Shown here: positions 1-64,000 of the stretch, in pieces
How the letters are laid out: every line of letters starts with the position of its first letter
How positions within the stretch are numbered: the first letter of the stretch is position 1
DNA from: a virus
Lineage: Duplodnaviria > Caudoviricetes
Strand: one strand, 5' to 3'
IMG/VR virus record: IMGVR_UViG_3300028888_000052
DNA length: 64,000 nt
The notes under the pieces: generated by a model
Told to the model about the DNA's origin: nothing
What the model saw: the letters and a program-made list of their open reading frames with translations, nothing else
Database searches by the model: none
Made by a program: the position numbers and the translations under genes

Positions 1-234
1 TACAATTTTGAAATAGATATTTTTAATGAGAAAGGTGTTATATATTCAAAAATTGTATTAGTGAATCCTGTTATAAATTCTATGGATATGCTTTCATTAG
101 ACTTTACACAACCTATAGCGCAATCTCAAGAATTTCAAATAGAATTCAAATATCAAAACTTCGATTTCCAATTTATTGAAATTAAAGATAATAAAAAGAG
201 TATTGTTGATGTTGAAAATATTGCACCATATTGA
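1..234 (+). CDS. 3' end of a gene truncated by the window edge; possibly a tail tube/tail completion-like protein
   Basis: Frame 1 is open from base 1 to TGA at 232-234 (YNFEIDIFNEKG...LSLDFTQPIAQSQEFQIEFKYQNFDF...). The beta-rich pattern recalls the C-terminus of the T4 gp3/gp19 fold; the product call is weak. Confidence 0.45.
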   Translation, partial: YNFEIDIFNEKGVIYSKIVLVNPVINSMDMLSLDFTQPIAQSQEFQIEFKYQNFDFQFIEIKDNKKSIVDVENIAPY

Positions 235-258
235 TTTTAACACTCTTTAATACATAGG

Positions 259-333
259 AAGCCCACAGGTTAATTTTATATAATTAGAAGATAAATTATT
301 TATCAATGTTAAAATAAGTTAACCTGTGGGCTT
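259..333. repeat. Perfect 15-bp inverted repeat with a 45-nt AT-rich spacer
   Basis: AAGCCCACAGGTTAA (259-273) and TTAACCTGTGGGCTT (319-333). Confidence 0.9.
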
Positions 334-426
334 TATAGTGTTTATTAAAATTTTATGAAATATTTGTTTTACATTTATCTATTTTAAAAAGTCAAAGTGT
401 TTATAAATTTAATAAAAAGTTAAAAC

Positions 427-1761
427 ATGTTAATAGAGAAAATTGGTTATTCATACAATGATGTGACAATCATTCCATCAGAAATTTCGGACGTATCATC
501 ACGTTCAGAATGTAATCCATTTATTAAGGATAATTTTTTACCAATTTTTACTGCACCAATGGCAAGTGTAGTTAATTGTGAAAATTATGAAAAATTTTTA
601 GATAATGGAATTACACCAATTATACCAAGAAATATTAGTTTAGAAGATCGTAAAAAATTAATGAATGATCAACAATGGGTAGCATTATCATTAAGTGAAT
701 TTGATGATTTATTCATTGAAAATTATTCGGATAGAATTGGTGATTTTAGAACACATTATTTTATATGTGTAGATATTGCAAATGGACATATGAAGTCATT
801 ATATGAAAAATGCGCTAAAGCAAAAAAATTAGCAAAAGATAATAATTATAAATTAACTATAATGACCGGTAATATTGCAAATGCTAAAACATATGAATGG
901 GTTTGTGATTTGAATTATAAATCACAAATTAAAATTATTGATTATATAAGGGTTGGTATAGGTGGAGGTTCAGGATGTATAACTACTTCAAATGTGTCAA
1001 TTCATTATCCACAAGCAAGTCTTATTGATGAATGCTATAAAGGATATATAGAAAAAAGACGTGTATCAAGATTAAGAGACAATTTGGATGAACCAAAAGG
1101 TGAATTATTGTTCCCGAAAATTGTTGCTGATGGTGGCATACGTAATTATGATCATGTTATCAAGGCATTAGCATTAGGTGCAGATTATGTAATGATTGGT
1201 AGTTTATTTGCACAATGCATTGAATCCGCAGGTGAAAAGACAACAAAATCATTAAGTCAAAAATTACCATTAAGATTTCCAATTGAAAGATATAAAGATT
1301 TCAGTGTTGATGAAAATGGATATGTTAAAGGATATTATACTGATTACTTTATAAATGAGAATATAAAGCCATGGAAATGGAAATTGATGGATGCTGAAGA
1401 TAATATAAAAAATGGCAAATATACAAAAGATAGTTCTGAATATAAATTAATTAATCTTGAATTTGAAAATAGATTAAATGAATTGAAAGGGCAGAAAATG
1501 ATTGGTCAAATAGATGTTAAGTTCTTTGGTATGGCTTCAGCTGATGGCCAAAAATCTATCAATGGTTCTAAAACAAAAACTGCTGAAGGAATTACTAAAT
1601 ACTTACCTGTTAAATATACTCTTAAAAGTTGGGTAGAAAATATGATAAGTTATTTACGTTCAGCTATGTCATATACAAATTGTTTTACTCTTCAAGAATT
1701 TATTGGTAAACCATATTTGATAGTAAATAGTATTTCAGAAATTCAAGCTGTTAATAAATAA
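427..1761 (+). CDS. guaC: GMP reductase / IMP dehydrogenase family protein (no CBS domains; GuaC-like)
   Basis: Motifs FTAPM, VDIANGH, RVGIGGGSGCITT (catalytic Cys loop), ADGGI...KALALGADYVMIGS, FFGMAS, AEG, LRSAMSY. Confidence 0.8.
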   Translation: MLIEKIGYSYNDVTIIPSEISDVSSRSECNPFIKDNFLPIFTAPMASVVNCENYEKFLDNGITPIIPRNISLEDRKKLMNDQQWVALSLSEFDDLFIENYSDRIGDFRTHYFICVDIANGHMKSLYEKCAKAKKLAKDNNYKLTIMTGNIANAKTYEWVCDLNYKSQIKIIDYIRVGIGGGSGCITTSNVSIHYPQASLIDECYKGYIEKRRVSRLRDNLDEPKGELLFPKIVADGGIRNYDHVIKALALGADYVMIGSLFAQCIESAGEKTTKSLSQKLPLRFPIERYKDFSVDENGYVKGYYTDYFINENIKPWKWKLMDAEDNIKNGKYTKDSSEYKLINLEFENRLNELKGQKMIGQIDVKFFGMASADGQKSINGSKTKTAEGITKYLPVKYTLKSWVENMISYLRSAMSYTNCFTLQEFIGKPYLIVNSISEIQAVNK

Positions 1762-1786
1762 AGAGAACTAAATTTAGTTCTCTTTT
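1760..1786 (+). terminator. Intrinsic terminator
   Basis: AAAGAGAACTAAA/TTTAGTTCTCTTTT hairpin immediately after the stop codon. Confidence 0.75.
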
Positions 1787-1803
1787 AAATATTTTCTTTA
1801 TTT

Positions 1804-1842
1804 TTTGAATATTATATAAAAAGTTCTATATTATATATGTAA
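1804..1842 (+). promoter_or_regulatory. Early-type promoter motif
   Basis: TTTGAA-N16-CTATATTATATATGTAA; one of 10 copies with identical spacing. Confidence 0.8.
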
Positions 1843-1863
1843 AACGAAATAAATAATAGAAAT

Positions 1864-3644
1864 ATGAGTTGGCATTTAATTACAATGATTGTTCTTTCAA
1901 TTCTCTATCTTAGTTGGAAGATTTATATATATTCAAGAAGTATTGAATTTAGTTATTGGTTAAAACCTGGTGAAACTTATAAGGAACATACAAAATATGA
2001 ATGGTTTTGGATTAATTTTCGCCGTCGTCGTAAAGAATTTAAAATTATTATAAAGAAATATTTTGAGTGGTATGGCTTCAAGCATGTATATCCAATTATC
2101 ATTGCTTGGCTTATCTATGGTGGAATTTTTATTTGGTAAATTATGTCACGTACTTATCGTAAATATGTAAAGTGTGGAGTTTGTACTGGGTCTAATACTG
2201 AGTACTACCGCGATATGAATCGCAAGTGTCGTTCTAAGAATCGTCATACTCTTCGTAATATGATTGCCAATTATGATGTTGAAGTAGTTTCTGACATTAT
2301 TCCTCTTGGTGAAGTACCTATACATGATTCTTGGGATGAACCAACTGATGGCACATTTATTGTTTCAAGGAGAAACAAGAAGGATTACATGTATGAGTTC
2401 GATGGTTCTCCAACAACTAATAATCATTATGGAACTGGTGAAAACTATTGGAATCATAGATTTGGTAAGTATCTTAAGCCTAAGAATCGTAAACATTACA
2501 GAACTGTTTAATTATGACAGATAAGTATAAAGATATAGTTGAACGTTATTCATGGGATAATCGACCTACTTATGTTAAAGCATCCTATGCATTTGACGAT
2601 ACAATGTATGTATTGGATAGGTTAACTACTGGTAGCCTTGCCCATAATCTACCAAATGTAAAAACTAAGTTAGAACGTTTAATGGCTGCTTATTTGGAAG
2701 AATCTGAAAATTTAAGAATAGCAAATAGAGAAATACGAAAACTTAAAAAAGAATTGAATAAATGATTAAGAATGAATATGGTTACTTTATAAATGAAGGT
2801 GGATGTGAAGCTGGAGCTATAGCACATGTAAGAGTGTTTGCAATGACGACATGTAGTAATAAAGCAAAATATAAAATTACACTTGATAATGGTAAATCTA
2901 TTAATGTATGTGGCACACATCTTCGTCAGTATTATAAAACCGATTGGGATGATAAACCAATTAAAGGTGTCTATATTAAACAAGTAACTAAAGTTGAAGA
3001 AATTAAAACAAATAAAGTAATATATGAAAAGCGATAGAGAACTTTTAATAATGCTTATTGAAGCTATAGATTATTCTTTTTGGAATCCAACAGATAGAAA
3101 ATATAACATGGAACTTACATGGCCTGTAATTGATAAGGTAAATTATATTAAAGGTATTTTATCAAAAACTAATTAATATGAATCTGATACAACTTAAAAT
3201 TTTGGATTATGATGGAAGTATAATTAGTGAGTATTTCTTCCATACAGAAAAACCACGTGATTATTTCTGCACTCTAGATTATACTTTGAATAAGACTTTT
3301 CTTGAATGGCTTAAGACAAATAAGCCTACTCTATATAAAGAGATAGGAAATCATGAGATCGATTTCTTCTATTATCATGAAGATTCTTTAGAAACAATTT
3401 AATATATAAAGGAACTATGAATTATTATGGATGGGGTTGGCCTGAAACATTGGCCAGTTGTTTGATAACTTTGATATTTTGTATTTTATTTGGTGCTTTT
3501 GGTGGCCTGATATTTATGGCCCTTTGGAATTGGCTTGCACCTATATTTTGGACACAGGCTCCACAATTGACATTTCTACAAGCATGGGGAGTTATTATTC
3601 TACTTTCATGGATTGGAAGTTTCTTTAGGTCCAAATCTAAGTGA
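1864..3644 (+). other. Run of small hypothetical early genes (1864-2139, 2143-2511, 2514-2765, 2762-3037, ~3024-3173, 3178-3402, 3417-3644)
   Basis: Abutting or overlapping ATG-started ORFs. 1864 and 3417 are hydrophobic (membrane); 2143 has a basic MSRTYRK N-terminus. Confidence 0.75.
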
Positions 3645-3694
3645 CCGTTAATTATTATTTGTTTTATTTATTCCCATAGAATTTTCATATATTA

Positions 3695-3733
3695 TTTGAA
3701 TTTTTTATGGGAATTTCTATATTTATATTGTAA
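3695..3733 (+). promoter_or_regulatory. Early-type promoter motif
   Basis: TTTGAA-N16-CTATATTTATATTGTAA. Confidence 0.8.
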
Positions 3734-3752
3734 AAACAAATAATATTTAATT

Positions 3753-5939
3753 ATGAAGAAGTTAATTATAAATTTTCTACCAGAGTGGAAGATCGAAAAT
3801 GCAATTAAGAATTGGAAATTCTACCTCATTAATGTTGGTGGTTATATTTGTCGTGACAATAATAATCTTATCATTACTTGGGAGAATGATAATAAACCAT
3901 CGGTAGTACATCATATTATTGATGTTTGTGATGATCTTCTTGCTGATGAATGGGTAGTTGAACCTTTTCTTTATGATGAGATTCGCAATCTTCATAATGA
4001 TATGACTATTATCTATGATTATACAACTAATTATCTAGAAGTTAAGTAATATGAAATTAGAAGAAGCAATAGGAATAATTAATAGTATGGTTGAGATTGC
4101 AGAAGGAAGTAATAGTTGTGATCTGCAACTCGATGAAGATGAGATAAATGCTCTTAAGACTGTTCGAAATTATATATATCGACAGAATAAGATGTATGAT
4201 AAATTAAGTAAAGAAGACATCGAAGAGGAGAGAAATCAAAAAGGGTTTTATTATTGTGGTAAAGAGGTAAGTTGGAATGAAATTCCATTAAATGTTCGAA
4301 AGCATGATTATCCTTACTATTTTGATAAGAATGGAAATGATTGTTACCCAGAAGTTGTGAATTGAATATGACATACGAAGAACATATTGGGCATTTTAAA
4401 AATTGGTATATTAACCATAAAGATTATTCTAAGTGGCAAAAATTGTTAGATATCTATAAATTGGATAATGAAGATATTGTTTCAATTTATGCAAAGGAAA
4501 CAAATATAATTGCCACTGATAGAGTTGATTATTGGACAGAAGAATTTGTAGCTGAAAATATCTTAAATTAATATGATTTACGCAAAGTGTATTAAAGAGA
4601 CATATACGTGGGAAGGTGATAATGAGCAACACAAGTTTTCTAAAATTGTTGAAGGTCATACCTATGGATTTAATAAAATTGAAAATACATATTGGATAGA
4701 TCCAGAAGCTTGTTCTACAGAGGATTTCATGGATAGAGATGGATTTATCAATGCTGTAGCTCGTGGATTAGATAAGAAATATTTTGATGAAATGTTTAAA
4801 ATTATTTCATAATTTTTTGAATAATGTTAATTTTTGATAAATTGACATAATTTATTAAATAATATATAAAAAATACTATATTTATATTGTAAATAAAATT
4901 CAAACATTATGAAATATCAAGAATTCAAACCCTTTTGGTACCTCGAAGAACATCAAATGGATCATTCAATGACCTATGAAGATGAAAGAAAATATACTAA
5001 AAGAATTCTTTGGTTCTTCTTTATTTTCACAATTGTATCTATCCTTTTAGTTGAATTTGTAAAATATCTATAATTATTATGAATATGGAAAAGACATTCG
5101 GTGATATTATGGTTGGTGATACTTTATATTGTTCTGATTTGGCTTGCTTAGGTCATTTCATGGAAACTCGTATAGTAAGTATGGAGCTTGACGAAAATGC
5201 TCTTAGAGACATGGATCATCGAGTACCTGATGTGGTCATTACAACACAGGATTTCCAGATCACCATAAATAAGCTTCATTTGACACACTTTAAGAATAAA
5301 GTAATAGTCAATGAAAATGGACTTTATATTAGCCCATCACCAAAGTATTTAGCAGAGGCCTTGATTAAGGAAGTCAATTCCAAAATTGAGTTTTGGCAGA
5401 AGAGAGGAGAAAGAATTATTGAAGCATACGAAAGTATTTAATTATGGAAAAGGTTTTTGAAATACCAAAGATAACAAACACCACACTTCAGTATTTTGTC
5501 GATGGTGAATATATTGATAATGTCGATGTCAATGAGGTGAACAAAATTCGAGAAAATGTCTTGATGCATATTGTTGAGACTAAAGATGCATCTATATTGG
5601 ATAGATTCTTTTTTATTGGTCACAAAGATTCCAATGATAAAATTGGAGAAGAAATAGTAATAACTATGGATAGTTTTGGAAATCTTTCTGATTGCCCTTG
5701 GGAAATGACCCATGTACGTAGAAGTATGTATCATCTTATGCAAATTGGTAGAGAGCATTCCGAACTTTTATATAGCTTTGAAAAAAGTTAAACATTATAA
5801 TAAAATTATGGAAATAAAAGAAGCAATCATAAAAATGGAAAAGTATTTAGATGGAATACTTGAATATCCTAACCCATATCATGATCCAGATACAGATGCA
5901 TTAGAAACATTAATAGAATTTGCAAAATCAAAACTTTAA
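3753..5939 (+). other. Run of small hypothetical early genes (3753-4049, 4051-4365, ~4368-4571, 4573-4812, ~4908-5072, 5079-5441, 5444-5791, ~5808-5939)
   Basis: Tightly packed same-strand ORFs; a partial promoter copy CTATATTTATATTGTAA lies at 4876-4892. Confidence 0.7.
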
Positions 5940-5944
5940 ATAAT

Positions 5945-7261
5945 ATGATAGAATTAGTTGGAAAGTACACTACTGCAAAGATATTTGCAGAAACAATTGA
6001 AGAAGGCGTATACGGACAGGTATATGATATAATCAATTGTCCTGCATTTAAGGGACAAAAGGTTGTGTGTATGCCTGACGTACATGTAGGAGCATCAGGT
6101 CCTTGTGGATTGGTTGCTACTATTGGTGATTATATTTGTCCAGAACATATTGGAGTTGATATTGGTTGCTCAGTATCAATGATGATATTGGATAAGAAGG
6201 TTCCTGAGGACAAGTATGCTGAGTTCGAAAGACGTATAAAGAACAAGGTTCCTTTTGGATTCAACCTTAATGGAAAGACTGTTATAGACTATAAGGAATT
6301 TTATAAGTTCTTAACTCAAGGCTTTAATAAGTATCGTAACTTTTGGCCTGAGATGCTTATGGATCTTCCTGACCATGTAGATGAAAAATGGGTATCTGCT
6401 CAACTTAAGCGTCTTAATATGGATGAAGGAGTTTTCTATAAGTCACTTGGGACCGTAGGTGGTGGAAATCACTTCATCGAGTATGATGAGCAGCAAGATG
6501 GTGAATTAGCTGGCGTTACTCTCCACTTTGGTTCTCGTAACTTTGGTGTCAAGGTTTGCAAGTATTGGATGGGTAAGACTACTCAGGCTATGCCTAAGGA
6601 TGAGATGAAAGCTGCTATGGAAAATTTCAAGAAGCAGTATAAAGCAACTCATTCAAATATGAAAGAATTCCAGTCTGCTAAGGATGAGTTTATTACTAAG
6701 CTTAAAGAGAATCATATTAATGGTTATCTTAATGGCACATATATGCAGGGTTATTTGATGGATATGTGTTTTGCACAGCTTTATGCGCAGTACAACCACA
6801 TGACTGTACAGAAGACTATTAAGGAATTGCTTATTAAGTATGGTATTAAGGAAGTAAGAACAATTACATCTACTCATAATTTTGTGGACCTCCATGACCA
6901 TACTTTAAGAAAGTCAGCAATTCGATCTTATGTAGGTGAGGAAATGCTTGTTCCTTTCAATATGAGAGATGGAGTTGCAATTTGTGAAGGACTTTCAAAT
7001 CCTGAGTGGCTTAATGCTTGTGCCCATGGAGCCGGTCGAAAGATGTCACGTTCTAAGGCAAAGCAGAATATATCGATGAAAGAGTTTGAAGACTCAATGA
7101 AAAATGTATATTCTACTACAGTTTGTAAGGGAACACTTGATGAGTCACCTATGGCTTACAAGGACACTACCGAGATTAAGGACTTGATTACTGAAACATG
7201 TAAGATTAAGTTTATGATGATTCCTAAAATCAATATTAAGGCGGCAGATGGTGGAGATTAA
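5945..7261 (+). CDS. rtcB: RtcB-family RNA ligase (3'-P/2',3'-cyclic-P to 5'-OH)
   Basis: MPDVHVG, GVDIGC, LGTVGGGNHFIE, HFGSRNFG, THNFVD, HGAGRKMSRSKAK, DESPMAYKD. Confidence 0.95.
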   Translation: MIELVGKYTTAKIFAETIEEGVYGQVYDIINCPAFKGQKVVCMPDVHVGASGPCGLVATIGDYICPEHIGVDIGCSVSMMILDKKVPEDKYAEFERRIKNKVPFGFNLNGKTVIDYKEFYKFLTQGFNKYRNFWPEMLMDLPDHVDEKWVSAQLKRLNMDEGVFYKSLGTVGGGNHFIEYDEQQDGELAGVTLHFGSRNFGVKVCKYWMGKTTQAMPKDEMKAAMENFKKQYKATHSNMKEFQSAKDEFITKLKENHINGYLNGTYMQGYLMDMCFAQLYAQYNHMTVQKTIKELLIKYGIKEVRTITSTHNFVDLHDHTLRKSAIRSYVGEEMLVPFNMRDGVAICEGLSNPEWLNACAHGAGRKMSRSKAKQNISMKEFEDSMKNVYSTTVCKGTLDESPMAYKDTTEIKDLITETCKIKFMMIPKINIKAADGGD

Positions 7262-7277
7262 TTTCTCCACCATTTTT
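7248..7277 (+). terminator. Intrinsic terminator overlapping the rtcB stop
   Basis: ATGGTGGAGA...TCTCCACCAT followed by TTTT. Confidence 0.75.
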
Positions 7278-7283
7278 ATATTA

Positions 7284-7322
7284 TTTGAATTTTTTAAATA
7301 TTATACTATATTTATATTGTAA
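7284..7322 (+). promoter_or_regulatory. Early-type promoter motif
   Basis: TTTGAA-N16-CTATATTTATATTGTAA. Confidence 0.8.
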
Positions 7323-7350
7323 TTAAATAAAATTTAATTTAGTAATAAAT

Positions 7351-7722
7351 ATGAAAACAATTACAGAAATTATTACAGAGTCTTCTAATATAACAAGCAA
7401 TATCAATTGGATTGATTGGAATGAGGACAATCTAAATAATGTCTTTAAAGAGGTAATTGATGAGATTCTTGAAAATAAAGAACTTCGATATAAAGTAAAT
7501 ATTCTTGTAATTGCTAAGGAGAAGAAGTCAAAAGAAAATTGTGATAAGTTCAAAGGTAATTACAAATTGATGCCTACCGAGGTTGAGATTTATTGGAACA
7601 CAAATACTAATTCTGGTATGCCTGAGCCGAAAATTTCATTTTGGTCAAAGAATATCGCAAATAATACGATTACTAAGTTTGTTCCAATGGAGATGGCTCT
7701 ACCTAAAGAATTTCAGAAGTAA
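7351..7722 (+). CDS. Hypothetical protein with a capsid-targeting-like N-terminus (MKTITEIITE)
   Basis: ORF track; has its own promoter and terminator. Confidence 0.7.
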   Translation: MKTITEIITESSNITSNINWIDWNEDNLNNVFKEVIDEILENKELRYKVNILVIAKEKKSKENCDKFKGNYKLMPTEVEIYWNTNTNSGMPEPKISFWSKNIANNTITKFVPMEMALPKEFQK

Positions 7723-7737
7723 TAATATTAAATCTAC

Positions 7738-7769
7738 AGATGGTGGGAATTGATTTCTCCACTATCTTT
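7738..7769 (+). terminator. Terminator-like hairpin, near copy of 7248-7277
   Basis: AGATGGTGGGA...TCTCCACTATCTTT. Confidence 0.6.
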
Positions 7770-7781
7770 AATTAATAAAAT

Positions 7782-9431
7782 ATGAAAAAGAAATTTTGGT
7801 TAGCTAATAGTGATGGTATAGAAGCTTTTATATTAGATACAGATGGTGATTACTTTAAAGATTATGGGGATGCTTACCATGAAACTATTGAAGAAGCTAA
7901 AGAAGTATTTGAACGAATCATAAACAAAAAAATTGAAAAGATTGATAATGAAATCATTTCATTAAAATTTTCTAAAGCAAAGTTAATTGATAAAATTAAA
8001 AACCCAACAATTATAGACGATGTGTAATTATCCTTGTAAGAAATATCAAGAATGGAGAGATGTTGTTACATCTGAAGGATTAGAAGAAAGTCCACCACCA
8101 TGTATTTTTTGTATGAATAACTATTTTGAAGATCTATGAATAATATTTTATTAAGTATCATAATTATTGCATGGCTATATATTGTGGTCATGTGGATAGA
8201 TAGTATTTGGCCAATTGTTAAACGTAAAGTTGTTGAAACTCATTATACAACACGATTATTCAAAGATGTTGATATGGTGCATTATGAATATTACAAGAAA
8301 TATCCATTTTGCAAGTGGAAACTATATGAAGTTCAAACACCAGAAGAATTTGAATATGAATGTCGTAGGTTTAGAGAACTTTGTCATGGTGATTGGAAAT
8401 CCTATATGAATTTTGAAGTTGATAAAACTGTTTATATTATAGATTAGTTATGAAAGACTATATTAAAGATAGAAGAGTATTTATATCAATTGGTGATATT
8501 TCTTTTAGTCCTAATTTAAGGAAAAGAAATTATAATGATTTGTTTCATATAGCTACTTGGGAAGAACCACAAAATGGTGAAATCATCATTGTAGAATATG
8601 AAAATCATTTTAAAGAAATAGTTAGGATGAATTCTAATGTTGATTTAGATGAGATAATTGGTTGGTGCTATTTAGATGATGTGTTATGAAACATGTTTGG
8701 TGTATAGATGATGATTTATTTACTCTTAAAGAAGGGTATGTTTTCGATGATTATAAAGATTATGAAGATGACTTTGTATATACTGATGAATCACAAAAAT
8801 ATCTTGTAGGTACATATAAAGTAGAAAATATCTTTGATAATAAAGAAACTGCTCTTAATATGTATAAGGGTATAATAGAAATTGAAAGAGTAAAAGTTCA
8901 TGATAAGATAGAACAACTTAAGAAATATGATGAGAAACTTTTTGAAAAACTTTTAATTATTGGATAAATATGGAAGATTTTAGAAATTTATTGACGATTA
9001 AGCCACAAAAGCCTACTAAGAAAAAGAATATATTAAAAATATGGATGAATTGGGATTCTAATGATGGAGATTATATTGAACGAACAGATGAAATGAATCC
9101 TAAAGTTCTTTTTGGAAATAAAAAACTAATATATTGTCTTGCTTATATTACATTACGTTATAATTTTAAAGGTCATGATTGGAATGATGCTGTATTTCAA
9201 CATCATATTACAGATAATTGTGATATTGATGATTTAATGGATGTATTATCAGAAAATGACTTTATGGTTTATTCTGATTGGGGTGCTTGTCATAGTTGTG
9301 AAGATTTAGAAATTACTTATTATGATAAAGATGGAGTGCCATTCGATATAACATTTGATGATATTCATAAGAGATGGATGAAAATGTCTTATGAAGAAAT
9401 ATGTCAAGAAATTAATGACATTGAATGGTAA
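7782..9431 (+). other. Run of small hypothetical genes (7782-8027, 8020-8139 Cys-rich, 8136-8447, 8450-8689, 8686-8967, 8970-9431)
   Basis: Stop/start overlaps (ATGA) link several of the ORFs. Confidence 0.75.
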
Positions 9432-9450
9432 AAATTTATTATGATTAATC

Positions 9451-9858
9451 ATGGAAATTGAATGCAAGATATTAGGAGAACTTGATCACCAAAATGCAAA
9501 TGGCCGAGTTTATCCTAAAAATGAAATGGAAAAAGCCATAAAGAATTATTTAAGTTCTGGCTGGTGTTATGGTGAATTGAATCCTGATTATGGAGATCTT
9601 TCCCATCCAATTACATTATCAAATATATCACACAAAATTAAAGATATAAATATTGTTGGTGAAGAAGTAATTGGTAAAATTGAACTTTTAGATACTCCAC
9701 AAGGAAAAATAGCTAAAGATATTATTAAAGCTGGATCAGATTTAAAATTTGCACCAAGAATTGTAGCACAAGTTGAACCAATTAAAAAAGGTCCAGGAAA
9801 ATATACAAGAGGAACTAAATTAAAAGATATACAAATAATGAGTATTGATATTGTATGA
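9451..9858 (+). CDS. Prohead core protease (T4 gp21/peptidase U9)-like protein, catalytic residues apparently lost
   Basis: NANGRVYP, YGELN, NISHKIK and GKIELLDTPQGKI match the family. GELNPD replaces GELxHP and FAPR replaces GxSSRG. Confidence 0.75.
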   Translation: MEIECKILGELDHQNANGRVYPKNEMEKAIKNYLSSGWCYGELNPDYGDLSHPITLSNISHKIKDINIVGEEVIGKIELLDTPQGKIAKDIIKAGSDLKFAPRIVAQVEPIKKGPGKYTRGTKLKDIQIMSIDIV

Positions 9859-10235
9859 AAGAGTATTTTATAGATGATTATGAGGATATCAATATAATTA
9901 AATATATAGAAAATGATATTGAACAATTGATAGAAAAATATCTGAAACTATATGGATATCAAGATAAAGAAATAGCAAGAGTTATTTCTAATTATTGCTA
10001 TAAACAATATAGTGTTTAATATGTATAAATCTAGAAAAAAGAAAGAACAACTTCGAAAGTGTATTAAAGAAAGTTTAGCTTGGCACCAAGGATTCACTAA
10101 GGCATCACAGATAAAATATTTGTATGATGATTATGATTATTGGTGTGCTAGGCAAGCCCATAAAATATTACATCCTAATACACCAGATGAATTTTATTTA
10201 TGTAAAGAAAATTGTAAAAAGAAAATTTAACTATA

Positions 10236-10274
10236 TTTGAATTTTTGCAAATAATTTCTATATTATATTTGTAA
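10236..10274 (+). promoter_or_regulatory. Early-type promoter motif
   Basis: TTTGAA-N16-CTATATTATATTTGTAA. Confidence 0.8.
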
Positions 10275-10561
10275 AAATTAAATATAATATGCTTAAGTAC
10301 ACTACAAAGGACACAGAAAAAATGGTTGATGTTTTTGCTTTTCTTGCAGAGAAGCAAAATAACCAAGAAGAAATCGGAAACAAGATTAAGCAACTTCTCG
10401 ATTATCCTGTACCCGTTCTTCAGGAGTTTTTGAAATGTATGGAGGTTCTTAGTGATAAGGATCAGAATTATCTCAAAGAGAATTATATGGGAGTAGTTGC
10501 TTATGTTACAATGCGATTAAATTTATTTGATTATAATAAATAAGTATAAATTAAAATTTTA

Positions 10562-10600
10562 TTTGAATTTTTTTAATAATATTCTATATTTATATTGTAA
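10562..10600 (+). promoter_or_regulatory. Early-type promoter motif
   Basis: TTTGAA-N16-CTATATTTATATTGTAA. Confidence 0.8.
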
Positions 10601-11621
10601 TTAAATAAATTAAAATTATGCCAGTAATTTATCCAAAAGCAATTCGTAGAAAGTTTAGTTCTTTGAATCTCGAAAAGGTTAAGGAAAGTCTTCTCAATAA
10701 TGGATATGAATTCGTACGAGATGGCGGTTTTCGTCCTGAGGATGAGCCTTTCAAGTTTTCTAATTATCTTTTTTATTTGCATCCTAAGACTAAGGTAGCT
10801 ATACGAGTTGGATATAATTATCCTTTGATTGGAAATAAGAATGTTATTTTTGAGATTTGTTATGCTAAGACAAATGATAAATGTTGGAATGATGTTACTC
10901 CTGACTTTTCTAGAAATTGTTGGAGAGAGGTAAGTGATTGGTATGAAAAGGATGAGAATGGTAAATCGGTAAAAAAGAACTAATATGAATGAAAATATTA
11001 CAGGACGTAAAGATTGGTTTTTTGAACCAAATCCGGTAATGGGTGATAGTGGTACTCCTGTTAATGTTATATTGGAAGAGGAAGGACGTCGACTTATTGA
11101 AGTTGTATTACCATTTAATAGTTATCCAACATATTATATTCAGAAGACTTATGTTAATCCTGTTACTGGTAGAGGTCATTGGATAGATGTTCATTATGAT
11201 CGTTCAAAGAATAAAATGATAAGAAGATTTAGAGGTTTATGAGAGATAGAAATTTTCGTCGTAAGCAAGAAGCTAAGCATTTTAAGAAGAGAGTAGAAAC
11301 TTCTGTAGCACTCGGTAGATATACTAAAATTACAAATGATGGTGGAGTAATTATTACTGTTCCTATTTCTACTTATAAATCTCAACAACCTTGGATATGT
11401 CAATCTGATATAAAAAATGTTGATAAGAATAAGTATAAGCGTTGGAAGTTTGCATTAAAAAATGATTCAATGCCATCAGAGATTTCTTCTTGGTCAAAGA
11501 GATATTGTAGACGTATTAGACGTCATTTTCAAAAATTGGTAGATTATAAGCTCCCTGATAAAATGTGGATGGTTAGAGGAGATGTATTGAATTATGAAGA
11601 TAGGGTCAGTCAATAAAAATT

Positions 11622-11960
11622 ATGACATTTGCAACAAGAGAAGAGTTTAAAAAACAAGTATTTGCAAAAACAAATGGGAAATGCTGTGTTCCTGGATGTA
11701 CTTGTGATGCCGTAGATGCCCATCATATTTTAGATAGACATTTATGGTATCATGGAGGTTATATACTTTCTAATGGAGCGGCATTATGTGAAAAACATCA
11801 TCTTGATGCTGAAAAGGGCGTAATTACTCCTAAACAATGTATTGAATATATGCACATATCTCCTAAGGATATTCAGAAGCCTGATGAGATTAAAAGCTTA
11901 TCTTTTGGTGAATATTATGAATTGCTTATGGATGGCAAAATAAATAAATGGGGTGAATGA
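11622..11960 (+). CDS. HNH endonuclease-family protein
   Basis: CCVPGC...DAHHI...NGAALCEKHH zinc/HNH pattern. Confidence 0.8.
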   Translation: MTFATREEFKKQVFAKTNGKCCVPGCTCDAVDAHHILDRHLWYHGGYILSNGAALCEKHHLDAEKGVITPKQCIEYMHISPKDIQKPDEIKSLSFGEYYELLMDGKINKWGE

Positions 11961-13066
11961 AACGTAAAGATTATGAAAATTATAAATGGTACCCAGTTAC
12001 TGATGAAACATATTGGGTAGAAGAATATTGTGATGAATTTCCTAATTGCAAGACGATAGTTAGAGATACCACTGGAGTAAAATATGATATGCCTGTACAA
12101 ATTTTAACAGAAAACCATTGTTATCTTGGGTGGGGTACCATGGCTAAATCTCCAGAATATTATTCATTTATGATAGTTGAAGTATGAAAAGGGTTGTCCA
12201 ATATATTGCAAAGGATCCATATTATTCGGATATTACACAAACTTATATTGGTTATGATTCTTGGGAAATAGATAATATTCAATATGAAACTGAAGAAGCA
12301 ATGAAAGGAGATTACCCATCTATATATAATGTATATGATGTGAAAGTTATTTATTCTGATGAAGATATATAAATTATGAAGAAAGATTTATCAATTCAAA
12401 CTAAATATTATGAATGGCAATGGAATACCAATGATAAACCTAAAGAAATAATTCTTGATAAGGAAAATTGGTATTTAGTTCAAATAGATGCATCTATTAG
12501 GTATATTTTTCATAAGTATAATTTGACAATTCCTAAATATGCTTTGGTTAAGACAATTAATGATAAACATATTATAGAAATTGCCAGACCTAATATCTTT
12601 AATATTAAAGACTTCATCACACTTGAAAATGCTCTTATAGATGTTAATAATGAACTTAAACAAGCACTTATTGCTAATGAAGTAGAAGATAAATTGCAAT
12701 TTAAAGTAATATAAAAATAACAAATAAATTATGAGTACACGTTGTCATACAATTGTAACTAAGAATGGCCAGGAAGCTTTTATCTACAGGCATTGTGATG
12801 GTTATCCTTCAGGAGCAGGAGAAGACTTAAAAGCCTTTATTAATGAAAATAAAGATAATCTTGAAAATTGGTCAGTAAATGATTTTGGGGCTGAACTCCA
12901 AAATTATGAATGTGGATATGAATTTGAAAATTATGGAGTTCATGGTGATGAAGATTATGTTTATTTTGTAGATTTGGATAATAAAGTACTTGAATGCTAT
13001 AAATCAAAAGATGATGCATCATCTTATAAGTCAGATATGGAATTCAAATATAAAGAAAACTTTTAG
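11957..13066 (+). other. Small hypothetical genes (11957-12187, 12184-12372, 12376-12714, 12731-13066)
   Basis: ORF track. 12731 has the MSTR...HxDGYP...HGDxxY pattern common in phage proteins of unknown function. Confidence 0.7.
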
Positions 13067-13073
13067 AATATTA

Positions 13074-13112
13074 TTTGAATTTTAACAAAAAGTGTCTATA
13101 TTATAAATGTAA
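13074..13112 (+). promoter_or_regulatory. Early-type promoter motif
   Basis: TTTGAA-N16-CTATATTATAAATGTAA; implies the next gene starts at ATG 13129. Confidence 0.8.
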
Positions 13113-13128
13113 AACAAAACATTATAAT

Positions 13129-14931
13129 ATGGACACTTTCGTTTTATTATTTGTAATTTTTATAGTTACTTTTACAATTGGTTTTGGAGTTTATGAGTAC
13201 ATAGATACCAAACGTGAAAATGAAAGACGTAGAAAAGAACAAGAAGAGTATGAAAGAAAAATGAAAGATCCTGAATATCGTAAGAAAAAACTTCAGGAAT
13301 TTCTTGATGGAATAGATCATTTTAATAAACATTATTCTCCGGGTATGGATTTGAGTGGTCCTTCTCATTATACACCTTCTCATTCTTATCATGATGATTT
13401 TTGGGATTCTTCTAATGTAATGAGTCCTTTATGTCCTTGGGGAATATATAATCAATAATTAATTAAATTAGAATATGAAACAGACAATTATAACACCACT
13501 TAGTAAATTTCCAACAGAAGTAATTTTACATTTCTATCGTAAGAATAGACTTTGTCATACTAACTATAGAATGTATAAAGAAGTTTATAATTGGAAAACT
13601 AAAAAGACAGAATATTGGATTCCTTTTTATGGTCCTTTTGAAAAAGATGGTTATAAAGTGGATAGTATGATTATTGGTTATACAAAATCAACTGGAGAGG
13701 AATGCCATAAAAAGTTTACAACTGTTAAAAGTAAACAAGATTCTCATTGGGATTGGTGTGAAGATGATTTTTGGTGTGGTGATAAAGTAAACTTTAAATT
13801 TGAAGGATTTTATTGGGAAGGAAAAATCCAAGATCTTAAAGATGAGCTTGCAAAACGTGAGCATGTAGGTATCTTTAATAACAAAGATTATCGTAAATGG
13901 TTGATCAATTATAGAAAGAATAATAAAAATGGAAAGTTACGAAGAGTTTAAAAAGAGTTTCTTGGAAGTTATAAAAGTTCAAGGAGATAAAGAAGGTTGG
14001 AATTCAGTTTGTTGCCAAACCACTAGTATGGGAAAAAATTCTTATACTTGGGCAGAGGTCTGGGAAGGATTAGTAAATGAAACTGGACTTTTTGGTAATG
14101 TAATAAGAAATTATTATAAGTATGCAAGCGAAAAATCTAACGCCAAGGTATGAGATAATATTTCGCGGGGCTTCTTTCAAAAATCGTTGTATTGAAGTTT
14201 ATCTTCCTGAGTATAAGCATTCACAATTTATAGTGAAACATCCAGTAGGGTCAAAATATCTTTTTGGATTTACTTCAGATGAATTTTGGAGATCCCATCC
14301 TGATTTAGAAAAAGAAGTACGAGAAATATGTTTTGATATTGCATTTAAACATCTTAGTTTTGTTGTGGGATGGGATTTTAGAAAAGAATATAATGATTAT
14401 ACTTGGTGGAGTTATGCTGTTAAAGAATGGAAAGATGAAGGTTATATAACTGTAACTGATGAACAATTTAATATTGCTTTAAAATCTTTCTATAATAAAT
14501 ATATAAGAGAAAAGGGAAAAAGAGTTTATACTTATATAGAAGAAAATGACTAAGATAATGTTTATAACTGTGTGCATATTATTTTGTATTAGTGTAATAT
14601 GCACTATATTTGATCCATCATGGATTAATTTTTCAAATAATCTTATTTGTTTGGCTTGTTGTTATTGGTGTTGGATTAGTTACCAGAATATTAAGAATAC
14701 AAATCAAGAAATAAAAAATTTAGAAACGTGTCTACAGAAAAAATGAGTAAGGATGAATTGATAGAATTATCTTTAGGATTTTTTGAATGTTTTATAAATA
14801 GATTTCAATATATAGAAAAGCATTTGCATTCTAATAATATTGATTTAATGGAACATGATTTAAATAATCTTAAAGGTGAAGCAATTCGTTCTTATGATTT
14901 TATAAAATATTATAAAGATAAAGTAATATGA
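13129..14931 (+). other. Small hypothetical genes (13129-13458 membrane-anchored, 13475-13951, 13929-14153, 14122-14553, 14546-14746, ~14743-14931)
   Basis: ORF track; overlapping starts and stops. Confidence 0.7.
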
Positions 14932-15635
14932 AATATCCACGAACATATCATTTACCTTATTCTCCTGGAGCTACTAAAGATGATAAGAAGCTTCAGGATG
15001 GATGGTTTGAAAATTATAGAGGAAAAGAAATTGTCATAACAGAAAAACTTGATGGTGAAAATATTCACATGACCGATAGAGATTGTTATGCCCGTTCTGA
15101 TGGAGCACCAACTCGTTCACCTTGGTCAAGAAATATTTGGGACCCACAATATGGTCTTTATTGGAAAATCCAGAAATATATAGGTCCTAATGAAACTATA
15201 TTTGGTGAGAATCTTTTTGGAGAACATTCTATAATCTATGAACGATTAACTAAATATTTTCATTTGTTTGCCGTAAATGATGGTTTTAATTGGTATTCTT
15301 GGGATAGTGTAAAGATGTTTGCCACTATTATGGGTATACCACATGTACCAGAATTATGGAGAGGTGTAGTTGCTGATGAGGATAGTTTGAAAACTTTAGT
15401 AAATTATTATACTAAAGAACCTTCATTATATGGTAATACAAGAGAAGGTGTTGTTGTTAGAGTTACTGGGTTCTTTCCATTAGAAGATTTTTCTAAGAAT
15501 GTTTGTAAGTGGGTTAGACCTAATCATGTACAAACTGATGAACATTGGACCAAAAACTGGAAAGTAGCAAAAATATATAATGACCCTTATGATAATAAGA
15601 TAATGCATGATGGTCAACATTTTGAAATATATTAA
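14928..15635 (+). CDS. ATP-dependent RNA ligase family protein (adenylyltransferase domain)
   Basis: MKYPRTYHLPYSPG, motif I TEKLDGEN, FGENL, FHLFAV, EGVVVR, KWVRPNHVQTDEHW. Confidence 0.85.
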   Translation: MKYPRTYHLPYSPGATKDDKKLQDGWFENYRGKEIVITEKLDGENIHMTDRDCYARSDGAPTRSPWSRNIWDPQYGLYWKIQKYIGPNETIFGENLFGEHSIIYERLTKYFHLFAVNDGFNWYSWDSVKMFATIMGIPHVPELWRGVVADEDSLKTLVNYYTKEPSLYGNTREGVVVRVTGFFPLEDFSKNVCKWVRPNHVQTDEHWTKNWKVAKIYNDPYDNKIMHDGQHFEIY

Positions 15636-15642
15636 ATTAAAT

Positions 15643-17407
15643 ATGGAAAATGTATTAGATACAATAAAAGATTTAGGAATGTTAAATCACCCAGCACCAA
15701 ATTGGGAAGGTACAGTTGATTCTACAGATGATTGTTTTATATGGTTAGCTGTAGATTCAAATGGTAATGAAAGAATGACAACTTGTGAAAAAGGATTCCA
15801 AAGATTTTCTCCAAAGCTTTATCATAGTAAATATTCAATAGATCCAGAAATAAGAAAAGCATCTTGGATAGAACAAAAGAAAATATGTTCTTATAATGAT
15901 ACTCAAATGAGAGATGACCATTGGGTAGAAATACCTAATGAAGGAGATATTGGCAAATTTGGTGCACCTCCAACATGGGCATATTTGCCAAAAGGATCTA
16001 TTAAGAAACTTATTGGGAGAGAATTAACTTGGGATGATGAACCAGTAAAATATAAAGGATAATTATGGAAGCATTTACAGATAATTTTACAAGTTGCTTT
16101 TGGTATTTGTTTATGCCAATTTGTCTTCTAATGATGTGTTATCTTTGGTATGATATGTTTGGTTCTGATAAACGAAAGCCAAAATATCGATTAGATAAAG
16201 ATGGATATTTGCAATTTTATTATCGCAGATATTCATGTTGGTTTGATTTTCCATTATGGAATGATAATAATGATGAACGAAAAGTAGAAGTTCATGATAG
16301 AGTTAGAGATTTAGATTATACTATTTCTTATATTGGCCCAGGTAGAGCTAAAATAAAATATTTATTTGATAACAACGCACCAATAACAAGAGATTTTATA
16401 ACAGATCATTTTAGAAAAACATATCCAGAATTTAAGAATTCTGAACAACTTTTTCAACTACATAATTTATATGTAGATAAAGAAAATGCTATATTAAATA
16501 AAATAGTAAAGGACCATATATTTAAAGCTCATGAAAGTAACAGTTGATAATATTGCAAATATTGAATATATTTATGACTATTATAATGTAGAAAATGGAA
16601 ATGGAATTTTAAAATCTTTAATGGTTGATTTGAAAGAATTAAATGAAATGCTTGTCAAGAAGAATCAATCAAATAAACAAATTTATATTGATTATGAAAA
16701 TAAGCATACAGAATATTCTCCTGAACGTACTGACCCATGCCCAGATTATTATGGAATGTTTTCATTAAGATTTGAAAAGAATCCTTATGAAAAGATTGGA
16801 GATATAATGACATTAAATGAATTAGATGATGCCATTTGTCTTTTAAGTAATTTTATAGAATTTGGATAATAATGGAAAATAAGTTAATTATACATGATTT
16901 CTTAGGAAAACCTTTAATTGTATGCCCATACCAATTTGAAAAATGTGAATATCAATTTCCTTGTGGAGATGGCGCATTTTTAGGTTGTACTTGTGATGAA
17001 TGCTATGAATTTGAAAAGTGTATAAAGAAATGTTAGAAGGAGAAGATGAGTCAATAATTGATTTTGAATTTAGTAATTTTATATCTCATGTATTTGATAG
17101 TTGTGAATCAAATCGAGGAGATATTATGAAATATCTTTCAAAATTTTTATTAAAAGAAGCAGTATTTTATGAAGATGAAGCAAAAGATTATGATTCCTAA
17201 AGATGAAAATGGTATTTGGGATTTATCAAACATAAATATTAAAAAAATAAAATTTAGTATACCTTATAAATGACAATAGAACAAGCTAAAGAATTGATAT
17301 ATGATGTATGTCCACACGGGAATGATTGTAATTTTCCTTGCGAACATTGCCAGAGATTTAAAGAATTATTAAAATGTGATTATCCAGAAGAATTTAATTA
17401 TGAATAA
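15643..17407 (+). other. Small hypothetical genes (15643-16062, 16065-16547, 16531-16869, 16872-17036 Cys-rich, ~17030-17200, 17270-17407 Cys-rich)
   Basis: ORF track plus manual translation of the short ORFs. Confidence 0.7.
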
Positions 17408-18131
17408 AGAAGAAAGAAGACAAATTGCTGAAAAGCATTTTATTGCAATGAAAAATCCAATGATTGAAGCTTTGACCAAGAAGTCTCAACAAGATTCAAT
17501 CATATATGACGATATTATTACTTTTGATAATGATATAGAAATTATAGATTCTACTACAGAAAAAGCAATATTTGATTTATATGGTCAAATTCCTTGTGTA
17601 TTGAATTTCGCAAGTTTTACAAGGCCTGGTGGAGGCTTTATTAAAGGTTCTATAGCTCAAGAAGAAGCATTATGTCATGTAAGTAATCTTTATAATGTTC
17701 TTTTAGGATTTGTAGATGAATATAATGAGAATTATAATAAGCCATCCTTTAATAGTGGTCTTTATGATAATTGGGCTATTTATTCACCTAATGTTTATTT
17801 CAAAATTGATAAAGTGGATAAACGTGCTAATGTTATAACTTGTGCAGCACCTAATTATAATGTATATAAAGAAAAATCAGATAATGAAGCACTTTATGAT
17901 GAAGTTCTTAGATCTAGAATTAAATATATTTTAGATATTGCTTATGCAAATGATCAAAAGATATTAGTTCTTGGGGCTTTTGGTTGTGGAGTATTTGGCA
18001 ATGATCCTTATAAAGTTGCATTACATTTCAAGATGTTATTAAGAAACTATAAATTCAAAAAGGTAATATTTGCAATACCAAATTCTTCTAATGGTAATTA
18101 TGAAGCATTCAAAAAAATTTTTGAGAAATGA
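17400..18131 (+). CDS. Bacterial-type PARG macrodomain (TIGR02452/DUF2263) ADP-ribosyl glycohydrolase
   Basis: LNFAS..PGGGF..GS.AQEEALC signature, IYSPNV, ITCAAP, LVLGAFGCGVFGNDP; ATG 17400 is the likely start. Confidence 0.9.
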   Translation: MNKEERRQIAEKHFIAMKNPMIEALTKKSQQDSIIYDDIITFDNDIEIIDSTTEKAIFDLYGQIPCVLNFASFTRPGGGFIKGSIAQEEALCHVSNLYNVLLGFVDEYNENYNKPSFNSGLYDNWAIYSPNVYFKIDKVDKRANVITCAAPNYNVYKEKSDNEALYDEVLRSRIKYILDIAYANDQKILVLGAFGCGVFGNDPYKVALHFKMLLRNYKFKKVIFAIPNSSNGNYEAFKKIFEK

Positions 18132-21100
18132 ATAAAGAAATATTAAATAAAATACAAGACGAACAAGATTATCCTGTAAAAATTACTTTTGAAGTAATTT
18201 GTGATTCAGATACAAGTATGCAGGAAGGAGAATCAATTAAAGAACGTATATTGGGTTATATTGATCAATGTTCTGATGCAATGGATGATTCAATGAGACA
18301 TTGGGGAGATCATAGTCATGATATTGAACCAATGAAAGTTGAATTATATGATGAGGACGAAAATTTAATTGATGTAACAAATGATGTACTTGGTGAAGAA
18401 AGAGATTTTACTATTGATGAATTGTGTGATAAATTGAATGAATTACTTAAAATAGTTAAAAAATATTCTATTAAGTTTGCAAATATAGATTATCCGGTAT
18501 TAATGGATAAACCCGATGATTTATTATCATTTAGAGTACAAACAACTTTAGGAAAATATTTACATACTGATGAACCAAGATATAGTGATCCAACATATTG
18601 GATATATCCAGAAGGTGTAGAAGAAAAAATTAAGGACGATAAAAAATATAAAGTTTATTATTCTACAAGAGATGCGGCAGATCCAGCTGATAGTACAACT
18701 TGGAATTATGTAAAATATATTAAAGAGGTTATGGATAAAAAACAAGATATATCTAATAAATTATTAAGTATCTTAAATTTATTAAAATAATTTAATAAAA
18801 TCGTTTATGCAATCCTTATTAGAAAGTATAATGAGTATTAAAATTCCTCAAGTAAAAAGGAATGCTCTTCTTATAACTCTCCCAAGTTCTATTAAATGGG
18901 AAGATTATGAAAAAGAATTAAAAGCTGTGGAAGATGAATCCCAAGTAATGAATTTCAAAGTTCCATTCTTGCCAAAGAATATTCATCATCTTAAAAGAGT
19001 TTATTTAGTATATAAAGGAAATATTGTTGGGTGGCAAAAATTTGTTGGTACTTCGGATAAACCATTTAAATGTACAACAACTGATAAGAATTGGGAAGGT
19101 AAATTTATTCAAAGAACCGGACCATTTCATAAAATAGAACCAATTCCTTGTGTAGGATTTCAAGGATTTAGATATTATGGATATGAGGAGTAGTTCATGT
19201 TTTATTGTAGGTGCTGAAACTGCAGAATATTTACAAAAATTAATGTATGAAGCAGAATTAGAAGCATATAAAAAATCTAAAAAAAGAAAAAAGCATAAAA
19301 AGAAATATGGAACTTAAATTTGAAATAAAAAATCATCCATATGATAGTGAGGTCTTAAAATTATTAGGAGATTGGAAAGTTCTTATGGGTGATAAAAAAG
19401 ATCAAAAAGAATTACCAAAACCAGAAAATGTAGAATTAAAAGAATGTGTTAAGAAATTTATATCATATTATCAACAAGGTATATTTAATTATCAAGAAGA
19501 AATACATCCTTATTTATGGTGGATATCAGAACACATTTGGGCATTTAGAGCTCATAACCTAAATAATTCTTTTGATGTTGTTTTTGTTGATACAAATAAT
19601 TGGAAAGCTACATATTTCTATAATTGTAAATTAGGCCATAATGATTCTATTGATTATAATAATGAATCACCACAAGAATTGAATCTTACACTTAAATATG
19701 ATTATTTCAAAGAATTATGAAAATAAATACTAGTTGGTCACAAGATGATTGGAATAAAGCCTTAAAGAAAGTTTGGGAATTATCCAGGAATTTTGAAGAG
19801 ATATTGGAATTTGGATTAGAGCATGGTTTTATAACAAATGCTGATATTATTCATGCTTCTGATATTTATCACGACCCTAATAAAGAATATGATGAAGGAG
19901 AGATTGATGATTTCGTAAAATCTGTACCATTATCAGACCTTATGAGATCAATACAAGATGAATATGATCTTTATGATATTTTAGATGAATTACCAAAGAA
20001 TGAAATTTTGGATGAGTTCGATAAAGATGATTTATTAGATAAATTAGATGGATCTTGGGAATTAGATGCTCATGACAATGAAATTAAAGAACAAGTTTAT
20101 AAAGAATATGTGGATGAATGGGTTGAAGAAATGAAAGCCCGTAATAAAGAATATATAGAAAACTTATGGAATGCAAATGGTGATGATTTACATACATTAA
20201 TTTGTGATACTATAGGTTGTGGTTATTATGACCAAGAAGGATTAATGAAAGGATTGAAGAGATTAAAAAAGGAAAAGTTAAATAAAAATACATATGGTAT
20301 AAAATATGAGGAATAAAATATTTGTTATTATCTTTTCAATGTTTCTATTTTTATCTTGTAGTGGAAGAAATTCTATTATATCAAATATAGTAGGAGATCC
20401 TATAGATTCTACAATGATAGGTAAATATAAAACTACATATGTGGTTTATTATGGTTATGGAGAATCACAATCAGATGTTATATATTCAAATAAAGAAGTT
20501 TATACATGTTCATTTCAAGGAACAAACTTTTTATTAGAAAAGGATAATACAGAAGAAATTTTATCTACAACTGCACCAATTAGAATTGTTAAATCAGAAA
20601 TAGTTAAATAATATGGACAAGGAATTTATTCAAGAACGTATCGAAGCTTTGCAATCAGATAATAAGCTTTGTTTTAAACAAACTAATGAGATAATTGAAA
20701 TTGCTTATAGAGCTGCTATAGATGATATCTCCAGTGAAGTAGGTAATAAAACAGTGAAGAATTCTGATAGTCAATCAAAATTAAAAGCTGCATTATCTAA
20801 AGTTGAAGAATTAGAATTAGAATTGGAAAAGGCTAATCAATTAAACCAAGAACTAAAAACAAAAAGTGTTTCAAAGAAATTTGGTACTAAAACTAATCCA
20901 GAAACTAAATTTACAAATAAGACAATAGAAGAAAAATATTGGGTACTCACTGGTAAGTTAGATTCATTGAATAAAGTTTTTGATTGGATTTATTATGACA
21001 AGAAAGATTTAATGACTATTTATAGTGAACTGAAAAATCTAATTAGTCAATTAAACGATCAAAAGGAAAGTATAAGTATTAGTAGACGATGAAAGATTAT

Positions 21101-23411
21101 TATGAATGTGGTTATGGGTGGAATCCTTTAATACAAAAAGTAAAAAGAGTCATTCATAAATATAATTTAAAGCATAAAAATGATAAAGATTTTGAACCAC
21201 TTAGATTTTCCCAAGTGAAAGAGAAATGGGGTGCTTTAACTATATACACAAATTATTATGTACCAAGAGTTACAAAATATATAAGAAAAGTTGAATACGA
21301 ATCTTATAAAGTTTGTGAACAATGTGGTACTAGAAAAAATAATGTTCATTGTGAACGTACTCATGGTTGGTATATGACTTTATGTGATAAATGTAGGAAA
21401 GAAGAAATAGAAAGACATAATAAGAATATTTAAATGAAAATTTGGTTAAATGATTTAAAAAAAGACGATATATTTTATCATATTGTTTTAAGAAAAGTAT
21501 GGAAATGCAAACATTTAGGAGATGCTCATAATATGAATTATAGAATGCCTTCTATTAAATTTAAGTTTTTAGGAGGATGGCCTAAAGAATTAGAAGAAGT
21601 ATTAGGTAATGTGCATAGCGCTTTTGTTAATCAATATGTTTATGATAATGAAGAAGAAGCAAAAGAGGCTCTTATGGATAAATTAAAAAAAGAACTTCTT
21701 GATACTCAAATGAAAATAATCAACACAAAAGTTAGATTAAATGAACTAGAAGGACAAGAATTAGAAATTAAAAAATTATTAGAGAATGACCAACAAAACC
21801 TTAAAGAAAATATCTGAAAATCCTAATCTTATAGCATTTTGTAATAAAATTTTAGGATATAATACAATATTAGAAAATGAAACATCACGTAATATGTTTT
21901 TAGTATCTTTAATTAGTGCAGATACTTTAATTGATGAACATGCTTGTGATGATACAATTAATATATGTAATTTTATTTTATTTAACATGGATTTAATGAT
22001 GTTAGAAGAAGATGTGAAGAAAAGTGCCATAACTTATTTGAAAAAGGGAATTAGAATAGCTAAAAGAGATAAGAAACAATTTAATAGTAAATAATATGGA
22101 TAAATATTGGGTAAAAGATATTGAAAAACAATTTAGTTCTTATAATGCTGAAGAGTTAGATAAAATTATAGAAATAGCTAATAAACTTAAAAAGACAGCT
22201 AAGTCAAAACCAGAATTCTTAGATGTAATTCGTGAATATGTAAAAGATAAACCAGGAGTTACATTGATTTGTACTGGATATGTAGGTAAAGGTGCTTGGG
22301 AATCAGAAGGTGAATGTTTTTCTGAAAATTGGTACAATATTGATGAAAGAGAAATTGGTGGATTATTTGGTGAAAAGGGTAGAGAAGGTGACCCAGATCA
22401 TCTATTAAATAAATTCTCTACTAAAGAAGATTTTGTTAATGCTTGTGTTAATTCTATTTGGAATAGAAATGAAATAATGAAATTGACCAAAAACTCTTTG
22501 CACATGCCAGAATGGAAAGATAGTGATGCCGCTGATCTTTCTAATGGAGATTGTTCATATGAATTTATAGATATTAATACTAAAAAAATATATTGGATCA
22601 CTAATAATGCTTATGACTGATTATTATTCAAATGATACAGGTATAGTAGAATGGTCAGAATATCAATCTAAAACAGAAGCACCTGTTTTTTCTGAACCGA
22701 TATCTACTAATGGTCAAAAAATTATATTCGAAAGCACTATTTTATGAAAGATATAAATGCCGACACTCAATTTGACGAAAATGAATTAACAGATTATCCT
22801 TATTTAGGTATAGGTAGAAAACCAAGACCCGGAAAAATGATATCCGAAGAAGTATTAGAGAAAATAATAGGAGGATAATTTCTATATTAAATAAAATATT
22901 AAGTAATACATGTTAGTAAAAGAATTAATTGAAAAATTAAAAGAGCAAGATCAAGAAGCTCAAATAGTTTTTTGTGATAGAGCTGGGCTTATTAATGATT
23001 TAGTATTTGATAGAATATTTTCAGATGAATTTGAAGGTAGAAGAATTGTACCTTTATTTATAGGTCCAAGATATTTTGAAAAGGAGACACCAGAAATAGA
23101 AACTAAAGATGAAAATAGCGATACTAATTAATCCATTAAAATCATTACAAGCTAATATTATACTTGATCAAACGCCTTTCAAGTATGATATTAGCTCTAT
23201 ATCTGATAATAAACGATTTATCCCATCTGAAGATTTTTTTGGATTTTGTCAAGATTTGTTAGGAGATCAATTTGGTAAAAGAGAGAATTGCTATGTTGTG
23301 TGTCTTGATATAGATAATGAAGATTCACTTATAAATCCGATAAGTTTGGTGTTATCTAATTTTGTAGAAAACATAGATAAAGATTTTAAAGAAAATGAAA
23401 ATAACAGATGA
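18128..23411 (+). other. Run of hypothetical genes (18128-18790, 18807-19193, ~19183-19317, 19307-19720, 19717-20316 acidic, 20306-20611 lipoprotein-like, 20613-21092, 21089-21433 Zn-ribbon, 21434-21817, 21786-22094, 22096-22620, 22910-23131, 23109-23411)
   Basis: ORF track. 20306 has a signal peptide ending FLFLSC (lipobox-like); 21089 has QVKEKWG plus CxxCG...LCxxC. Confidence 0.7.
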
Positions 23412-23979
23412 ATATGTCTTTTTTTATAAAGATTGGTTAAGTAATTATCAAAGAACCAGTTTTGTTGCTAATATAGATGATATTCTTGGTAAGACTGATG
23501 GTTTGATGAAAGAATTGTTTACATCAACTGAACAAGGATTTATGTTTATTAAAGCATTGTATTTTAATGATTTAAAAACTGCATCAAAAATCATTAAGAC
23601 AAATAATCCGGCCGAATGTCGTAAACTTGGCCGTCAAGTTAAAGGATATAATGATGAAGCTTGGGATAAAATTAGATATGACGTATTTTATTATCTTAAC
23701 CTTGAAAAATATAAGCAAGATAGACAATTACAATATCTTTTATTAGATAAGAAATTTGATCATAAAATTTTTGTTGAAGCTTCTCCAATAGATAGGATTT
23801 GGGGTGTAGGTTATGCAGAAGATGATGATAGAATTGAATATCGAGAATTTGATTGGGGTAGGAACTATCTTGGCAAAATCATAACTAATATTAGAAATAG
23901 AATATTACTAAATAAATTAGAGGATCCAAATTGGAATATTTACAATTATTGGGGTAAAGGAGATGAAAGCGATAGGTAA
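23395..23979 (+). CDS. NADAR-family (YbiA/DUF1768) N-glycosidase / ADP-ribosyl hydrolase
   Basis: LSNY, STEQGFMFIKA.YF.D, RKLGRQVK, WD, KYKQ, VEASPIDRIWGVG, WGRNYLG. Confidence 0.92.
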   Translation: MKITDEYVFFYKDWLSNYQRTSFVANIDDILGKTDGLMKELFTSTEQGFMFIKALYFNDLKTASKIIKTNNPAECRKLGRQVKGYNDEAWDKIRYDVFYYLNLEKYKQDRQLQYLLLDKKFDHKIFVEASPIDRIWGVGYAEDDDRIEYREFDWGRNYLGKIITNIRNRILLNKLEDPNWNIYNYWGKGDESDR

Positions 23980-24031
23980 TCTTTTATTGATAATTATAAT
24001 AGCAATTTGTATAATTATATTTGCAAGTTAA

Positions 24032-24736
24032 ATGATAGAGTGGAATAAATATTTTGACCATATATACTGTATTCATTATAAACCTCATGTTGAAAGATTT
24101 GATGAATTAAATGAAGAATTAAAAAGGGTTAGAATATTAGATTCAGGTATATTTGAGTATTTCTATAGTGATGTAGATAAGACAAAATATAAAATACCAG
24201 CTAATAAAGTTACAATACATCACAAAAGATGTATTTTAGATGCTTTAAGTAATAAATATGATAGAATATTGATTTTAGAGAATGATATAAGATTCTTGAA
24301 AGATTTATCTATTATGAAAAAATATTTAGAGCAAATACCTAAAGATGCTGATATGGTATGGTTTGATTATATATATGGATATGAATTATCTGAAATTGAT
24401 AGATATAAAAAATTAGATAAAGATTCTCTATATATAAATGTTGGACATGAAAATAGAATATTTTCTGCCGCTTGTTATATGTGTTCTAATCAAATGCAAA
24501 GACATTTGCTTGAATGCTATTCAAGATATCAAACCACCCCGGATTATTTTACTTGGTACAATCCTTTTGCACCTGACCAATTTAGAGATAAATTATTAAA
24601 TAGGTACATTGTAAATAAGAATATTGCTATTCAAAAGGTATTTGATGATAATCTTAGAGCTACATTACATGGAGAAAATAATACATATAAAAGATATACA
24701 TATCAAGGTTTAAATTTGGAAGACTATAATATTTAG
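24032..24736 (+). CDS. Glycosyltransferase, GT25-like
   Basis: FDHIYCI...ER, H..CI..A, ILILEND (EDD-like), SAACY. Confidence 0.7.
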   Translation: MIEWNKYFDHIYCIHYKPHVERFDELNEELKRVRILDSGIFEYFYSDVDKTKYKIPANKVTIHHKRCILDALSNKYDRILILENDIRFLKDLSIMKKYLEQIPKDADMVWFDYIYGYELSEIDRYKKLDKDSLYINVGHENRIFSAACYMCSNQMQRHLLECYSRYQTTPDYFTWYNPFAPDQFRDKLLNRYIVNKNIAIQKVFDDNLRATLHGENNTYKRYTYQGLNLEDYNI

Positions 24737-24785
24737 TCTTCCATTTATTTTTTAAATGATTTTAACATAAATTTTTTATATAATA

Positions 24786-24824
24786 TTTGAAAAAATAATT
24801 TTTGTTTCTATATTATATATGTAA
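24786..24824 (+). promoter_or_regulatory. Early-type promoter driving the mini-ORF array
   Basis: TTTGAA-N16-CTATATTATATATGTAA with no long ORF downstream. Confidence 0.8.
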
Positions 24825-24844
24825 AACAAATAAAAATAAAAACA

Positions 24845-25122
24845 ATGAATAAAAGAAACAAACCCCCGCCCACCCAAATAGATTTATAGATAATGATAAT
24901 GAATTTGAATATATTAATGAATCTTAAATAATTTGAAACATGATAAAATCTAGAGATCGACCCTGATTAAGATATATATGATATAAATTGATGATAATTA
25001 TTAGAATAAATGAAAAAAACTAACGAAGGAGATAGAAAATCCGGTGGAAAGTTTTCCAAATATTTGGTTTTAGATCCACCTTAATAAAGTCCACAACTAT
25101 GGCACGAGCATCCCCCAAATAA
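24845..25122 (+). other. Array of mini-ORFs with proline motifs: MNKRNKPPPTQIDL (24845-24889), MIKSRDRP (24940-24966), MKKTNEGDRKSGGKFSKYLVLDPP (25010-25084), MARASPK (25099-25122)
   Basis: Manual translation; the C-rich patches of this region fall on in-frame Pro codons. Confidence 0.55.
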
Positions 25123-25176
25123 AATAAAATATTTTTTAATTCTAAATTGTACTTAAACTATTTTATAAATATAATA

Positions 25177-25403
25177 AGAGACGAGAATTATGTTGTGAAA
25201 CATACGTCTTTGTATCACCACATTAGACAATATATCCAAGAGTTATATAGATGGCGCTACTAAATACCGGACATTCTCGATTAGCGAAGGCGTTTGCCAT
25301 CAATAATCATTTATGAGATCTGCATGGAGATACGGTCGCAACCAAGTTTAGTTGAGGAATATTAATGGTGATTTTGATGAGGACTCATAAGAGTCCTCTT
25401 TTT
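25177..25403 (+). ncRNA. Putative structured non-coding RNA of unknown class
   Basis: GC-elevated region with no long ORF. Nested helices: AGACG/CGTCT enclosing TATGTT-GTGA-AACATA; ATCACC..ATTA/TAATGGTGAT; GATGGC/GCCATC; GCTA/TAGC. Upstream CTATTTTATAAAT motif and a downstream terminator. Confidence 0.6.
25379..25403 (+). terminator. Intrinsic terminator
   Basis: GAGGACTC-ATAA-GAGTCCTC followed by TTTTT. Confidence 0.85.
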
Positions 25404-25459
25404 GTGTAATTATATCTCTATTTTTACTATTTTAAATTTAATCATTTGAATAATAGTGT

Positions 25460-27334
25460 ATGACATCAGACGTAATTATAAGTAGAGAAATTATTGAAAA
25501 TAACATAAAAGATTGGGTATTCGAAAAAATTAGTGAGAAATTTGAATTTAGACAACACCAATTAGAATGTATTGTTAATATTATTGATAATATCCTTTCT
25601 CATGGTAATCACAATTATGTGGTTGAGGCTCCTACCGGTTCTGGTAAATCTTTAATTAATATAATAGCTGCTGGAGTTTTGGCAGATTATTGGGATATTA
25701 CTTCATATATTCTTGTTTCAGATTTATTTTTATGGGAACAGTATTCTGATTTCTTAGTAAAGCATAAGAAAACAGGAATTGCTATGCTTAAAGGTAAGAT
25801 AGGTAATTATAAGTGTATGCTTAATGGTGAAGATATTACTTTAGCAGATTGTACACTTTCTGGTTTATCTTGGGCCTCTATGTATAATTTAAACACAATC
25901 AAAGAATATGGATATGATTGTGCTCATTCATGTCAATATGTTAAAGCACGTAAAAAAGCAGTTAAGTCTAAAGTTTGTTTAATGACATATCAGTTATTTA
26001 TACAAACATTCAAGATGATTAACCCAGATGATAATAATCCATACCAATTCAAATATCGTGATGTGATATTCTGTGATGAGTGTCATAATATTCCAAGTAT
26101 TGTAGAACAAAGAGTACATGCTCATATTAAAGAAAAAGATCTTAAAACTTTATTGGAAATTTATGATTATGTAAATAATAAAGAATTAGATTTATTTGAA
26201 AATCTTGAAGAGGATCAATCTAGTAAACCATTTATAAATATGACCCGTCAAGATGTTATAAATGAATTTAATGAATGTTGGAAAGTATTAAGTAATCCAG
26301 AATCACGAAAAGATGAAGATATGATATATCGAGAAAGATATGATGTATTGATTCAAAAATTCGTGCCAGTATGTGATGATATTAGAAATAAGATTACTTT
26401 AATGAAGAAATCTAAACAACACTTATCTAAAGAGGATTTGCATATGTTTAGTATTTCTAATTGGTTTTGGGATTATGCCCTTGAATTTGGTGAATATTGT
26501 GGACTTATTTCATTTTGTGGTAAAGAATATCAATTAAAAGAAATTGCTCCTGATAATAGAAAAGAAGAAGGTCCTGTTTGTACTTTTAGATGCCTTAAAG
26601 AAGATTATTTAGTGTATAAATATTTGTTAACAAAAGCTCAATGGAGAGTTATGTTATCTGCTACTATTGGTGGTCATGAGGCATTTGATGAGAATATGGG
26701 ATTTACTTATACAGAAGATCAAAAATCTTTAATGGAAGTTATACCTTCAACTTTTGATTTTACTGAGTCACCAGTTCATTTCTTGAATAAATTCAAAATG
26801 TCATTGAAAGAACGTGATATTTCATTTGGTCATCTCAAGACAGTTATATATTCTATTTGTAATACCAAATTTAAAAATCAAAGAGGAATGATACAAACAG
26901 GATCTTATGATATTGCAAAAAGATTATATGACCAAGCACCATTAGAAATAAAACAAAGAATGTTGGTTTATAATGGGTCAAGAGAAAAGAACACGATGAT
27001 TAAAATTCATCAAATGTCAGATAATACAATATTGGTTGGACCTACATTGAATGAAGGTATTGATTTACCAGGTGATGAATGTAGATTTATTATCATTATG
27101 AAAGTCCCATATCCAAGTCTTGGTGATAGATATGTAAAAGAGAAAATCAAGTTTTATCCCTTATGGTATAATTCAACAACATCTAATGAAATTATCCAAG
27201 GTATTGGTAGAGGAGTAAGATTTGATGGTGATTGGTGTGTCACATATATATTTGATGCTTGTTTCTGGAATTTATATTGTTCCACTAAAGAGCAATATTC
27301 ACAAGAACTCCAAGATAGAATTAACATAATTTAA
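25460..27334 (+). CDS. dinG: DinG/Rad3(XPD)-family SF2 helicase
   Basis: EAPTGSGKS, Cys cluster (Fe-S region), DECHN, LSATI, EGIDLPGD..RFIII.KVPYP, QGIGRGVR. Confidence 0.9.
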   Translation: MTSDVIISREIIENNIKDWVFEKISEKFEFRQHQLECIVNIIDNILSHGNHNYVVEAPTGSGKSLINIIAAGVLADYWDITSYILVSDLFLWEQYSDFLVKHKKTGIAMLKGKIGNYKCMLNGEDITLADCTLSGLSWASMYNLNTIKEYGYDCAHSCQYVKARKKAVKSKVCLMTYQLFIQTFKMINPDDNNPYQFKYRDVIFCDECHNIPSIVEQRVHAHIKEKDLKTLLEIYDYVNNKELDLFENLEEDQSSKPFINMTRQDVINEFNECWKVLSNPESRKDEDMIYRERYDVLIQKFVPVCDDIRNKITLMKKSKQHLSKEDLHMFSISNWFWDYALEFGEYCGLISFCGKEYQLKEIAPDNRKEEGPVCTFRCLKEDYLVYKYLLTKAQWRVMLSATIGGHEAFDENMGFTYTEDQKSLMEVIPSTFDFTESPVHFLNKFKMSLKERDISFGHLKTVIYSICNTKFKNQRGMIQTGSYDIAKRLYDQAPLEIKQRMLVYNGSREKNTMIKIHQMSDNTILVGPTLNEGIDLPGDECRFIIIMKVPYPSLGDRYVKEKIKFYPLWYNSTTSNEIIQGIGRGVRFDGDWCVTYIFDACFWNLYCSTKEQYSQELQDRINII

Positions 27335-27386
27335 TTAAACATATCAATTTTATATACTATATTAAATTTGTATAAATTAATTTAGT

Positions 27387-28226
27387 ATGGAAAGAACTGG
27401 TAAAATGTTGATTACTCTCAAGAATGGAGAGCAAAAATGGATGACTAAACGTGAATTTAATAATTATAAAAAACGTTTGACATCTCTTAAAAGTTTATAT
27501 GACCAATATGTTGATTATGGTTTTATAAATAATGCTCTATCTATTCAAGAAAAGGTACAAATGGTGGTAGATATGGGTGTTGAACTTATGGGCATTATAG
27601 GTACAACAGCTGATAAGATTACTATTACAGGATATAATTCAGTAAAGTCCCAAGTAAACAGAAATATTACCAAAGAAGATTTTGTCAATATCGTAAAGTT
27701 TGTTTGTACCCACGAAGATGGTGAAGGAGTAGATGATGCTAAATTAACATCTAAGATGCTTAAAGAAATTGATGAGAGTGTTTTTAAAATCAATTTCAAA
27801 CAGGTATTTTATAATCAATTTATAGAATTCAATGACTTTGCTGTAGTAGAAGATCCTAAAGATGTAATATTTCCAAAAATTAAATATTCTACCAATAACA
27901 AGAAATTCAAAGAGATAGTAAAGTCATGTGCTAAGGCTAGAAAATATCTTGATCAAAAACTTTGGCCGCAATATAAAGAATATGCTGCTTTGGCAGAATA
28001 TATTACAGAAGGTGATCTTACTTATGAAAGATACAAGAAATTAGTTGATTATAAGTATTATACCGGTGATGAAGATAAGCGTTTTCAAGGACAAGATAAG
28101 AGATGGGAAAAACTTGTTGAGAATTTCTTGAATGCATACAGGCTTTGTAAGAAATATGGATATAATTATTTTGAACAAGTTGAAAATGAAATTTATAACA
28201 ATCTAGCAGATGATAGTATTGTATAA
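27387..28226 (+). CDS. Hypothetical protein
   Basis: 279-aa ORF preceded by a CTATATTA motif. Confidence 0.7.
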   Translation: MERTGKMLITLKNGEQKWMTKREFNNYKKRLTSLKSLYDQYVDYGFINNALSIQEKVQMVVDMGVELMGIIGTTADKITITGYNSVKSQVNRNITKEDFVNIVKFVCTHEDGEGVDDAKLTSKMLKEIDESVFKINFKQVFYNQFIEFNDFAVVEDPKDVIFPKIKYSTNNKKFKEIVKSCAKARKYLDQKLWPQYKEYAALAEYITEGDLTYERYKKLVDYKYYTGDEDKRFQGQDKRWEKLVENFLNAYRLCKKYGYNYFEQVENEIYNNLADDSIV

Positions 28227-28938
28227 TAATGATTGTATAGATATATTAAAGAATATGGTTGGCAGTAATGTAGTTGTTGACCATATTATTTGTGATCTTC
28301 CTTATTTTCAAATTGTCAAAGATGATTTTGATAATCAATGGGATAGTGTTGAAAGTTATGTAGGTTGGTTTAATAGTTTACTTCAATATCTTAAGCAAAT
28401 TATAAAACCAGGTGGTAATATTATTTTATTCTGTTCAAGGCAAAATATGTGGAGAATGTGTAGAATGCTTTATGAAAATGGTTTTGAAGAGAATAGAACA
28501 ATTATATGGGCTCGTAAAAGAGGGTTTAACAATACAAGAGGAAAAGCTTTAGCAAGTGGTTATGAACCGATTTTATTTTGGTCGAAAGGAAAATCATCAA
28601 CATTCAATTCTATTAAAATCAAATCTAATTTAGATAGACCAGAATATAAAACCGGTACTCTTAAAGATGGTATAACATTATCTGATGTTTGGAATGATAT
28701 ACCAGCTCTTCCTCATAATTCTAAAGAAAAGGTAGATCACCCAACACAAAAACCAATTAAACTTATGGAACGTATTGTAACTTTATTTACAAATGAAAGT
28801 GATACTGTTCTTGATTTTTGTATGGGATCAGGTAGTACAGGAGTAGCATGTTTAAATCTTAATCGAAATTTTATAGGAATAGAGAAAGATTTAAAATATT
28901 TCAATATAGCTAAATCAAGACTTAATTATGGATTTTAA
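28210..28938 (+). CDS. DNA N6-adenine/N4-cytosine methyltransferase, beta class, orphan
   Basis: Motif IV variant DLPY before motif I DFCMGSGSTG; HPTQKP. Confidence 0.9.
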   Translation: MIVLYNNDCIDILKNMVGSNVVVDHIICDLPYFQIVKDDFDNQWDSVESYVGWFNSLLQYLKQIIKPGGNIILFCSRQNMWRMCRMLYENGFEENRTIIWARKRGFNNTRGKALASGYEPILFWSKGKSSTFNSIKIKSNLDRPEYKTGTLKDGITLSDVWNDIPALPHNSKEKVDHPTQKPIKLMERIVTLFTNESDTVLDFCMGSGSTGVACLNLNRNFIGIEKDLKYFNIAKSRLNYGF

Positions 28939-29146
28939 TGAAATGAATGAAGATGAATATTTTTATAAAGATTTAGAAGAATATTTTCCGATAGATTTAT
29001 TAACACAAGAAGAAAGAGAACATGCTATTCAATTAAATAAAGAATGTGGATGGTCTCAATCAGTTAAATATATTAAAGAATGTCGTTCTGATTTTGGATT
29101 AAAAAGTTCTAAAATTTATTACGATTTGTATATAAAGGAAAAATAA
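28928..29146 (+). CDS. Small protein with ribosomal L7/L12 C-terminal-domain-like helices
   Basis: QSVKYIKE...FGLKSSKIYYD resembles the .aiK.vRe..glGLkeAK..vd pattern. Confidence 0.45.
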   Translation: MDFNEMNEDEYFYKDLEEYFPIDLLTQEEREHAIQLNKECGWSQSVKYIKECRSDFGLKSSKIYYDLYIKEK

Positions 29147-29147
29147 T

Positions 29148-30173
29148 ATGGGATGGATTAAAAGACTATTTTGTAAACACGAATATGAATTTCTTCGCAA
29201 TATTTATGGTGATGAAATAAATTATTGTGGAGGATATCGTTCTATTTGGCGATGCAAAAAATGTGGAGCATTAGAATATAGAGAAAATTTACAGGTTTTT
29301 CCAATGATGCAAAAACTTGATAAATATTATGATGAATATTATAAAAATAAATATCAAAAATGGCAGAATTTAAGAAGAGATACATTAGATAAAATCACCG
29401 ATGAAATGATAAAAGCCGCTAAACGTGGGGAATGTTGGTATGATGCTATAATTGTTTGTGAAGAAGAATTTGATGATAAATACTATTTTGAAAAATGGCT
29501 AGAAGAAAATAAATTAAAAGTTGAAATTGAACTTTACGATCAAAAAGAAAAAACAGATAAGATTAATAAATATAAATTTCATATTCGTTGGAAATATCAT
29601 TATTAAATATGAAGATAGATCATAATTTACTTTGTTTGATTAATATTATCTTTTTAATATTATGGATGGTTGGTTTAATGGCTTATTATTGTACATTTAA
29701 ACCTGATGTATTAATTACAGATACTTATTTAAGGGAATTATTACTCGTTGGAACAATTCCTCCTATTATTTCCACTATTTACATGTTAATTGATAAAAAT
29801 AAATAATATGGGTAAATCAAAATTTCAAACAGTTTATGGGGTAAGAATTTTCCCTATTGAGTATTTAATAGATGAAGAACTAACTGAATCTGATTTGACT
29901 TGGCTTTTTGATAAAGGTTCTAAAAGTTTACTTTATTCAATCATCCTTGGTATGTTCAAAGTTATAGGAACAACTAAAAGAAATTATCAAATTATCAAGA
30001 TGATTCAATCTGATGATAAATGGTATGAGAAGTTTAATTGGTCTAAAGAGCAATTTGAAACGTATGAAGAAAAAGTAGCTTTGGCAATAAAAAATCTTTA
30101 CCAATATAGTTTAGAAGAATCTAGAATAATGGCTCAAAATATTATGTCTAACTATTCAATAACTGTAAAATGA
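29148..30173 (+). other. Hypothetical genes (29148-29606 with CxHxY...CxxCG, ~29609-29806 membrane, ~29808-30173)
   Basis: ORF track. Confidence 0.65.
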
Positions 30174-30979
30174 ATTTAACAAATATTCCTATTAAAGTTC
30201 AAGAATGTCTTGGGTATTATGTATATGGTTTGAAAGACCCAAGAACTAATGAATATTTTTATATTGGTAAAGGAAAAGGTAATAGAATATTACAACATCG
30301 TCAAGAAGCTTTAAATACTGATCATACAAATGATAAATGTGAAATCATAAGAGATATTATAAATAATGGATTGGAGCCCGAGCTTGTTATTTTACGTCAT
30401 AATATCAAGACAGAATCAGAAGCTTATGAGATGGAATCTCTTTGTATCAATCTGTATAATGATATTTGCAAATCAACTCAGCTATCTAATGCTGTAAGTG
30501 GTTGGCACCAAGATGATTTTGGAATACAATCATTGGAAGACATTATTTTAAAATATGATTGTCCTAATGTAGAATTTCCACCAAATGACCCTAACCAATA
30601 TGTTTGTTTGAATGCAAATCATTCATATGTGATTGCTTCTAAAAATCACAGAGATATTTATAGATATATAAAAGAATATTGGATATTGAATTTGAAGAAG
30701 GTTCAAACAATAGATTATGTATTAGTAATATATAAAGGCATAATTCGTAATGTATATAAACCCACATGTTGGTATGAAGCCGTCAAGCCATCTGATTATT
30801 ATAAGACGGCTTCTGGAAAAATGATACCAAAATTAGGGTTTGATGGTATTGAGGTAAAAGACTCACCTCTATTAAATACTAATATAGAGCATTTAGTAAC
30901 ATTCAACCAACGTGGTGCAGTATACTATAATTACGAAAAAGGAAAGAAAATTAAAAAATCAAAATTAAATATAATTTAG
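30170..30979 (+). CDS. GIY-YIG nuclease, LEM-3-like family
   Basis: YYVYGLKDPR...FYIGKGKGNR..QH, EA..ME...I, LSN. Confidence 0.85.
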   Translation: MNLTNIPIKVQECLGYYVYGLKDPRTNEYFYIGKGKGNRILQHRQEALNTDHTNDKCEIIRDIINNGLEPELVILRHNIKTESEAYEMESLCINLYNDICKSTQLSNAVSGWHQDDFGIQSLEDIILKYDCPNVEFPPNDPNQYVCLNANHSYVIASKNHRDIYRYIKEYWILNLKKVQTIDYVLVIYKGIIRNVYKPTCWYEAVKPSDYYKTASGKMIPKLGFDGIEVKDSPLLNTNIEHLVTFNQRGAVYYNYEKGKKIKKSKLNII

Positions 30980-31031
30980 TCTATTCACATTTCTATATTA
31001 TATATAATTCACAAATATATAGTGTAGAAAT

Positions 31032-31670
31032 GTGAAATATTTTGTAGGTATTGATCCATCTATTAATAGTACTGGTATTTGTATTATGAAATATGATGGA
31101 GATGTTAAAGTTAGAGAAGATTTTATTATATTGAAGCCATATAATAAAGAAAAATCTGAAGACAAACAATTAACTAAGAAAGAAAAAATTGCAAATGAAG
31201 ATTTATCTATAAACTTTGAATATATGTTTTATGATCATGAGGATTATTTAAAGTATGAAGATAACTTATTTGCAGAATATTGGAAAACTTCTAATATGGT
31301 AAACTTAGTTACTAAGGTTAAAGAGATAGTAGCTGATTTTACAAAAGATAATAGAGAATCTTTAAATATATTGATAGAAGGTATTAGTTATGGATCTAAG
31401 AACAGAACTAAATCTATCTTTGATTTAGCAGGACTTAATTATATGGTTCGTAATTATTTTATCAATAGAGATTGGTGCAATTTTTGGATAGCAACTCCAA
31501 CTTCAATCAAGAAATTTGCAACTGGTAATGGTTTAGCTAAAAAGGAATTAATGTATAGCATATTTGAGAAGACTCACCCAGAATATATGATTATTCCTAA
31601 GATTGATGATATAGCTGATGCATGGCACATGGCATTATATGTTAAAAAAATTGAGGAGCAATATTCCTGA
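31032..31670 (+). CDS. RuvC-like Holliday junction resolvase
   Basis: GIDPSINSTG, IEGISY, PTSIKKFATGNG.AKK, DDIADA. Confidence 0.85.
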   Translation: MKYFVGIDPSINSTGICIMKYDGDVKVREDFIILKPYNKEKSEDKQLTKKEKIANEDLSINFEYMFYDHEDYLKYEDNLFAEYWKTSNMVNLVTKVKEIVADFTKDNRESLNILIEGISYGSKNRTKSIFDLAGLNYMVRNYFINRDWCNFWIATPTSIKKFATGNGLAKKELMYSIFEKTHPEYMIIPKIDDIADAWHMALYVKKIEEQYS

Positions 31671-31720
31671 ATGCCCAAGGTTTAACAAATGTTAAAGGAA
31701 TATAAATTCTATTATAAAAC

Positions 31721-31750
31721 AAAAAAGGAAGCACCTGTGTGCTTCCTTTT
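31721..31750. terminator. Bidirectional terminator between convergent genes
   Basis: AAAAAAGGAAGCAC-CT-GTGTGCTTCCTTTT. Confidence 0.85.
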
Positions 31751-31770
31751 ACTTATTTGAATAATTAAAC

Positions 31771-33078
31771 TTATTTTGTATCTTGTTTTTCAAGAATTGC
31801 AAGATCTTTAGCTACTTTATTAAGAAGAGCAATTTTTACAGGATCATTCTTGTAAGCTTCAGCTAATTGAGCGATCTTCTTCTTACGAACATCATATTGA
31901 GCTTCTTTGTTAGCTTCAAGTTGTTCACGAATTTCTTTAGCTTCAGGTGTTTCCATTTTCTTGCAATCTTCGTTGATTCTTTCTTCAAACATAGTATTAA
32001 GGTTAATACCAGAAACTTTCAATACATCTTTAAGAGCTTCAGCCATATATTCATAGTTTTGGCAAGATGAACCAGCATTAACTGAATGGAATACTGTTAC
32101 ATTAACATTATCTTTAGCTTCAGTAATAGCTACAAATGTACCATTTGCACAGTTAAGAAGTTTAACATTGTTAAGTACACAAATGTTTTCCATGTTCTCA
32201 AATAAATCAGCGCAATTAGAAGCAATATTCATAAATGCCATCTTTTCTTGAATTGGCATAGTCTTTGAAAGCATATTAGCATATTCACGGAACTTAATTG
32301 ATTCAGTGAAAGTTTCATTGATTTTACCCTTTTCAAAAGTAATAGACTTTTCAAATTTATTCTCATCAATTTCTTTATCAGCAATAGTAATCTTATTCAA
32401 ATCACCATGTGTACTTCTAAATTCATATATAAGATTATTGTCTTCATCTCTCTTAAATGATTCAAGAAGTTTGTTATATCTAGCAAATGCTTGGTCATCA
32501 CATTTAACTTGATTAACTTTACCTTCAGAAATCTTATAAGATGTACCATTAATCATGAAAGTAACATCTTCACCTTCTTTAATAATATATGAAATAGGAG
32601 AAGTTACTGTATATTGATTAGTATAAGCTTCTGTAACATTAGTCTTATACACTTCTTTACAAACTTGTCTGAATTCTGGAATATATTGGATATTCTTCAA
32701 AGCACCAGCTTTAATATAAGATATTACATTAGATTCATCCATTTCTAAAATCTTTTCAACTTGTTGTACACCTAACTTATTGATGTAATTATAAGTTGAG
32801 TTGTTGTTAGAAATACTTTCACATGCAGAAGCAAGTTTCCAAGAAATGTTATTTTCGTTAATGAACTTATTTACAGATTCCAATATACTCATCAAACCTG
32901 TATCAAAGCTTAATTTAGATGCTTCAAGAACGAAGCCATTAACTATACCGCAACTTGCAGGATTAGTGTACACATATGCACGATAGTTGTTCAAAATCTC
33001 CTTACCTGCCTCTGTGATAGCTTCAGTTGAATTAATCTTTTCAGCAAAGTTAAGGTCTTTAAGTAATTTTATGCTCAT
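31771..33078 (-). CDS. Putative prohead core / virion protein
   Basis: 435 aa on the late strand with numerous [ILV]xE-[ASG] motifs (ITEA, ILES, VTEA, IKEG, ISEG, LLES). Confidence 0.5.
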   Translation of the reverse strand: MSIKLLKDLNFAEKINSTEAITEAGKEILNNYRAYVYTNPASCGIVNGFVLEASKLSFDTGLMSILESVNKFINENNISWKLASACESISNNNSTYNYINKLGVQQVEKILEMDESNVISYIKAGALKNIQYIPEFRQVCKEVYKTNVTEAYTNQYTVTSPISYIIKEGEDVTFMINGTSYKISEGKVNQVKCDDQAFARYNKLLESFKRDEDNNLIYEFRSTHGDLNKITIADKEIDENKFEKSITFEKGKINETFTESIKFREYANMLSKTMPIQEKMAFMNIASNCADLFENMENICVLNNVKLLNCANGTFVAITEAKDNVNVTVFHSVNAGSSCQNYEYMAEALKDVLKVSGINLNTMFEERINEDCKKMETPEAKEIREQLEANKEAQYDVRKKKIAQLAEAYKNDPVKIALLNKVAKDLAILEKQDTK

Positions 33079-33180
33079 ACTTTATATATTTGTTATATTT
33101 TTGTCGGTATCATATAGTTATATTTAATAATATAACTATTTATATAATAATAAAATTTTTATTCAATTATTTTATAAGAT

Positions 33181-33459
33181 TTACATTTTCCAACCCATAG
33201 TAGTTCCAATAGCACCCATTACTAAACGAGAAGTAAGTAATGAACCAAATGAACCTTTTGGATCAACTCCTAAAGCTTTACAAATAGCACCACCAAGTTT
33301 TGGACCTAAAGCAGCACCTAATACAGCACCACCAATAGCACCAAATATACCTTCATTAATTGGTGTTCCATTTTCTTTAGCTTCATTAAGTTTTTGTATT
33401 ATATCATCATATGTCAAATCCTCATTTACTGGATTTGCAATTTCTTCCATTGACTTCAT
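33181..33459 (-). CDS. Small glycine-zipper membrane protein with an acidic N-terminal pro-region
   Basis: ...PINE-GIFGAIGGAVLGAALGPKLGGAI. Confidence 0.65.
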   Translation of the reverse strand: MKSMEEIANPVNEDLTYDDIIQKLNEAKENGTPINEGIFGAIGGAVLGAALGPKLGGAICKALGVDPKGSFGSLLTSRLVMGAIGTTMGWKM

Positions 33460-33466
33460 ATTAAAA

Positions 33467-33871
33467 CTATTTATTTAATTTATTCCAAATTTTATCAAAT
33501 GTCTCTTTGTCAGGTATAGGTATGAAACATCTATCAATAAATACTCCAAGTATATATTGCTCATTTTTAGTTTTCTTACCACTCATATAATCTGCTAAGA
33601 ACCCATCATATAAACCAACATTTTTAGAATTATCTGTACTGTTGTTTGGATCCCCAACTTCGATATTCAAAGAGTCTAAAGTAGCCCAAGCCATACTTGA
33701 AAAATTAATATCTGTTAAAAACATTGGCTCTTGTGAATGTTTACCAGAATTTGCATCCCATTTTTCAATACGTTTAGCAATCATTGATAACATTGAGTTT
33801 TCACCATCTTTGAACATTGATATAATTGATTGTTCTTTATCTTCGGTAATAATATCTTCTATAGTTCTCAT
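33467..33871 (-). CDS. Hypothetical protein, capsid-targeting-like N-terminus
   Basis: MRTIEDIITE. Confidence 0.65.
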   Translation of the reverse strand: MRTIEDIITEDKEQSIISMFKDGENSMLSMIAKRIEKWDANSGKHSQEPMFLTDINFSSMAWATLDSLNIEVGDPNNSTDNSKNVGLYDGFLADYMSGKKTKNEQYILGVFIDRCFIPIPDKETFDKIWNKLNK

Positions 33872-33890
33872 TTTAAATATTGTTTATATA

Positions 33891-34898
33891 TTAAAAATAA
33901 TTCTTTTTTATAGTTTCTTTTATATGTGAGATATTAGATACTTTATCATATAAAATTTCTGGGTGAATGGTATTTGAATATTTATGTATAATTTTTCTAA
34001 TTATTTTATAATCTCCAAAAGTTATGTTATTAGAATTCATCAAATCCCATTTTCTAAAATATATTTTCAAAATATTCATTATAATTAAAGCTCCTAATGC
34101 ATTAGTATGATGTTTTTGAATATCTTCTATATCTCTTGAAAATGCATTTAATTCATAAAATTTATGTATCTTAAAAAAATTTATAACCGGTTGGTCGATA
34201 TTAAAATATTTTATATTATTCTCTAAGCATCCTTGTTTATATAAATCTTCTAATTCTAAACATCTTGGTTTTATTTTTATTACACCATCATCATAACGTG
34301 TAAATGGATATTGTCTACATAAATATTTTTTTCCTTGTGGCCAATATCTACATAATATACCTAAATCAATTGAAATATCATCTTGTTTTTGATCTCTTAG
34401 GGTATTAGCCCCATCCATTATAAAAATTATATCATTATCTGTTGGGTATACTGCTTCAAATTTATGTAATATATGTGTATGCCAATTTAAAGATTTTCCT
34501 GATTGTGAAAAATTAATAAACTCAATATTATCTTTTAAAAAGAATGGAATATATTGTGCATAAGACATATATGTTATTATATCTTTATGATAATAAGAAT
34601 GACTATCACCAATTAAGATAAATTTTCTAGTATTAGTTATTTTTTCTTTATTTATTATTTCGAAATTATATTGTTTTTTTCCAAATACAAAAAATTCAAT
34701 ATCTTTTTCCTTTAACCAACCAGGTTGTGTATGTCTATAAATCCAATTATGATAATTAAATATAATTGTATTTCTATCTTTATTTATATGGCCATAATAT
34801 AAAACACAATTTTTCATACCAAATATTATTATATCATCTGGTTCTTTTATATCTAATAATTTAATTGTAAATTTATATAAACCTACTTCTTCAGTCAT
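33891..34898 (-). CDS. SGNH/GDSL hydrolase-like protein
   Basis: Block I LIGDSH, block II NFSQSG, block III DGAN, block V-like HHTNALG. Confidence 0.65.
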   Translation of the reverse strand: MTEEVGLYKFTIKLLDIKEPDDIIIFGMKNCVLYYGHINKDRNTIIFNYHNWIYRHTQPGWLKEKDIEFFVFGKKQYNFEIINKEKITNTRKFILIGDSHSYYHKDIITYMSYAQYIPFFLKDNIEFINFSQSGKSLNWHTHILHKFEAVYPTDNDIIFIMDGANTLRDQKQDDISIDLGILCRYWPQGKKYLCRQYPFTRYDDGVIKIKPRCLELEDLYKQGCLENNIKYFNIDQPVINFFKIHKFYELNAFSRDIEDIQKHHTNALGALIIMNILKIYFRKWDLMNSNNITFGDYKIIRKIIHKYSNTIHPEILYDKVSNISHIKETIKKNYF

Positions 34899-34945
34899 GA
34901 AATGTTTTAAATATATATCTTTCTATGTCTTCTATATTTAAAAAT

Positions 34946-34970
34946 AAAAAGGAGTAATAAATACTCCTTA
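34946..34970 (-). terminator. Intrinsic terminator downstream of the AAA ATPase
   Basis: AAAAAGGAGTA-ATAAA-TACTCCTT on +, giving a U tract on the - strand. Confidence 0.7.
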
Positions 34971-34974
34971 TATT

Positions 34975-36582
34975 TTAATATTTTTTTCCTCCACGTTGTG
35001 CTTGTAATTTCATTTGTTCTTTAATCATTGACTTACAATCATCATCAGAAAAATCTGGCATCTTTCCACAAGATTCAAAAATTTTAGCACATATTGTGAA
35101 AGTACGAATAGAAACTTCCATCTTAGCATTTGATTCAAGCATTTCTATAAGATAATCATAAGCTTTTATCTTAGATTTAGAGCTTAAATGTTCGGGATCA
35201 AGAGCAGGCATAAGTTTTTTGATAATCTTAAGAATATCTTCTGTTGTGAAGTGAATATCTTGCACAAATGAACGTCCACGAAGAGCAGTATCTAATTGAC
35301 CAGCATTATAGTTTGTGATAACTATTATACCACCTCTATAATAGAATCTCTTAGGAAGTTCTTCACCATCATCATTCATAATCTTACCAGAAACACCATA
35401 AGATACAAGTCTTCCTTCATCATCGGATGTACTATCAAGTGCACCTTTCAAAATATTTATACAATCTTCAGGTGCTTTAGGTCCTACCAATCCATCGGCA
35501 TCATCAATTACAACTATTTGACCTTTATCTTGATATTCATATAAAGTACAATAAAGAACACGAGGAGTACATTTACCTTTAATTGTAAACATACCATGAC
35601 CTTCATGATAATCATGTGCTTTAAGTTGTTGCTTAATACGATATGTTTTACCTACACCAGGAGCACCACAAAGAATTACAGATGGGTTAGTTCCATCAAT
35701 AACCATATTTACATAAGCGGCCATCTTTTTGAAAACTACATCTGGGTCTTCTCTTTCTTGTTCAAATTCCTTTTCAACTTTTTGTTCATCATCATCAGGA
35801 ATATAAGATACTGATAAGTTACGTTTCAAAGCAACTTGAAGTTCTTCCATAGTAGAAGCTCCACCTTTAATAGCTTTTACTATTTCATCATATTCATCTT
35901 TTAAATTATTAAAACGTTGTTTAGCTTCTGGAGATTCTTTTCTATGTAAATAAGCTTCATCTCGTTCAGCACGTTTTCTATTCTTGTAATCTTTTACTTC
36001 ATCATCTGCTTCTTGAATATTCAAAAGATATGCTTCATCAATTATTTCATCTGACATATTTTCTAATATCCTATAACTAAGTGCTCCTACATAATATAAA
36101 GATTCTTTAACACCTTGTCCTTTGAATACAGATCTACCTAAATCTATAGCTTCTTTTTCTGATAAATCATATTTTTGGTTATTTGCTACAGTCCATATAA
36201 TAGGTAAGAAATAAACAATTGATTTACCTAAAGTATAAATTGTTAATGATGATTTTGATTTACCATTAAATAAAAGCTCAAGGTCTTTGAAAAAGTCTAT
36301 TGAATAAACTTCTGTTGTAGATGAAGATTTAATCCAGTTAATTTGGAATAAAGATGTTTGCCCATATTTCTTTCCATGAAGAACCATGAATTGTTTAGAA
36401 TAAACTTCTTTATCACCAATTTTATTAAGAACTATACCTTCTAATGGGATTAAACCATCTATCTTGTCAGTAAGTACTTTAATAATCAAATCTAAAGCTT
36501 TATCAATATTCTTTTCAGAAAAACCTTCATTAATATTAAATTGTTGACGTTTATCTATAAATTCTAAAAATGTTTTTCTCAT
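34975..36582 (-). CDS. AAA+ ATPase (C-terminal) with an uncharacterised N-terminal domain
   Basis: Walker A GAPGVGKT, Walker B VVIDDAD, sensor ITN, ALRGR. Confidence 0.85.
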   Translation of the reverse strand: MRKTFLEFIDKRQQFNINEGFSEKNIDKALDLIIKVLTDKIDGLIPLEGIVLNKIGDKEVYSKQFMVLHGKKYGQTSLFQINWIKSSSTTEVYSIDFFKDLELLFNGKSKSSLTIYTLGKSIVYFLPIIWTVANNQKYDLSEKEAIDLGRSVFKGQGVKESLYYVGALSYRILENMSDEIIDEAYLLNIQEADDEVKDYKNRKRAERDEAYLHRKESPEAKQRFNNLKDEYDEIVKAIKGGASTMEELQVALKRNLSVSYIPDDDEQKVEKEFEQEREDPDVVFKKMAAYVNMVIDGTNPSVILCGAPGVGKTYRIKQQLKAHDYHEGHGMFTIKGKCTPRVLYCTLYEYQDKGQIVVIDDADGLVGPKAPEDCINILKGALDSTSDDEGRLVSYGVSGKIMNDDGEELPKRFYYRGGIIVITNYNAGQLDTALRGRSFVQDIHFTTEDILKIIKKLMPALDPEHLSSKSKIKAYDYLIEMLESNAKMEVSIRTFTICAKIFESCGKMPDFSDDDCKSMIKEQMKLQAQRGGKKY

Positions 36583-36585
36583 TTT

Positions 36586-38265
36586 TTATATAAAATATAT
36601 TTCGACTGGTTGTAATTTTATAAAATCATTCTTATTATCTAATTGTTTCTTATTTGGATAATATTTTATAGATGATATTATAGGCATTTCTAATTTACTA
36701 TTCAAAGATATGTTTCCAAATTTATCTAAACCTGGTTGCATATCAGATTCATACATAACTTTTCTCTTTACATAATCAAATGTTCCATTTATCTCTTTGA
36801 AAACATAATCATAATAATAAGTATTATAATAGCAACTTTCTGCTAAATCAGAATAAAATGTTATTTCTAATGATTTAATAGATTTAATATTATCTAAAAG
36901 ATATTTGGTTAAATCAGATTTAGGTATAAATTGAGTGTTAGTTAATTTATTCATGAAATACAATGCTATATACCTTTTAATAGTGGTTTTTATAGCATCT
37001 CTTTCATAGACATTATCTAATTTCACATAACACATAATAGCAAATTTTCTAATAATTGGATCTTCAAACCTAAGAGTAATTCCAGCAAATGATTTTTGTG
37101 AATTATCTAATGTATTTTGAATCATTTCTTTTTGTGATTCATCTAATAATATCTTATTGTCGGTCAACTCAAAATACTTTTCTGGATTACGTAATTCTTT
37201 AGAAAGATTTTTAGTACATGAGGCAATTACATACATAGAGTTTGTTTCACTCCAACAATTTACAGTACCTATAAAAGAAAATCTCTTGAAGAATAATTCA
37301 AAATTATCTTTAGATGCTAATACTAAAGATCTTGAATTTTTACCTACCATATTACGTATAAATTCAATACTATCTGAATTAGTTCCACCAGATACACATT
37401 TTTGTAATTGCAATATCAAATATCTATTCAAATCTATATTGTTACCAAATACATCTTTACCAACAGCGGCAAATTTGAAATTAGTTACTTCATCTGGTAA
37501 AATATTTCCAGTAACACCAGCATGTTTTAAATATTCAACTCTTATATTTTGACCTTCAATAAGCTTAGTGCCATATATTCCATTACCAAAAATTATATTA
37601 AAAGTATTTTCATAACCAACTTCACAAATATATTCATTTCCATTTTCTGACATATCATAAAGATTAGCTACTTGTTTATATTCAACACCATCTACTAATA
37701 CTTTAAGAGATTCTTTATCAAATAAATCTATAGAATATACACTAAATGTCTCTAATGGTTTTCCTTCTGATACAAAATTATGAACCGAAATGTTTCCTTG
37801 GATGATTTTAAATTCATGGTTAATCAATGGCTTAGAAACATCAACAACATAATAATCAGTTGGCAATTCAATCAAATATGTTACACCAGTATTTTTATTT
37901 ATAATTGGAGTATAATTTTGAATATATATTTTAGTTGTATTAGAATCTAATCCATTATTTAATATCAATTTACAAAGAATTGTTCCTCTAGCTGCTGAAC
38001 CATAAAAAGCATCATAACCGGATATCTTAGCTAATGAATAAACAGATTTTTTACGTGTAGCAGTAAATATATTTTGCTCATTCAAAGCATCTTCAATATA
38101 AAACATCATATTTTGCATTACACCCTTAATACCATCAAATATTACTCCAAATATTTGAGTATGAGTATATTGCAAACCAAGATTATTAAATGTCTTTGAT
38201 AGATATGATCTTATTGTTTGGTCATAATTATCAAAACTAGTTTGTATAATATTAAATAACTTCAT
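36586..38265 (-). CDS. Baseplate wedge subunit, T4 gp6-like
   Basis: E.NIFTA..K.SV..LAK..GY, IIFGNGIYG, VEYL...G..GN, SGG...DSIEFIR. Confidence 0.8.
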   Translation of the reverse strand: MKLFNIIQTSFDNYDQTIRSYLSKTFNNLGLQYTHTQIFGVIFDGIKGVMQNMMFYIEDALNEQNIFTATRKKSVYSLAKISGYDAFYGSAARGTILCKLILNNGLDSNTTKIYIQNYTPIINKNTGVTYLIELPTDYYVVDVSKPLINHEFKIIQGNISVHNFVSEGKPLETFSVYSIDLFDKESLKVLVDGVEYKQVANLYDMSENGNEYICEVGYENTFNIIFGNGIYGTKLIEGQNIRVEYLKHAGVTGNILPDEVTNFKFAAVGKDVFGNNIDLNRYLILQLQKCVSGGTNSDSIEFIRNMVGKNSRSLVLASKDNFELFFKRFSFIGTVNCWSETNSMYVIASCTKNLSKELRNPEKYFELTDNKILLDESQKEMIQNTLDNSQKSFAGITLRFEDPIIRKFAIMCYVKLDNVYERDAIKTTIKRYIALYFMNKLTNTQFIPKSDLTKYLLDNIKSIKSLEITFYSDLAESCYYNTYYYDYVFKEINGTFDYVKRKVMYESDMQPGLDKFGNISLNSKLEMPIISSIKYYPNKKQLDNKNDFIKLQPVEIYFI

Positions 38266-38612
38266 TATTTCAAATCATAATTTCTATATTTTGTTTCTAA
38301 TCCATCATTTACTCTAATTTGAACGTGATACATACCATCATATTCATAATTAATAACATTAACTTCTACTTCAACAGTTAATTGACTTAAAAAATAAGTT
38401 TCACTAATTTTCTCATATATATAATTTCTTAAATCATTTGGTGATGGATTCATTTGCCATAAGAACTGTGTCCAGTTTGTACCAAATTCTGGATAACTTA
38501 TTAGTTCTGTATTTTCGGTATTAAACAATAAATCTAATTCTTGTAAAGCTGCATCTAATTTTGTTTTAATAAATACACTATTATCTAAAGCTAAATCAAT
38601 CATAATTATCAA
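38265..38612 (-). CDS. Baseplate gp25-like protein
   Basis: LLFNT...E....PEFGT....FLW pattern; directly upstream of the gp6-like gene. Confidence 0.65.
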   Translation of the reverse strand: MIIMIDLALDNSVFIKTKLDAALQELDLLFNTENTELISYPEFGTNWTQFLWQMNPSPNDLRNYIYEKISETYFLSQLTVEVEVNVINYEYDGMYHVQIRVNDGLETKYRNYDLK

Positions 38613-40955
38613 TTAATAAATTATCCATTTACCAGATGAGATATATTCATCATCTTGGTTAGTGATTGTATATACACCAGAACCTTTTTGGAATAAGTTG
38701 CTATTCAATGAGAAAATCACATAAATATCATTTCTACCAAATTCAACAAACTCAATTCCTTCAATAATAATCTTAAATGTATCAACTTTATTCATATAAT
38801 TACCCAAGTTAATACCAATATTTTGAGTTAAGTTAGCTCTCATCTTAATATTTTGCAATTCTTGAGTACGATAGAAAATAGGTTTATAAATAATGTTATT
38901 TACACCTACTGAAGATACATGTGAATTATTATCTTCTTCTTTTTTAATAATACAATTTATGTTATTAATGAAATTAAATGGTTGTATCATTGTATTATCT
39001 AATTCTTCATTAAATACCTTTTTAGCTGATTCTATAGCCTTGTTAAAATATTCATTGTTTTGCTCTCTTGAACTATTTTTGATAAATTCAACAGCAGTAT
39101 TGAAAATATCACTTATATGTTCTTTAACATCATTCTTGTCACCATTTAACTTGATTTCTTTCATATCATCATTTATATTATTTAATACATTAAAGCTAAA
39201 AATATTATCATCGTTTATAATATACTTGAAATATTCTTTAGTTATAACAACTGGGTTACTATAAATTACCCTATTTAATATTCTATCTATGAAAATTGTA
39301 CGGGCAATCAATAAATCTGTCAATTGATACCAATGGTCATAGATATTGTTTATATTAAATGAGAAGTCATCTAATTGACTAAAATCAACAGAAACTGTTT
39401 GGTTGTATACTAAATTTTTGAATTGTCCATCAGAAGCTATTTGAATTCTAAAACCTAAGAAATCCATTCCAGTCTCAAAATCTTCTTCGACTTCCCAATC
39501 CCTTAATTCATCATATATTCCATCATAATTCAATTGAATCATACGACGTAATCTTTCTTCAGTTGAAATATCTTCTAATCCTTCCCAAATCAATTCTCCT
39601 TCTTCATCAACATATTGTCTTTTTACAACATAATTCTCAGTACCATCATGCTTGCCTTGGTTATCAAACAATACTAAGAATTTATTCAAGAAATATTCTT
39701 CTCTTTCAGGAAAATCTCTTCTAAGTTTTTCTACCCAATAATAATCATAATAATATTGGTCAATATTGTTATAATATTTATATGCTTCTTTAAATGCCTC
39801 AGAAGTTGTTTTATGATTTTTTATATATTGGTCTCTTTTAGGATATTTGAATTTAGAAAGAATAGATATTTTATGATTCTCATCAAATCCTAATTTAGCT
39901 TTTAATTGGAATTTACAATCTATATTATAGACATCAGTATATAATGAGAGATCTTTTGATAATTGATATGTATTGGTATTCGTATCAATTTTATCATAAG
40001 GGAAAATTGTTATATTAAAAGGATTAGTAATATAATTATTCTCTATAGATATTTGTTGATTCAAATATAATTTTACATTATGTGTCTCATGAGTTACTGG
40101 GTCTTCATCTTCTATAATTCTATATGGTTGTAACAAAAGATTCAATGGGACTAATTGGTTTTCAAACTCAAAATAAGTATCTTTTCTTGAACTAATTTTA
40201 AATTTCATATATCTTTCTGAATTTTCTGATAAGATGTTAGTTATGAAATTCTCATTCTTAGCAGATACTATTGTATTTAGATTTTCATTAAAATAAACAT
40301 TGAATATTTTTTTACCATTATCAACTTTAATTAACTTAAACAAATCATCAATATTAGGTATATGCAATTCGATATATTCTGAATATGTTTGATTTTGATA
40401 AGTAATTTCAGTCTCTGAATTTGTAGTATAATTATTTAATGATTGACAAAAATAATACCAATGTATATTATTGATGTAGTTATCTATGCAAATTATACCT
40501 TTTAACTTTGTCTTGTTATTTGGGTGATAAATTCTTAATAAGTTACATTTAATACGTTTTGGTTTGTTTTCATAATCAACCAATGGATAAATATCATTTC
40601 CATATAAATAGTTTCCATCTGCATCTTTCTTGTAAAATGAATTCTTATTGAAATTCATATTAAAATCCATTGGAGTTACTGAATATCCTGTTATACTTGT
40701 ATTTGGAATAGGAAATACTAATGATTTAACTTTTGGGAACATTTCATCATCACTATCATCTAATTCTTTACTTAAAGATTCCCAAACACTCTTTTGAAAA
40801 ATGTAAATATGAGTATCATTAATAATGCTATTCATAATTGAAAAATTACGAATCATTACATACTCATGTGTTATATTATCAATGTTATCTGTATCTTGGC
40901 TTAATAAATCTATCAAATATTTATAATTGCCGATATTGACAAATTTTCTAATCAT
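38613..40955 (-). CDS. Large hypothetical protein, probably virion-structural
   Basis: 780-aa ORF heading the baseplate operon. Confidence 0.6.
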   Translation of the reverse strand: MIRKFVNIGNYKYLIDLLSQDTDNIDNITHEYVMIRNFSIMNSIINDTHIYIFQKSVWESLSKELDDSDDEMFPKVKSLVFPIPNTSITGYSVTPMDFNMNFNKNSFYKKDADGNYLYGNDIYPLVDYENKPKRIKCNLLRIYHPNNKTKLKGIICIDNYINNIHWYYFCQSLNNYTTNSETEITYQNQTYSEYIELHIPNIDDLFKLIKVDNGKKIFNVYFNENLNTIVSAKNENFITNILSENSERYMKFKISSRKDTYFEFENQLVPLNLLLQPYRIIEDEDPVTHETHNVKLYLNQQISIENNYITNPFNITIFPYDKIDTNTNTYQLSKDLSLYTDVYNIDCKFQLKAKLGFDENHKISILSKFKYPKRDQYIKNHKTTSEAFKEAYKYYNNIDQYYYDYYWVEKLRRDFPEREEYFLNKFLVLFDNQGKHDGTENYVVKRQYVDEEGELIWEGLEDISTEERLRRMIQLNYDGIYDELRDWEVEEDFETGMDFLGFRIQIASDGQFKNLVYNQTVSVDFSQLDDFSFNINNIYDHWYQLTDLLIARTIFIDRILNRVIYSNPVVITKEYFKYIINDDNIFSFNVLNNINDDMKEIKLNGDKNDVKEHISDIFNTAVEFIKNSSREQNNEYFNKAIESAKKVFNEELDNTMIQPFNFINNINCIIKKEEDNNSHVSSVGVNNIIYKPIFYRTQELQNIKMRANLTQNIGINLGNYMNKVDTFKIIIEGIEFVEFGRNDIYVIFSLNSNLFQKGSGVYTITNQDDEYISSGKWIIY

Positions 40956-41012
40956 TTAACATTATACTTATTTATATATAAAAATAATATTCATAAATTA
41001 TTTGCACAAAAA

Positions 41013-41050
41013 TTTGAAATTTTTATTTTATATACTATATTTAATTATCA
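41013..41050 (+). promoter_or_regulatory. Early-type promoter motif
   Basis: TTTGAA-N16-CTATATTT. Confidence 0.7.
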
Positions 41051-41071
41051 AAAAATAAATATTATTAAATA

Positions 41072-41622
41072 ATGAGACCAAGAATCAATTCAACATTTGG
41101 TATAATTAAAAGAAAGGAACTCGATAACTATTTAACAGAAAATCAGGTATATGGTTTTACTGTTAAGGTTAATGAAAGTACTTTTATTTATAGTTACCAT
41201 ATAATGTTTAGAAATACAAGAGAGCAACCAGAAATGCTTTTTATCGAGGTCTCTAAAGCATCTAAATTAGTTCTTAAGGCATGGACTAATAAAGGTAAGA
41301 ATTTCAAGACTATTGATGAACTTAAAAAATATACTAAAAGATGATATCTGAAAGGTTAAAATCAAAGATCAAGAAATATTATGATGAACGTCCATTCTAT
41401 GATACATATCGTGGTTGGACAATTCGTAAGAGAGTTCAAGATTACCGATTACCTATAACAAAAGAAATCTTTCATACAGATATTTTTTACTGTTGTGATG
41501 TGACACCTGGATATAAATCTATTGAAGCAACACAATATGAAGAAGTTCTAAAATGGATAGATAAGCAAATTGAATTAGGAGAGAATCAAAAAGAAGATAT
41601 AAACCTTATAATGGATTTATAA
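41072..41622 (+). other. Two hypothetical genes (41072-41344, 41341-41622)
   Basis: ORF track; ATGA overlap. Confidence 0.7.
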
Positions 41623-41682
41623 GGTAAACATAATAAAAATATTAACGTTATTGAATTTAATAATTCATATTGAAAATTAATT

Positions 41683-42156
41683 ATGATAGGAACTATGACA
41701 TTTAAGAAGTTCACTGGTGAAAAGCTGGAGAACGTATCTGACTACGTAAAGGAGTATGTAGCAGAGCACAAGGGTACGGACATCGAGATTATGATTGGTA
41801 CTGACTCTCAAAACAAGGGTAGGCATACCACTTATTCAACTGTTATTGTACTTTACACACCTGGACATGGTGGACACTGTATTTTCAAACGTTGGAAGAC
41901 AGATAAGGAAAAGGTTCGTCAAGTAAGATTGCTTAAGGAAGTTGAAGAATCTATTAATGTTGCGAATGAGCTTACAGAAGCCGGATGCCCAAAGCCAAAA
42001 TATATTGATATTGACATCAATCCTAATCCACAATATAAGTCTAATGAGGTTTATGCCACAGCTAAAGGTTGGGTAGAGTCTATGGGTTATGAAGTTCGCT
42101 TCAAGACTATTGCACCTCTTGTTACATCAGCAGCTGACTGGCTTGTTAGAATGTAA
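41683..42156 (+). CDS. RNase H-like YkuK/DUF458 family protein
   Basis: IGTDSQ, YSTVIVLY..GHG, RLLKEVEESI, IDIDIN, SN, TSAAD. Confidence 0.85.
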   Translation: MIGTMTFKKFTGEKLENVSDYVKEYVAEHKGTDIEIMIGTDSQNKGRHTTYSTVIVLYTPGHGGHCIFKRWKTDKEKVRQVRLLKEVEESINVANELTEAGCPKPKYIDIDINPNPQYKSNEVYATAKGWVESMGYEVRFKTIAPLVTSAADWLVRM

Positions 42157-42180
42157 AAAAATATATAAAAATACAAAAAT

Positions 42181-42209
42181 AAAGGAGTAACATTTGTTAC
42201 TCCTTTTTT
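42181..42209. terminator. Bidirectional terminator
   Basis: AAAGGAGTAACA-TT-TGTTACTCCTTTTTT; nearly identical to 50562-50587. Confidence 0.85.
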
Positions 42210-42213
42210 ATAT

Positions 42214-43689
42214 TTATTTAATATAAAATCTTTGATTGAATATATTTTCTCTAATTTTGGTTTCAAGTTCATTTGGTATAAATTTTCCCATTTGAAAATA
42301 AATTTGATTATTAATACAATTAAATCTTGCTGTATAATATTTTACTTTTTTAGTATTAGAATATTCCGTTTCATTTGTATATATATAGTTATCAGTTTCT
42401 AAACGATATCTAACATTTGGTAATGATTGACCATCTTGACGCATTATTATATAACTATTATTGTCATAACATTGATTAACATATTCATGACCATCTAATC
42501 CGTATAAATATAATGGGTTAAATTCACCTTGAGTTAAAATTTCTGATGGGATATTATGATTTACAACATAAAAATCATTTTCATTATACATACCACCAGA
42601 GTCAGAAAATGTTTTATTTGTTATTTCAAAATATAATGAATTATTAAAATATGTATTTGGGTTAGCAAAAACATCAATATCACCATATTGTCCTTGAGAA
42701 GTTTTATAAACATCTTCTGATAAATTTTTAATATCTATTAAATATTCTAATACAACATTATTAGAATCATTATTTTGAATTGTAAATGTTGTTGATGAAT
42801 ATTCAGATAAAATTAAATTATCAATTATAATTTCACTATCATGATAAATACAATTTATTAAATTATTTTCTTTATCGAATATTTGTATATTATTTATATT
42901 ACCTAAATATTTTTTATCCTTTTTAAATAAACGTAATTGATAATTAATTTCAAATGCTGAATTATTGGTTATACTTAATTCTCTTTGGTTTGTTAATTCT
43001 TTTACTGTTTCCACTGAAGAAATTTCTAAAATTTTTATAGATGAACCAGAGCCAGAACCAGAACCAGAACCACCACTTGGATAATCAGGATATGTATATT
43101 GTACATTTATAGAATTACTAACTTGATTTCCTTTTATATCAAAAATCATTATATTTGCATCTATATTATGTTGACGAATCATTAATAATTGGTTATTTAA
43201 TTCTTCTATTGATAATGGTAAAGTATTCCATATCATATAAGAAGCCTCATCATTTACAATAATATAAAAATAAGGTATTGTTTTATTTATTTCTATATTA
43301 TTAATATTTTCTATTTCTAAGTATATTTTATATTGATCTTGATTATATGATAATTGTATAAGATCTTCTGATGTTTCAATTTCAATTTGTTCATCATTGT
43401 CGGATCCTGAATCAGAACCAGAACCAGCATTAATAGGCTCTTCTACTTGCTCATCAAATGGAATAATTTCTCCACCATGATTTATAATATATTGTTTCAA
43501 ATCATCGATATGATTGAAAATATTTCTAGGCTTGACAACTGGTACATATTTAGATGAATAGTAAACTTTTTCACATTCTTCTCCATCAAATAAAGCAGAT
43601 ACATTTACATCTTCTGCTCTACCTATTTTAAGACCATTGTCATTAAAGTTTTGGCCTAAATGTATAAGGGATATTTTTCTTAATGCCAT
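42214..43689 (-). CDS. Hypothetical modular protein with Gly-Ser linkers (possible fibre/decoration protein)
   Basis: GSGSDSGSD and SGGSGSGSGSGSS linkers separate beta-rich segments. Confidence 0.55.
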   Translation of the reverse strand: MALRKISLIHLGQNFNDNGLKIGRAEDVNVSALFDGEECEKVYYSSKYVPVVKPRNIFNHIDDLKQYIINHGGEIIPFDEQVEEPINAGSGSDSGSDNDEQIEIETSEDLIQLSYNQDQYKIYLEIENINNIEINKTIPYFYIIVNDEASYMIWNTLPLSIEELNNQLLMIRQHNIDANIMIFDIKGNQVSNSINVQYTYPDYPSGGSGSGSGSGSSIKILEISSVETVKELTNQRELSITNNSAFEINYQLRLFKKDKKYLGNINNIQIFDKENNLINCIYHDSEIIIDNLILSEYSSTTFTIQNNDSNNVVLEYLIDIKNLSEDVYKTSQGQYGDIDVFANPNTYFNNSLYFEITNKTFSDSGGMYNENDFYVVNHNIPSEILTQGEFNPLYLYGLDGHEYVNQCYDNNSYIIMRQDGQSLPNVRYRLETDNYIYTNETEYSNTKKVKYYTARFNCINNQIYFQMGKFIPNELETKIRENIFNQRFYIK

Positions 43690-43708
43690 ATATTAGTTTA
43701 TATTTTAT

Positions 43709-45268
43709 TTAAAAATAATCAACAATTTCTGATAATTTATTTTCTAATTCTTTACTCCAACCTTCTACACTATTAGTTACAAATTTTATATTAGGATTAT
43801 CTAAAGCCTTTTGAAACTCTTCTTTATATATTTTATTATTCCAAATTCCTAAACGAATTTCATCATCCTTTATAGGTTCTCCATGTTTGAAATAATTAAA
43901 GTAAATATCTTCTACAACATAACTTTCTTCAAACATATTAAATTTTTTCCATATTTCATTAATCTTGTTAAATTCAAAATAACATGGATAATGTATAGTA
44001 TAATTATAATGAGGAAGGTTTTCTCTATTTAATAATTGTTTTGTTTTCCATTTATCATGACTCCAATATGAAACTGGTGATTTTTCATTACCTGTAAAAT
44101 TATTAGCTCTATAATATATTCTTTTAATATCATCAATATTAAAAGGTTTTATAGGATAATAATCATCACATATCCATATAAATCCATCATATATTTTATG
44201 ATATTGTTCATATATTACTTTAAATTTGTTTTGAATATCTATATGAGGAAAATATTGATTAGGTGTTTTCTTGAATAACTTGAAATAAATAAATTCCACC
44301 CAAGGAAATTCTTTTTTCAAATTCAAATCAAATTCACCTATAACTATAAAATGATATTTGAATTTACAGAATTTTTTCCAACCAGTTAATGTCAATCTAA
44401 TTTCATTACCTTGTGCCCCATTATATTTATAAGGCATAACAACTAATATTTCTTCATTCATAAGGTTTTCTTTTAAATAATTCATATCAGGATTTATTTT
44501 GAAAAATGCTTCACATGTTCTTAGTTTACCAAAGAAATAACCACGTGACTTCATTTTCCAAACATATTCTTCCCAAGATTTTGTAATATAATGCCTTATA
44601 TATATTTTATCAAATACTGGTTTATTTCTATTTTTAGTAAAATTAGTTCTACAAAAATTACAATATTTGCTTGGTTGGTGAGTATATAAGAAATAATTTT
44701 CTTGATAAGTATTTAAGTTATAACAAGTTTTAGTAAGTGATTGTGGAGTTGCACTCGGTACATAACCTTGTATTTCTTTAGTATATGTTTCTACAATTCC
44801 TTTATCTTTGTAATTTGGTTTATTAACTAATCCATTTGCTCCATAACATTTCCATTGCATTATAAAAGCATCATAATCATTAAATAAAGATATCACATTT
44901 TGTAGATTATTATTTTCTAATGTTATAAACTCATCATTATCTATTACAAAGCACCAATCATACTTTTTTAATGTTTTCAAATAAGATAATCCTTTTCTAA
45001 TATAAATATATTGTGGATTATCATTATGATTGTCACTTTTAATTGTCTTTGATTTTATAACTTTATTTTTATCATCTCCACTTAATATAGATGTAATTGG
45101 AAGTAAAGTAACTTTATCATATTTATTAGTTATTCGTTCATGAGAATCACTACCAATATCTTCAAAAATAAAAATATGATCTATTCCTAAATTTAGATGA
45201 TATCGAATCCATTCATCTAAATATTCATGTTCATTTTTTATAACTGTTAAAATACAAGATGTGTTCAT
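43709..45268 (-). CDS. Two-domain glycosyltransferase-like protein (N-terminal GT92/GT2-like)
   Basis: KNEHEYLDEWIRYHL.LG.DH, ID.DEFI, HYITKSWEE; second domain with PY...E.R.TL..W.K and WICDD. Confidence 0.75.
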   Translation of the reverse strand: MNTSCILTVIKNEHEYLDEWIRYHLNLGIDHIFIFEDIGSDSHERITNKYDKVTLLPITSILSGDDKNKVIKSKTIKSDNHNDNPQYIYIRKGLSYLKTLKKYDWCFVIDNDEFITLENNNLQNVISLFNDYDAFIMQWKCYGANGLVNKPNYKDKGIVETYTKEIQGYVPSATPQSLTKTCYNLNTYQENYFLYTHQPSKYCNFCRTNFTKNRNKPVFDKIYIRHYITKSWEEYVWKMKSRGYFFGKLRTCEAFFKINPDMNYLKENLMNEEILVVMPYKYNGAQGNEIRLTLTGWKKFCKFKYHFIVIGEFDLNLKKEFPWVEFIYFKLFKKTPNQYFPHIDIQNKFKVIYEQYHKIYDGFIWICDDYYPIKPFNIDDIKRIYYRANNFTGNEKSPVSYWSHDKWKTKQLLNRENLPHYNYTIHYPCYFEFNKINEIWKKFNMFEESYVVEDIYFNYFKHGEPIKDDEIRLGIWNNKIYKEEFQKALDNPNIKFVTNSVEGWSKELENKLSEIVDYF

Positions 45269-45573
45269 ACAAATGGGTTATCTTTTAAAGCTTCTAATAT
45301 TTTTTCACAATATATACAATCTTCTCTAAAACTTAGAACTTGTGCAACAGTCAAATCAAACCATTCATTTTTGACATTAGATAAATGGTGTTTATTATGC
45401 ATCATTTTCTCTATTTTTAATGGGTTATCTGTCTCATAATAAGAATGCAACCATATTTCATTAGGATTGCCTGTTTGAAGTTCTTTAATTCTCTTATTTA
45501 TATCTTTTTGTTTGGTCATTCCTATCTTGAATTTCTCACCATCACAAAGTAGATAAACAAAACCTCTATTCAT
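45265..45573 (-). CDS. GIY-YIG domain protein, T5orf172/MUG113 type
   Basis: GFVYL...FKIGMT...RIKELQTGNP...IEK.MH...EWF. Confidence 0.85.
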   Translation of the reverse strand: MNRGFVYLLCDGEKFKIGMTKQKDINKRIKELQTGNPNEIWLHSYYETDNPLKIEKMMHNKHHLSNVKNEWFDLTVAQVLSFREDCIYCEKILEALKDNPFV

Positions 45574-45651
45574 ATCTATTAAATTTCAATATTTATATAT
45601 TTAATAATATCAAATAAATTTTAATTACTCAATAATATTTTATATATACTA

Positions 45652-45690
45652 TTTGAAATTTATAAAATAAATTCTATATTATATTTGTAA
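45652..45690 (+). promoter_or_regulatory. Early-type promoter motif
   Basis: TTTGAA-N16-CTATATTATATTTGTAA. Confidence 0.8.
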
Positions 45691-46491
45691 AACGAAATAT
45701 TTAATAAGATGAAACAACTTATATCGGATAAAATGTTCATTAAAGCTCTTAGAGCTTATGGTGAAATAACACATAATGATTTAGTCAAAATTTTTAATGA
45801 TTATGATAATAATCCTCTTATTATACATGATAAGGTAATTGATTCAATGTATGTCGGTAGAGGAGTTGGTTTATGTTTTTCTTATAAAGAAAATGGTAGA
45901 GAATTTGAGTTTTCTGACCAAAGTATCGAAGATTTTGAAAATGAAGATATAAAAAAGGTATATAACTATATAAAATAATATGAAGAATAGTCTTTATGTA
46001 AAGAACTCCATTGAAAATCTTAAGGAGTATGCAAAATCCAAAGGATTCAAGATTGTTTGGAGGAATGTAACAACCAACTGTGGAGATTTTTGTATTTTCA
46101 TTTACAAGCTCAATACAGGTTATCATTCAAGGTATTTAGTAGGTTTTGATGGTGATTGGGATGCCACAGATAATCGTTCTTTCGACAACTGTTGGGAAGC
46201 TGCACATGAATATATAAGAAATTATAATAAGTAATTATGAGAGCAAATTTTCAATGGAATCCAGTAACTTGGGAGCCTAGAGATTTTAATGCACCTATAT
46301 TGGCTTGGACAAACAACAATAAGTTGATTGTTTTCAAAGATACTAAAGGTTATTTAAATGGTGATACTAAACACCCATTTTCTAATTGGAAATGGTTGGT
46401 TGAAAAGTATAACATCAAGTTTTGGGTTTATCAAACAGCCGTTATCAATGAACATCCTTATGATTATGATGATTAATTTTTTCTAATATTA

Positions 46492-46530
46492 TTTGAATTT
46501 TTTAAGATAGTTTCTATATTATATTTGTAA
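46492..46530 (+). promoter_or_regulatory. Early-type promoter motif
   Basis: TTTGAA-N16-CTATATTATATTTGTAA. Confidence 0.8.
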
Positions 46531-46934
46531 AACAAATAAATGATATGAAATACGTAAATCTTTCAGAACTCGAATTAAATAAGGATTACATTTTCTGTTG
46601 GCTAGATGGTGAGAATATCTTCAACCCACTTAATGCCATAGTTAAAAGTGATGGTTCAAAGAGGATTTTGGTAGACCCAGATGATGAGTTTTATGTATTT
46701 CATTTTCTTGAATTTGTAAAGGACAAAGAAGCAAGGTTACTTGTTTTTGATAATGTCAAAGAAGCTTATGATTGGTGTTGGAATGCTAATTTAAATAATT
46801 AAATAATATGTATCACGAATATTTAGATCATCACAATGAAAATTATACTGGTATCGAAGGATGCTACAATGGTATGGATGCTAATGATTATGCATTTGAG
46901 AAGGCTTTAGAACAACTTGAAAATTGTTAATATT

Positions 46935-47096
46935 ATGGAAAGATCTGAACTTTGGGAAGTAATTGAAAATTTGAAAGATAGTTTAGGTGCAGAACAGCTT
47001 TTAGATGCTTTATGTATGTCACTTGATTCTGACACTCTTGAGGATCACCTTCGCTATATTGATAGAAATTATGAAACTAATTGTTTTGAAGATTAA
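46935..47096 (+). CDS. 53-aa acidic protein, paralog of 50792-50977 (absent from the ORF track)
   Basis: MERSELWEVIENLKDSLGAEQLLDALCMSLDSDTLEDHLRYIDRNYETNCFED aligns without gaps to the - strand 61-aa protein. Confidence 0.8.
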   Translation: MERSELWEVIENLKDSLGAEQLLDALCMSLDSDTLEDHLRYIDRNYETNCFED

Positions 47097-50000
47097 TATA
47101 ATATGAAACTCATAAGTACATTACGATTAAAGACATCACTTGAGAAAACTACAAAAGTTATTTCAGAAGATTGTAGTCTTGGGCAAGCAATCACAATGAT
47201 TGAATCTTGGTGCTACGATAATGGAGCAAATTACCCACAAACTTGTGATTTGTGGAAAACTGATGGAAATATTCGTGTACGAGTTACAACCCGAGACAAT
47301 AAATATATTAATATTTTTGACATAACTGATTAAAATTAAATAATATGAACATTACACGTAAAGCATTAGAGTTTGAAAAGTGGTTTAATAGCCCTGAATT
47401 TCCTGAAAATTTAGAAAAGGCCGATGTTGAGGAATGCGTACTGGCTTGGGCTGATGCGACTGAAACTGATCTTGGTGATAACTTAAATGAGATTTGTGAA
47501 CGAATTGTTGAACTTGGTATTTGCTAAATAAGTAAAAAATGAAAAAGAATAATAGTTTTTATTACTGCTTGATTTTCTTGGTATTGTTTTTGGTTTGTGG
47601 TTTGTTTGAAGCCGCAATTGTAACGTCAGAAACATTGTCATCAAATGGTGAGAAGTTTTTTTGGTCTGCACTTAATGTAGGCATTATGATTGGCATTCCT
47701 GTAGCAATAATTTCAGTTAATAAATTGTCAGATTAAAATGAAAAACTTGGTTAACGATTATTATAAGTACGAAGATTCAGATAAGTATCAAAAGACTTCA
47801 AAGAAGAATAACAAGAATAAGTGGAAGTAAAATGAGAAAGAAAGTTATTAAGAATTGGAAGGTTATTATACCTAACCTTGATAGTGTAACGGCTTTTAAG
47901 ATTTTTAAAAATCGGACCATAGATGGTAAACTATATGATATCATTGGTCTTCGTTTGGGTTGGAGAGCTTTCCAGTCGGATATCAATTCTTTAGATAATG
48001 AGAGTTTTAGTTCTAAGGAGATATTATCAGATAAATGGGAAATTATGCTTCCTGATGACGAGATGGAAGCAATTCTCTACAAAATGAGAGATATGTATAA
48101 AGAGGAGCATTTTAGTGGATTAAGTTTTGATAAGATTGATAATATGTCCATTAGTGATCTTTATCATGCTCTTATAGATCATATGAGTAGTCTCGATGAT
48201 ATGAATAAATATCGTATTGCTAAGTGGATTATTGAAAATAAAATTTATAAGAAAGTATAATGGAAGCAAATATAATTAATTTGATAATGTTTGTTGTTAC
48301 CCTTTTGATTTGGGTTATACTTATAACTCATAAACATTTTAAGTGGTATACACATCTATTAGCAGGTATTTGTGGATTCTTTTTGGGTCAAACCATTGTT
48401 GGAGTATGTGGGCATGATACATTGATTAGTTTGTTAATGAAATAATATTATGGATTATTTTGATAATATTGGAAACAAAATTGAAGTAGGGGATGAAGTA
48501 TTAATCCTAGTTCCTAAAACTGATAAGACATATCGTCGTGGGACTGTTAAAGATTTTAAGAATGCATTCTCACATGGGCCAAATCATTTTCATTGTGAAG
48601 TTCTTGTTGAGTATGATGATGGTCGTCTTTATTGTAATCAATATAGATGGGATAGACAAGATAATACTCCTATAAAATTCACTAAGAAAGTTACAAAGGC
48701 ATGGAGAAGTAATTCAGATATTGTAAAGTATAAACCTGAATATTTTAAATAATTATGAGATTTGGAAATGTAGCTCTTTATTGCAAAGGTTGGTATGCAT
48801 ATCGACATGGTACTTGCAAGAATATGTGGATGGACATGATTCATTGTATCAATGCTGATGGGTGGTCACTTTGGTCAAAGAAAGATGTTGTAGAATGGTG
48901 TATACATCGTCTTGATGCTATGCGAAATGATGAGAAACTTTATAATATTAGTAATCAGCTATCATTGTCATATTTTTGGAATGAAGTGAATGAAATTATT
49001 CGTAGAGATTCTTGGTACTATCATGAGGGTCTTGATTTTGAAGATGCCATCATTCTTCATTTTAGAAATATTATCTCTAATCTCGAAATGAAGTATTTCG
49101 ATGAGATGCTTGTAAAGCCAAATGAGAATGTACTCCCATTGCATTATAGAGAGGCATATTATAATGATGGTAAATATAATTATAATCATGAACCGAGTTT
49201 TACATTTGCTGAGATGCATTGTGACGTAATAGATCGTATCAATGAGTCTTTTGCAGATTGTAAAGATCAAGAAATTGACGAAAATGAATTTGAGAAAACT
49301 GAAGCTTGGATTCGAGGAAAGAATTGGGAAGATGTAACTATCATTATTGGAACAGATAGTCTTCTTGATTGTGAAGAGGTGCAGCTTTCAGGAAATTTTC
49401 TCAATAATACTAATAATAAGCATTATAAAGATGATGATTTTCTTGATTTGAATATTTATGATCATACGGTGAATTTTGATGATAATAAAACATATGTATG
49501 TCGTGTCAAAAAAGAAATTGAACATTGGGAATGGGGAGATGATGTAAAATATAAATTGATGTCTGTATTGAAAGAAATTTAATTATGAAAGATTATTTAA
49601 TGTTTTTTTGCTTTACCTGTATTTTTATATGGTTTTTAGTTTTTCATGTGGATGAACATAAAATGCATGAAGAAGTATTAGATTCAATTAAAAAAGTAGA
49701 ATTGAAAATTGATACTTTACAAAATACTATGATAAAATATGAAGAAAATAATCTATAATGATATTAATGATGATAAGCAAAATCTTGTTTTAATTATTCG
49801 TAATATCATTCCATTTTATTCTAAGAAAAATTTTCATGTGAAAATCTTAAATTGTAATAAATGGATTACTGTATTAAATACAAGACCTTTGCAAACAGAA
49901 TTTTATTCTCATGAAATATTTAGGCTTCAAGAAATATTGAATGATAGTGCAAATATAAATCTATCTTTTGGTAATTTTGAAATAGGAAGATTATCAATGG

Positions 50001-50561
50001 ATCTTCTATTTAAAGTTGGTAATTTATTTTGTAAAGATGAATAATATGAAAGAATATGATCGGATAGGTACAGCCTATCAAGATTTAAAAGATCTTAAAG
50101 AAAAATATGATCAATGTCGTAAATATCAGACACAATTAAAGATGGATTATAATAATTGGCCTGGTCCTCCAGAATCATATTCTAAAAGAATATGGGAAGA
50201 TTCTATATCTGAACAAATTGGAATTAATCGTGAAGAACTAAGAGATAAAGAAAATCAAATTAAAGAGCTTCGCAAGATTATCAAGAAAATGAATAGAGAA
50301 CAAAACTTAAAGAATAATAAAAGAAATTCATAACATCTTAAATTATAATTAACATGAAAAATATTAAAATTTATTTATTGATTGCTTTGTTTAGTATCTT
50401 GTCATTTATTGGTGGTGTTACCATTAATTCTATGAATGCTTACCCAAGTCCTACCGAAATGAATTATGCTGGTAATATTCAATATAAGCGAGTATATGTA
50501 GATGGTAGATACTATGTTGTGTTTTGGAATTCAAATGGTCTTGCAGCTGTTAAGGAAAATT

Positions 50562-50587
50562 AAAGGAGTAACATTAGTTACTCCTTT
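50562..50587. terminator. Bidirectional terminator
   Basis: AAAGGAGTAAC-ATTA-GTTACTCCTTT between convergent genes. Confidence 0.8.
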
Positions 50588-50592
50588 GTTGT

Positions 50593-50790
50593 TTATACAA
50601 TTTTATATCTTTTGAATTTCTTTCTTCTTTTATACATTTTTCCTGTCTTTATATCAATACAACATAATCCCATGTCACCACTGCCACCTTGTGTATTAGG
50701 TTCAGTTGGCATAGTAGGATTACCCATACCCATAGTATTAGTAGGTGTAGAAAATAATTCTTCTTGAAGATATTGTCTAATGTCTTTCAT
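50593..50790 (-). CDS. Small protein, capsid-targeting-like N-terminus and basic C-terminus
   Basis: MKDIRQYLQEE...TPTNTMGMGNP...GSGD...KRRKKFKR. Confidence 0.65.
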   Translation of the reverse strand: MKDIRQYLQEELFSTPTNTMGMGNPTMPTEPNTQGGSGDMGLCCIDIKTGKMYKRRKKFKRYKIV

Positions 50791-50791
50791 A

Positions 50792-50977
50792 TTACCAATG
50801 GATGTCGTAATTCCTGCAAATAAATTTTAATACTTTTTCCAAATCATCATCTGATAAACCTTGGCATATTTCATCAAGTAATTTATCAGCTCCTAATTCT
50901 TCTTTAAGTTCATCAATTTTATCCCAAAGCTTCTTATCTGATGAACCTTCATTAATTAAATCTTCTATTCTTTTCAT
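50792..50977 (-). CDS. Small acidic protein, capsid-targeting-like N-terminus
   Basis: MKRIEDLINE-G; paralog at 46935-47096. Confidence 0.75.
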   Translation of the reverse strand: MKRIEDLINEGSSDKKLWDKIDELKEELGADKLLDEICQGLSDDDLEKVLKFICRNYDIHW

Positions 50978-50989
50978 ATATTATTTAAT

Positions 50990-51700
50990 TTATTTTCCTT
51001 CAAAATACCAACGTGCTTCTGCTTGGCGTCTTTTAATCAAACCTGGGTATTTTCTACCTTGAACATCTGATAAATGAGACCAAGTATTTCTAATTGCAGG
51101 ATTGTTTGGATTAGCAATAATCATTTTACAAATTTGTTTATTTAAGAATCCCATTCCAAAATTATAGCATCCTGAAGCTATTGCATCTTTTTGATTTTGA
51201 TTTAATTTAACTTTATTTGCATTAGCCCACCTATCAATACGATTTGCCGTATATTTAGCATGTTCTAAGAAAAGACCTTCTAATTCTTTTTGTGTCCATG
51301 TTCTTTTTATTGTGTCCATTAACTTACCATTTGGGTGATACAATAATCCATATCCATAAGTTAAATGACCTTTAGCATCATGTAAATCATAACCATTAAG
51401 ATCTTTTGAAGTCATAGTGTAGCCGAATTTTTTACCTGTCTCATATTGGCAAATAAAATTAATCATACCATCACTAAGTCCAGAATTATTAGTAACTTTA
51501 TTAGATGTTGTTTGTTGTGGTAATATAATAGCCCATGATTTAGGACCAACTACACCATCTGGGGTTAATCCTTTAGATTTTTGCCATTCTTTAACTTTTT
51601 TATCTGTATTAGGACCAAAGTTTCCATCTGGTGTCAAACCAAGATACTTTTGAAGTACCTTGACATCTTCTCCTTTAGAGCCTAATTTAATTGTAGTCAT
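50990..51700 (-). CDS. Endolysin: N-terminal peptidoglycan-binding domain plus GH24 phage lysozyme
   Basis: LGSKGEDVK.LQ..L...DG.FGP.T...VK.WQ...GL.PDGVVGP; FI.QYE, TYGYG, LNQNQKDAI.S..YNFG, GLIKRR.AE. Confidence 0.9.
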   Translation of the reverse strand: MTTIKLGSKGEDVKVLQKYLGLTPDGNFGPNTDKKVKEWQKSKGLTPDGVVGPKSWAIILPQQTTSNKVTNNSGLSDGMINFICQYETGKKFGYTMTSKDLNGYDLHDAKGHLTYGYGLLYHPNGKLMDTIKRTWTQKELEGLFLEHAKYTANRIDRWANANKVKLNQNQKDAIASGCYNFGMGFLNKQICKMIIANPNNPAIRNTWSHLSDVQGRKYPGLIKRRQAEARWYFEGK

Positions 51701-51709
51701 AATTGATTT

Positions 51710-52580
51710 TTATTTTTTTAAGTCTAAGTAAACTCTTGATAATATATTTGCCAAATCATCCCAACTTACTGGATCACGCATAGAATGATAACTGGCATTG
51801 AATAAATTAATTACTGAACTGGATGCACCATTATCTTGTAATTTATCAAGGTACATATTTTCATTTACTGAAATTAAATCTTCTATTTTTTTCATATTAT
51901 TTATTAAATATTTATTTATGATAATGCCATATAGAATGTATCTTTACGAACTTCACCACCGACAATATAATATCTATCTAATGGGTATTTGTCTTGCAAT
52001 TTTTTATATGCTTCAAATTCCATATCATCATCAACAAATACTATAGAAGCTAATGTACTTCCCCATTTTGCAGATTCATGATTTTTATCAAATACTACAC
52101 GAACATTATAGGCATTTCTACTTTCTCCAGATATATTTTTAACACCTTTTAATAATCCTTTTGGATCGGCTTTATCTGGACAAGTACCCATGTTTTTCTT
52201 TACTTGGGATTCTTGATATTTACGATATTCTGAAGCTGTTTTTGAATCGGTTGTAATCCATCCACCATCCCAATTCTTTTCAGGCCATGGACCCATATAC
52301 ATTCTAACTTCATTTGATTCTGTTATATAACTATTTAGAGTTTTCATTATTTATTTGGAAATAATTTTGATTGAACTTCTTTAACATTTGTTTTAAATTT
52401 ACTACTGTGGTCATATAAGACTCCAAGTATAGACATCTTTGCTCCATTTGCAAGTTTTGGTAATAAATCATCAAGTTTTTCTCCTTCTATAAGTTTAAGA
52501 ATTAAAACTTGTGGGGTCATTTTATCAAAATCTGGTGCTGCATAGTGGTCTTCATTTATTCTTTGTATTAAATCTTTCAT
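51710..52580 (-). other. Three small proteins with capsid-targeting-like N-termini (51710-51895, 51916-52347, 52347-52580)
   Basis: MKKIEDLISVNE, MKTLNSYITE, MKDLIQRINE. Confidence 0.65.
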
Positions 52581-54226
52581 TATTTCTCCTTTTCTTTATT
52601 TTTCTTTTCTTCAGCTTCTTTAGCTTTCTTTTCTGCTTCTTCTTTGAAACTATAAGCTAAATCATCTTCAAGAATATGTTTCTTTGCAGGATTAATTTGA
52701 TAAGCCATACGAGACATTACATCACGATTTATAAGAACTTTTTGTTTCTTATTACGATTATCAACTAATGCAAATTCTACATCAAGAAGTTTACGTGAAC
52801 CAACTTGTATACATGGTATAATAACTGTAGTACGTTCTTCTGTTTGTTGACCAACAATAGCATGTGATTCACCTTCTTTCTTGAATTGATATTTCTTACC
52901 ATCAATAGTGGCAATAACAAGATTACCTTTATAATCTACTGAATCACATCCAATAGTTGAAGCTTTAGCACCATTACCTGTATCAAATTTAGCTTCAAAT
53001 TCAAATTCATCATCATTATCCATAATGAATTTTACATTTTCAAGATATCCTATAGCCTTAGGAGCAAGTACTAATTCATTAACATCATTGATTTCATCAA
53101 GAAGGATTTCCATAAAGTTATCATCAATAACTTCAGAAATACCATCTGTACCTGGAGAAGCATTATATTCAAGAACAACATTATCTCCAACTTCAGGATT
53201 AGAACCTTTTACAAGTGGCATAATGTCAACAGCACACCAAGGCATACCAGAAATTTTAGCAACTTTTAATGCTATTTCTTCTTGTTCTGGAGTAAGAGTT
53301 ACTTTTTCAGCAGTAGCACCAAGTGAAACATTAGAACGGAAGTCACCACCAATCTTCTTACGTTTCATTTGTGCAAGTATTTTTTGGTGAGTTCTCATTG
53401 TTAATACATGAACACGGATATCACCACCATCAGCTTCTTCTTTCTTTTGTACTAATAATTCACGTTCTTCATCAACTGCAAATACCATTTGAAGCATTGA
53501 AAGAATTGTTTTACCAGTTTGCATTGTAACACCAGTTCCACCATGACCATCAAGTATCTTTACAACATATTCTTTCTTTTTATCTTCATCTTCATTCTTA
53601 CCAACATCTGGATAAATTTCTTTAAGTTTCTTCTTAAGAGATTCTTCACCTTTGTTTATATCATTTTTTGATATAAGAGTAAATTTAGGTTGAGGAATTT
53701 CATAACGTTCCATTAAAACAGATGATTGATATTTATTAGAAGCTTTCTTAGCTGCTTGAATAGGGTTAAGTACAAAGAATCCCCAATCTTGAAGTTCTTT
53801 AATAAGTTCCATACATTCTTCAGAATCTTGTGCACCAAGACGAGTTATAACAATTGTATCAACATTAGATTGTTCATCAATTTTATATTTATTCTCATTA
53901 TCGTGCCATTCGATTACATCATCTGTAGCTTTATAATCAACTTCTTCTGCAACAAATGGGAATATATCAACACCTTTACCTTTAACAGCTTGTTCAAGAT
54001 TCTTTAATGTTTTATTAGTTTTTGAATCTCTATCATTTGTAAAGATAATGATATTTTTGAAGAAATATCCTTTCTTTTTATCTTCTTTTTCAGCTTCAGT
54101 TATTTGTGTTTCTTGTACTGGAGTTTCTTCTTTTTTTGATTCTTTGATACGACCAGCATATCTAAATTTCAAATCATCAACTGACTTGATATTTCTATAA
54201 TCAATAATATCGTTTAAATTTTTCAT
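52580..54226 (-). CDS. rimK: RimK-family ATP-grasp ligase fused to a retropepsin-like (RimB / 'ATP-dependent Zn protease') domain
   Basis: NK......L....IPQP, VVK..DGHGGTGV, DIRVHV, DFRSNVSLGA, AVDIM, LEYNASPG; C-terminal AKFDTGNGA and VLINRD. Confidence 0.85.
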   Translation of the reverse strand: MKNLNDIIDYRNIKSVDDLKFRYAGRIKESKKEETPVQETQITEAEKEDKKKGYFFKNIIIFTNDRDSKTNKTLKNLEQAVKGKGVDIFPFVAEEVDYKATDDVIEWHDNENKYKIDEQSNVDTIVITRLGAQDSEECMELIKELQDWGFFVLNPIQAAKKASNKYQSSVLMERYEIPQPKFTLISKNDINKGEESLKKKLKEIYPDVGKNEDEDKKKEYVVKILDGHGGTGVTMQTGKTILSMLQMVFAVDEERELLVQKKEEADGGDIRVHVLTMRTHQKILAQMKRKKIGGDFRSNVSLGATAEKVTLTPEQEEIALKVAKISGMPWCAVDIMPLVKGSNPEVGDNVVLEYNASPGTDGISEVIDDNFMEILLDEINDVNELVLAPKAIGYLENVKFIMDNDDEFEFEAKFDTGNGAKASTIGCDSVDYKGNLVIATIDGKKYQFKKEGESHAIVGQQTEERTTVIIPCIQVGSRKLLDVEFALVDNRNKKQKVLINRDVMSRMAYQINPAKKHILEDDLAYSFKEEAEKKAKEAEEKKNKEKEK

Positions 54227-54281
54227 AAATTATAAGTATTTTATATCTATATTTAATAATAAATATATTGACTTTAATAGG

Positions 54282-55313
54282 ATGTCAGAGTATAAAAAAT
54301 TAGAGAACTTAATTAAAGACAAAAAAATTCTATATATTCCAATTTATTCATGTTTTGATTACAAGACTAATGAATTGAATTTTAAGGCTGATGGAAATAT
54401 TAATAGATTTTTAACTACATTTTTCTTTTGTAGAAATTATAAATCTTTAACAATTTTATATCCACCAACAGGAAATAATATTAATTGGTTTGAAACAACT
54501 TGTAAAAATATATTACATGATGTTAATTTAGAACCATGTAGTTTTATTGTAAAATCTGCTAAAATTGAGAGAAGTCTTGATTTTGCAAATAATGTTTTCA
54601 ATAGTTTAAAGTGTCTTTATGAATATGATTTTATTATTGTAGAATCTCAACATTTGTTTTTGAAATTTTATAATAATGGATATAAGAATTTAATTTATTG
54701 GTGTCCAGTTTGTGCAACTAATGAAAAGACAAGAGATTTTCTTGAACCATTCAAAGAATTAGATAGATATATATTTAGTATTGCTGAACATACAATAGTA
54801 GCATCAGATGACCAAGTAACATATTATAAAACTATTTGTAAAGATAAAGAACCTATTCAAATTAAAAAACTTATTAATAGAATTTTACCATGTTTTAATT
54901 ATACAAAACAAAAAGATGTGATAGAATTATTCAATAAGTTTAATAGTTATCATAAAATATTCTTACCATTTAGATTAACAGATAGAGGTTATCAAATGCA
55001 AGAAATATTTGATTATCTTTATAATGAATATAGAGGAACAAAGTCATTTAAAGTTTTTTATACTAATCCTAATAATTGTGACATATATCAATTTGCAAAA
55101 AATGACTCTTATAAGAAATTATTCATAGATAATAATTTTATTCAAGTTAGTAAAGATAGAGATACTTATTATACAATTATTGATGATTGTAATGTAATTA
55201 TTCCTTATTTTGAAGATATTGAATTTATATGTCATGCGGCAATTGATGAATTCAAATTTGGTCATTGTACTGTATGTAAAAATTTGGAAGAATTTAAATC
55301 TATATTGAATTAA
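54282..55313 (+). CDS. Putative glycosyltransferase (GT-B-like), first gene of the modification operon
   Basis: Two Rossmann-like halves (ILYIPIYS...DGNINRF; YDFIIVES; IFLPFRLTD; IIPYFED) and gene context; the fold is inferred. Confidence 0.45.
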   Translation: MSEYKKLENLIKDKKILYIPIYSCFDYKTNELNFKADGNINRFLTTFFFCRNYKSLTILYPPTGNNINWFETTCKNILHDVNLEPCSFIVKSAKIERSLDFANNVFNSLKCLYEYDFIIVESQHLFLKFYNNGYKNLIYWCPVCATNEKTRDFLEPFKELDRYIFSIAEHTIVASDDQVTYYKTICKDKEPIQIKKLINRILPCFNYTKQKDVIELFNKFNSYHKIFLPFRLTDRGYQMQEIFDYLYNEYRGTKSFKVFYTNPNNCDIYQFAKNDSYKKLFIDNNFIQVSKDRDTYYTIIDDCNVIIPYFEDIEFICHAAIDEFKFGHCTVCKNLEEFKSILN

Positions 55314-55330
55314 ATATATATCTTATTGTT

Positions 55331-55987
55331 ATGCCACAAAAAATACAAGATAAATTATCAAGTACTTTAAGAATTTTTAGTGATTTAATTGAATCACCTA
55401 GTTGTATAGATTTAATAAATGAATTAAAAGAAGTAAAGAATCCAACATTTATATTTAGTGGAGTAGGAAAGAATTGGTATATTTGTGAGAAAGAAGTGAA
55501 GACATTTATATCGATGGGATTAAATGCTAAATCATTAGATTGCACGCATGCATTACATGGTGATTTAGGTATGCTTATGAATGACAAAGAGTTAAAATAT
55601 ATATTCTTTGTATCTAAGTCAGGCAAAACAAATGAGATGCATAAGCTTATAGATGTCATAGTTGATTTAAAAGAGAAGAATATCATCAAGAATATCAATT
55701 TAATTATGCTTTGTTTGAATCCAACTATAGAAGATTCGATAGATGCGACAAAGTTTGAGTTTATATTAAAACCATCTATTAAATTTAAAGATATTGCAAA
55801 CATTGAATTAGATGATAGAAATCTTATACCAACATTGTCTATTAATATAACACAAGGTGTCTTAGATTATATTGGAGTAAATATCTATGAAAATAATCCA
55901 GAATTAATTGAAAATTATAAATATAACCATCTTGGTGGCTCAAATGGAAGAGCATTAGGAATGGAAAAATATTTAGAAGAAATATGA
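55331..55987 (+). CDS. kdsD: SIS-domain sugar-phosphate isomerase, arabinose-5-phosphate isomerase (KdsD/GutQ)-like, no CBS
   Basis: FSGVGKN, TFISMG, ALHGDLGM, SKSGKT.E, IPT.S, HLGGS.G (cf. HPGG.LG). Confidence 0.8.
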   Translation: MPQKIQDKLSSTLRIFSDLIESPSCIDLINELKEVKNPTFIFSGVGKNWYICEKEVKTFISMGLNAKSLDCTHALHGDLGMLMNDKELKYIFFVSKSGKTNEMHKLIDVIVDLKEKNIIKNINLIMLCLNPTIEDSIDATKFEFILKPSIKFKDIANIELDDRNLIPTLSINITQGVLDYIGVNIYENNPELIENYKYNHLGGSNGRALGMEKYLEEI

Positions 55988-57546
55988 ATATAATTATAGT
56001 AGCAGGTGGATTAGGTACAAGATTTCAAGATCTTTCAGTTTTTCCAAAAATTTTATTACCAACAAAAGCATATAACTCATTATTAGAACAAAATTATGAG
56101 ATATTTGTAAATGGATGGGATCATAAATTGTTTTTAATTATAAATGAAAAATATTATGATATGACAGTTAATTATTGTCATGTTAATAATATTGATGTAA
56201 AAATTATTAAGTCTACAAATACAAATGGATCATATAATACAATATTAAGTGTATATGATCAGATACCTCATGAAAATGTTTTATTTATTTGGTCAGATTT
56301 GGAATTGTCTTCTATAGATGATTCATTCAATCTAATAGATGATGATACAATATTCACTTATAATGGAGAATATAGATATGGTATAGATGATGGTAAAATT
56401 ACATATCATGATTTTTATGATGGTAATATTCCAGGAATTTATTATTTGACAAATCTTAATAGATATTTTTCTGATTATAGATTGGATGAAAATGATAATT
56501 ATGATTTAATAGAAGCAATTAAAGAATTTAATTATGATATTAATGCATGTGAGTATCAAGGTAAATTAGAAGAGTATAGAGATAAACAAACATATATAAA
56601 TCATATTAAAGAAACTAATTCAAATGTAGAACTGTCATTCAAAACAAGATTTTTTAATATGATTGAACCTGATTATTCAATACCGGGTGAATATAAAATC
56701 AAAAAGTGGGCGGTTAATTCTGATTATTATCATCTTATTAGAAAAGAATATGATTGGTATAATAAGCTTAAACAACAAGATTTAGGTAATTATACTTATG
56801 ATATGATTGTACCAAAAGTATATGATGGTATGATAAAAAATAATACAGGATTTGTAATGGCTTTATTGGATAATTATATGCCATTACATGAATTTATTAA
56901 AACAAGACCAGTAGAAGATGTTCAAAGAGTATATAAGACAATTCATCTCCATTTAGATGCATTATCAAGATGCAAGAAAGAAGTTGATGATTTAGATTTT
57001 TATCAAGATTTGAAAAAAGAAATTATCACAAAAGTAATAGATAGATGCGAGAAAATTAAATATATGCTTATTAAATATGAACCAGAACAATTACAAGTTT
57101 TATTAGAGGAAACATATAATTATTTATGTGATAATACAGAAATTATAAATCATAAGACTTTATATTGTGTTTGTCATGGTGATTTAAATGGATCTAATGT
57201 TTTAGTTCATAAAATTACAAATGATGTTAAGTTTATAGATCCACGTGGATATTTTGGTTATACAACATTTTATGGTTGGCAAGATTATGAATATGCAAAA
57301 TTATTATATTGTTTAGATGGGTATGATGATTTTAATAATCTTCCACAAGTATATGGATTAGATATTCCACAAAGATTGAAGTGGTTTGGTAAGATTAACT
57401 ATCTTAATAAAAAGAAATATAAAGTACTTGTAGGAGTAATTTGGATAGCATTAGCAGGTTATATTTCACAAGATATTATGAAAGCAAATATAGCTTATGA
57501 GTATGGTATACAAATGTTGCAAGAGTCATTAAAGGAAAATGAGTAA
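55984..57546 (+). CDS. Sugar-1-phosphate nucleotidyltransferase fused to an APH/choline-kinase-like phosphotransferase
   Basis: N-terminal IIVAGGLGTRF...PKILLP and WSD; C-terminal HGDLNGSN, FIDPRG.FG and YEYAK. Confidence 0.85.
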   Translation: MNIIIVAGGLGTRFQDLSVFPKILLPTKAYNSLLEQNYEIFVNGWDHKLFLIINEKYYDMTVNYCHVNNIDVKIIKSTNTNGSYNTILSVYDQIPHENVLFIWSDLELSSIDDSFNLIDDDTIFTYNGEYRYGIDDGKITYHDFYDGNIPGIYYLTNLNRYFSDYRLDENDNYDLIEAIKEFNYDINACEYQGKLEEYRDKQTYINHIKETNSNVELSFKTRFFNMIEPDYSIPGEYKIKKWAVNSDYYHLIRKEYDWYNKLKQQDLGNYTYDMIVPKVYDGMIKNNTGFVMALLDNYMPLHEFIKTRPVEDVQRVYKTIHLHLDALSRCKKEVDDLDFYQDLKKEIITKVIDRCEKIKYMLIKYEPEQLQVLLEETYNYLCDNTEIINHKTLYCVCHGDLNGSNVLVHKITNDVKFIDPRGYFGYTTFYGWQDYEYAKLLYCLDGYDDFNNLPQVYGLDIPQRLKWFGKINYLNKKKYKVLVGVIWIALAGYISQDIMKANIAYEYGIQMLQESLKENE

Positions 57547-58096
57547 GAAATTAATAGTAATAGAAGGATTTGATAGATGTGGCAAAGATACTTTAATGTC
57601 AGATCTATCAAATCTTAATAATGATTTTTATATTTATGGTAATGATTTGACAGGATTGCCAAAATATGATAAAGAACAAGAAGAATTTTTAGTTTGGTTA
57701 AATAAATTCATTAATAAACAAGTTAATGATCTGAATGAATTATTTAAAACACATGATACAATTGTCATGTGTAGATTGTTGATTTCTGATGAAGTATATA
57801 GCACTTTATTTAATAGAGAGCATACAGCTATTAAATATATGGATCAACTTAAAGATGTAGAGATAATTCATTATTGTTTATTATTTAAGAATTTTGATGA
57901 ATATTGTGATAGATTGAAAAAAATTGGAGATGAAAATATCCAATATGATTATGAAAATTTTAATAAAATTAATCAATTATATTTAGATAAACTTCAAGAA
58001 GTAAATTACAAATATTATATAAATTATATTTATTCATATACATCTAAAAGAAGTATTTTAGAAAATTTTTATACTTATTATGATAAAGTTAAATAA
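57539..58096 (+). CDS. Thymidylate-kinase-like (d)NMP kinase
   Basis: P-loop IVIEGFDRCGKDT; R..IS..VY. Confidence 0.8.
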   Translation: MSKKLIVIEGFDRCGKDTLMSDLSNLNNDFYIYGNDLTGLPKYDKEQEEFLVWLNKFINKQVNDLNELFKTHDTIVMCRLLISDEVYSTLFNREHTAIKYMDQLKDVEIIHYCLLFKNFDEYCDRLKKIGDENIQYDYENFNKINQLYLDKLQEVNYKYYINYIYSYTSKRSILENFYTYYDKVK

Positions 58097-59324
58097 TTTT
58101 ACAAAAGGAGAAAAGAAAGGAAAGACCATAGGAATTTTTAGCCCAAGTAGATTATCACCATATAAAGAGACAAAATTACCTGGTTGGCAAGAGTCATATA
58201 ATCTTATAAAATTCTTGAAAGATTATGTTGGTTATGACAAAGTATATATATTGAATTGGTATAAGAATGACAAGAGATATGAAAAGCTTAAAGAGCAATA
58301 TCCATATCTTTATAACTTAAAGAATATAGAACAAGCTTCTAAAGATATTGATGAGATATTACAAAAGCCAGATGGGTTAGTATGTTTTGGTGGAGCTTTA
58401 CACCCAACATATTATTATATTTGTTCATTGATTTGGTATAAGAGAAATGATCCTAATTTCAAATTATATTATTATGATCATGACCCACAATTTAATAAAT
58501 TCAATTTTGTAAAAGGAATATCTTCAAGAAAATCTTTAATAAATGTTGGAATGGGAGATTTGGAAAAAGAATATTCTGATATTTATTTAGAGCACCAAAA
58601 AGAATTAATAGAATATATTGATAACAATACTATTGGTCTTTATGGCGGTTTAGATTATGACTTATATTGCAAAAAACTTAAGGGTGATATGCCCAATATG
58701 AAACAATGGTTATATTTTGACATCAATGAATATTCTTTTGCTAATAATTTTGATTTCTCAAAGATTTTAACTGATATTAAGTTTGAAGATAAATATAAGT
58801 TTGGATATTTTGGTATTAAACGTAGAAATAAAATTAGACAAGATATCATCAATAATTTATTAGGTCAATTAGATAAATCCGGAATTATTATTGGTAATGT
58901 TAGTGAAATTATTGATTGTTCTTCTAAGTTTAATTGTATAGAATCTATGCAAATACCAGATTTGTATTATTTCTTGAATAACAATATTAAGTCATCATTA
59001 TTTATAACTGACCCAGCAAATTGGAATAATTATAAAAGTTTTAGATTTTTTGAGAATTTACTTTTAGATTATGTAGGTTTTATTTATAAGAAACAAGATG
59101 TTAATAAAATCTATATTAATAATGAAGAACTTAAATCATACATATATGTTGATGAAGATGATTTCTTAGGAAAAGTAAATCAAATATCTAGTGATGAGAA
59201 ATTATATAAGCATTTAGTTTATCTTGAAAGAAAAGAGTTTTATACCCAAATGTCATCATATATGTTAGACGAGAATAAAGTAATATTTGAAGATTGGTTA
59301 AATAAGCATAAAGATTATGAATAA
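58080..59324 (+). CDS. GT-B glycosyltransferase, resembles phage DNA beta-glucosyltransferase
   Basis: YYDHDP, FGYFG..RR, SSLFI.D...N.KSFRFFE.L and LYV-like elements parallel T4 BGT (FTDP, YGG.FR, TLRVWE). Confidence 0.55.
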   Translation: MIKLNNFTKGEKKGKTIGIFSPSRLSPYKETKLPGWQESYNLIKFLKDYVGYDKVYILNWYKNDKRYEKLKEQYPYLYNLKNIEQASKDIDEILQKPDGLVCFGGALHPTYYYICSLIWYKRNDPNFKLYYYDHDPQFNKFNFVKGISSRKSLINVGMGDLEKEYSDIYLEHQKELIEYIDNNTIGLYGGLDYDLYCKKLKGDMPNMKQWLYFDINEYSFANNFDFSKILTDIKFEDKYKFGYFGIKRRNKIRQDIINNLLGQLDKSGIIIGNVSEIIDCSSKFNCIESMQIPDLYYFLNNNIKSSLFITDPANWNNYKSFRFFENLLLDYVGFIYKKQDVNKIYINNEELKSYIYVDEDDFLGKVNQISSDEKLYKHLVYLERKEFYTQMSSYMLDENKVIFEDWLNKHKDYE

Positions 59325-60348
59325 ACAATTATCTGATAAAATATTTATATGTGGTCCATGTGCAGTTGAATCTAAGGAACAATTATTAGATATTGCAAAA
59401 GGATTAAAAGAAAATAATATAAATTGTCTTTTTAGAGCAGGTGTTTGGAAGCCAAGAACTAATCCTGGTAATTTTGAAGGTTTAGGAGAAATTGCAATCA
59501 AATGGATGTGTGAAGTTCGTAGAATATATGGATTTCAAATAGGTTGGGAAGTAGCTACCGAAGAACATATTTTGTTATCTCTTAAATATAAACCAGATTT
59601 TTTATGGATAGGAGCTAGAACTACGGTAAATCCATTTATGGTTGAAAAAATTGCCCAATTATTAGGAGATACAGATATTTCTATTTTTGTAAAAAATCCA
59701 TCAAATTCTGATTTTTCTCTTTGGTGTGGTGCTATTGAGAGATTATTAAATCATAATGTAAATGTAGTTGGAGTTATTCATCGTGGATTTTCTTCACAAA
59801 ACTTAGCAGATTATCGTAATGCACCTATGTGGTCAATTCCTATTAAACTTAAGAATAAATTCCCTAATTTATTATTGTTAGGAGATCCAAGTCACATGGG
59901 AGGTCATGATTTTCTTATTAAGGAAATTTCTCAAAAAATGATGAATTTGAATTATGATGGATTAATGATTGAAGTCCATAATAATCCTTTAGAAGCTTGG
60001 ACTGATGCTAAACAACAAATTACTCCCGAAGATTTAAAAGATATATTAGATACATTAGAAATACCTATCGAAAACACTAATAATGGTTTAGTTGAATATA
60101 GAATGCAAATTGATGAAATTGATGACCAAATTCTTTCATTAGTTAAACAAAGATTCGATATTACTAAAAAAATAGGTGAATGGAAACAAGAACATAATGT
60201 AGCTATATTCCAACAAGGTAGATATGAAGAAATATTAAAGAAAAATGAGATTAGAGCTAAACGATATAATTTAGATTTAGATTTAATAAATAATATCTTT
60301 AATGTTATACACGAAAAATCAGTAGAACAACAATTGAATAATGTATAA
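59317..60348 (+). CDS. Bifunctional type I-beta DAH7P synthase with C-terminal AroQ chorismate mutase
   Basis: GPCAVES, RAGVWKPRT.P..FEG.G, WIGART, VKNP, HRGF, DPSH, GLMIEVH..P..AWTDA.QQ; CM domain YR.QIDEID..IL.L..QR.....KIG..K. Confidence 0.92.
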   Translation: MNKQLSDKIFICGPCAVESKEQLLDIAKGLKENNINCLFRAGVWKPRTNPGNFEGLGEIAIKWMCEVRRIYGFQIGWEVATEEHILLSLKYKPDFLWIGARTTVNPFMVEKIAQLLGDTDISIFVKNPSNSDFSLWCGAIERLLNHNVNVVGVIHRGFSSQNLADYRNAPMWSIPIKLKNKFPNLLLLGDPSHMGGHDFLIKEISQKMMNLNYDGLMIEVHNNPLEAWTDAKQQITPEDLKDILDTLEIPIENTNNGLVEYRMQIDEIDDQILSLVKQRFDITKKIGEWKQEHNVAIFQQGRYEEILKKNEIRAKRYNLDLDLINNIFNVIHEKSVEQQLNNV

Positions 60349-60928
60349 AAATCGTCAAAAATTAGAAGTTTATAATAATTGGTTTGAGTATTTTAAAGAT
60401 TCTATAAGTAAAGATCATTTAGGATATAAAATTATATTTGTAAGTGATTGTGATGGTATTTTAACAGATGGTCGTAGCTATTTCAATGAAGTTAAGACTC
60501 ATAAGAGTTATGGATCCTATGATAAAGAAGCCGTCAAATTCATATGTGATTATATGGATGATGTAATATATTTTGTATCAGATGATAAAATAGGTTCTAA
60601 GATAACTGAGAATAGAATTAATCATCTAAAAAAATCTACTAATAATAAGCAAGTTTATTTCATGGTTCAATCACCTCAAGAAAGATATGAGTTGGTTAAA
60701 TCTTTGAAAACTCCAAAAAATATAGTTGTATTTATAGGAGATTCATTATCGGATATTCCAACATTATCTGTAGCTGATATTGCTATGACAACTAATAATG
60801 CACCTGGTGAAGTAAAGAAATATTGTAATTACATATCTTTATTAAATGGCGGAGTTGGTGGATTTGCTGATTGTATTTTTCACTTTTATGAAAATTTAAA
60901 AGATGTTAAATCTATTTTAAATATATAA
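60341..60928 (+). CDS. HAD phosphatase, KdsC/YrbI-like
   Basis: SDCDGILTDG, FIGDSLSD, GG.GG. Confidence 0.8.
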   Translation: MYKNRQKLEVYNNWFEYFKDSISKDHLGYKIIFVSDCDGILTDGRSYFNEVKTHKSYGSYDKEAVKFICDYMDDVIYFVSDDKIGSKITENRINHLKKSTNNKQVYFMVQSPQERYELVKSLKTPKNIVVFIGDSLSDIPTLSVADIAMTTNNAPGEVKKYCNYISLLNGGVGGFADCIFHFYENLKDVKSILNI

Positions 60929-60948
60929 ATATATGTTAAAATTTGTGA

Positions 60949-62040
60949 ATGGTTAACCAATTTAAAGTAGGATGTAATTTTGATTTAAAGTTAATAGACA
61001 AAGCAGTAGAATTAAACGAGAAATATAAAGGTAAAGCAGAAATTAAAGAATGGTTTGGTAGTGATGCACAAAATCATTTTGTAACTGCAAGACCAAAATG
61101 GAGATTACCAGAGATTGATGAAAAATTCTTTAAGGAATTTATTCAAAGATCAAGAGATAATGGTATTGTATTTAATTATACAATGAATAGCATTCAACCT
61201 TATGGATCAAAAGCAAATATGGTTGAACATAAACAAGAAATTCAAGATTTTGTTAAGAAACTTGAAGATATGGGTGTTTATCGTATCACATTTGCTAATC
61301 CAATGATGGGAATGTTTATTAGAGAAGTATCAAATATTGAATTAGAAATAAGTTGTATTTCACATATAGATACAGTTACACAATTCAAATATTTTCATGA
61401 GACATTAGGAGTTAATAAATTCTGTAATTCAATTTTGAAAAATAGAAATAGAGATTTCTTGAAAAATGTAGCAGAATATTGTAATGCTAATGGTATTATT
61501 CTTGAATTACTTGCTAATGAATTTTGTGGAGTAGCTGGCCCAAAATATGCAACACATTGCCCATATCGTGATTCTTGTTATTTATGTCATGCAACAAATG
61601 TGACAAAAGAAGATAGTATGTCATATGATAATTATCCAATGCATTTTTGTATGTTTGCAAGAGATGATCATAGTGATGAGGCTTGGTTAAGAATGAGATG
61701 GATTAGACCAGAGGATTTACATTATTACAATGACATTGGAATTAATTATTTCAAGATTTCTGGACGTACAGGTAGCACAGAATACGTTGCCAAGATGATG
61801 GAAGCATATATGTCAGAAAATTGGGAAGGTAATTTATTAAATCTTTGGAAACCACTACAAACAATATATAATGGCAAGAATGAATTTGAAGAAGAATTAC
61901 CAATACAGATTGATAATAAGAAATTAGATGGATTCTTAGACCATTGGTTTGATAAGAATTTTGAATGTGAAAATGAGATGTGTGGTACAACTTGTAATTA
62001 TTGTGAAAGATTTATGAATAAAATCAAAGGTAATGTTTAA
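60949..62040 (+). CDS. Peptidase U32-family Fe-S protein (putative O2-independent hydroxylase)
   Basis: FNYTMN, ELLANEFC-x8-C-x5-C, WIRPEDL..Y..IGI..FKISGR, C-terminal C-x4-C-x3-C-x2-C. Confidence 0.85.
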   Translation: MVNQFKVGCNFDLKLIDKAVELNEKYKGKAEIKEWFGSDAQNHFVTARPKWRLPEIDEKFFKEFIQRSRDNGIVFNYTMNSIQPYGSKANMVEHKQEIQDFVKKLEDMGVYRITFANPMMGMFIREVSNIELEISCISHIDTVTQFKYFHETLGVNKFCNSILKNRNRDFLKNVAEYCNANGIILELLANEFCGVAGPKYATHCPYRDSCYLCHATNVTKEDSMSYDNYPMHFCMFARDDHSDEAWLRMRWIRPEDLHYYNDIGINYFKISGRTGSTEYVAKMMEAYMSENWEGNLLNLWKPLQTIYNGKNEFEEELPIQIDNKKLDGFLDHWFDKNFECENEMCGTTCNYCERFMNKIKGNV

Positions 62041-62056
62041 ACATTACCTTTTTTTT
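62026..62056. terminator. Terminator ending the modification operon (convergent junction)
   Basis: AAAGGTAATGTTT/AAACATTACCTTTTTTTT. Confidence 0.85.
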
Positions 62057-62373
62057 ATGTATTTATTTTTTGAAGATTTATTATTTGTGACTTGTACTAT
62101 TATATCTTTTAATTTCTGTATATAATCTTTATTATCTTCTGGGTATATATCATTATCCACGAAATTCACAAATTCTTGTAATTGATTTTTTAATTCTAAA
62201 TTATCATTTAATAGTAGTTCTAATTCTTTTACATTAAATTTTGTTTTATTATATTCCGCAACTAATGTCAAAAATTCTGATAATTGATTTGGATTGAATT
62301 CAAACCATTTATCTAACATCCAAAATAAATTGTTATCTAATTCTTCTAATATAAATTCATTTAATGTTTTCAT
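62044..62373 (-). CDS. Hypothetical protein, capsid-targeting-like N-terminus
   Basis: MKTLNEFILE. Confidence 0.7.
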   Translation of the reverse strand: MKTLNEFILEELDNNLFWMLDKWFEFNPNQLSEFLTLVAEYNKTKFNVKELELLLNDNLELKNQLQEFVNFVDNDIYPEDNKDYIQKLKDIIVQVTNNKSSKNKYIKKR

Positions 62374-63032
62374 TTTTTATAAACTGCTATTTCACCATCT
62401 TTATTTTTCTTTATATCAAAATACTTTTCATATAATTTTGGTTTAGTATTATATTCTTTAATATTTAATGTCAAACCTTTATAACCTGAAAGTGATTTAA
62501 TTTCTTTAATAACAATGTTGATTAATCCTTCACTAATACCTGAATTAAAATGATTTTTATCTATTTGCATACTTAATATATGGTCATAATCTTTATACTC
62601 TAAAAATTCTGAAGGTCTTTCATATTTATCATGTGTTATAAAGAATAAACAACCATATACATTATCTTTATCTTCAGCAACTGCTATTCTTATTTTATTA
62701 TCATATCCTTTTTCAACAATATCTTTACCTTTATTAAGATTGTTGTTTTTGTAAATCTTCTCTTTTATTTGGTCATATTTATAAATATTATATTCGATTT
62801 TATTTTCTTCTGTATCTTGTTTATCTGAAGATTTTTCTGAAGATGTTTTCGAAGGTTCCAAAGTATGATGCTCTGGTTTTTCTTTTTTCTTTTTCTTGAA
62901 TTTTCCTTTAATCCAACTCCATGCTTTCTTAACACCATCTTTAAATTTTCCTTCATCTATTTGTTCTTCTAACAAGAATTTCAAGTCTTCTTCAATTTGG
63001 TATTTTATTAAATATTCTTTTAAGCTTTCCAT
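62370..63032 (-). CDS. GNAT-fold acetyltransferase-like protein with a processed-type N-terminus
   Basis: IAVAE....VYG.L...HILSMQID..HFNSGIS..LI, GLTL...LYEK; N-terminus MESLKEYL...IDE-G. Confidence 0.5.
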   Translation of the reverse strand: MESLKEYLIKYQIEEDLKFLLEEQIDEGKFKDGVKKAWSWIKGKFKKKKKEKPEHHTLEPSKTSSEKSSDKQDTEENKIEYNIYKYDQIKEKIYKNNNLNKGKDIVEKGYDNKIRIAVAEDKDNVYGCLFFITHDKYERPSEFLEYKDYDHILSMQIDKNHFNSGISEGLINIVIKEIKSLSGYKGLTLNIKEYNTKPKLYEKYFDIKKNKDGEIAVYKK

Positions 63033-63709
63033 TATAGTTTATATGTTAATATTTCTTTATTATCTTTCATTGAGGTAAATCCTAATTTTGTTAAGTTTGC
63101 TTTCATTTTAGGATGAAGTGGTTTAGCCGTTATACCATTATAATTTCCATCTTTATTAATAACATGTAAAGCCCAATCATTTAACATAGCTTTTAATACT
63201 GGTGTGCTTTCTTTTACACATAAAGAAGTTTCTATACCAACTAAATGAATAAACCCATCTACATAGTTTATATTTTTATCATACATTATTATACCAACAA
63301 AATATGTAGGATCTATAGAATCTTTTGAAGCTTTTGTTTCTTCTTCATTAGCTTCATTTTTAGTTGTGACTGGTCTGTACCAATATGGTAAACATTCTGG
63401 TTTTAATTCTTTTTCCTCAGTACCATTAGTATCTATAAGATATTTCTTAGGCATTTGTAACATTTGGTTAATTACTGTAAAACCTATGACTTTATCTGAT
63501 ATGATTTTCTTTACAATTTGATCTTTTGAAAAATCTTCAAACTTAAATGTTTGATTATTTTTAGGTTTAGCTAAATTGTCCACATCAACATCTATCGGTT
63601 GAAGTTTGTTATCTTTTATAAGTTGTTGCATTGTATCATAAACTTGCTTCAACCATTTTTCAACTTTAACACCTAAAGACTCATTTATAAACTCTTGTAA
63701 ACGTTTCAC
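63032..63709 (-). CDS. Hypothetical protein, capsid-targeting-like N-terminus, possible degenerate GNAT fold
   Basis: GTG start, MKRLQEFINE-S; FVGIIMY...IHLVGIET...LTKLGF. Confidence 0.55.
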   Translation of the reverse strand: MKRLQEFINESLGVKVEKWLKQVYDTMQQLIKDNKLQPIDVDVDNLAKPKNNQTFKFEDFSKDQIVKKIISDKVIGFTVINQMLQMPKKYLIDTNGTEEKELKPECLPYWYRPVTTKNEANEEETKASKDSIDPTYFVGIIMYDKNINYVDGFIHLVGIETSLCVKESTPVLKAMLNDWALHVINKDGNYNGITAKPLHPKMKANLTKLGFTSMKDNKEILTYKL

Positions 63710-63737
63710 AATTTTAACTTATTTATTATTTAAAAAT

Positions 63738-63766
63738 AAAAAAGAGGTAATAATTATTACCTCTTT
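63738..63766 (-). terminator. Intrinsic terminator
   Basis: AAAAAAGAGGTAATA/TATTACCTCTTT, giving a U tract on the - strand. Confidence 0.75.
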
Positions 63767-63792
63767 CTAATGATTTATTTAATTAAAGATTA

Positions 63793-63999
63793 TTAAATAC
63801 CTGCATAAGTATATGTATAATCATCAATTACTACTGGGATTTTTTCTGCCATTACACGTACAGTTGTTTCATCTACAATTGGGTTAGAAGTAATTATATT
63901 ACCATTTCTTACACCATTTTCAACAGTTGTTAATCTATAACCATTGTATGGTGTAGCTGTAGCACTAGCTTTACCACCTTCTTGTACAACCCTTGAAGA
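63793..63999 (-). CDS. 3' end of a gene truncated by the window edge; Ig-like/beta-repeat virion protein
   Basis: ...VQEGGKASATATPYNGYRLTTVENG...TVRVMAEKIPVVIDDYTYTYAGI-stop. Confidence 0.55.
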   Translation of the reverse strand, partial: SSRVVQEGGKASATATPYNGYRLTTVENGVRNGNIITSNPIVDETTVRVMAEKIPVVIDDYTYTYAGI

Positions 64000-64000
64000 T

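Follow-up and report, generated by a model that had tools for sequence, protein, structure and literature searches.

Frame-conserved, proline-containing mini-ORFs in an accessory phage module: a comparison with known proline-dependent minigenes and arrest peptides

Translation of three consecutive prolines requires EF-P, and termination is slow when proline is the last residue before the stop codon. The TnaC peptide ends in this way (...HRP-UGA), and its Pro-stop end makes the progress of the ribosome a regulatory signal. Very short ORFs can act in other ways. In the type I-F CreTA system of Pseudomonas aeruginosa, a 15-nt mini-ORF ending in PP-stop and carried on a small RNA, CreT, suffices for growth arrest; its action needs the prolines to be translated, tolerates synonymous Pro codons and arrests translation in trans (bioRxiv 10.64898/2026.06.02.729485). 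CreT has a single ORF, a canonical Shine-Dalgarno (SD) sequence and an adjacent stabilising hairpin, and is repressed by a CRISPR guide, CreA (bioRxiv 10.64898/2026.06.02.729485). In the lambda bar minigenes, and in synthetic ones, short peptidyl-tRNAs drop off the ribosome and sequester the tRNAs that read the last codons, an effect that rises with rare (‘hungry’) codons and with shortness; nascent chains of fewer than ~7 residues tend to leave as peptidyl-tRNA (PMC8012679; PMC2490762). The lambda bar minigene comprises just two codons, AUG-AUA-stop; its toxicity requires limiting Pth, and no selection on its peptide sequence is known. In Bacteroidota, uORFs ending in NSP-stop or NAP-stop arrest the ribosome while the stop codon occupies the A site, and an LPPP motif stalls as well; the NSP-stop and NAP-stop arrest needs Asn at position -3 (plus Lys at -5 in the case of NSP-stop) and a long peptide with a localisation signal (PMC10987492). 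These arrest uORFs encode ~60–170 residues with N-terminal localisation signals and lie upstream of secA, secDF or yidC (PMC10987492). Arrest at RAPP-like motifs needs the adjacent N-terminal region in the exit tunnel, the motif alone being insufficient (PMC12992588). Finally, mgtP, in the leader of the Salmonella mgtCBR operon, is a short ORF with Pro codons in which ribosome progress is the regulatory signal (PMC3641672).

The locus compared here with these systems lies in the DNA of a tailed phage (IMG/VR record IMGVR_UViG_3300028888_000052), of which a stretch of 64,000 nt was analysed (hereafter, the window); it is AT-rich (27% GC) and carries phage genes. A gene-free spacer of 723 nt (24737-25459), located between a GT25-like glycosyltransferase gene (24032-24736) and a helicase gene (DEAD_2/Helicase_C_2; 25460-27334), houses the module under study. 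No long ORF was found in this spacer in any of the six frames. A hidden gene or an alternative genetic code was rejected on this ground, TAG readthrough adding only a few codons. A terminator scan identified an intrinsic terminator of the glycosyltransferase gene on the + strand (24717..24743; a 10-bp stem plus a T-run), kept in all relatives, which is predicted to shield the module from upstream transcription. The module promoter follows at 24786..24826 (+ strand) and consists of TTTGAA, 16 nt and a CTATATTATAT[A/T]TG box. It has no mismatches to a motif repeated in the window, with at least six near-identical copies on the + strand as opposed to none in 100 shuffled sequences. Bacteroidota sigma-A promoters have the consensus -33 TTTG, -7 TAnnTTTG (PMC7366714), which the phage motif fits, with TTTG at -33 and a TAnnTTTG-like box at -7. 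A first-pass annotation, made by inspection of the window, had described a full-consensus promoter followed by mini-ORFs instead of a gene, which is what the motif comparison and the six-frame search confirm. At six other promoter copies, the first ATG lies 7–19 nt past the motif and opens a real gene of 84–279 aa; the first ATG behind the module promoter, at the promoter distance usual for real genes, opens a frame of just 14 codons, here named ORF1. The 5′ leader in between (24827..24844, + strand; ~18 nt) is A-rich, with A at -3, -6, -11 to -13 and -15. An A at -3 precedes 72% of the 58 long ORFs of the window, an SD-like core only two of the 58, and ORF1 shares the A at -3 with two further mini-ORFs, ORF2 and ORF4. 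The sigma-A-type promoter and the SD-poor starts with A at -3 point to a member of the Bacteroidota as the host, and it is the host-type promoter that would make the module transcript an early one.

Four mini-ORFs were present in the module on the + strand, at the positions given in the first-pass annotation: ORF1 (24845-24889), ORF2 (24940..24966), ORF3 (25010-25084) and ORF4 (25099..25122). Two filler mini-ORFs (24893..24931 and 24991-25023) were present as well. Their total number matches chance, six being observed and 5.1 expected from 5,000 dinucleotide-preserving shuffles. In the same shuffles, Pro in the last two codons was found 0.63 times on average, as compared with the three cases observed (P=0.02), and an in-frame PPP was similarly uncommon (P=0.02). 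The case that can be made from the window sequence alone is thus thin, the Pro ends and the PPP being only modestly unusual. Codon usage was determined for the 58 long ORFs (15,024 codons), in which Pro accounts for 2.8% of codons and is written as CCT (159) or CCA (247) but seldom as CCC (8) or CCG (12), the last two making up 4.7%; both are disfavoured, as the first-pass annotation had noted. The five prolines of ORF1, ORF2 and ORF4 in the window are all CCC or CCG, and the CGA, TCC and ACC codons found in these mini-ORFs are likewise rare in the phage. The annotation had also placed the C-rich islands of this stretch on in-frame Pro codons; this does not hold for every CC pair, TCC, GGT and GTCCAC contexts being present too. 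The long ORFs contain no PPP and only four PP, and none of them ends in Pro. The phage proteome strongly avoids proline runs.

Relatives of the locus were found in metagenome assemblies by means of the flanking proteins. No similar DNA was detected in deposited phage genomes, the motifs of the module were absent from IMG/VR and GTDB genomes, and the closest IMG/VR relatives by helicase had nothing in common with the locus except the promoter motif. The relatives showed the glycosyltransferase-helicase spacer to be a cargo hotspot, ranging from 65 nt to ~1 kb and holding differing cargo. It is empty and 65 nt long in three loci (L023-L025), spans 81 nt in one relative, and contains only a downstream structured RNA in L013 (341 nt) and L014. 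The promoter, the mini-ORFs and the RNA occur together, in spacers of 713–724 nt, in the window itself (L026), L012, L015 and L021 (the same as L022). The same promoter precedes an ordinary 92-aa gene in L018. In L017/L020, tandem promoters are followed by four mini-ORFs, a 91-aa gene and a terminator, without the RNA. The cargo proteins of L018 and L020 belong to no PHROG family and are unrelated to each other. These spacer contents indicate that the promoter plus mini-ORF segment (~390 nt), missing from many relatives, is an accessory module independent of the RNA. Mosaic haplotypes such as L015 are present, and recombination is evident. Several of the assemblies break ~94 nt past the glycosyltransferase stop codon, at the repeated promoter.

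The structured RNA (25176..25405, + strand; ~228 nt) ends in an intrinsic terminator (25379-25398) and is near-invariant in the relatives, even where the flanking genes differ at ~30% of third positions. One compensatory change, A-U to G-C, was found in its closing helix (L021), and the terminator stems covary; no Rfam family was found for it. It is probably part of the same transcript, as cargo outside the mini-ORF module. Control of this RNA by the array, one of the roles considered in the first-pass annotation, is not supported by the comparison: L013 and L014 have the RNA and lack the array, L020 has the array and lacks the RNA, and no conserved pairing between the two was detected. An internal variable arm of the RNA exists as two alleles, L015 being a recombinant between them. 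A second promoter-like box, CTATTTTA..AAAT.TAAT, is present at 25156-25175 and at 25420-25440, ahead of the structured RNA and of the helicase gene, respectively. This box is retained in relatives without the mini-ORF module and may correspond to a different (middle?) promoter class.

Selection on the mini-ORFs was analysed in five distinct haplotypes of one narrow lineage, in which recombination is evident and the third-position divergence of the flanking genes from the window ranges from 6–7% (L012) to 25–33% (L017/L020). When changes were counted as minimal events in the ATG frames of ORF1, ORF2 and ORF4, 14 were silent and 3 conservative, the expected silent fraction being 0.26 (binomial P ~2e-5). 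The script had returned 13:4, counting ACC to ACA, a silent change, among its four replacements. The two remaining frames had silent fractions of 0/11 and 3/14. Indels within ORF1 and ORF4 were multiples of three, save for a 1-nt deletion located after the Pro codon of ORF4 in L015, and those between the ORFs were of 1, 3 or 4 nt. The comparison shows purifying selection on the ORF1, ORF2 and ORF4 peptides, with the frame kept. Frames of 7–14 codons, which are invisible to gene callers, can therefore show clear protein-level selection. The check proposed in the first-pass annotation, whether related genomes keep the Pro motifs and their frames while changing synonymously, gave a positive result for these three ORFs and a negative one for ORF3, with its PP-stop, and for the fillers. 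The outcome it had named as contrary, C-runs kept while frame and ATG are lost, was not seen; the reverse was found, the Pro codons being swapped synonymously with frame and ATG kept.

In ORF1, of 14 codons in the window, the conserved core covers codons 1–10 (24845-24874) and reads MNK[R/K]NKPPP[T/S/I]. Three haplotypes have the stop at codon 11, the other two at codon 14 or 15. Codons 1–9 contain seven variable sites, of which six are silent third positions and one is the R/K replacement; the single indel is an in-frame deletion of 3 nt. In L020 all three Pro codons are swapped synonymously. The window and L020 differ at 8 of 33 nt with the peptide kept, which rules out mere recency as the cause of ORF1 conservation. 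ORF2 has eight codons, MIKSRDRP-stop, with Pro (CCC) immediately before the stop codon, and is retained in the five haplotypes, TCT/TCA and TGA/TAA, both silent, being the sole changes. An extra ORF of L020, MARDRPI-stop, is a paralogue repeating the RDRP core of ORF2. ORF4 reads MARASPK-stop in the window and MARASP-stop in L020. The four or five changes within MARASP are all silent (CGA/AGA, at the first position; TCC/TCG/TCA; CCC/CCT). In L020 the Lys codon was lost in frame, and a stop codon one codon ahead of the ATG fixes the start; in L015 the 1-nt deletion past the Pro leads to readthrough, to a total of 18 codons. L020 has four proline-ended ORFs, the unit having been multiplied. In the conserved ORFs Pro occupies the last or second-to-last codon, or forms a PPP two codons ahead of the stop, and the selected residues extend beyond Pro to basic N-terminal ones. 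No further copies of the peptide motifs were found outside the module in the window or in any relative locus examined.

The interval between ORF2 and ORF4 (24967..25098, + strand), a variable ‘body’ that holds the second filler and ORF3, evolved differently. In L012 a change from A7 to A8 shifts the frame of ORF3; the PP of ORF3 is changed to PH or PY in L015 and L012, and this ORF has accumulated 4–5 replacement changes. The whole body, ORF3 included, is swapped for a different unit in L021 and L020, and at least two unrelated versions of the body exist across the haplotypes. A host origin of the body unit was sought among species-representative genomes, none of which matched it exactly. Neither filler keeps both ATG and frame in relatives, the first being disrupted by loss of the ATG and by indels of 1 and 4 nt. 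ORF3 and the fillers look like chance ORFs. In both body versions (25024-25033; L021 715-728; L020 416-429), GATAG comes after a strong purine core of the Shine-Dalgarno type, with no start codon at the right distance, in a phage whose genes are otherwise SD-less (2/58).

Some parts of the module outside the peptides are also invariant. The promoter is unchanged in five of five haplotypes, and so is the 18-nt leader, despite the 25–33% third-position divergence of the flanking genes. A block of 15 nt after ORF1 (24880..24894, + strand) is unchanged in all haplotypes too. These invariant segments are best read as signs of some selection at the nucleotide level. The 15-nt block could form the 5′ arm of a weak hairpin covering the ORF2 start, for which RNAalifold gave a consensus energy of only -5.7 kcal/mol; none of its pairs is compensated, and two changes disrupt pairing. 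No significant fold was found anywhere in the module, the bodies showing neither a conserved fold (z-scores of -0.6 to +0.8) nor covariation; structured RNAs in the bodies or in the ORF1-ORF2 interval were rejected given z-scores near 0 and the lack of compensatory pairs. The terminator scan detected no terminator-like hairpin after any micro-ORF, the nearest being a terminator ~260 nt downstream. Searches against Rfam gave no match at the gathering score, and two chance-level matches only at loose E-values; a lone CRISPR-repeat match, on the promoter, was sub-threshold and attributable to chance. ARAGORN found no tRNA or tmRNA in the window or in six relative loci, so that a tRNA/tmRNA relic was rejected. 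Ribosome bypassing from ORF1 to ORF2, of the T4 gene-60 kind, was rejected because the take-off codon is not conserved, and an amber-gated leader because ORF1 ends in TAA in three haplotypes.

The phage module resembles CreT in having, as the presumed active part of a small RNA, mini-ORFs of a few codons that end in proline plus stop. The sequence features of an efficient start joined to a mini-ORF of few codons are present, namely a consensus promoter, a canonical promoter-ATG distance and an A-rich, SD-less leader. Two Pro codons right before the stop, however, occur in the unconserved ORF3 only; in three haplotypes one codon separates the PPP of ORF1 from the stop, and ORF2 and ORF4 have a single Pro. 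A stabilising hairpin beside the ORF and a CreA-like guide are absent. Whereas CreT is one ORF with an SD, the phage module has 3–4 tandem ORFs of 6–14 codons with no SD, no adjacent hairpin and no CRISPR link. With lambda bar it shares the presence of phage-borne ORFs of few codons, but its peptides have 6–14 residues, are conserved and share proline. The first-pass annotation had recognised no described phage system of this form; that statement has to be tempered, as lambda bar minigenes and the CreT proline-codon toxin are close precedents for a module of proline-ended mini-ORFs.

Similarities to the Bacteroidota arrest uORFs comprise the C-terminal Pro plus stop and the PPP, and the R-A-S-P of ORF4 may be compared with the R-A-x-P cores that are the hallmark of that family. 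The annotation had likened RASP to arrest motifs, and RASP is indeed listed, as a motif only, for SecM-clustered uORFs (PMC10987492). Pro as the last residue, as in NSP-stop and NAP-stop, is found in ORF2 in five of five haplotypes and in ORF4 in L020, as a feature of the sequence only. The -3 position, in contrast, is occupied by Asp in ORF2 and Ala in ORF4 and not by Asn, and these peptides have 6–8 residues. Against the RAPP-like core R-[A/G]-[P/G]-[P/G] (RAPP, RGPP, RAGP, RAPG), ORF4 offers R-A-S-P and ORF2 R-D-R-P, which is not a listed core. The N-terminal segment on which RAPP-like arrest depends is missing, since only M-A precedes RASP and M-I-K-S precedes RDRP (2–6 residues across the peptides). 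The secA, secDF or yidC context and the localisation signal are missing as well, the module being followed by the structured RNA or the 91-aa gene and then by the helicase gene. As to attenuators, mgtP and TnaC depend on defined alternative structures of the RNA or on a neighbouring Rho site, and each serves one fixed downstream operon. The module has the three Pro codons of ORF1 and the weak, non-covarying hairpin over the ORF2 start, but no terminator after the ORFs, no conserved structure of that sort, and cargo that varies.

Taken together, the selection pattern and the position of the prolines suggest, with a probability of about 0.5, that ORF1, ORF2 and ORF4 are translated, selected micro-ORFs acting via slow proline chemistry on the ribosome; that the ORFs are translated and that the proline end is the point are what we infer. 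The host-type, early promoter would drive transcription of the module as an otherwise non-coding RNA, on which each micro-ORF would load a ribosome at its A-rich, SD-less start. The ribosome would then be held at the proline or stop codon, since proline slows both peptide bond formation and termination and the codons are seldom used, and with chains so short some peptidyl-tRNA would be expected to drop off. Efficient loading combined with slow proline ends would make the transcript a ribosome-engaging RNA. EF-P, release factors, tRNA-Pro and a surveillance defence, the targets put forward in the first-pass annotation, are at most candidates. Its output might be exerted in trans, by interfering with host translation as CreT proline-codon toxins or lambda bar minigenes do, and the phage could be spared because it barely uses CCC, CCG or CGA. 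One limit on this stalling reading is that, among the conserved ORFs, consecutive prolines occur in ORF1 only. The stalling step itself, which is common to this output and to the cis output considered below, has roughly even odds of being real. We lean slightly towards the output in trans, in view of the multiplied ORFs (four in L020), the lack of a conserved cis structure, the exchangeable cargo, the accessory distribution and the use of codons that are rare in the phage.

A more specific version of the trans output can be envisaged, though it is improbable as it stands. The strong early transcript would work as a multi-copy ‘minigene sponge’ with 3–4 independently initiated, proline-ended micro-ORFs, written in codons used by the host and rare in the phage (CCC, CCG, CGA, TCC, ACC). 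Ribosomes would pause on these and let go of short peptidyl-tRNAs; the corresponding tRNAs, and possibly also Pth, EF-P or release factors, would thereby be withheld from host translation, which would starve, and phage translation would be spared. A strict rare-tRNA model is weakened because the identity of the Pro codon drifts in L020, where the common codons CCA (in ORF1) and CCT (in ORF4) are used. If true, the sponge would be a codon-biased device for host shut-off or counter-defence, and selective host shut-off through the rare-codon bias is an idea open to direct testing. Should the micro-ORFs indeed stall ribosomes, a phage would be carrying minimal stall sequences in tandem, shaped by natural selection and shorter than any characterised Bacteroidota arrest peptide. 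Such a tandem array would link Pro-stop termination stalling, polyproline pausing and minigene peptidyl-tRNA drop-off to a phage strategy. The rules of initiation and stalling on Bacteroidota ribosomes are poorly known, and the sequences of six to ten residues are ready probes for them.

The output might instead be exerted in cis, which is tentative but comes a close second, the stalling step being the same and only the output differing. The module would then be a translated leader in which Pro-dependent pausing senses host Pro-tRNA, EF-P or termination capacity and controls or protects the downstream cargo. Attenuation, exclusion of Rho or RNases, and exposure of a masked start codon are conceivable routes, with mgtP, TnaC and SecM as models. 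The cis output is favoured by the position of the module, always between promoter and cargo with no intervening terminator, and by the leader of the L020 91-aa cargo gene being a third copy of the body unit. The RNAalifold hairpin, with one arm just past the ORF1 stop and the other over the ORF2 start, is a further point in its favour, and in mgtP a short ORF with Pro codons is part of a leader with tandem attenuators (PMC3641672). That hairpin, however, is weak and has pair-breaking in place of compensatory changes, and neither a significant fold nor a terminator-like hairpin accompanies the micro-ORFs. Further, the cargo is not the same in all haplotypes, a 91-aa gene unrelated to the structured RNA taking its place in some, the RNA has a promoter-like box of its own and occurs without the module, and 3–4 tandem ORFs exceed what an attenuator needs.

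The micro-ORFs might also be translated and selected with stalling beside the point, the products acting as free micropeptides (short basic proline peptides binding a host or phage target) or the ORFs serving only as spacers for which any translation would do. Both the conservation of basic N-terminal residues in addition to Pro and an accessory, moron-like distribution, which fits host-interaction factors, agree with micropeptides. Peptides of 6–10 residues without a shared fold or target motif would nonetheless make poor ligands, and the trait common to the three otherwise unrelated peptides, a C-terminal Pro in rare codons, is not predicted by a free-peptide role. A role for translation as such would not conserve residues. 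We consider this explanation quite improbable.

The absence of any function is a still weaker candidate and a very unlikely one. The locus would be a recombination hotspot at a repeated promoter, with mini-ORFs that are relic 5′ ends of cargo genes and look alike through recent shared ancestry. A spacer that varies from 65 nt to ~1 kb with its cargo, the free decay of ORF3 and the fillers, mosaic haplotypes such as L015 and a mini-ORF number at chance level are all compatible with this. It does not account for the 14:3 ratio of silent to replacement changes and the in-frame indels, for an ORF1 peptide left intact across 8 differences in 33 nt between the window and L020, or for the persistence of rare codons ending in C or G in a genome of 27% GC. 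A nucleic-acid motif that is not coding (C-rich islands of RNA or DNA used by Rho or bound by a protein, a regulatory small RNA, or remnants of tRNA genes) would suit the conspicuous C-rich, G-poor islands in an AT-rich RNA, the invariant leader and 15-nt non-coding blocks and the tRNA D-arm-like letters of unit C in L020, but is scarcely credible given that the variation is three-periodic and silent in the ATG frame only, that the C-run itself varies as Pro codons swap their third bases, and that no ARAGORN tRNA (window and six loci), Rfam match or conserved structure was found.

Three additional observations concern the surroundings of the module and the repeated promoter. Behind another promoter copy of the window, the first ATG opens a Met-Ile-stop frame (46538-46546) that overlaps the ATG of the real gene; it has the form of the lambda bar minigene and may be due to chance. 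In L020 (positions 1-91; see also L017 2780-2803), two tandem promoter copies lie ahead of the mini-ORF array. Two genes upstream of the spacer, the window carries a gene for a NADAR-domain protein (23395-23979), a variable accessory gene that is present in some relatives and missing from L013 and L017.

What the first reader, a model, noticed from the sequence alone, without database searches (positions are those of the whole stretch)
54282..62040. Self-contained anaerobic DNA hypermodification operon: U32 hydroxylase, its own prephenate supply, NDP-arabinose pathway and two glycosyltransferases
Seen: eight co-oriented genes, five of them joined by start/stop overlaps (55984-60928), inserted against the grain of late genes and closed by a terminator. 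In order they are a GT-like protein, a KdsD-like isomerase, a nucleotidyltransferase-kinase fusion, a dNMP kinase, a BGT-like GT, DAH7P synthase-chorismate mutase, a KdsC-like HAD phosphatase and a U32 Fe-S protein. Known: U32 proteins (RlhA for ho5C in 23S rRNA, TrhP for ho5U in tRNA, UbiU/V) are O2-independent hydroxylases that depend on prephenate. T4-like phages such as RB69 arabinosylate modified cytosine and carry A5P isomerase, NTP-transferase, kinase and U32 genes. Inference: Ru5P is isomerised to Ara5P, then HAD, kinase and NTase steps give NDP-arabinose. U32 hydroxylates a pyrimidine nucleotide at C5, the kinase feeds it into the dNTP pool, and the GTs add sugar on DNA to block restriction/CRISPR nucleases. 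The unusual part is bundling the shikimate entry enzyme and chorismate mutase in the same operon, in a phage of a probable strict anaerobe. No thymidylate-synthase-like gene is visible in this window, so that partner is either elsewhere or unnecessary.
Basis: partly seen in the sequence, partly recalled or inferred. Interest (0 to 1): 0.93.

Follow-up and report, generated by a model that had tools for sequence, protein, structure and literature searches.

The report
Anaerobic phage DNA sugar-coating operon
A large phage from the oxygen-free sheep rumen carries the known gene kit for coating its DNA cytosines with sugar. It lacks the kit's oxygen-requiring enzyme and has instead an iron-sulfur U32 enzyme plus a gene that boosts supply of prephenate, the compound such enzymes use as an oxygen source, which points to an undescribed oxygen-free way of making modified DNA.

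Summary
Eight co-oriented ORFs lie at the stated coordinates, six of them joined by start/stop overlaps, flanked by opposite-strand genes and closed by a hairpin terminator.

Every domain call was confirmed:
- two GT-B glycosyltransferases, one a weak homolog of RB69 arabinosyltransferase gp46:47, the other folding most like T4 BGT/AGT
- an SIS arabinose-5-P isomerase
- an AfhE-like nucleotidyltransferase-kinase
- a Tmk-like kinase
- a true type-I-beta DAH7P synthase with a C-terminal chorismate mutase
- a KdsC-like HAD
- a U32 protein 52% identical to RB69 gp50

The operon is a relative of the published arabosyl-5-hydroxycytosine cluster of RB69/DLP3. There, hydroxylation is done by a flavin/O2-dependent ThyA homolog. 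That gene was not found in the window or in about 900 kb of related contigs. Among U32-bearing phages, the ThyA homolog and DAH7PS-CM were never found together in the records examined. Phages of the aerobe Acinetobacter have the ThyA homolog only, many enterobacterial phages have both it and U32, and the low-G+C rumen-type and other metagenome phages have U32 plus DAH7PS-CM.

My best reading (about 0.55) is that U32 is the O2-independent, prephenate-consuming C5 hydroxylase. No held paper proposes this. Caveats: no complete genome, no chemistry, and DAH7PS-CM also occurs in U32-less phages. The scan's own earlier notes raised the same idea on this stretch.

The parts
54282..55313 (+). GTa: GT-B glycosyltransferase, probably the first (base-proximal) DNA glycosyltransferase; homolog of RB69 gp46:47
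   Evidence: No Pfam hit. BLASTP to RB69 ORF046c gives E 1e-4, and to 047c E 0.04. The AF2 model has pLDDT 83.9 with a two-Rossmann GT-B fold. Foldseek hits include MshA 3c4q, the same top hit reported for RB69 gp46:47 (PMC13326640 Table 1). The gene is conserved in L003, L004, L008, L009 and L056.
55331..55987 (+). SIS-domain arabinose-5-phosphate isomerase (Ru5P <-> Ara5P)
   Evidence: phrog_5670 E 4e-25. KpsF/GutQ TIGR00393 E 3e-12. 29% identity to RB69 ORF055c, E 6e-18.
55984..57546 (+). AfhE-like bifunctional enzyme: N-terminal sugar-1-P nucleotidyltransferase and C-terminal APH-fold kinase
   Evidence: Pfam NTP_transferase over residues 4-98 and APH over 250-441. phrog_4098 at 229 bits over the full length. 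30% identity to RB69 052c (E 5e-31) and 24% to 053c (E 4e-10).
57539..58096 (+). Tmk-like nucleotide kinase; presumed kinase for the modified dNMP
   Evidence: phrog_761 thymidylate kinase E 1e-9. TIGR00041 P-loop match. Present in every related cluster, and fused to GTa in L009.
58080..59324 (+). GTb: second GT-B glycosyltransferase, found only in the window's sub-clade
   Evidence: No Pfam or PHROG hit. Only 11 homologs among 5.8 billion proteins. The AF2 model has pLDDT 74.5, and the best PDB matches are T4 beta-glucosyltransferase (1qkj, E 3e-8, TM 0.55/0.63) and T4 alpha-glucosyltransferase. The ESM Atlas feature search also points to PF09198.
59317..60348 (+). Type I-beta DAH7P synthase fused to a C-terminal AroQ chorismate mutase (Bacteroidota architecture)
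   Evidence: DAHP_synth_1 at 91 bits and CM_2 at 74 bits, both over their cut-offs. TIGR01361 scores 131 bits against 42 bits for KDO8P synthase. The GPC, KPRT, DPSH, EVH and D motifs align to P. furiosus DAH7PS 1zco. CM residues R11, R28, K39, R51, S84 and Q88 (EcCM numbering) are conserved.
60341..60928 (+). HAD-IIIA (KdsC/YrbI-like) sugar-phosphate phosphatase; presumed Ara-1,5-P2 5-phosphatase
   Evidence: Hydrolase_3 at 28 bits. KDN-9-P and KdsC phosphatase models at E 8e-12 to 2e-8. The DxDxT and GDSxSD motifs are invariant. It occupies the slot between the NTase-kinase and U32, as gp51 does in RB69, but is not homologous to gp51.
60949..62040 (+). U32-family Fe-S protein, ortholog of RB69 gp50; proposed O2-independent pyrimidine C5 hydroxylase
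   Evidence: phrog_5757 at 437 bits. 52% identity over the full length to RB69 ORF050c. Pfam Peptidase_U32 at 37 bits, over the cut-off. hhalign to E. coli UbiU/UbiV/TrhP/RlhA gives probability 96%, E 3e-9, with C193, C210 and C234 aligned to UbiU C169, C176 and C232. C193, C204, C210 and C234 are invariant in 21 phage sequences.
62026..62051 (.). Bidirectional terminator-like hairpin between the convergent U32 gene and the - strand genes
   Evidence: An 11-bp perfect palindrome with T-runs on both strands.

Best explanation
The operon makes glycosylated 5-hydroxypyrimidine DNA, most likely mono- or di-glycosylated 5-hydroxycytosine with arabinofuranose as the first sugar, in a phage that replicates without oxygen.

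Sugar branch (by homology to the characterised RB69/DLP3/HY126 enzymes):
- Host Ru5P is isomerised to Ara5P by the SIS isomerase.
- The kinase domain of the AfhE-like enzyme phosphorylates it at C1.
- The HAD removes the 5-phosphate.
- The NTase domain makes NDP-Araf.

Base branch (inferred):
- The U32 Fe-S enzyme hydroxylates C5 of a deoxypyrimidine nucleotide, probably dCMP, using prephenate as the oxygen donor. This is what has been shown genetically and by labelling for UbiU/V and proposed for TrhP and RlhA.
- U32 thereby replaces the flavin/O2-dependent ThyA-like 5hodCMP synthase of aerobic relatives.
- The phage DAH7PS-CM raises flux into the host shikimate pathway and diverts chorismate to prephenate, because one prephenate is consumed per modified base.
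- The Tmk-like kinase passes the modified dNMP on to the dNTP pool.
- After replication, GTa and then GTb glycosylate the 5-OH on DNA, blocking restriction and CRISPR nucleases.

Shown here: homology, gene order and the phyletic pattern. Inferred: the U32 substrate, the use of prephenate, and the identity of the base and the sugars.
For: 1. Homology to the published cluster. U32 is 52% identical to RB69 gp50, and the isomerase, NTase-kinase and GTa match RB69 gp55, gp52:53 and gp46:47. The chemistry of that cluster is established in PMC13326640.

2. The published hydroxylase needs O2 (18O2 labelling). The window's DNA is near-fully held only in sheep-gut metagenome runs, and about a quarter of its sampled words in goat-gut runs; two sheep-gut RNA libraries hold about 37%.

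3. No PF00303/ThyA homolog was found. tblastn with RB69 gp48 over the whole window found nothing, and Pfam or PHROG scans of ORFs of 150 aa or more added nothing. Records G001-G006, G008, G011, G015 and G021 have none either. The same search finds RB69 gp48 at 56 bits.

4. ThyA homolog and DAH7PS-CM exclude each other among U32 phages. All 14 Straboviridae loci have the ThyA homolog within about 2 kb of U32 (directly after it or one small ORF on) and no DAH7PS-CM. The window, L003, L004, L008, L043, L056 and G005 have DAH7PS-CM and no ThyA homolog.

5. U32 and DAH7PS-CM are linked in at least four arrangements, with DAH7PS-CMs only 38-46% identical to each other: DAHPS-HAD-U32; U32-DAHPS-GTa-Tmk in L056; a U32-DAHPS pair inside a split DNA polymerase in L043; and unlinked in G005.

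6. Oxygen-related host pattern. The ThyA homolog occurs in 57 Acinetobacter phage records, yet three complete Acinetobacter phages and one Pseudomonas phage lack U32. Positive controls were RB69 and G004.

7. U32 travels with different sugar modules: Araf here, UDP-galactopyranose mutase in L027, and none nearby in L043. This argues for a role on the base and not on the sugar.

8. In the wider 360-aa U32 family, neighbours are dCMP deaminase (twice), a MazG-like NTP pyrophosphatase, NMP kinases and a nucleoside deoxyribosyltransferase-like protein.

9. The Fe-S cysteine motif is conserved.

10. Prephenate is the O donor for UbiU/V and is proposed as general for U32 proteins (PMC10990095).

11. 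U32 is by far the most conserved protein of the cluster between RB69 and the rumen phage: 52% against 24-30% for the others.
Against: - No chemistry: the DNA of this uncultured phage has never been analysed.
- No hydroxylase activity has been shown in vitro for any U32 protein (PMC10990095).
- The known RNA-directed U32 enzymes act on polymers, not mononucleotides.
- No complete genome was available. The window is 64 kb of a larger genome, and G006, rated 97% complete by CheckV, proved to be a fragment. A ThyA-like or other hydroxylase gene elsewhere cannot be excluded.
- 10 of 17 DAH7PS-CM-bearing viral contigs have no U32 at all, so DAH7PS-CM can serve other purposes in phages.
- E. coli phage Bp7 has the ThyA homolog without U32, so U32 is dispensable in some enteric phages.
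- Contig G004 (128 kb, completeness unknown) has U32 but no DAH7PS-CM.
- The phage supplies only 2 of the 8 steps to prephenate.
Confidence: 0.55

Rival explanations
1. The operon does modify DNA by glycosylation, but U32 is not the base hydroxylase. It might act on the sugar, on another heterocycle or on host RNA. The hydroxylated or hydroxymethylated base would then come from an enzyme encoded elsewhere in the unsequenced part of the genome. DAH7PS-CM would be a general auxiliary metabolic gene for aromatic amino acids that happens to sit here.
For: - PMC13326640 labels RB69 gp50 only as a 'sugar or heterocycle reductase'.
- RB69 gp48 plus a kinase suffices for 5hodC in E. coli.
- DAH7PS-CM occurs in 10 U32-less viral contigs.
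- A rumen virome survey read viral chorismate mutase as an amino-acid AMG (PMC10465536).
- The genomes examined are incomplete.
Against: - U32 accompanies Araf, Galf or no sugar module.
- U32 and DAH7PS-CM are adjacent in four different arrangements with divergent DAH7PS-CMs.
- DAH7PS-CM is translationally coupled inside the operon.
- The ThyA homolog and DAH7PS-CM exclude each other.
- The known ThyA-type hydroxylase needs O2, and this phage's DNA comes from gut metagenomes.
Confidence: 0.2
2. Same system, but U32 acts after replication on cytosines (or uracils) already in DNA, as RlhA and TrhP act on folded RNA. The Tmk-like kinase would then have another role.
For: - All assigned nucleic-acid U32 enzymes modify polymers (PMC10990095).
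- In L009 the Tmk-like domain is fused to the glycosyltransferase, not to a nucleotide-pool enzyme.
- In RB69 the 5hodCMP kinase is gp1-type, not the cluster's Tmk-like gp45.
Against: - Neighbours of the wider family are mononucleotide enzymes: dCMP deaminase, a MazG-like pyrophosphatase and NMP kinases.
- Every known phage pyrimidine hypermodification begins at the mononucleotide level (PMC13326640 discussion).
- Complete replacement of a base is hard to achieve after replication.
Confidence: 0.15
3. The modified base is uracil or thymine-replacing 5-hydroxyuracil, not cytosine. U32 would hydroxylate dUMP as TrhP hydroxylates U34, and the Tmk-like kinase would phosphorylate 5-hydroxy-dUMP.
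For: - The kinase is thymidylate-kinase-like.
- TrhP is a U-specific U32 enzyme.
- G005 has a dUTPase-family gene next to its DAH7PS-CM.
- dCMP deaminase neighbours the U32 gene in two distant family members.
Against: - The U32 orthologs (52% identity) and the GTa homologs sit in RB69-type clusters whose product is a cytosine derivative.
- In the U32 tree the rumen clade is sister to that Straboviridae clade.
Confidence: 0.1
4. The block is a Kdo-like or DAH sugar-acid pathway (KdsD-, KdsA-, KdsC-like enzymes plus an NTase) that decorates the host envelope or virion proteins, not DNA.
For: The isomerase, aldolase and phosphatase each hit Kdo-pathway models weakly. Another glycosylation kit (UDP-xylose synthase, GT2) is noted elsewhere in this genome (untested).
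Against: - The aldolase is a DAH7PS (131 against 42 bits; KPRT motif; fused CM).
- There is no KdsB. The NTase is fused to an APH kinase exactly as in AfhE.
- The best fold matches of GTb are the two T4 DNA glucosyltransferases.
- The HAD keeps the RB69 slot between the NTase-kinase and U32 in L009.
Confidence: 0.03

Closest known systems
Arabinosyl-5-hydroxycytosine DNA hypermodification cluster of Straboviridae (RB69 gp45-gp55, Acinetobacter phage DLP3 gp76-83, E. coli phage HY126 Afh genes; PMC13326640)
   Same: It shares an SIS A5P isomerase, a bifunctional NTase-kinase, a HAD phosphatase slot, a Tmk-like kinase, a GT-B transferase homologous to gp46:47, and a U32 protein orthologous to RB69 gp50. 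The core gene order isomerase - NTase-kinase - HAD - U32 is kept (strictly in L009; in the window, three genes are inserted).
   Different: There is no ThyA-like flavin/O2-dependent 5hodCMP synthase. DAH7PS-CM has been added. The HAD belongs to a different subfamily (KdsC-like, not gp51-like). The second GT is unrelated to RB69 gp3. The host is probably an anaerobic Bacteroidota and the phage is not a Straboviridae member.
U32 prephenate-dependent O2-independent hydroxylases: UbiU/UbiV (ubiquinone), TrhP (tRNA ho5U34), RlhA (23S rRNA ho5C2501)
   Same: It has the U32 TIM-barrel core (hhalign probability 96%) and conserved Fe-S cysteines. The proposed reaction is C5 hydroxylation of a pyrimidine, as for TrhP and RlhA. 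There is a genomic tie to prephenate synthesis.
   Different: It forms a separate, phage-centred clade of about 360 aa that hits no NCBIfam model. One of the four UbiU cysteines is replaced by a family-specific one. It has an extra C-terminal CX4CX3CX2C motif. The proposed substrate is a DNA precursor, which no U32 enzyme is known to use.
Bacteroidota-type DAH7PS with C-terminal chorismate mutase (for example the Porphyromonas/Prevotella enzymes; recalled from my own knowledge of the literature, not checked here)
   Same: Same domain order, with all metal and substrate motifs and the CM catalytic residues. The nearest cellular homologs (about 46-50% identity) are all from Bacteroidota.
   Different: It is phage-encoded and forms its own clade at 73-99% identity. 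It is embedded in a DNA-modification operon instead of an aromatic amino-acid context.
T4 beta- and alpha-glucosyltransferases (BGT, AGT)
   Same: They are the best structural matches of GTb. Both are GT-B enzymes that glycosylate a hydroxylated pyrimidine in duplex DNA.
   Different: There is no detectable sequence similarity (12-14% identity; no PF09198 hit). The acceptor here would be 5-OH or a first sugar, not 5-CH2OH.

Membership tests
RB69/DLP3-type arabinosyl-5-hydroxycytosine cluster | SIS arabinose-5-P isomerase | tested here: met
   phrog_5670 E 4e-25; 29% identity to RB69 gp55.
RB69/DLP3-type arabinosyl-5-hydroxycytosine cluster | AfhE-like NTase-kinase fusion | tested here: met
   phrog_4098 at 229 bits over the full length; matches both RB69 052c and 053c.
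RB69/DLP3-type arabinosyl-5-hydroxycytosine cluster | ThyA-homolog 5hodCMP synthase (flavin/O2-dependent) | tested here: not met
   No match in the window by tblastn or Pfam, nor in G001-G006, G008, G011, G015 or G021. The control search finds RB69 gp48. The rest of the window's genome could not be searched.
RB69/DLP3-type arabinosyl-5-hydroxycytosine cluster | gp51/AfhF-type HAD phosphatase | tested here: not met
   A HAD is present in the same slot, but the profile comparison with gp51 gives probability 0.5%. It is a KdsC-like HAD-IIIA enzyme.
RB69/DLP3-type arabinosyl-5-hydroxycytosine cluster | GT-B DNA arabinosyltransferase homologous to gp46:47 / gp79 | tested here: met
   BLASTP E 1e-4 to 046c; GT-B model with the MshA hit shared with gp46:47. 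The similarity is weak.
RB69/DLP3-type arabinosyl-5-hydroxycytosine cluster | Virion DNA carries arabinosylated 5-hydroxycytosine | not testable with these tools
   The phage is uncultured; nucleoside LC-MS is needed.
U32 prephenate-dependent hydroxylases | U32 domain | tested here: met
   PF01136 at 37.2 bits against a 22.4-bit cut-off; hhalign to UbiU/UbiV/TrhP/RlhA gives probability 96%.
U32 prephenate-dependent hydroxylases | Four-cysteine 4Fe-4S motif | tested here: inconclusive
   Three of the four UbiU ligands align with invariant phage cysteines. The fourth falls in a gap, and an invariant family-specific C204 lies nearby. Cluster binding was not tested.
U32 prephenate-dependent hydroxylases | Activity requires prephenate and not O2 | not testable with these tools
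   The support is genomic only: linkage to DAH7PS-CM in four arrangements.
Type I-beta DAH7P synthase with AroQ chorismate mutase | DAH7PS catalytic motifs (Cys/His/Glu/Asp metal site, KPRT) | tested here: met
   Alignment to 1zco; C15, K45-T48, H193, E219 and D230 are invariant in A7.
Type I-beta DAH7P synthase with AroQ chorismate mutase | CM_2 domain with catalytic Arg/Lys | tested here: met
   CM_2 at 73.9 bits. R11, R28, K39, R51, S84 and Q88 equivalents are kept. The E52 position is Tyr, as in the Bacteroidota homologs.
Kdo biosynthesis (KdsD-KdsA-KdsC-KdsB) | KDO8P synthase and CMP-Kdo synthetase | tested here: not met
   KDO8P_synth scores 42 bits against 131 bits for DAH7PS. No KdsB-type enzyme is present; the NTase is AfhE-like.
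T4 BGT family (PF09198) | Sequence membership | tested here: not met
   No Pfam hit. There is fold similarity only, with TM 0.55-0.68.

The most novel reading that the evidence does not exclude
The roughly 360-aa phage-type U32 proteins would be the first O2-independent hydroxylases of DNA precursors, using prephenate as the oxygen donor. The family includes RB69 gp50, whose role is unassigned, and has at least 744 clusters at 50% identity.

On this reading phages follow the same aerobic/anaerobic enzyme duality that E. coli uses for ubiquinone (UbiI/H/F against UbiU/V) and for tRNA ho5U (TrhO against TrhP). Phages of aerobes carry the flavin/O2 ThyA-like enzyme. Enteric phages carry both. Rumen and other low-G+C metagenome phages carry U32 alone, and they import the flux-controlling shikimate enzyme plus chorismate mutase to pay the stoichiometric prephenate cost of hydroxylating every cytosine in the burst.
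Probability: 0.5. Interest if true: 0.9.

Novelty: new variant of a known kind. Interest (0 to 1): 0.8.

Why it matters
If the reading is right, four things follow.

1. It assigns a function to a protein conserved in more than 220 sequenced T4-like phages. These include the model phage RB69 and therapy candidates. The 2026 biosynthesis paper leaves this protein unassigned.

2. It extends prephenate-dependent hydroxylation from RNA and quinones to DNA. It also offers a soluble, monomer-sized U32 enzyme with a small-molecule substrate. That could yield the in vitro assay the U32 field still lacks (PMC10990095).

3. It explains how gut and rumen phages can make hydroxy-linked glycosylated DNA without oxygen.

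4. It re-reads 'aromatic amino-acid' AMGs in rumen viromes as co-substrate supply for DNA modification. A rough estimate of my own shows the scale: a 200-kb genome at 27% G+C has about 54,000 cytosines per copy, so a burst needs millions of prephenate molecules. RNA or quinone hydroxylation needs far less.

The hypothesis is directly testable in RB69 and E. coli grown with and without oxygen.

Tried and rejected
- A whole-genome search for a TS-like gene was not possible. No genome is held for the window, and ENA records behind loci cannot be searched.
- Megablast of 24 kb of the window against 50,697 phage records found nothing.
- phmmer of U32 against PDB sequences found nothing.
- BLASTP of the CM domain against E. 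coli PheA gave no alignment; a MAFFT alignment replaced it.
- L001, a human-faecal 'Bacteriophage sp.' contig with a 45% identical DAH7PS-CM, has no U32. It groups with bacterial sequences in the tree, so it was set aside as probably cellular or unrelated.
- I first took CheckV's 97-98% completeness for G004 and G006 as evidence of complete ThyA-less genomes. I rejected this after finding that G006 overlaps G005 with a 49.5-kb offset and ends in a repeat.
- Contigs from the two RNA libraries match the operon exactly and cover the whole U32 gene. Contigs cannot show strand or level, and DNA carry-over is possible, so I do not count this as proof of transcription.
- The Kdo-pathway reading was considered and rejected (see rival explanations).
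- The hypothesis that the HAD dephosphorylates DAH7P was rejected because the HAD keeps its place next to the NTase-kinase and U32 in clusters without DAH7PS-CM (L009).
- I did not use complex prediction. No binding claim is made.

Full report
**1. Observation**

Genes 2 to 7 are chained by overlaps of 4, 8, 17, 8 and 8 nt. Genes 1/2 and 7/8 are separated by 17 and 20 nt. The flanking ORFs are on the - strand, and GC skew changes sign at both borders. An 11-bp perfect palindrome with T-runs on both sides (62026-62051) overlaps the U32 stop codon. The window is AT-rich (27% G+C) and phage-like. It encodes a baseplate wedge protein, RtcB, an RNA ligase, a helicase, PARG, NADAR and a DNA methylase.

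**2. What the genes are**

- The SIS isomerase, the NTase-APH kinase fusion, the Tmk-like kinase, DAH7PS-CM, the HAD and U32 were recognised by Pfam, NCBIfam and PHROGs.
- The aldolase is a real DAH7P synthase. It scores 131 bits for the B. subtilis-type DAH7PS model against 42 bits for KDO8P synthase. It aligns to P. furiosus DAH7PS with the metal ligands and the KPRT motif intact.
- Its C-terminal AroQ domain keeps the catalytic Arg and Lys residues. The Tyr at EcCM position 52 is the norm in the Bacteroidota homologs.
- Neither GT has a family hit, and both model as GT-B enzymes. GTa (pLDDT 84) is weakly similar in sequence to RB69 gp46:47 (E 1e-4) and shares that protein's published structural match, MshA (PMC13326640).
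- GTb (pLDDT 74.5) has T4 beta- and alpha-glucosyltransferase, the two classic DNA glucosyltransferases, as its best PDB matches.

**3. Relation to the known system**

U32 is 52% identical over its full length to RB69 ORF050c, and homologs occur in 222 phage records. The hosts named in the tally's ten commonest entries and in the rows shown are all Enterobacterales; seven rarer name groups were not shown. In RB69 the U32 gene lies inside the cluster isomerase - NTase - kinase - HAD - U32 - 049c - ThyA homolog - GT - Tmk-like kinase.

Lee et al. (NAR 2026, PMC13326640) showed several things about that cluster:
- RB69 and DLP3 DNA carries poly-arabinosylated 5-hydroxycytosine.
- 5hodCMP is made by the ThyA homolog with a flavin, and the oxygen comes from O2 (18O2 labelling).
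- The sugar route is A5P -> Ara-1,5-P2 -> Ara-1-P -> UDP-Araf.
- RB69 gp50 (U32) is listed only as a 'sugar or heterocycle reductase'. The discussion mentions the tRNA hydroxylation pathways without linking them to gp50.

DLP3 and Acinetobacter phage Lazarus have no U32 in the cluster.

**4. The comparative pattern**

Searching IMG/VR with a U32 alignment gave 22 loci. Searching protein collections with DAH7PS-CM gave a tight phage clade (73-99% identity) well separated from Bacteroidota enzymes at about 46-50%. Tabulating all cluster genes over the loci and searching whole records gives three groups.

- (a) Straboviridae of enterobacteria: U32 with the ThyA homolog within about 2 kb downstream (directly after it or one small ORF on), and no DAH7PS-CM. 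This holds for 14 loci, and no Straboviridae record appears among the DAH7PS hits in 50,697 phage records.
- (b) Low-G+C metagenome phages, some from rumen samples (window = L006, L003, L004/5, L007/8, L056, L043, G005): U32 with DAH7PS-CM and no ThyA homolog anywhere in the DNA held.
- (c) Phages of Acinetobacter (57 records with the ThyA homolog), a Pseudomonas phage and E. coli phage Bp7: the ThyA homolog without U32. This was checked on five complete genomes, with RB69 and G004 as positive controls.

The PF00303 search does detect the divergent RB69 gp48 (56 bits), so the negative results are meaningful for the DNA that was available.

In the U32 tree the phage proteins are monophyletic against the four E. 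coli paralogs. The DAH7PS-CM-bearing clade is sister to the Straboviridae clade with support 1.0.

**5. Linkage of U32 and DAH7PS-CM**

The two genes are neighbours in four different layouts:
- DAH7PS-CM - HAD - U32 (window clade and the L008 clade)
- U32 - DAH7PS-CM - GTa - Tmk (L056)
- a bare U32 - DAH7PS-CM pair lodged inside a split family-B DNA polymerase next to a UvsX-like gene, in a T4-like contig with no arabinose genes within 10 kb (L043)
- unlinked, with DAH7PS-CM beside a dUTPase-family gene (G005)

The DAH7PS-CMs of these lineages are only 38-46% identical to each other, no closer than to bacterial enzymes. G005's copy nests inside a bacterial clade, which suggests more than one capture.

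The link is not exclusive. Ten of the 17 viral contigs with DAH7PS-CM have no U32 of any kind, including one complete genome with terminal repeats. In several of these, DAH7PS-CM lies near ParB_N-methyltransferase genes.

**6. U32 acts on the base, probably at nucleotide level**

- U32 occurs with an Araf module (here and in RB69), with UDP-galactopyranose mutase plus the anaerobic ribonucleotide reductase NrdDG (L027), or without a sugar module (L043). The constant partner is therefore not the sugar.
- The family is large: 744 clusters at 50% identity with E <= 1e-10, nearly all 340-390 aa.
- Six sampled distant members sit next to dCMP deaminase (twice), a MazG-like NTP pyrophosphatase, a guanylate-kinase-like protein, a nucleoside deoxyribosyltransferase-like protein or UDP-sugar enzymes.
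- The profile comparison with UbiU/UbiV/TrhP/RlhA is significant (probability 96%, E 3e-9). It aligns invariant phage cysteines C193, C210 and C234 with UbiU ligands C169, C176 and C232. The fourth ligand is replaced by an invariant C204.
- Prephenate was shown to be the oxygen donor for the UbiU/V reactions and proposed as such for U32 proteins in general (PMC10990095).

**7. Habitat and host**

Two sheep-gut RNA libraries hold about 37% of its words, including exact contigs across all of U32. The DAH7PS-CM architecture and its nearest cellular relatives are from Bacteroidota. An O2-dependent flavoenzyme would be of little use in such a habitat. That makes the missing ThyA homolog and the presence of U32 plus a prephenate feeder a coherent pair.

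**8. Mechanism proposed and its weak points**

These are set out under Best explanation. The main gaps are:
- there is no chemistry
- no complete genome was available, and I showed that CheckV's 97% for G006 is wrong
- no in vitro activity is known for any U32 protein
- the choice between a nucleotide and a DNA substrate is open
- the choice between cytosine and uracil is open

The HAD is an analogue of gp51, not a homolog.

**9. Novelty**

Full-text searches combining U32, prephenate, phage, 5-hydroxycytosine and arabinosyl terms found no paper that proposes a U32 enzyme or prephenate in phage DNA modification. The He et al. paper on HY126, cited by Lee et al., is not in the library and could not be checked. 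The only paper found that discusses viral chorismate mutase treats it as an amino-acid AMG. I therefore class this as a new variant of a known kind of system, with a testable and fairly surprising mechanism.

Noticed in passing
window 17376-18131, 23395-23979, 5945-7261, 14928-15635: A microbial-type PARG, a NADAR domain protein, an RtcB ligase and an RNA ligase all lie in the early + strand region. Together they look like a kit for reversing ADP-ribosylation and repairing cleaved RNA, that is, counter-defence.
   Followed up: no
window 28210-28938: An N6/N4 DNA methyltransferase (PF01555, 172 bits) sits in a phage that probably also hypermodifies a pyrimidine. That would make two layers of DNA modification.
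   Followed up: no
window 427-1761: An IMPDH/GMP-reductase-like protein (PF00478, 116 bits; phrog_9582).
   Followed up: no
L043 5610-14441 (IMGVR_UViG_3300027996_000034): A T4-like contig in which a family-B DNA polymerase is split. The gap holds a class-II RNR-like ORF, a U32-like gene, DAH7PS-CM and a 246-aa ORF, followed by a UvsX-like RecA. No arabinose genes lie within 10 kb.
   Followed up: partly
L027 4821-11137 (IMGVR_UViG_3300035208_005360): A T4-like contig with the order GT2 - NrdG - NrdD - 207 aa - UDP-galactopyranose mutase - DUF7695 - U32. Here U32 is paired with a galactofuranose module and the anaerobic ribonucleotide reductase.
   Followed up: partly
L009 2594-4411 (IMGVR_UViG_3300045988_106279): The GTa homolog and the Tmk-like kinase are fused into one 605-aa protein, which hints that the kinase works together with the transferase.
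   Followed up: no
L004 5425-7187 (ENA XIEF21 scaffold_12): An IS200/IS605 element (OrfB/Cas12f-like TnpB plus Y1 transposase) is inserted between the GTa gene and the isomerase gene of the same operon in a related 212-kb phage contig. An extra 289-aa ORF lies between DAH7PS-CM and the HAD.
   Followed up: no
G004, G005, G006 (IMGVR 3300045988_106279, _116618, _128595): CheckV rates G006 as 97% complete, yet it overlaps G005 with a 49.5-kb offset and ends inside a roughly 1.5-kb element that recurs 2-4 times per contig at 82-86% identity. The genome is at least 241 kb, and the completeness estimates are unreliable.
   Followed up: partly
L045 11447-14251 and L050 9505-12297: Phages with DAH7PS-CM but no U32 carry ParB_N proteins and a ParB_N-methyltransferase fusion just downstream. 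Prephenate is also the carboxyl donor for CmoA-type carboxy-SAM synthesis (my own knowledge), so a different prephenate-using DNA modification is conceivable.
   Followed up: no
L059 4061-14636, L060, L063 4393-9104: A recurring module of CYTH - a roughly 1000-aa protein - U32 (36-43% identical to the window's) - a nucleoside 2-deoxyribosyltransferase-like protein. In L059 and L060 it lies next to a ResIII/Eco57I enzyme and an Mrr-like nuclease. The context may be cellular or a defence island.
   Followed up: no
L038 12298-12924 (G005): A dUTPase-family (possibly dCTP deaminase-like) gene lies directly beside the unlinked DAH7PS-CM of G005.
   Followed up: no

Follow-up and report, generated by a model that had tools for sequence, protein, structure and literature searches.

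A phage DAH7P synthase-chorismate mutase fusion as a probable source of prephenate for a U32 protein in a DNA hypermodification operon

In a 64,000-nucleotide stretch of viral DNA (IMGVR_UViG_3300028888_000052, hereafter the window), a DAH7P synthase fused to a chorismate mutase (DAH7PS-CM) probably supplies prephenate as a co-substrate, namely the oxygen donor with which a nearby U32 family protein would carry out the O2-independent C5 hydroxylation of a pyrimidine within a DNA hypermodification operon. We infer both the use of prephenate by this U32 protein and the nature of its substrate from gene content, conserved residues, and comparative genomics. With such an operon, an uncultured giant phage from an oxygen-free gut habitat, known only through metagenomic contigs, most likely hydroxylates, and then glycosylates, a DNA base without oxygen. 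In the literature that we searched, no paper links U32 proteins, prephenate, and phage DNA, and an O2-free route has not yet been described there.

The interval 59317-62040, which the original prediction had attributed entirely to the fusion, contains three genes: the fusion itself, which is real according to Pfam and NCBIfam but confined to 59317-60348, a KdsC-like phosphatase, and the U32 protein. Because the phosphatase also lies in this interval, a single gene separates the fusion from U32, which is the second gene downstream. They are the last three genes of an eight-gene operon (54282-62040, Table 1) homologous to the arabinosyl-5-hydroxycytosine cluster of phages RB69 and HY126 (RB69 gp45-55/HY126 Afh), and the hairpin at its end is the sole terminator-like site within 54000-62500. 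The fusion gene stands where the RB69/HY126 cluster has a flavin/O2-dependent ThyA-like hydroxylase, which is missing from the operon. The gene set for NDP-arabinose is present and comprises an arabinose-5-phosphate (A5P) isomerase, an AfhE-type bifunctional enzyme (whose Pfam NTP_transferase and APH matches both fall under the gathering cut-offs and for whose homologue the function is taken from PMC13326640), and the phosphatase, for which neither BLAST nor phmmer found similarity to RB69 gp51 and which is a predicted functional analogue, not a homologue, of AfhF/RB69 gp51. The putative glycosyltransferase gene that opens the operon also stands at the head of phA- and phB1-type clusters (46-83% identity) and has counterparts in split-type ones (~35%). 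The dTMP-kinase-like gene adjoins U32 in most contexts examined, including loci L016 and L036. The 414-aa protein, without matches in Pfam, NCBIfam, or PHROG, occurs only in the closest relatives (87-96% identical in L013, L021, and L054; absent from L004-L008). The window also carries the RNA-repair genes RtcB and RNA ligase; no tRNA genes were found in it.

Table 1. Predicted genes and terminator-like site of the eight-gene operon
Feature	Position	Strand	Evidence and remarks
Putative DNA glycosyltransferase, 343 aa, operon gene 1	54282..55313	+	Weakly similar to RB69 gp46, which forms part of arabinosyltransferase 1 (phmmer, E 0.0016); no Pfam match
Arabinose-5-phosphate isomerase (SIS/KpsF type), RB69 gp55 homologue	55331..55987	+	NCBIfam kpsF 3e-12; phrog_5670 4e-25; 29% identity to RB69 gp55
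Bifunctional sugar kinase/nucleotidyltransferase, AfhE-like (RB69 gp52:53)	55984..57546	+	phrog_4098 1.5e-67; 24-30% identity to RB69 gp53 and gp52
dTMP-kinase-like P-loop nucleotide kinase (RB69 gp45 position/type)	57539..58096	+	phrog_761 1e-9; NCBIfam dTMP kinase P-loop
414-aa protein, possibly a second glycosyltransferase	58080..59324	+	No family match
DAH7P synthase (type I-beta, ~59341-60048) fused to AroQ chorismate mutase (~60097-60333)	59317..60348	+	Pfam, NCBIfam; proposed prephenate supply
KdsC-like HAD sugar-phosphate phosphatase	60341..60928	+	Sub-threshold NCBIfam matches to models for KDN-9-P and KdsC phosphatases (8e-12 to 2e-8)
Phage-type U32 family Fe-S protein, RB69 gp50 homologue	60949..62040	+	Pfam, phrog_5757, identity to RB69 ORF050c; proposed O2-independent prephenate-dependent pyrimidine C5 hydroxylase
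Bidirectional terminator-like hairpin, operon end	62026..62051	.	11-bp stem, T-run after it on both strands

The fusion protein (343 aa) comprises a Pfam DAHP_synth_1 domain at residues 9-244 (E 7e-26; 91.1 bits against a gathering cut-off of 25.5) and a CM_2 domain at residues 261-339 (E 1e-20; 73.9 bits against 27). NCBIfam models score it as type I-beta DAH7PS (140 bits) rather than KDO8P synthase (42 bits), and the equivalog cut-offs (TIGR01361, NF009239) are missed (130-140 bits against 267-335); the DAH7PS domain is accordingly classed, from these profiles, as a divergent type I-beta member. Aligned with the Pyrococcus furiosus enzyme (P. furiosus DAH7PS, 1ZCO), it conserves Cys15, KPRT45-48, Arg101, Lys126, Arg156, His193, Glu219, and Asp230, of which the metal ligands (Cys15, His193, Glu219, and Asp230), the KPRT motif (the E4P/PEP loop of DAH7PS, whose counterpart in KDO8PS is KANRS), Arg101, and Arg156 are invariant among 10 phage homologues. 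Inactivity of the CM domain, which the original prediction had named as an argument against its own reading, is not what the alignment with 1ECM suggests: the equivalents of EcCM Arg11, Arg28, Lys39, Arg51, Ser84, and Gln88 are all kept (Arg262, Arg279, Lys290, Arg302, Ser335, and Gln339), and the positions of Asp48 and Glu52 are occupied by Gln299 and Tyr303, as in bifunctional homologues from Bacteroidota. The predicted catalytic motifs are intact in both domains, with this Gln/Tyr pattern in the CM. Those Bacteroidota enzymes are also the nearest cellular relatives of the fusion (~50% identity) and belong to a class studied biochemically in Prevotella nigrescens and Porphyromonas gingivalis (PMC8408635, PMC12202928); inhibition of the Prevotella-type fusions by prephenate, as had been stated, is confirmed by PMC8408635. 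In comparison with L004, the fusion gene is the best conserved of the operon (79%). A Pfam search of all ORFs of at least 190 aa in the window, plus ten ORFs of 150-199 aa, detected neither prephenate dehydratase nor prephenate dehydrogenase, in agreement with the original prediction.

The U32 protein matches Pfam Peptidase_U32 (PF01136; 37.2 bits against a cut-off of 22.4) and phrog_5757 (1e-130), and is 52% identical to RB69 ORF050c (gp50). Its AF2 model (pLDDT 89) has the U32 protein 5D88 as top fold match in the PDB (E 8.7e-8), where no sequence relative was found. Nine cysteines are invariant across 27 homologues, arranged as CX10CX5CX23C (193/204/210/234), C159, and a C-terminal CX4CX3CX2C. 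This spacing departs from the four-cysteine CX6CX15CX3/4C of the canonical U32 [4Fe-4S] site (PMC6747719), and the modelled cysteine loop has low pLDDT. No family in NCBIfam, the models for RlhA, TrhP, UbiU, and UbiV included, matched the phage protein at E <= 0.01. Among cellular members of the family, UbiU/V draw an oxygen atom from prephenate (PMC10990095), and RlhA (ho5C2501 in 23S rRNA) and TrhP (ho5U34 in tRNA) both need prephenate (PMC5727448, PMC6599085), with direct hydroxylase activity in vitro not yet demonstrated for any of them (PMC10990095).

Clusters for glycosylated 5-hydroxycytosine are known from phages RB69, HY126 (Afh), DLP3, and RL38J1 and, in the RB69/HY126 cluster, a ThyA homologue makes 5hodCMP with flavin and 18O2-traceable O2 (PMC13326640). 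Using HMMs in six frames, we detected no ThyA-family ORF in the window or within 10 kb on either side of the rumen-type U32 loci, with one exception (L016), which is a canonical Asn-type thymidylate synthase and not the Asp type. PF00303 was likewise absent from related IMG/VR fragments (200 kb), which extend from the cluster by 75 kb upstream and 64 kb downstream. The screen for a distal ThyA-like gene covered around half of a genome type of some 280 kb; in a positive control, Td and the ThyA-like enzyme of a complete T4-like genome were both recovered. Systems for glycosylated 5-hydroxycytosine have reportedly also been treated by Mahler et al. in 2025 and by He et al., both cited in PMC13326640. 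AfhE-type clusters devoid of U32 occur in five Acinetobacter phages, one Synechococcus phage, and one Tenacibaculum phage, all with aerobic hosts, and AfhE together with a ThyA-like gene was seen directly in Morttis, QL01, and PTm5. An operon homologous to glycosyl-5-hydroxycytosine clusters and yet devoid of the O2-dependent hydroxylase fits base hydroxylation at genome scale.

In the mechanism that we propose, the DAH7PS domain would drive carbon into the host shikimate pathway at its committed, feedback-controlled step, AroB to AroC of the host would carry it to chorismate, and the CM domain would convert chorismate to prephenate. The U32 Fe-S protein would then take an oxygen atom from prephenate to hydroxylate a pyrimidine deoxynucleotide at C5 without O2, the likeliest reaction being dCMP to 5-hydroxy-dCMP, and so stand in for the ThyA-like synthase that uses flavin and O2 in RB69-type phages. 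The neighbouring kinase may move the hydroxylated nucleotide towards the triphosphate for incorporation into DNA, while A5P isomerase, the AfhE-like enzyme, and the phosphatase would provide an NDP-pentose (arabinose by homology) that one or more glycosyltransferases would put on the new hydroxyl in DNA. At 27% G+C, this would demand about one prephenate per cytosine, or ~0.27 per base pair, presumably a high stoichiometric load. The chances are about even that giant phages infecting anaerobes have the phage-type U32 protein as their only, O2-independent 5-hydroxylase for deoxycytidylate or cytosine in DNA, that it uses one prephenate per modified base, and that in RB69-type phages it is an anaerobic back-up of the ThyA-like synthase. 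Alternatively, the link between prephenate and U32 may be right while the enzyme hydroxylates dUMP (leading to a 5-hydroxyuracil-based modification), cytosine already in DNA, a sugar, or another heterocycle. We regard this as unlikely, even if TrhP hydroxylates uridine (PMC6599085), a dCMP deaminase lies between U32 and DAH7PS-CM in L019, ThyX adjoins U32 in L055, and RB69 gp50 is entered only as a 'sugar or heterocycle reductase', without an assigned role (PMC13326640), since the homologous cultured systems carry 5-hydroxycytosine, RlhA exemplifies a U32 protein able to act at C5 of cytidine, and the kinase found beside U32 in most contexts fits a mononucleotide substrate.

Co-occurrence of DAH7PS and CM with U32, on which the original prediction had staked the supply of prephenate, was borne out at all 25 rumen-type metagenomic loci with enough flanking sequence, where both are encoded 0.8-6.2 kb from U32, upstream or downstream. 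These DAH7PS sequences represent no fewer than three lineages, of which two are fused and one is split: a first fused clade with the window-type and L027-type branches, a second with L016, L031, L033, and L041, and a distant lineage (L020, L025, and L026) in which DAH7PS accompanies a stand-alone CM with classical catalytic residues. The identities of U32 and of DAH7PS are uncoupled (82% and 46% in L016, 69% and 85% in L021). The DAH7PS-CM/U32 pair also occurs where A5P isomerase, AfhE, and the HAD phosphatase are absent and other sugar and nucleotide genes surround it, namely in L016 (thymidylate synthase, a glycosyltransferase-kinase fusion, U32, and DAH7PS-CM) and L019 (NrdD, U32, dCMP deaminase, DAH7PS-CM, and a T4 BGT-like glycosyltransferase). 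A fourth DAH7PS, of type I-alpha, is found in 213 records of cultured T4-like phages, with a host tally nearly that of the 222 U32 records, and is missing from the five phages tested that have AfhE clusters but no U32. The association has exceptions: RB69, TG1, Pectobacterium PM2, and Serratia 92A1 carry a U32 gene but no DAH7PS, and several distant phage U32 loci have none within their short flanks. A U32 protein using one prephenate per modified base would account for the repeated capture of DAH7PS and CM by phages, and comparative genomics supports the role of the fusion as prephenate feeder.

These data leave little room for an ordinary auxiliary metabolic gene (AMG) that raises the Phe/Tyr supply for phage protein synthesis and whose position beside U32 has no functional meaning. 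DAH7PS and CM are indeed the control points of aromatic amino-acid synthesis, and PHROG labels phage DAH7PS as an AMG, but their recruitment in independent lineages within a few kb of U32 inside DNA-modification operons argues against this reading, as do the lack of a detected dehydratase or dehydrogenase in the window and the near absence of type I-beta DAH7PS from other cultured phages (12 records, most of them tiny fragments).

Still less probable is that the DAHP_synth_1 enzyme makes a 3-deoxy-ulosonic acid phosphate (DAH7P or KDO8P) to be dephosphorylated by the KdsC-like phosphatase, activated, and attached to DNA, with the CM as a mere regulatory appendage. The combination of A5P isomerase, a DAHP_synth_1-family enzyme, and a KdsC-like phosphatase in one operon recalls KdsD-KdsA-KdsC, and a KdsA-like gene adjoins A5P isomerase in the huge phage LR756500. 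However, the KPRT motif and the profile scores are those of DAH7PS, CM is retained even as a stand-alone gene whose catalytic residues are classical, the pair with U32 persists in L016 and L019, no KdsB-type CMP-transferase was seen, and the arabinose pathway accounts for A5P isomerase, AfhE, and the phosphatase in RB69/HY126, which have no I-beta DAH7PS. Least probable of all is that U32 modifies host or phage tRNA or rRNA and that DAH7PS-CM supports RNA modification: RNA is the substrate of every U32 enzyme so far characterised on nucleic acids and RNA-repair genes are present, but tRNA genes are absent from the window, every lineage has U32 set among genes for nucleotide kinases, DNA glycosyltransferases, and replication, and catalytic RNA modification would presumably need no dedicated prephenate supply.

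If the prephenate-feeding role holds, prephenate-dependent hydroxylation, known only since 2024 in the case of ubiquinone and inferred in that of two RNA modifications, would extend to DNA hypermodification. The phage protein would be the first of the U32 enzymes to work on DNA precursors, and host shikimate metabolism would be rewired on a genome-wide scale to provide an organic oxygen donor. It would account for glycosylated hydroxy-pyrimidine DNA in phages of the anoxic gut, although the only synthase described needs O2, provide a function for the conserved gene RB69 gp50, to which the 2026 pathway paper assigns none, and turn what pipelines label an aromatic amino-acid AMG into a gene that supplies a co-substrate to anti-restriction DNA chemistry. 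With U32, a kinase, and a prephenate source together, the phage operon could also offer a compact setting for reconstituting the hydroxylase activity of U32.

Compared with known systems, the phage fusion has the layout of the Bacteroidota enzymes PniDAH7PS and PgiDAH7PS-CM (type I-beta barrel with C-terminal AroQ CM) and their Gln/Tyr(Trp) pattern in the CM, but is 10-20 residues shorter and sits in a DNA-modification operon, whereas its cellular counterparts lie among aro genes. With RB69/HY126-type operons the phage operon shares A5P isomerase, an AfhE-type enzyme, a sugar-phosphate phosphatase, a dTMPK-like kinase, one or more glycosyltransferases, and U32; it differs in that no ThyA-like 5hodCMP synthase was found and DAH7PS-CM is present instead, and in the HAD type of its phosphatase. 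The related contigs come from rumen or ruminant-gut metagenomes, as judged from record names, in contrast with the aerobic or facultative hosts of RB69/HY126-type systems. With RlhA, TrhP, and UbiU-UbiV, the phage U32 protein shares the Pfam family, the U32 TIM-barrel fold, and invariant cysteine clusters, and its proposed chemistry, pyrimidine C5 hydroxylation, is that of RlhA and TrhP. It nevertheless forms a divergent subfamily, with another cysteine spacing and no match to the NCBIfam models, and its presumed substrate is a deoxynucleotide or DNA instead of RNA or a quinone; unlike those enzymes, it would face a stoichiometric demand at genome scale and has its co-substrate supply encoded next to it. 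The possession by RB69 of both U32 and an O2-dependent route would parallel the pairs TrhO/TrhP and UbiI,H,F/UbiU,V.

The interval 59317-62040, which the original prediction had given to a DAH7P synthase-chorismate mutase fusion (DAH7PS-CM) feeding prephenate to the U32 enzyme, contains three tightly packed plus-strand ORFs. The fusion itself stands, but these coordinates are not those of the fusion alone, as they also enclose the phosphatase and U32 genes. Both Pfam domains of the fusion, DAHP_synth_1 (residues 9-244) and the C-terminal CM_2 (residues 261-339), score far above their cut-offs. The three genes are the last of an eight-gene unit (54282-62040) in which the frames overlap or almost abut and no internal terminator was found, the sole hairpin with a T-run being the one at its end. 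Megablast of positions 54000-64000 matched no cultured phage. No gene for a DNMK-type kinase or for a dCTPase turned up in the window; DNMK occurs near the cluster in three related metagenomic loci (L006-L008). A gene for a RimK-type ATP-grasp ligase diverges from the operon and keeps its position, at 68-92% identity, in most rumen-type loci (L005-L008, L013, L021, L027, and L028), namely those with a U32 resembling ours and without an RB69-type ThyA-like gene. It may be part of the modification system, for example through amino-acid addition. In L005, a 212-kb phage contig, the modification operon is interrupted by an IS605-type element (5425-7187), which encodes a Y1 transposase and a TnpB/Cas12f-like OrfB and separates the first glycosyltransferase gene from that of the A5P isomerase. 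Elsewhere in the window, the RtcB, RNA ligase, PARG-type, and NADAR genes look like a set for RNA repair and reversal of ADP-ribosylation, probably with a role in counter-defence.

Coordinates of the window features discussed in the text
Feature	Position	Strand	Assignment
RtcB RNA ligase	5945-7261		
Second RNA ligase	14928-15635		
Microbial PARG-type ADP-ribose glycohydrolase	17376-18131		
NADAR domain protein	23395-23979		
RimK-type ATP-grasp ligase, 548 aa	52580-54226	-	Pfam RimK 1e-20
DAH7PS-CM fusion, 343 aa	59317-60348	+	Pfam, NCBIfam
KdsC-like HAD phosphatase	60341-60928	+	
U32 protein	60949-62040	+	Pfam 37 bits; phrog_5757 1e-130; NCBIfam none
Hairpin + T-run, end of operon	62026-62051		

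When compared with the P. furiosus DAH7PS (1ZCO), the fusion keeps all the metal ligands (Cys15, His193, Glu219, and Asp230), the DAH7PS-specific KPRT loop, Arg101, Lys126, and Arg156, and these residues are invariant in 10/10 phage homologues. The KPRT loop and the NCBIfam scores of the barrel (140 bits as type I-beta DAH7P synthase vs 42 bits as KDO8P synthase) speak against a role in KDO/DAH sugar synthesis. An ungapped alignment with the E. coli CM (1ECM) places Arg262, Arg279, Lys290, Arg302, Ser335, and Gln339 at the positions of Arg11, Arg28, Lys39, Arg51, Ser84, and Gln88, respectively, with Gln and Tyr at those of Asp48 and Glu52. The resulting Gln...Arg-Tyr/Trp pattern of the phage CM is also found in Bacteroidota bifunctional enzymes with ~50% identity. 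Biochemical work on this bifunctional class has shown inhibition by prephenate (PMC8408635), as had been supposed for Prevotella-type fusions. Nothing in the CM sequence, in which six catalytic positions are kept, hints at the loss of activity that would be at odds with prephenate supply.

The homologues of the fusion comprise a phage clade at 73-99% identity, beyond which identity falls to ~50% (Bacteroidota proteins). All retrieved contexts of this clade (L002-L008) show the same operon together with U32; in L004 the fusion is the best-kept operon gene (79% identity, the remaining genes showing 40-69%). A scan of metagenomes with a U32 alignment yielded 46 loci. The co-occurrence with U32 expected for related phages is present in 25 of them (U32 59-95% identical to the window's), where DAH7PS and/or CM is visible upstream or downstream of U32, at a distance of 0.8-6.2 kb. 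All show both sequences except L030, with only the CM end visible at the contig edge (24/25), and none has a ThyA-like gene (0/25), that is, the flavin/O2-dependent 5hodCMP synthase of RB69 type. Ten loci in the same range of U32 identity without DAH7PS are short contigs ending at most ~3 kb from U32. Straboviridae-type loci (U32 50-54% identical) always possess the ThyA-like gene, and type I-beta DAH7PS/CM was never seen in them. In IMG/VR, a single-protein scan recovered one relative and an alignment-based scan three rumen-type fragments, all ≤30% complete.

The DAH7PS genes found beside U32 belong to at least three lineages. The first includes the window-type and L027-type fusions. The second is also fused (L016, L031, L033, and L041); bacterial sequences fall between it and the first, and the separating branches have strong support. 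The third, very distant, is split into a 264-aa DAH7PS and a separate 93-aa CM that has the classical Arg-Glu pair (L020, L025, and L026). The identities of U32 and DAH7PS to the window proteins are uncoupled (82% and 46% in L016; 69% and 85% in L021). The sugar genes also vary around the pair. L016 encodes a thymidylate synthase, a glycosyltransferase-kinase fusion, U32, and DAHPS-CM, with arabinose genes absent within 10 kb, and L019 (963-8262) has another sugar module around the same pair, in the order NrdD (anaerobic ribonucleotide reductase), a 319-aa unknown protein, U32, dCMP deaminase, DAHPS-CM, and a T4 beta-glucosyltransferase-like protein. Since the U32-DAH7PS pair occurs without arabinose genes, the linkage is to U32 and not to the sugar pathway. 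Even beside a distant U32 (40% identical, L076), a stand-alone I-beta DAH7PS overlaps the U32 start codon. On the 409-kb L016 contig (ODAJ012187655.1), the thymidylate synthase and the 604-aa glycosyltransferase-like/dTMPK-like kinase fusion (6971-9863) precede U32 and DAHPS-CM, which is followed by an IMPDH/GMP-reductase-like gene (14061-15293) of a Pfam family also present at window 427-1761. The human-faecal 'Bacteriophage sp.' contig MT837090 opens with a DAHPS-CM of 45% identity, and the 10.7 kb that follow lack U32; it is uninformative, as the record is unverified and its upstream side is cut off. In L075 (LR756500.1, a 462-kb uncultured phage), positions 10001-12945 contain a DAHP_synth_1-family gene next to one for an A5P isomerase, with no U32 nearby. 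The former is only 25% identical to its window counterpart and looks like part of a KDO8P synthase pathway rather than a DAH7PS.

The window U32 shows 52% identity with RB69 ORF050c (gp50). Homologues of it occur in 222 records of cultured T4-like phages, and among the matches listed the hosts are Enterobacterales. The window shares with the RB69 cluster the A5P isomerase (gp55) and the kinase/nucleotidyltransferase AfhE (gp52:53). Its P-loop kinase and gp45 are both dTMP-kinase-like, without significant sequence similarity to each other, and the first gene of the operon weakly matches the arabinosyltransferase gp46:47. The product of the RB69 cluster is arabinosylated 5-hydroxycytosine, as described in a 2026 paper (PMC13326640), where the ThyA homologue gp48 binds flavin and makes 5-hydroxy-dCMP with oxygen from O2, according to 18O2 labelling. 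In that work gp50 appears in a table only, as 'sugar or heterocycle reductase', and neither the word U32 nor prephenate is used (PMC13326640). Whereas in cultured phages the ThyA-like gene lies between the kinase/glycosyltransferase genes and the phosphatase gene, DAH7PS-CM occupies this position in the window, and none of the six frames of the window contains a ThyA-family ORF. We did not find a ThyA-like gene either in the relatives' IMG/VR fragments, which extended 75 kb upstream of the cluster and 64 kb beyond it on the downstream side, about half of the genome. The records of L005, L016, L020, and L026-L028 include contigs of 212, 409, and 432 kb, within which the ThyA-like screen covered the loci. 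Contigs in this 212- to 432-kb range include XIEF21 scaffold_12, ODAJ012187655.1, and ODAI012083904.1. The ThyA-family gene of L016 was rejected as a dCMP hydroxylase after an HMM screen and residue check, since its Asn-type 'PYN' and 'ALPPC' motifs identify it as a canonical, dTMP-forming thymidylate synthase.

The phage U32 is a divergent U32 branch, comprising 1641 clusters at 50% identity. Nine cysteines are invariant in 27 phage homologues (C159, C193, C204, C210, C234, C340, C345, C349, and C352), with a spacing different from the canonical CX6CX15CX3/4C (PMC6747719), and no model of a characterised U32 subfamily matched. The AlphaFold model (pLDDT 89, pTM 0.90, less confident across residues 190-250, a Cys-rich loop) has as its top PDB match the U32 protein MK0906 (5D88), with generic TIM barrels ranking next. 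When PDB sequences were searched with a profile built on the U32 alignment, only noise came up. Distant members neighbour DNA polymerases, MazG-type pyrophosphatase, UDG, ThyX, UDP-galactopyranose mutase, and NrdD, a context of DNA metabolism and glycosylation where DAH7PS is often missing in the short flanks seen. In a T4-like contig (L067, IMG/VR 3300035208_005360, 4821-11137), the neighbours of a 37% identical U32 are UDP-galactopyranose mutase, a GT2-like protein, and NrdD. The arrangement is reminiscent of the galactofuranosyl-5hoC system of Rhizobium phage RL38J1, although L067 has U32 and no visible ThyA-like gene.

We propose that the phage DAH7PS would release the shikimate pathway from host control at its entry step, host enzymes would lead to chorismate, and the CM domain would convert it into prephenate. 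U32 would then use prephenate as oxygen donor for C5 hydroxylation, its most likely substrate being dCMP; direct hydroxylase activity has so far been reconstituted for no U32 (PMC10990095). The kinase and polymerase route would bring the hydroxylated product into DNA, where glycosyltransferases would attach a pentose made by the A5P isomerase, AfhE-like, and phosphatase enzymes. With a G+C content of 27% and a genome of ~280 kb (from CheckV completeness of 26-30% for fragments of 74-86 kb), each genome copy would require on the order of 75,000 molecules of prephenate, a stoichiometric demand that could plausibly explain why supply genes are carried. The hydroxylated base could instead be uracil. 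A role of U32 in tRNA modification was discarded, as the window has no tRNA genes. Full-text literature searches found no paper linking U32, prephenate, and phage DNA modification.

Cultured phages offer a second view of the link between DAH7PS and U32. The U32-positive Klebsiella phage Marfa encodes a type I-alpha (AroF/G/H-like) DAHP synthase (131515-132504) ~100 kb from the cluster. By tblastn, this type is present in 213 phage records, with host counts nearly equal to those of the 222 U32 records: Escherichia (125 vs 137), Klebsiella (25 vs 26), Shigella (12 vs 14), Proteus (7 vs 7), and Serratia (6 vs 7). At least 11 records are common to both among the matches listed, and HY126 is among the DAH7PS matches listed. 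The I-alpha enzyme is widespread in U32-bearing T4-like Enterobacterales phages, far from the modification cluster. The link is one-sided: DAH7PS is absent from U32-positive RB69, Yersinia TG1, Pectobacterium PM2, and Serratia 92A1, and both genes are missing from QL01, dhaeg, VR5, Morttis, and PTm5. RB69 and Marfa have no CM_2 domain, and U32 phages of their kind would depend on the host CM.

AfhE-type clusters occur in 351 records, 57 of them from Acinetobacter phages, and U32 is absent from five Acinetobacter phages, one Synechococcus phage, and one Tenacibaculum phage. Of these host genera, Synechococcus is oxygenic and the other two are aerobes. Phages of aerobes have the ThyA-like enzyme alone, many phages of facultative anaerobes have both this enzyme and U32, and contigs of rumen or ruminant-gut type, a habitat to which the record names STEW19 and XIEF21 point, have U32 with prephenate supply and no ThyA-like gene seen in the parts screened. 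This phage ThyA-like/U32 pattern mirrors the pairs of O2-dependent and O2-independent enzymes TrhO/TrhP and UbiI,H,F/UbiU,V (PMC6599085, PMC10990095).
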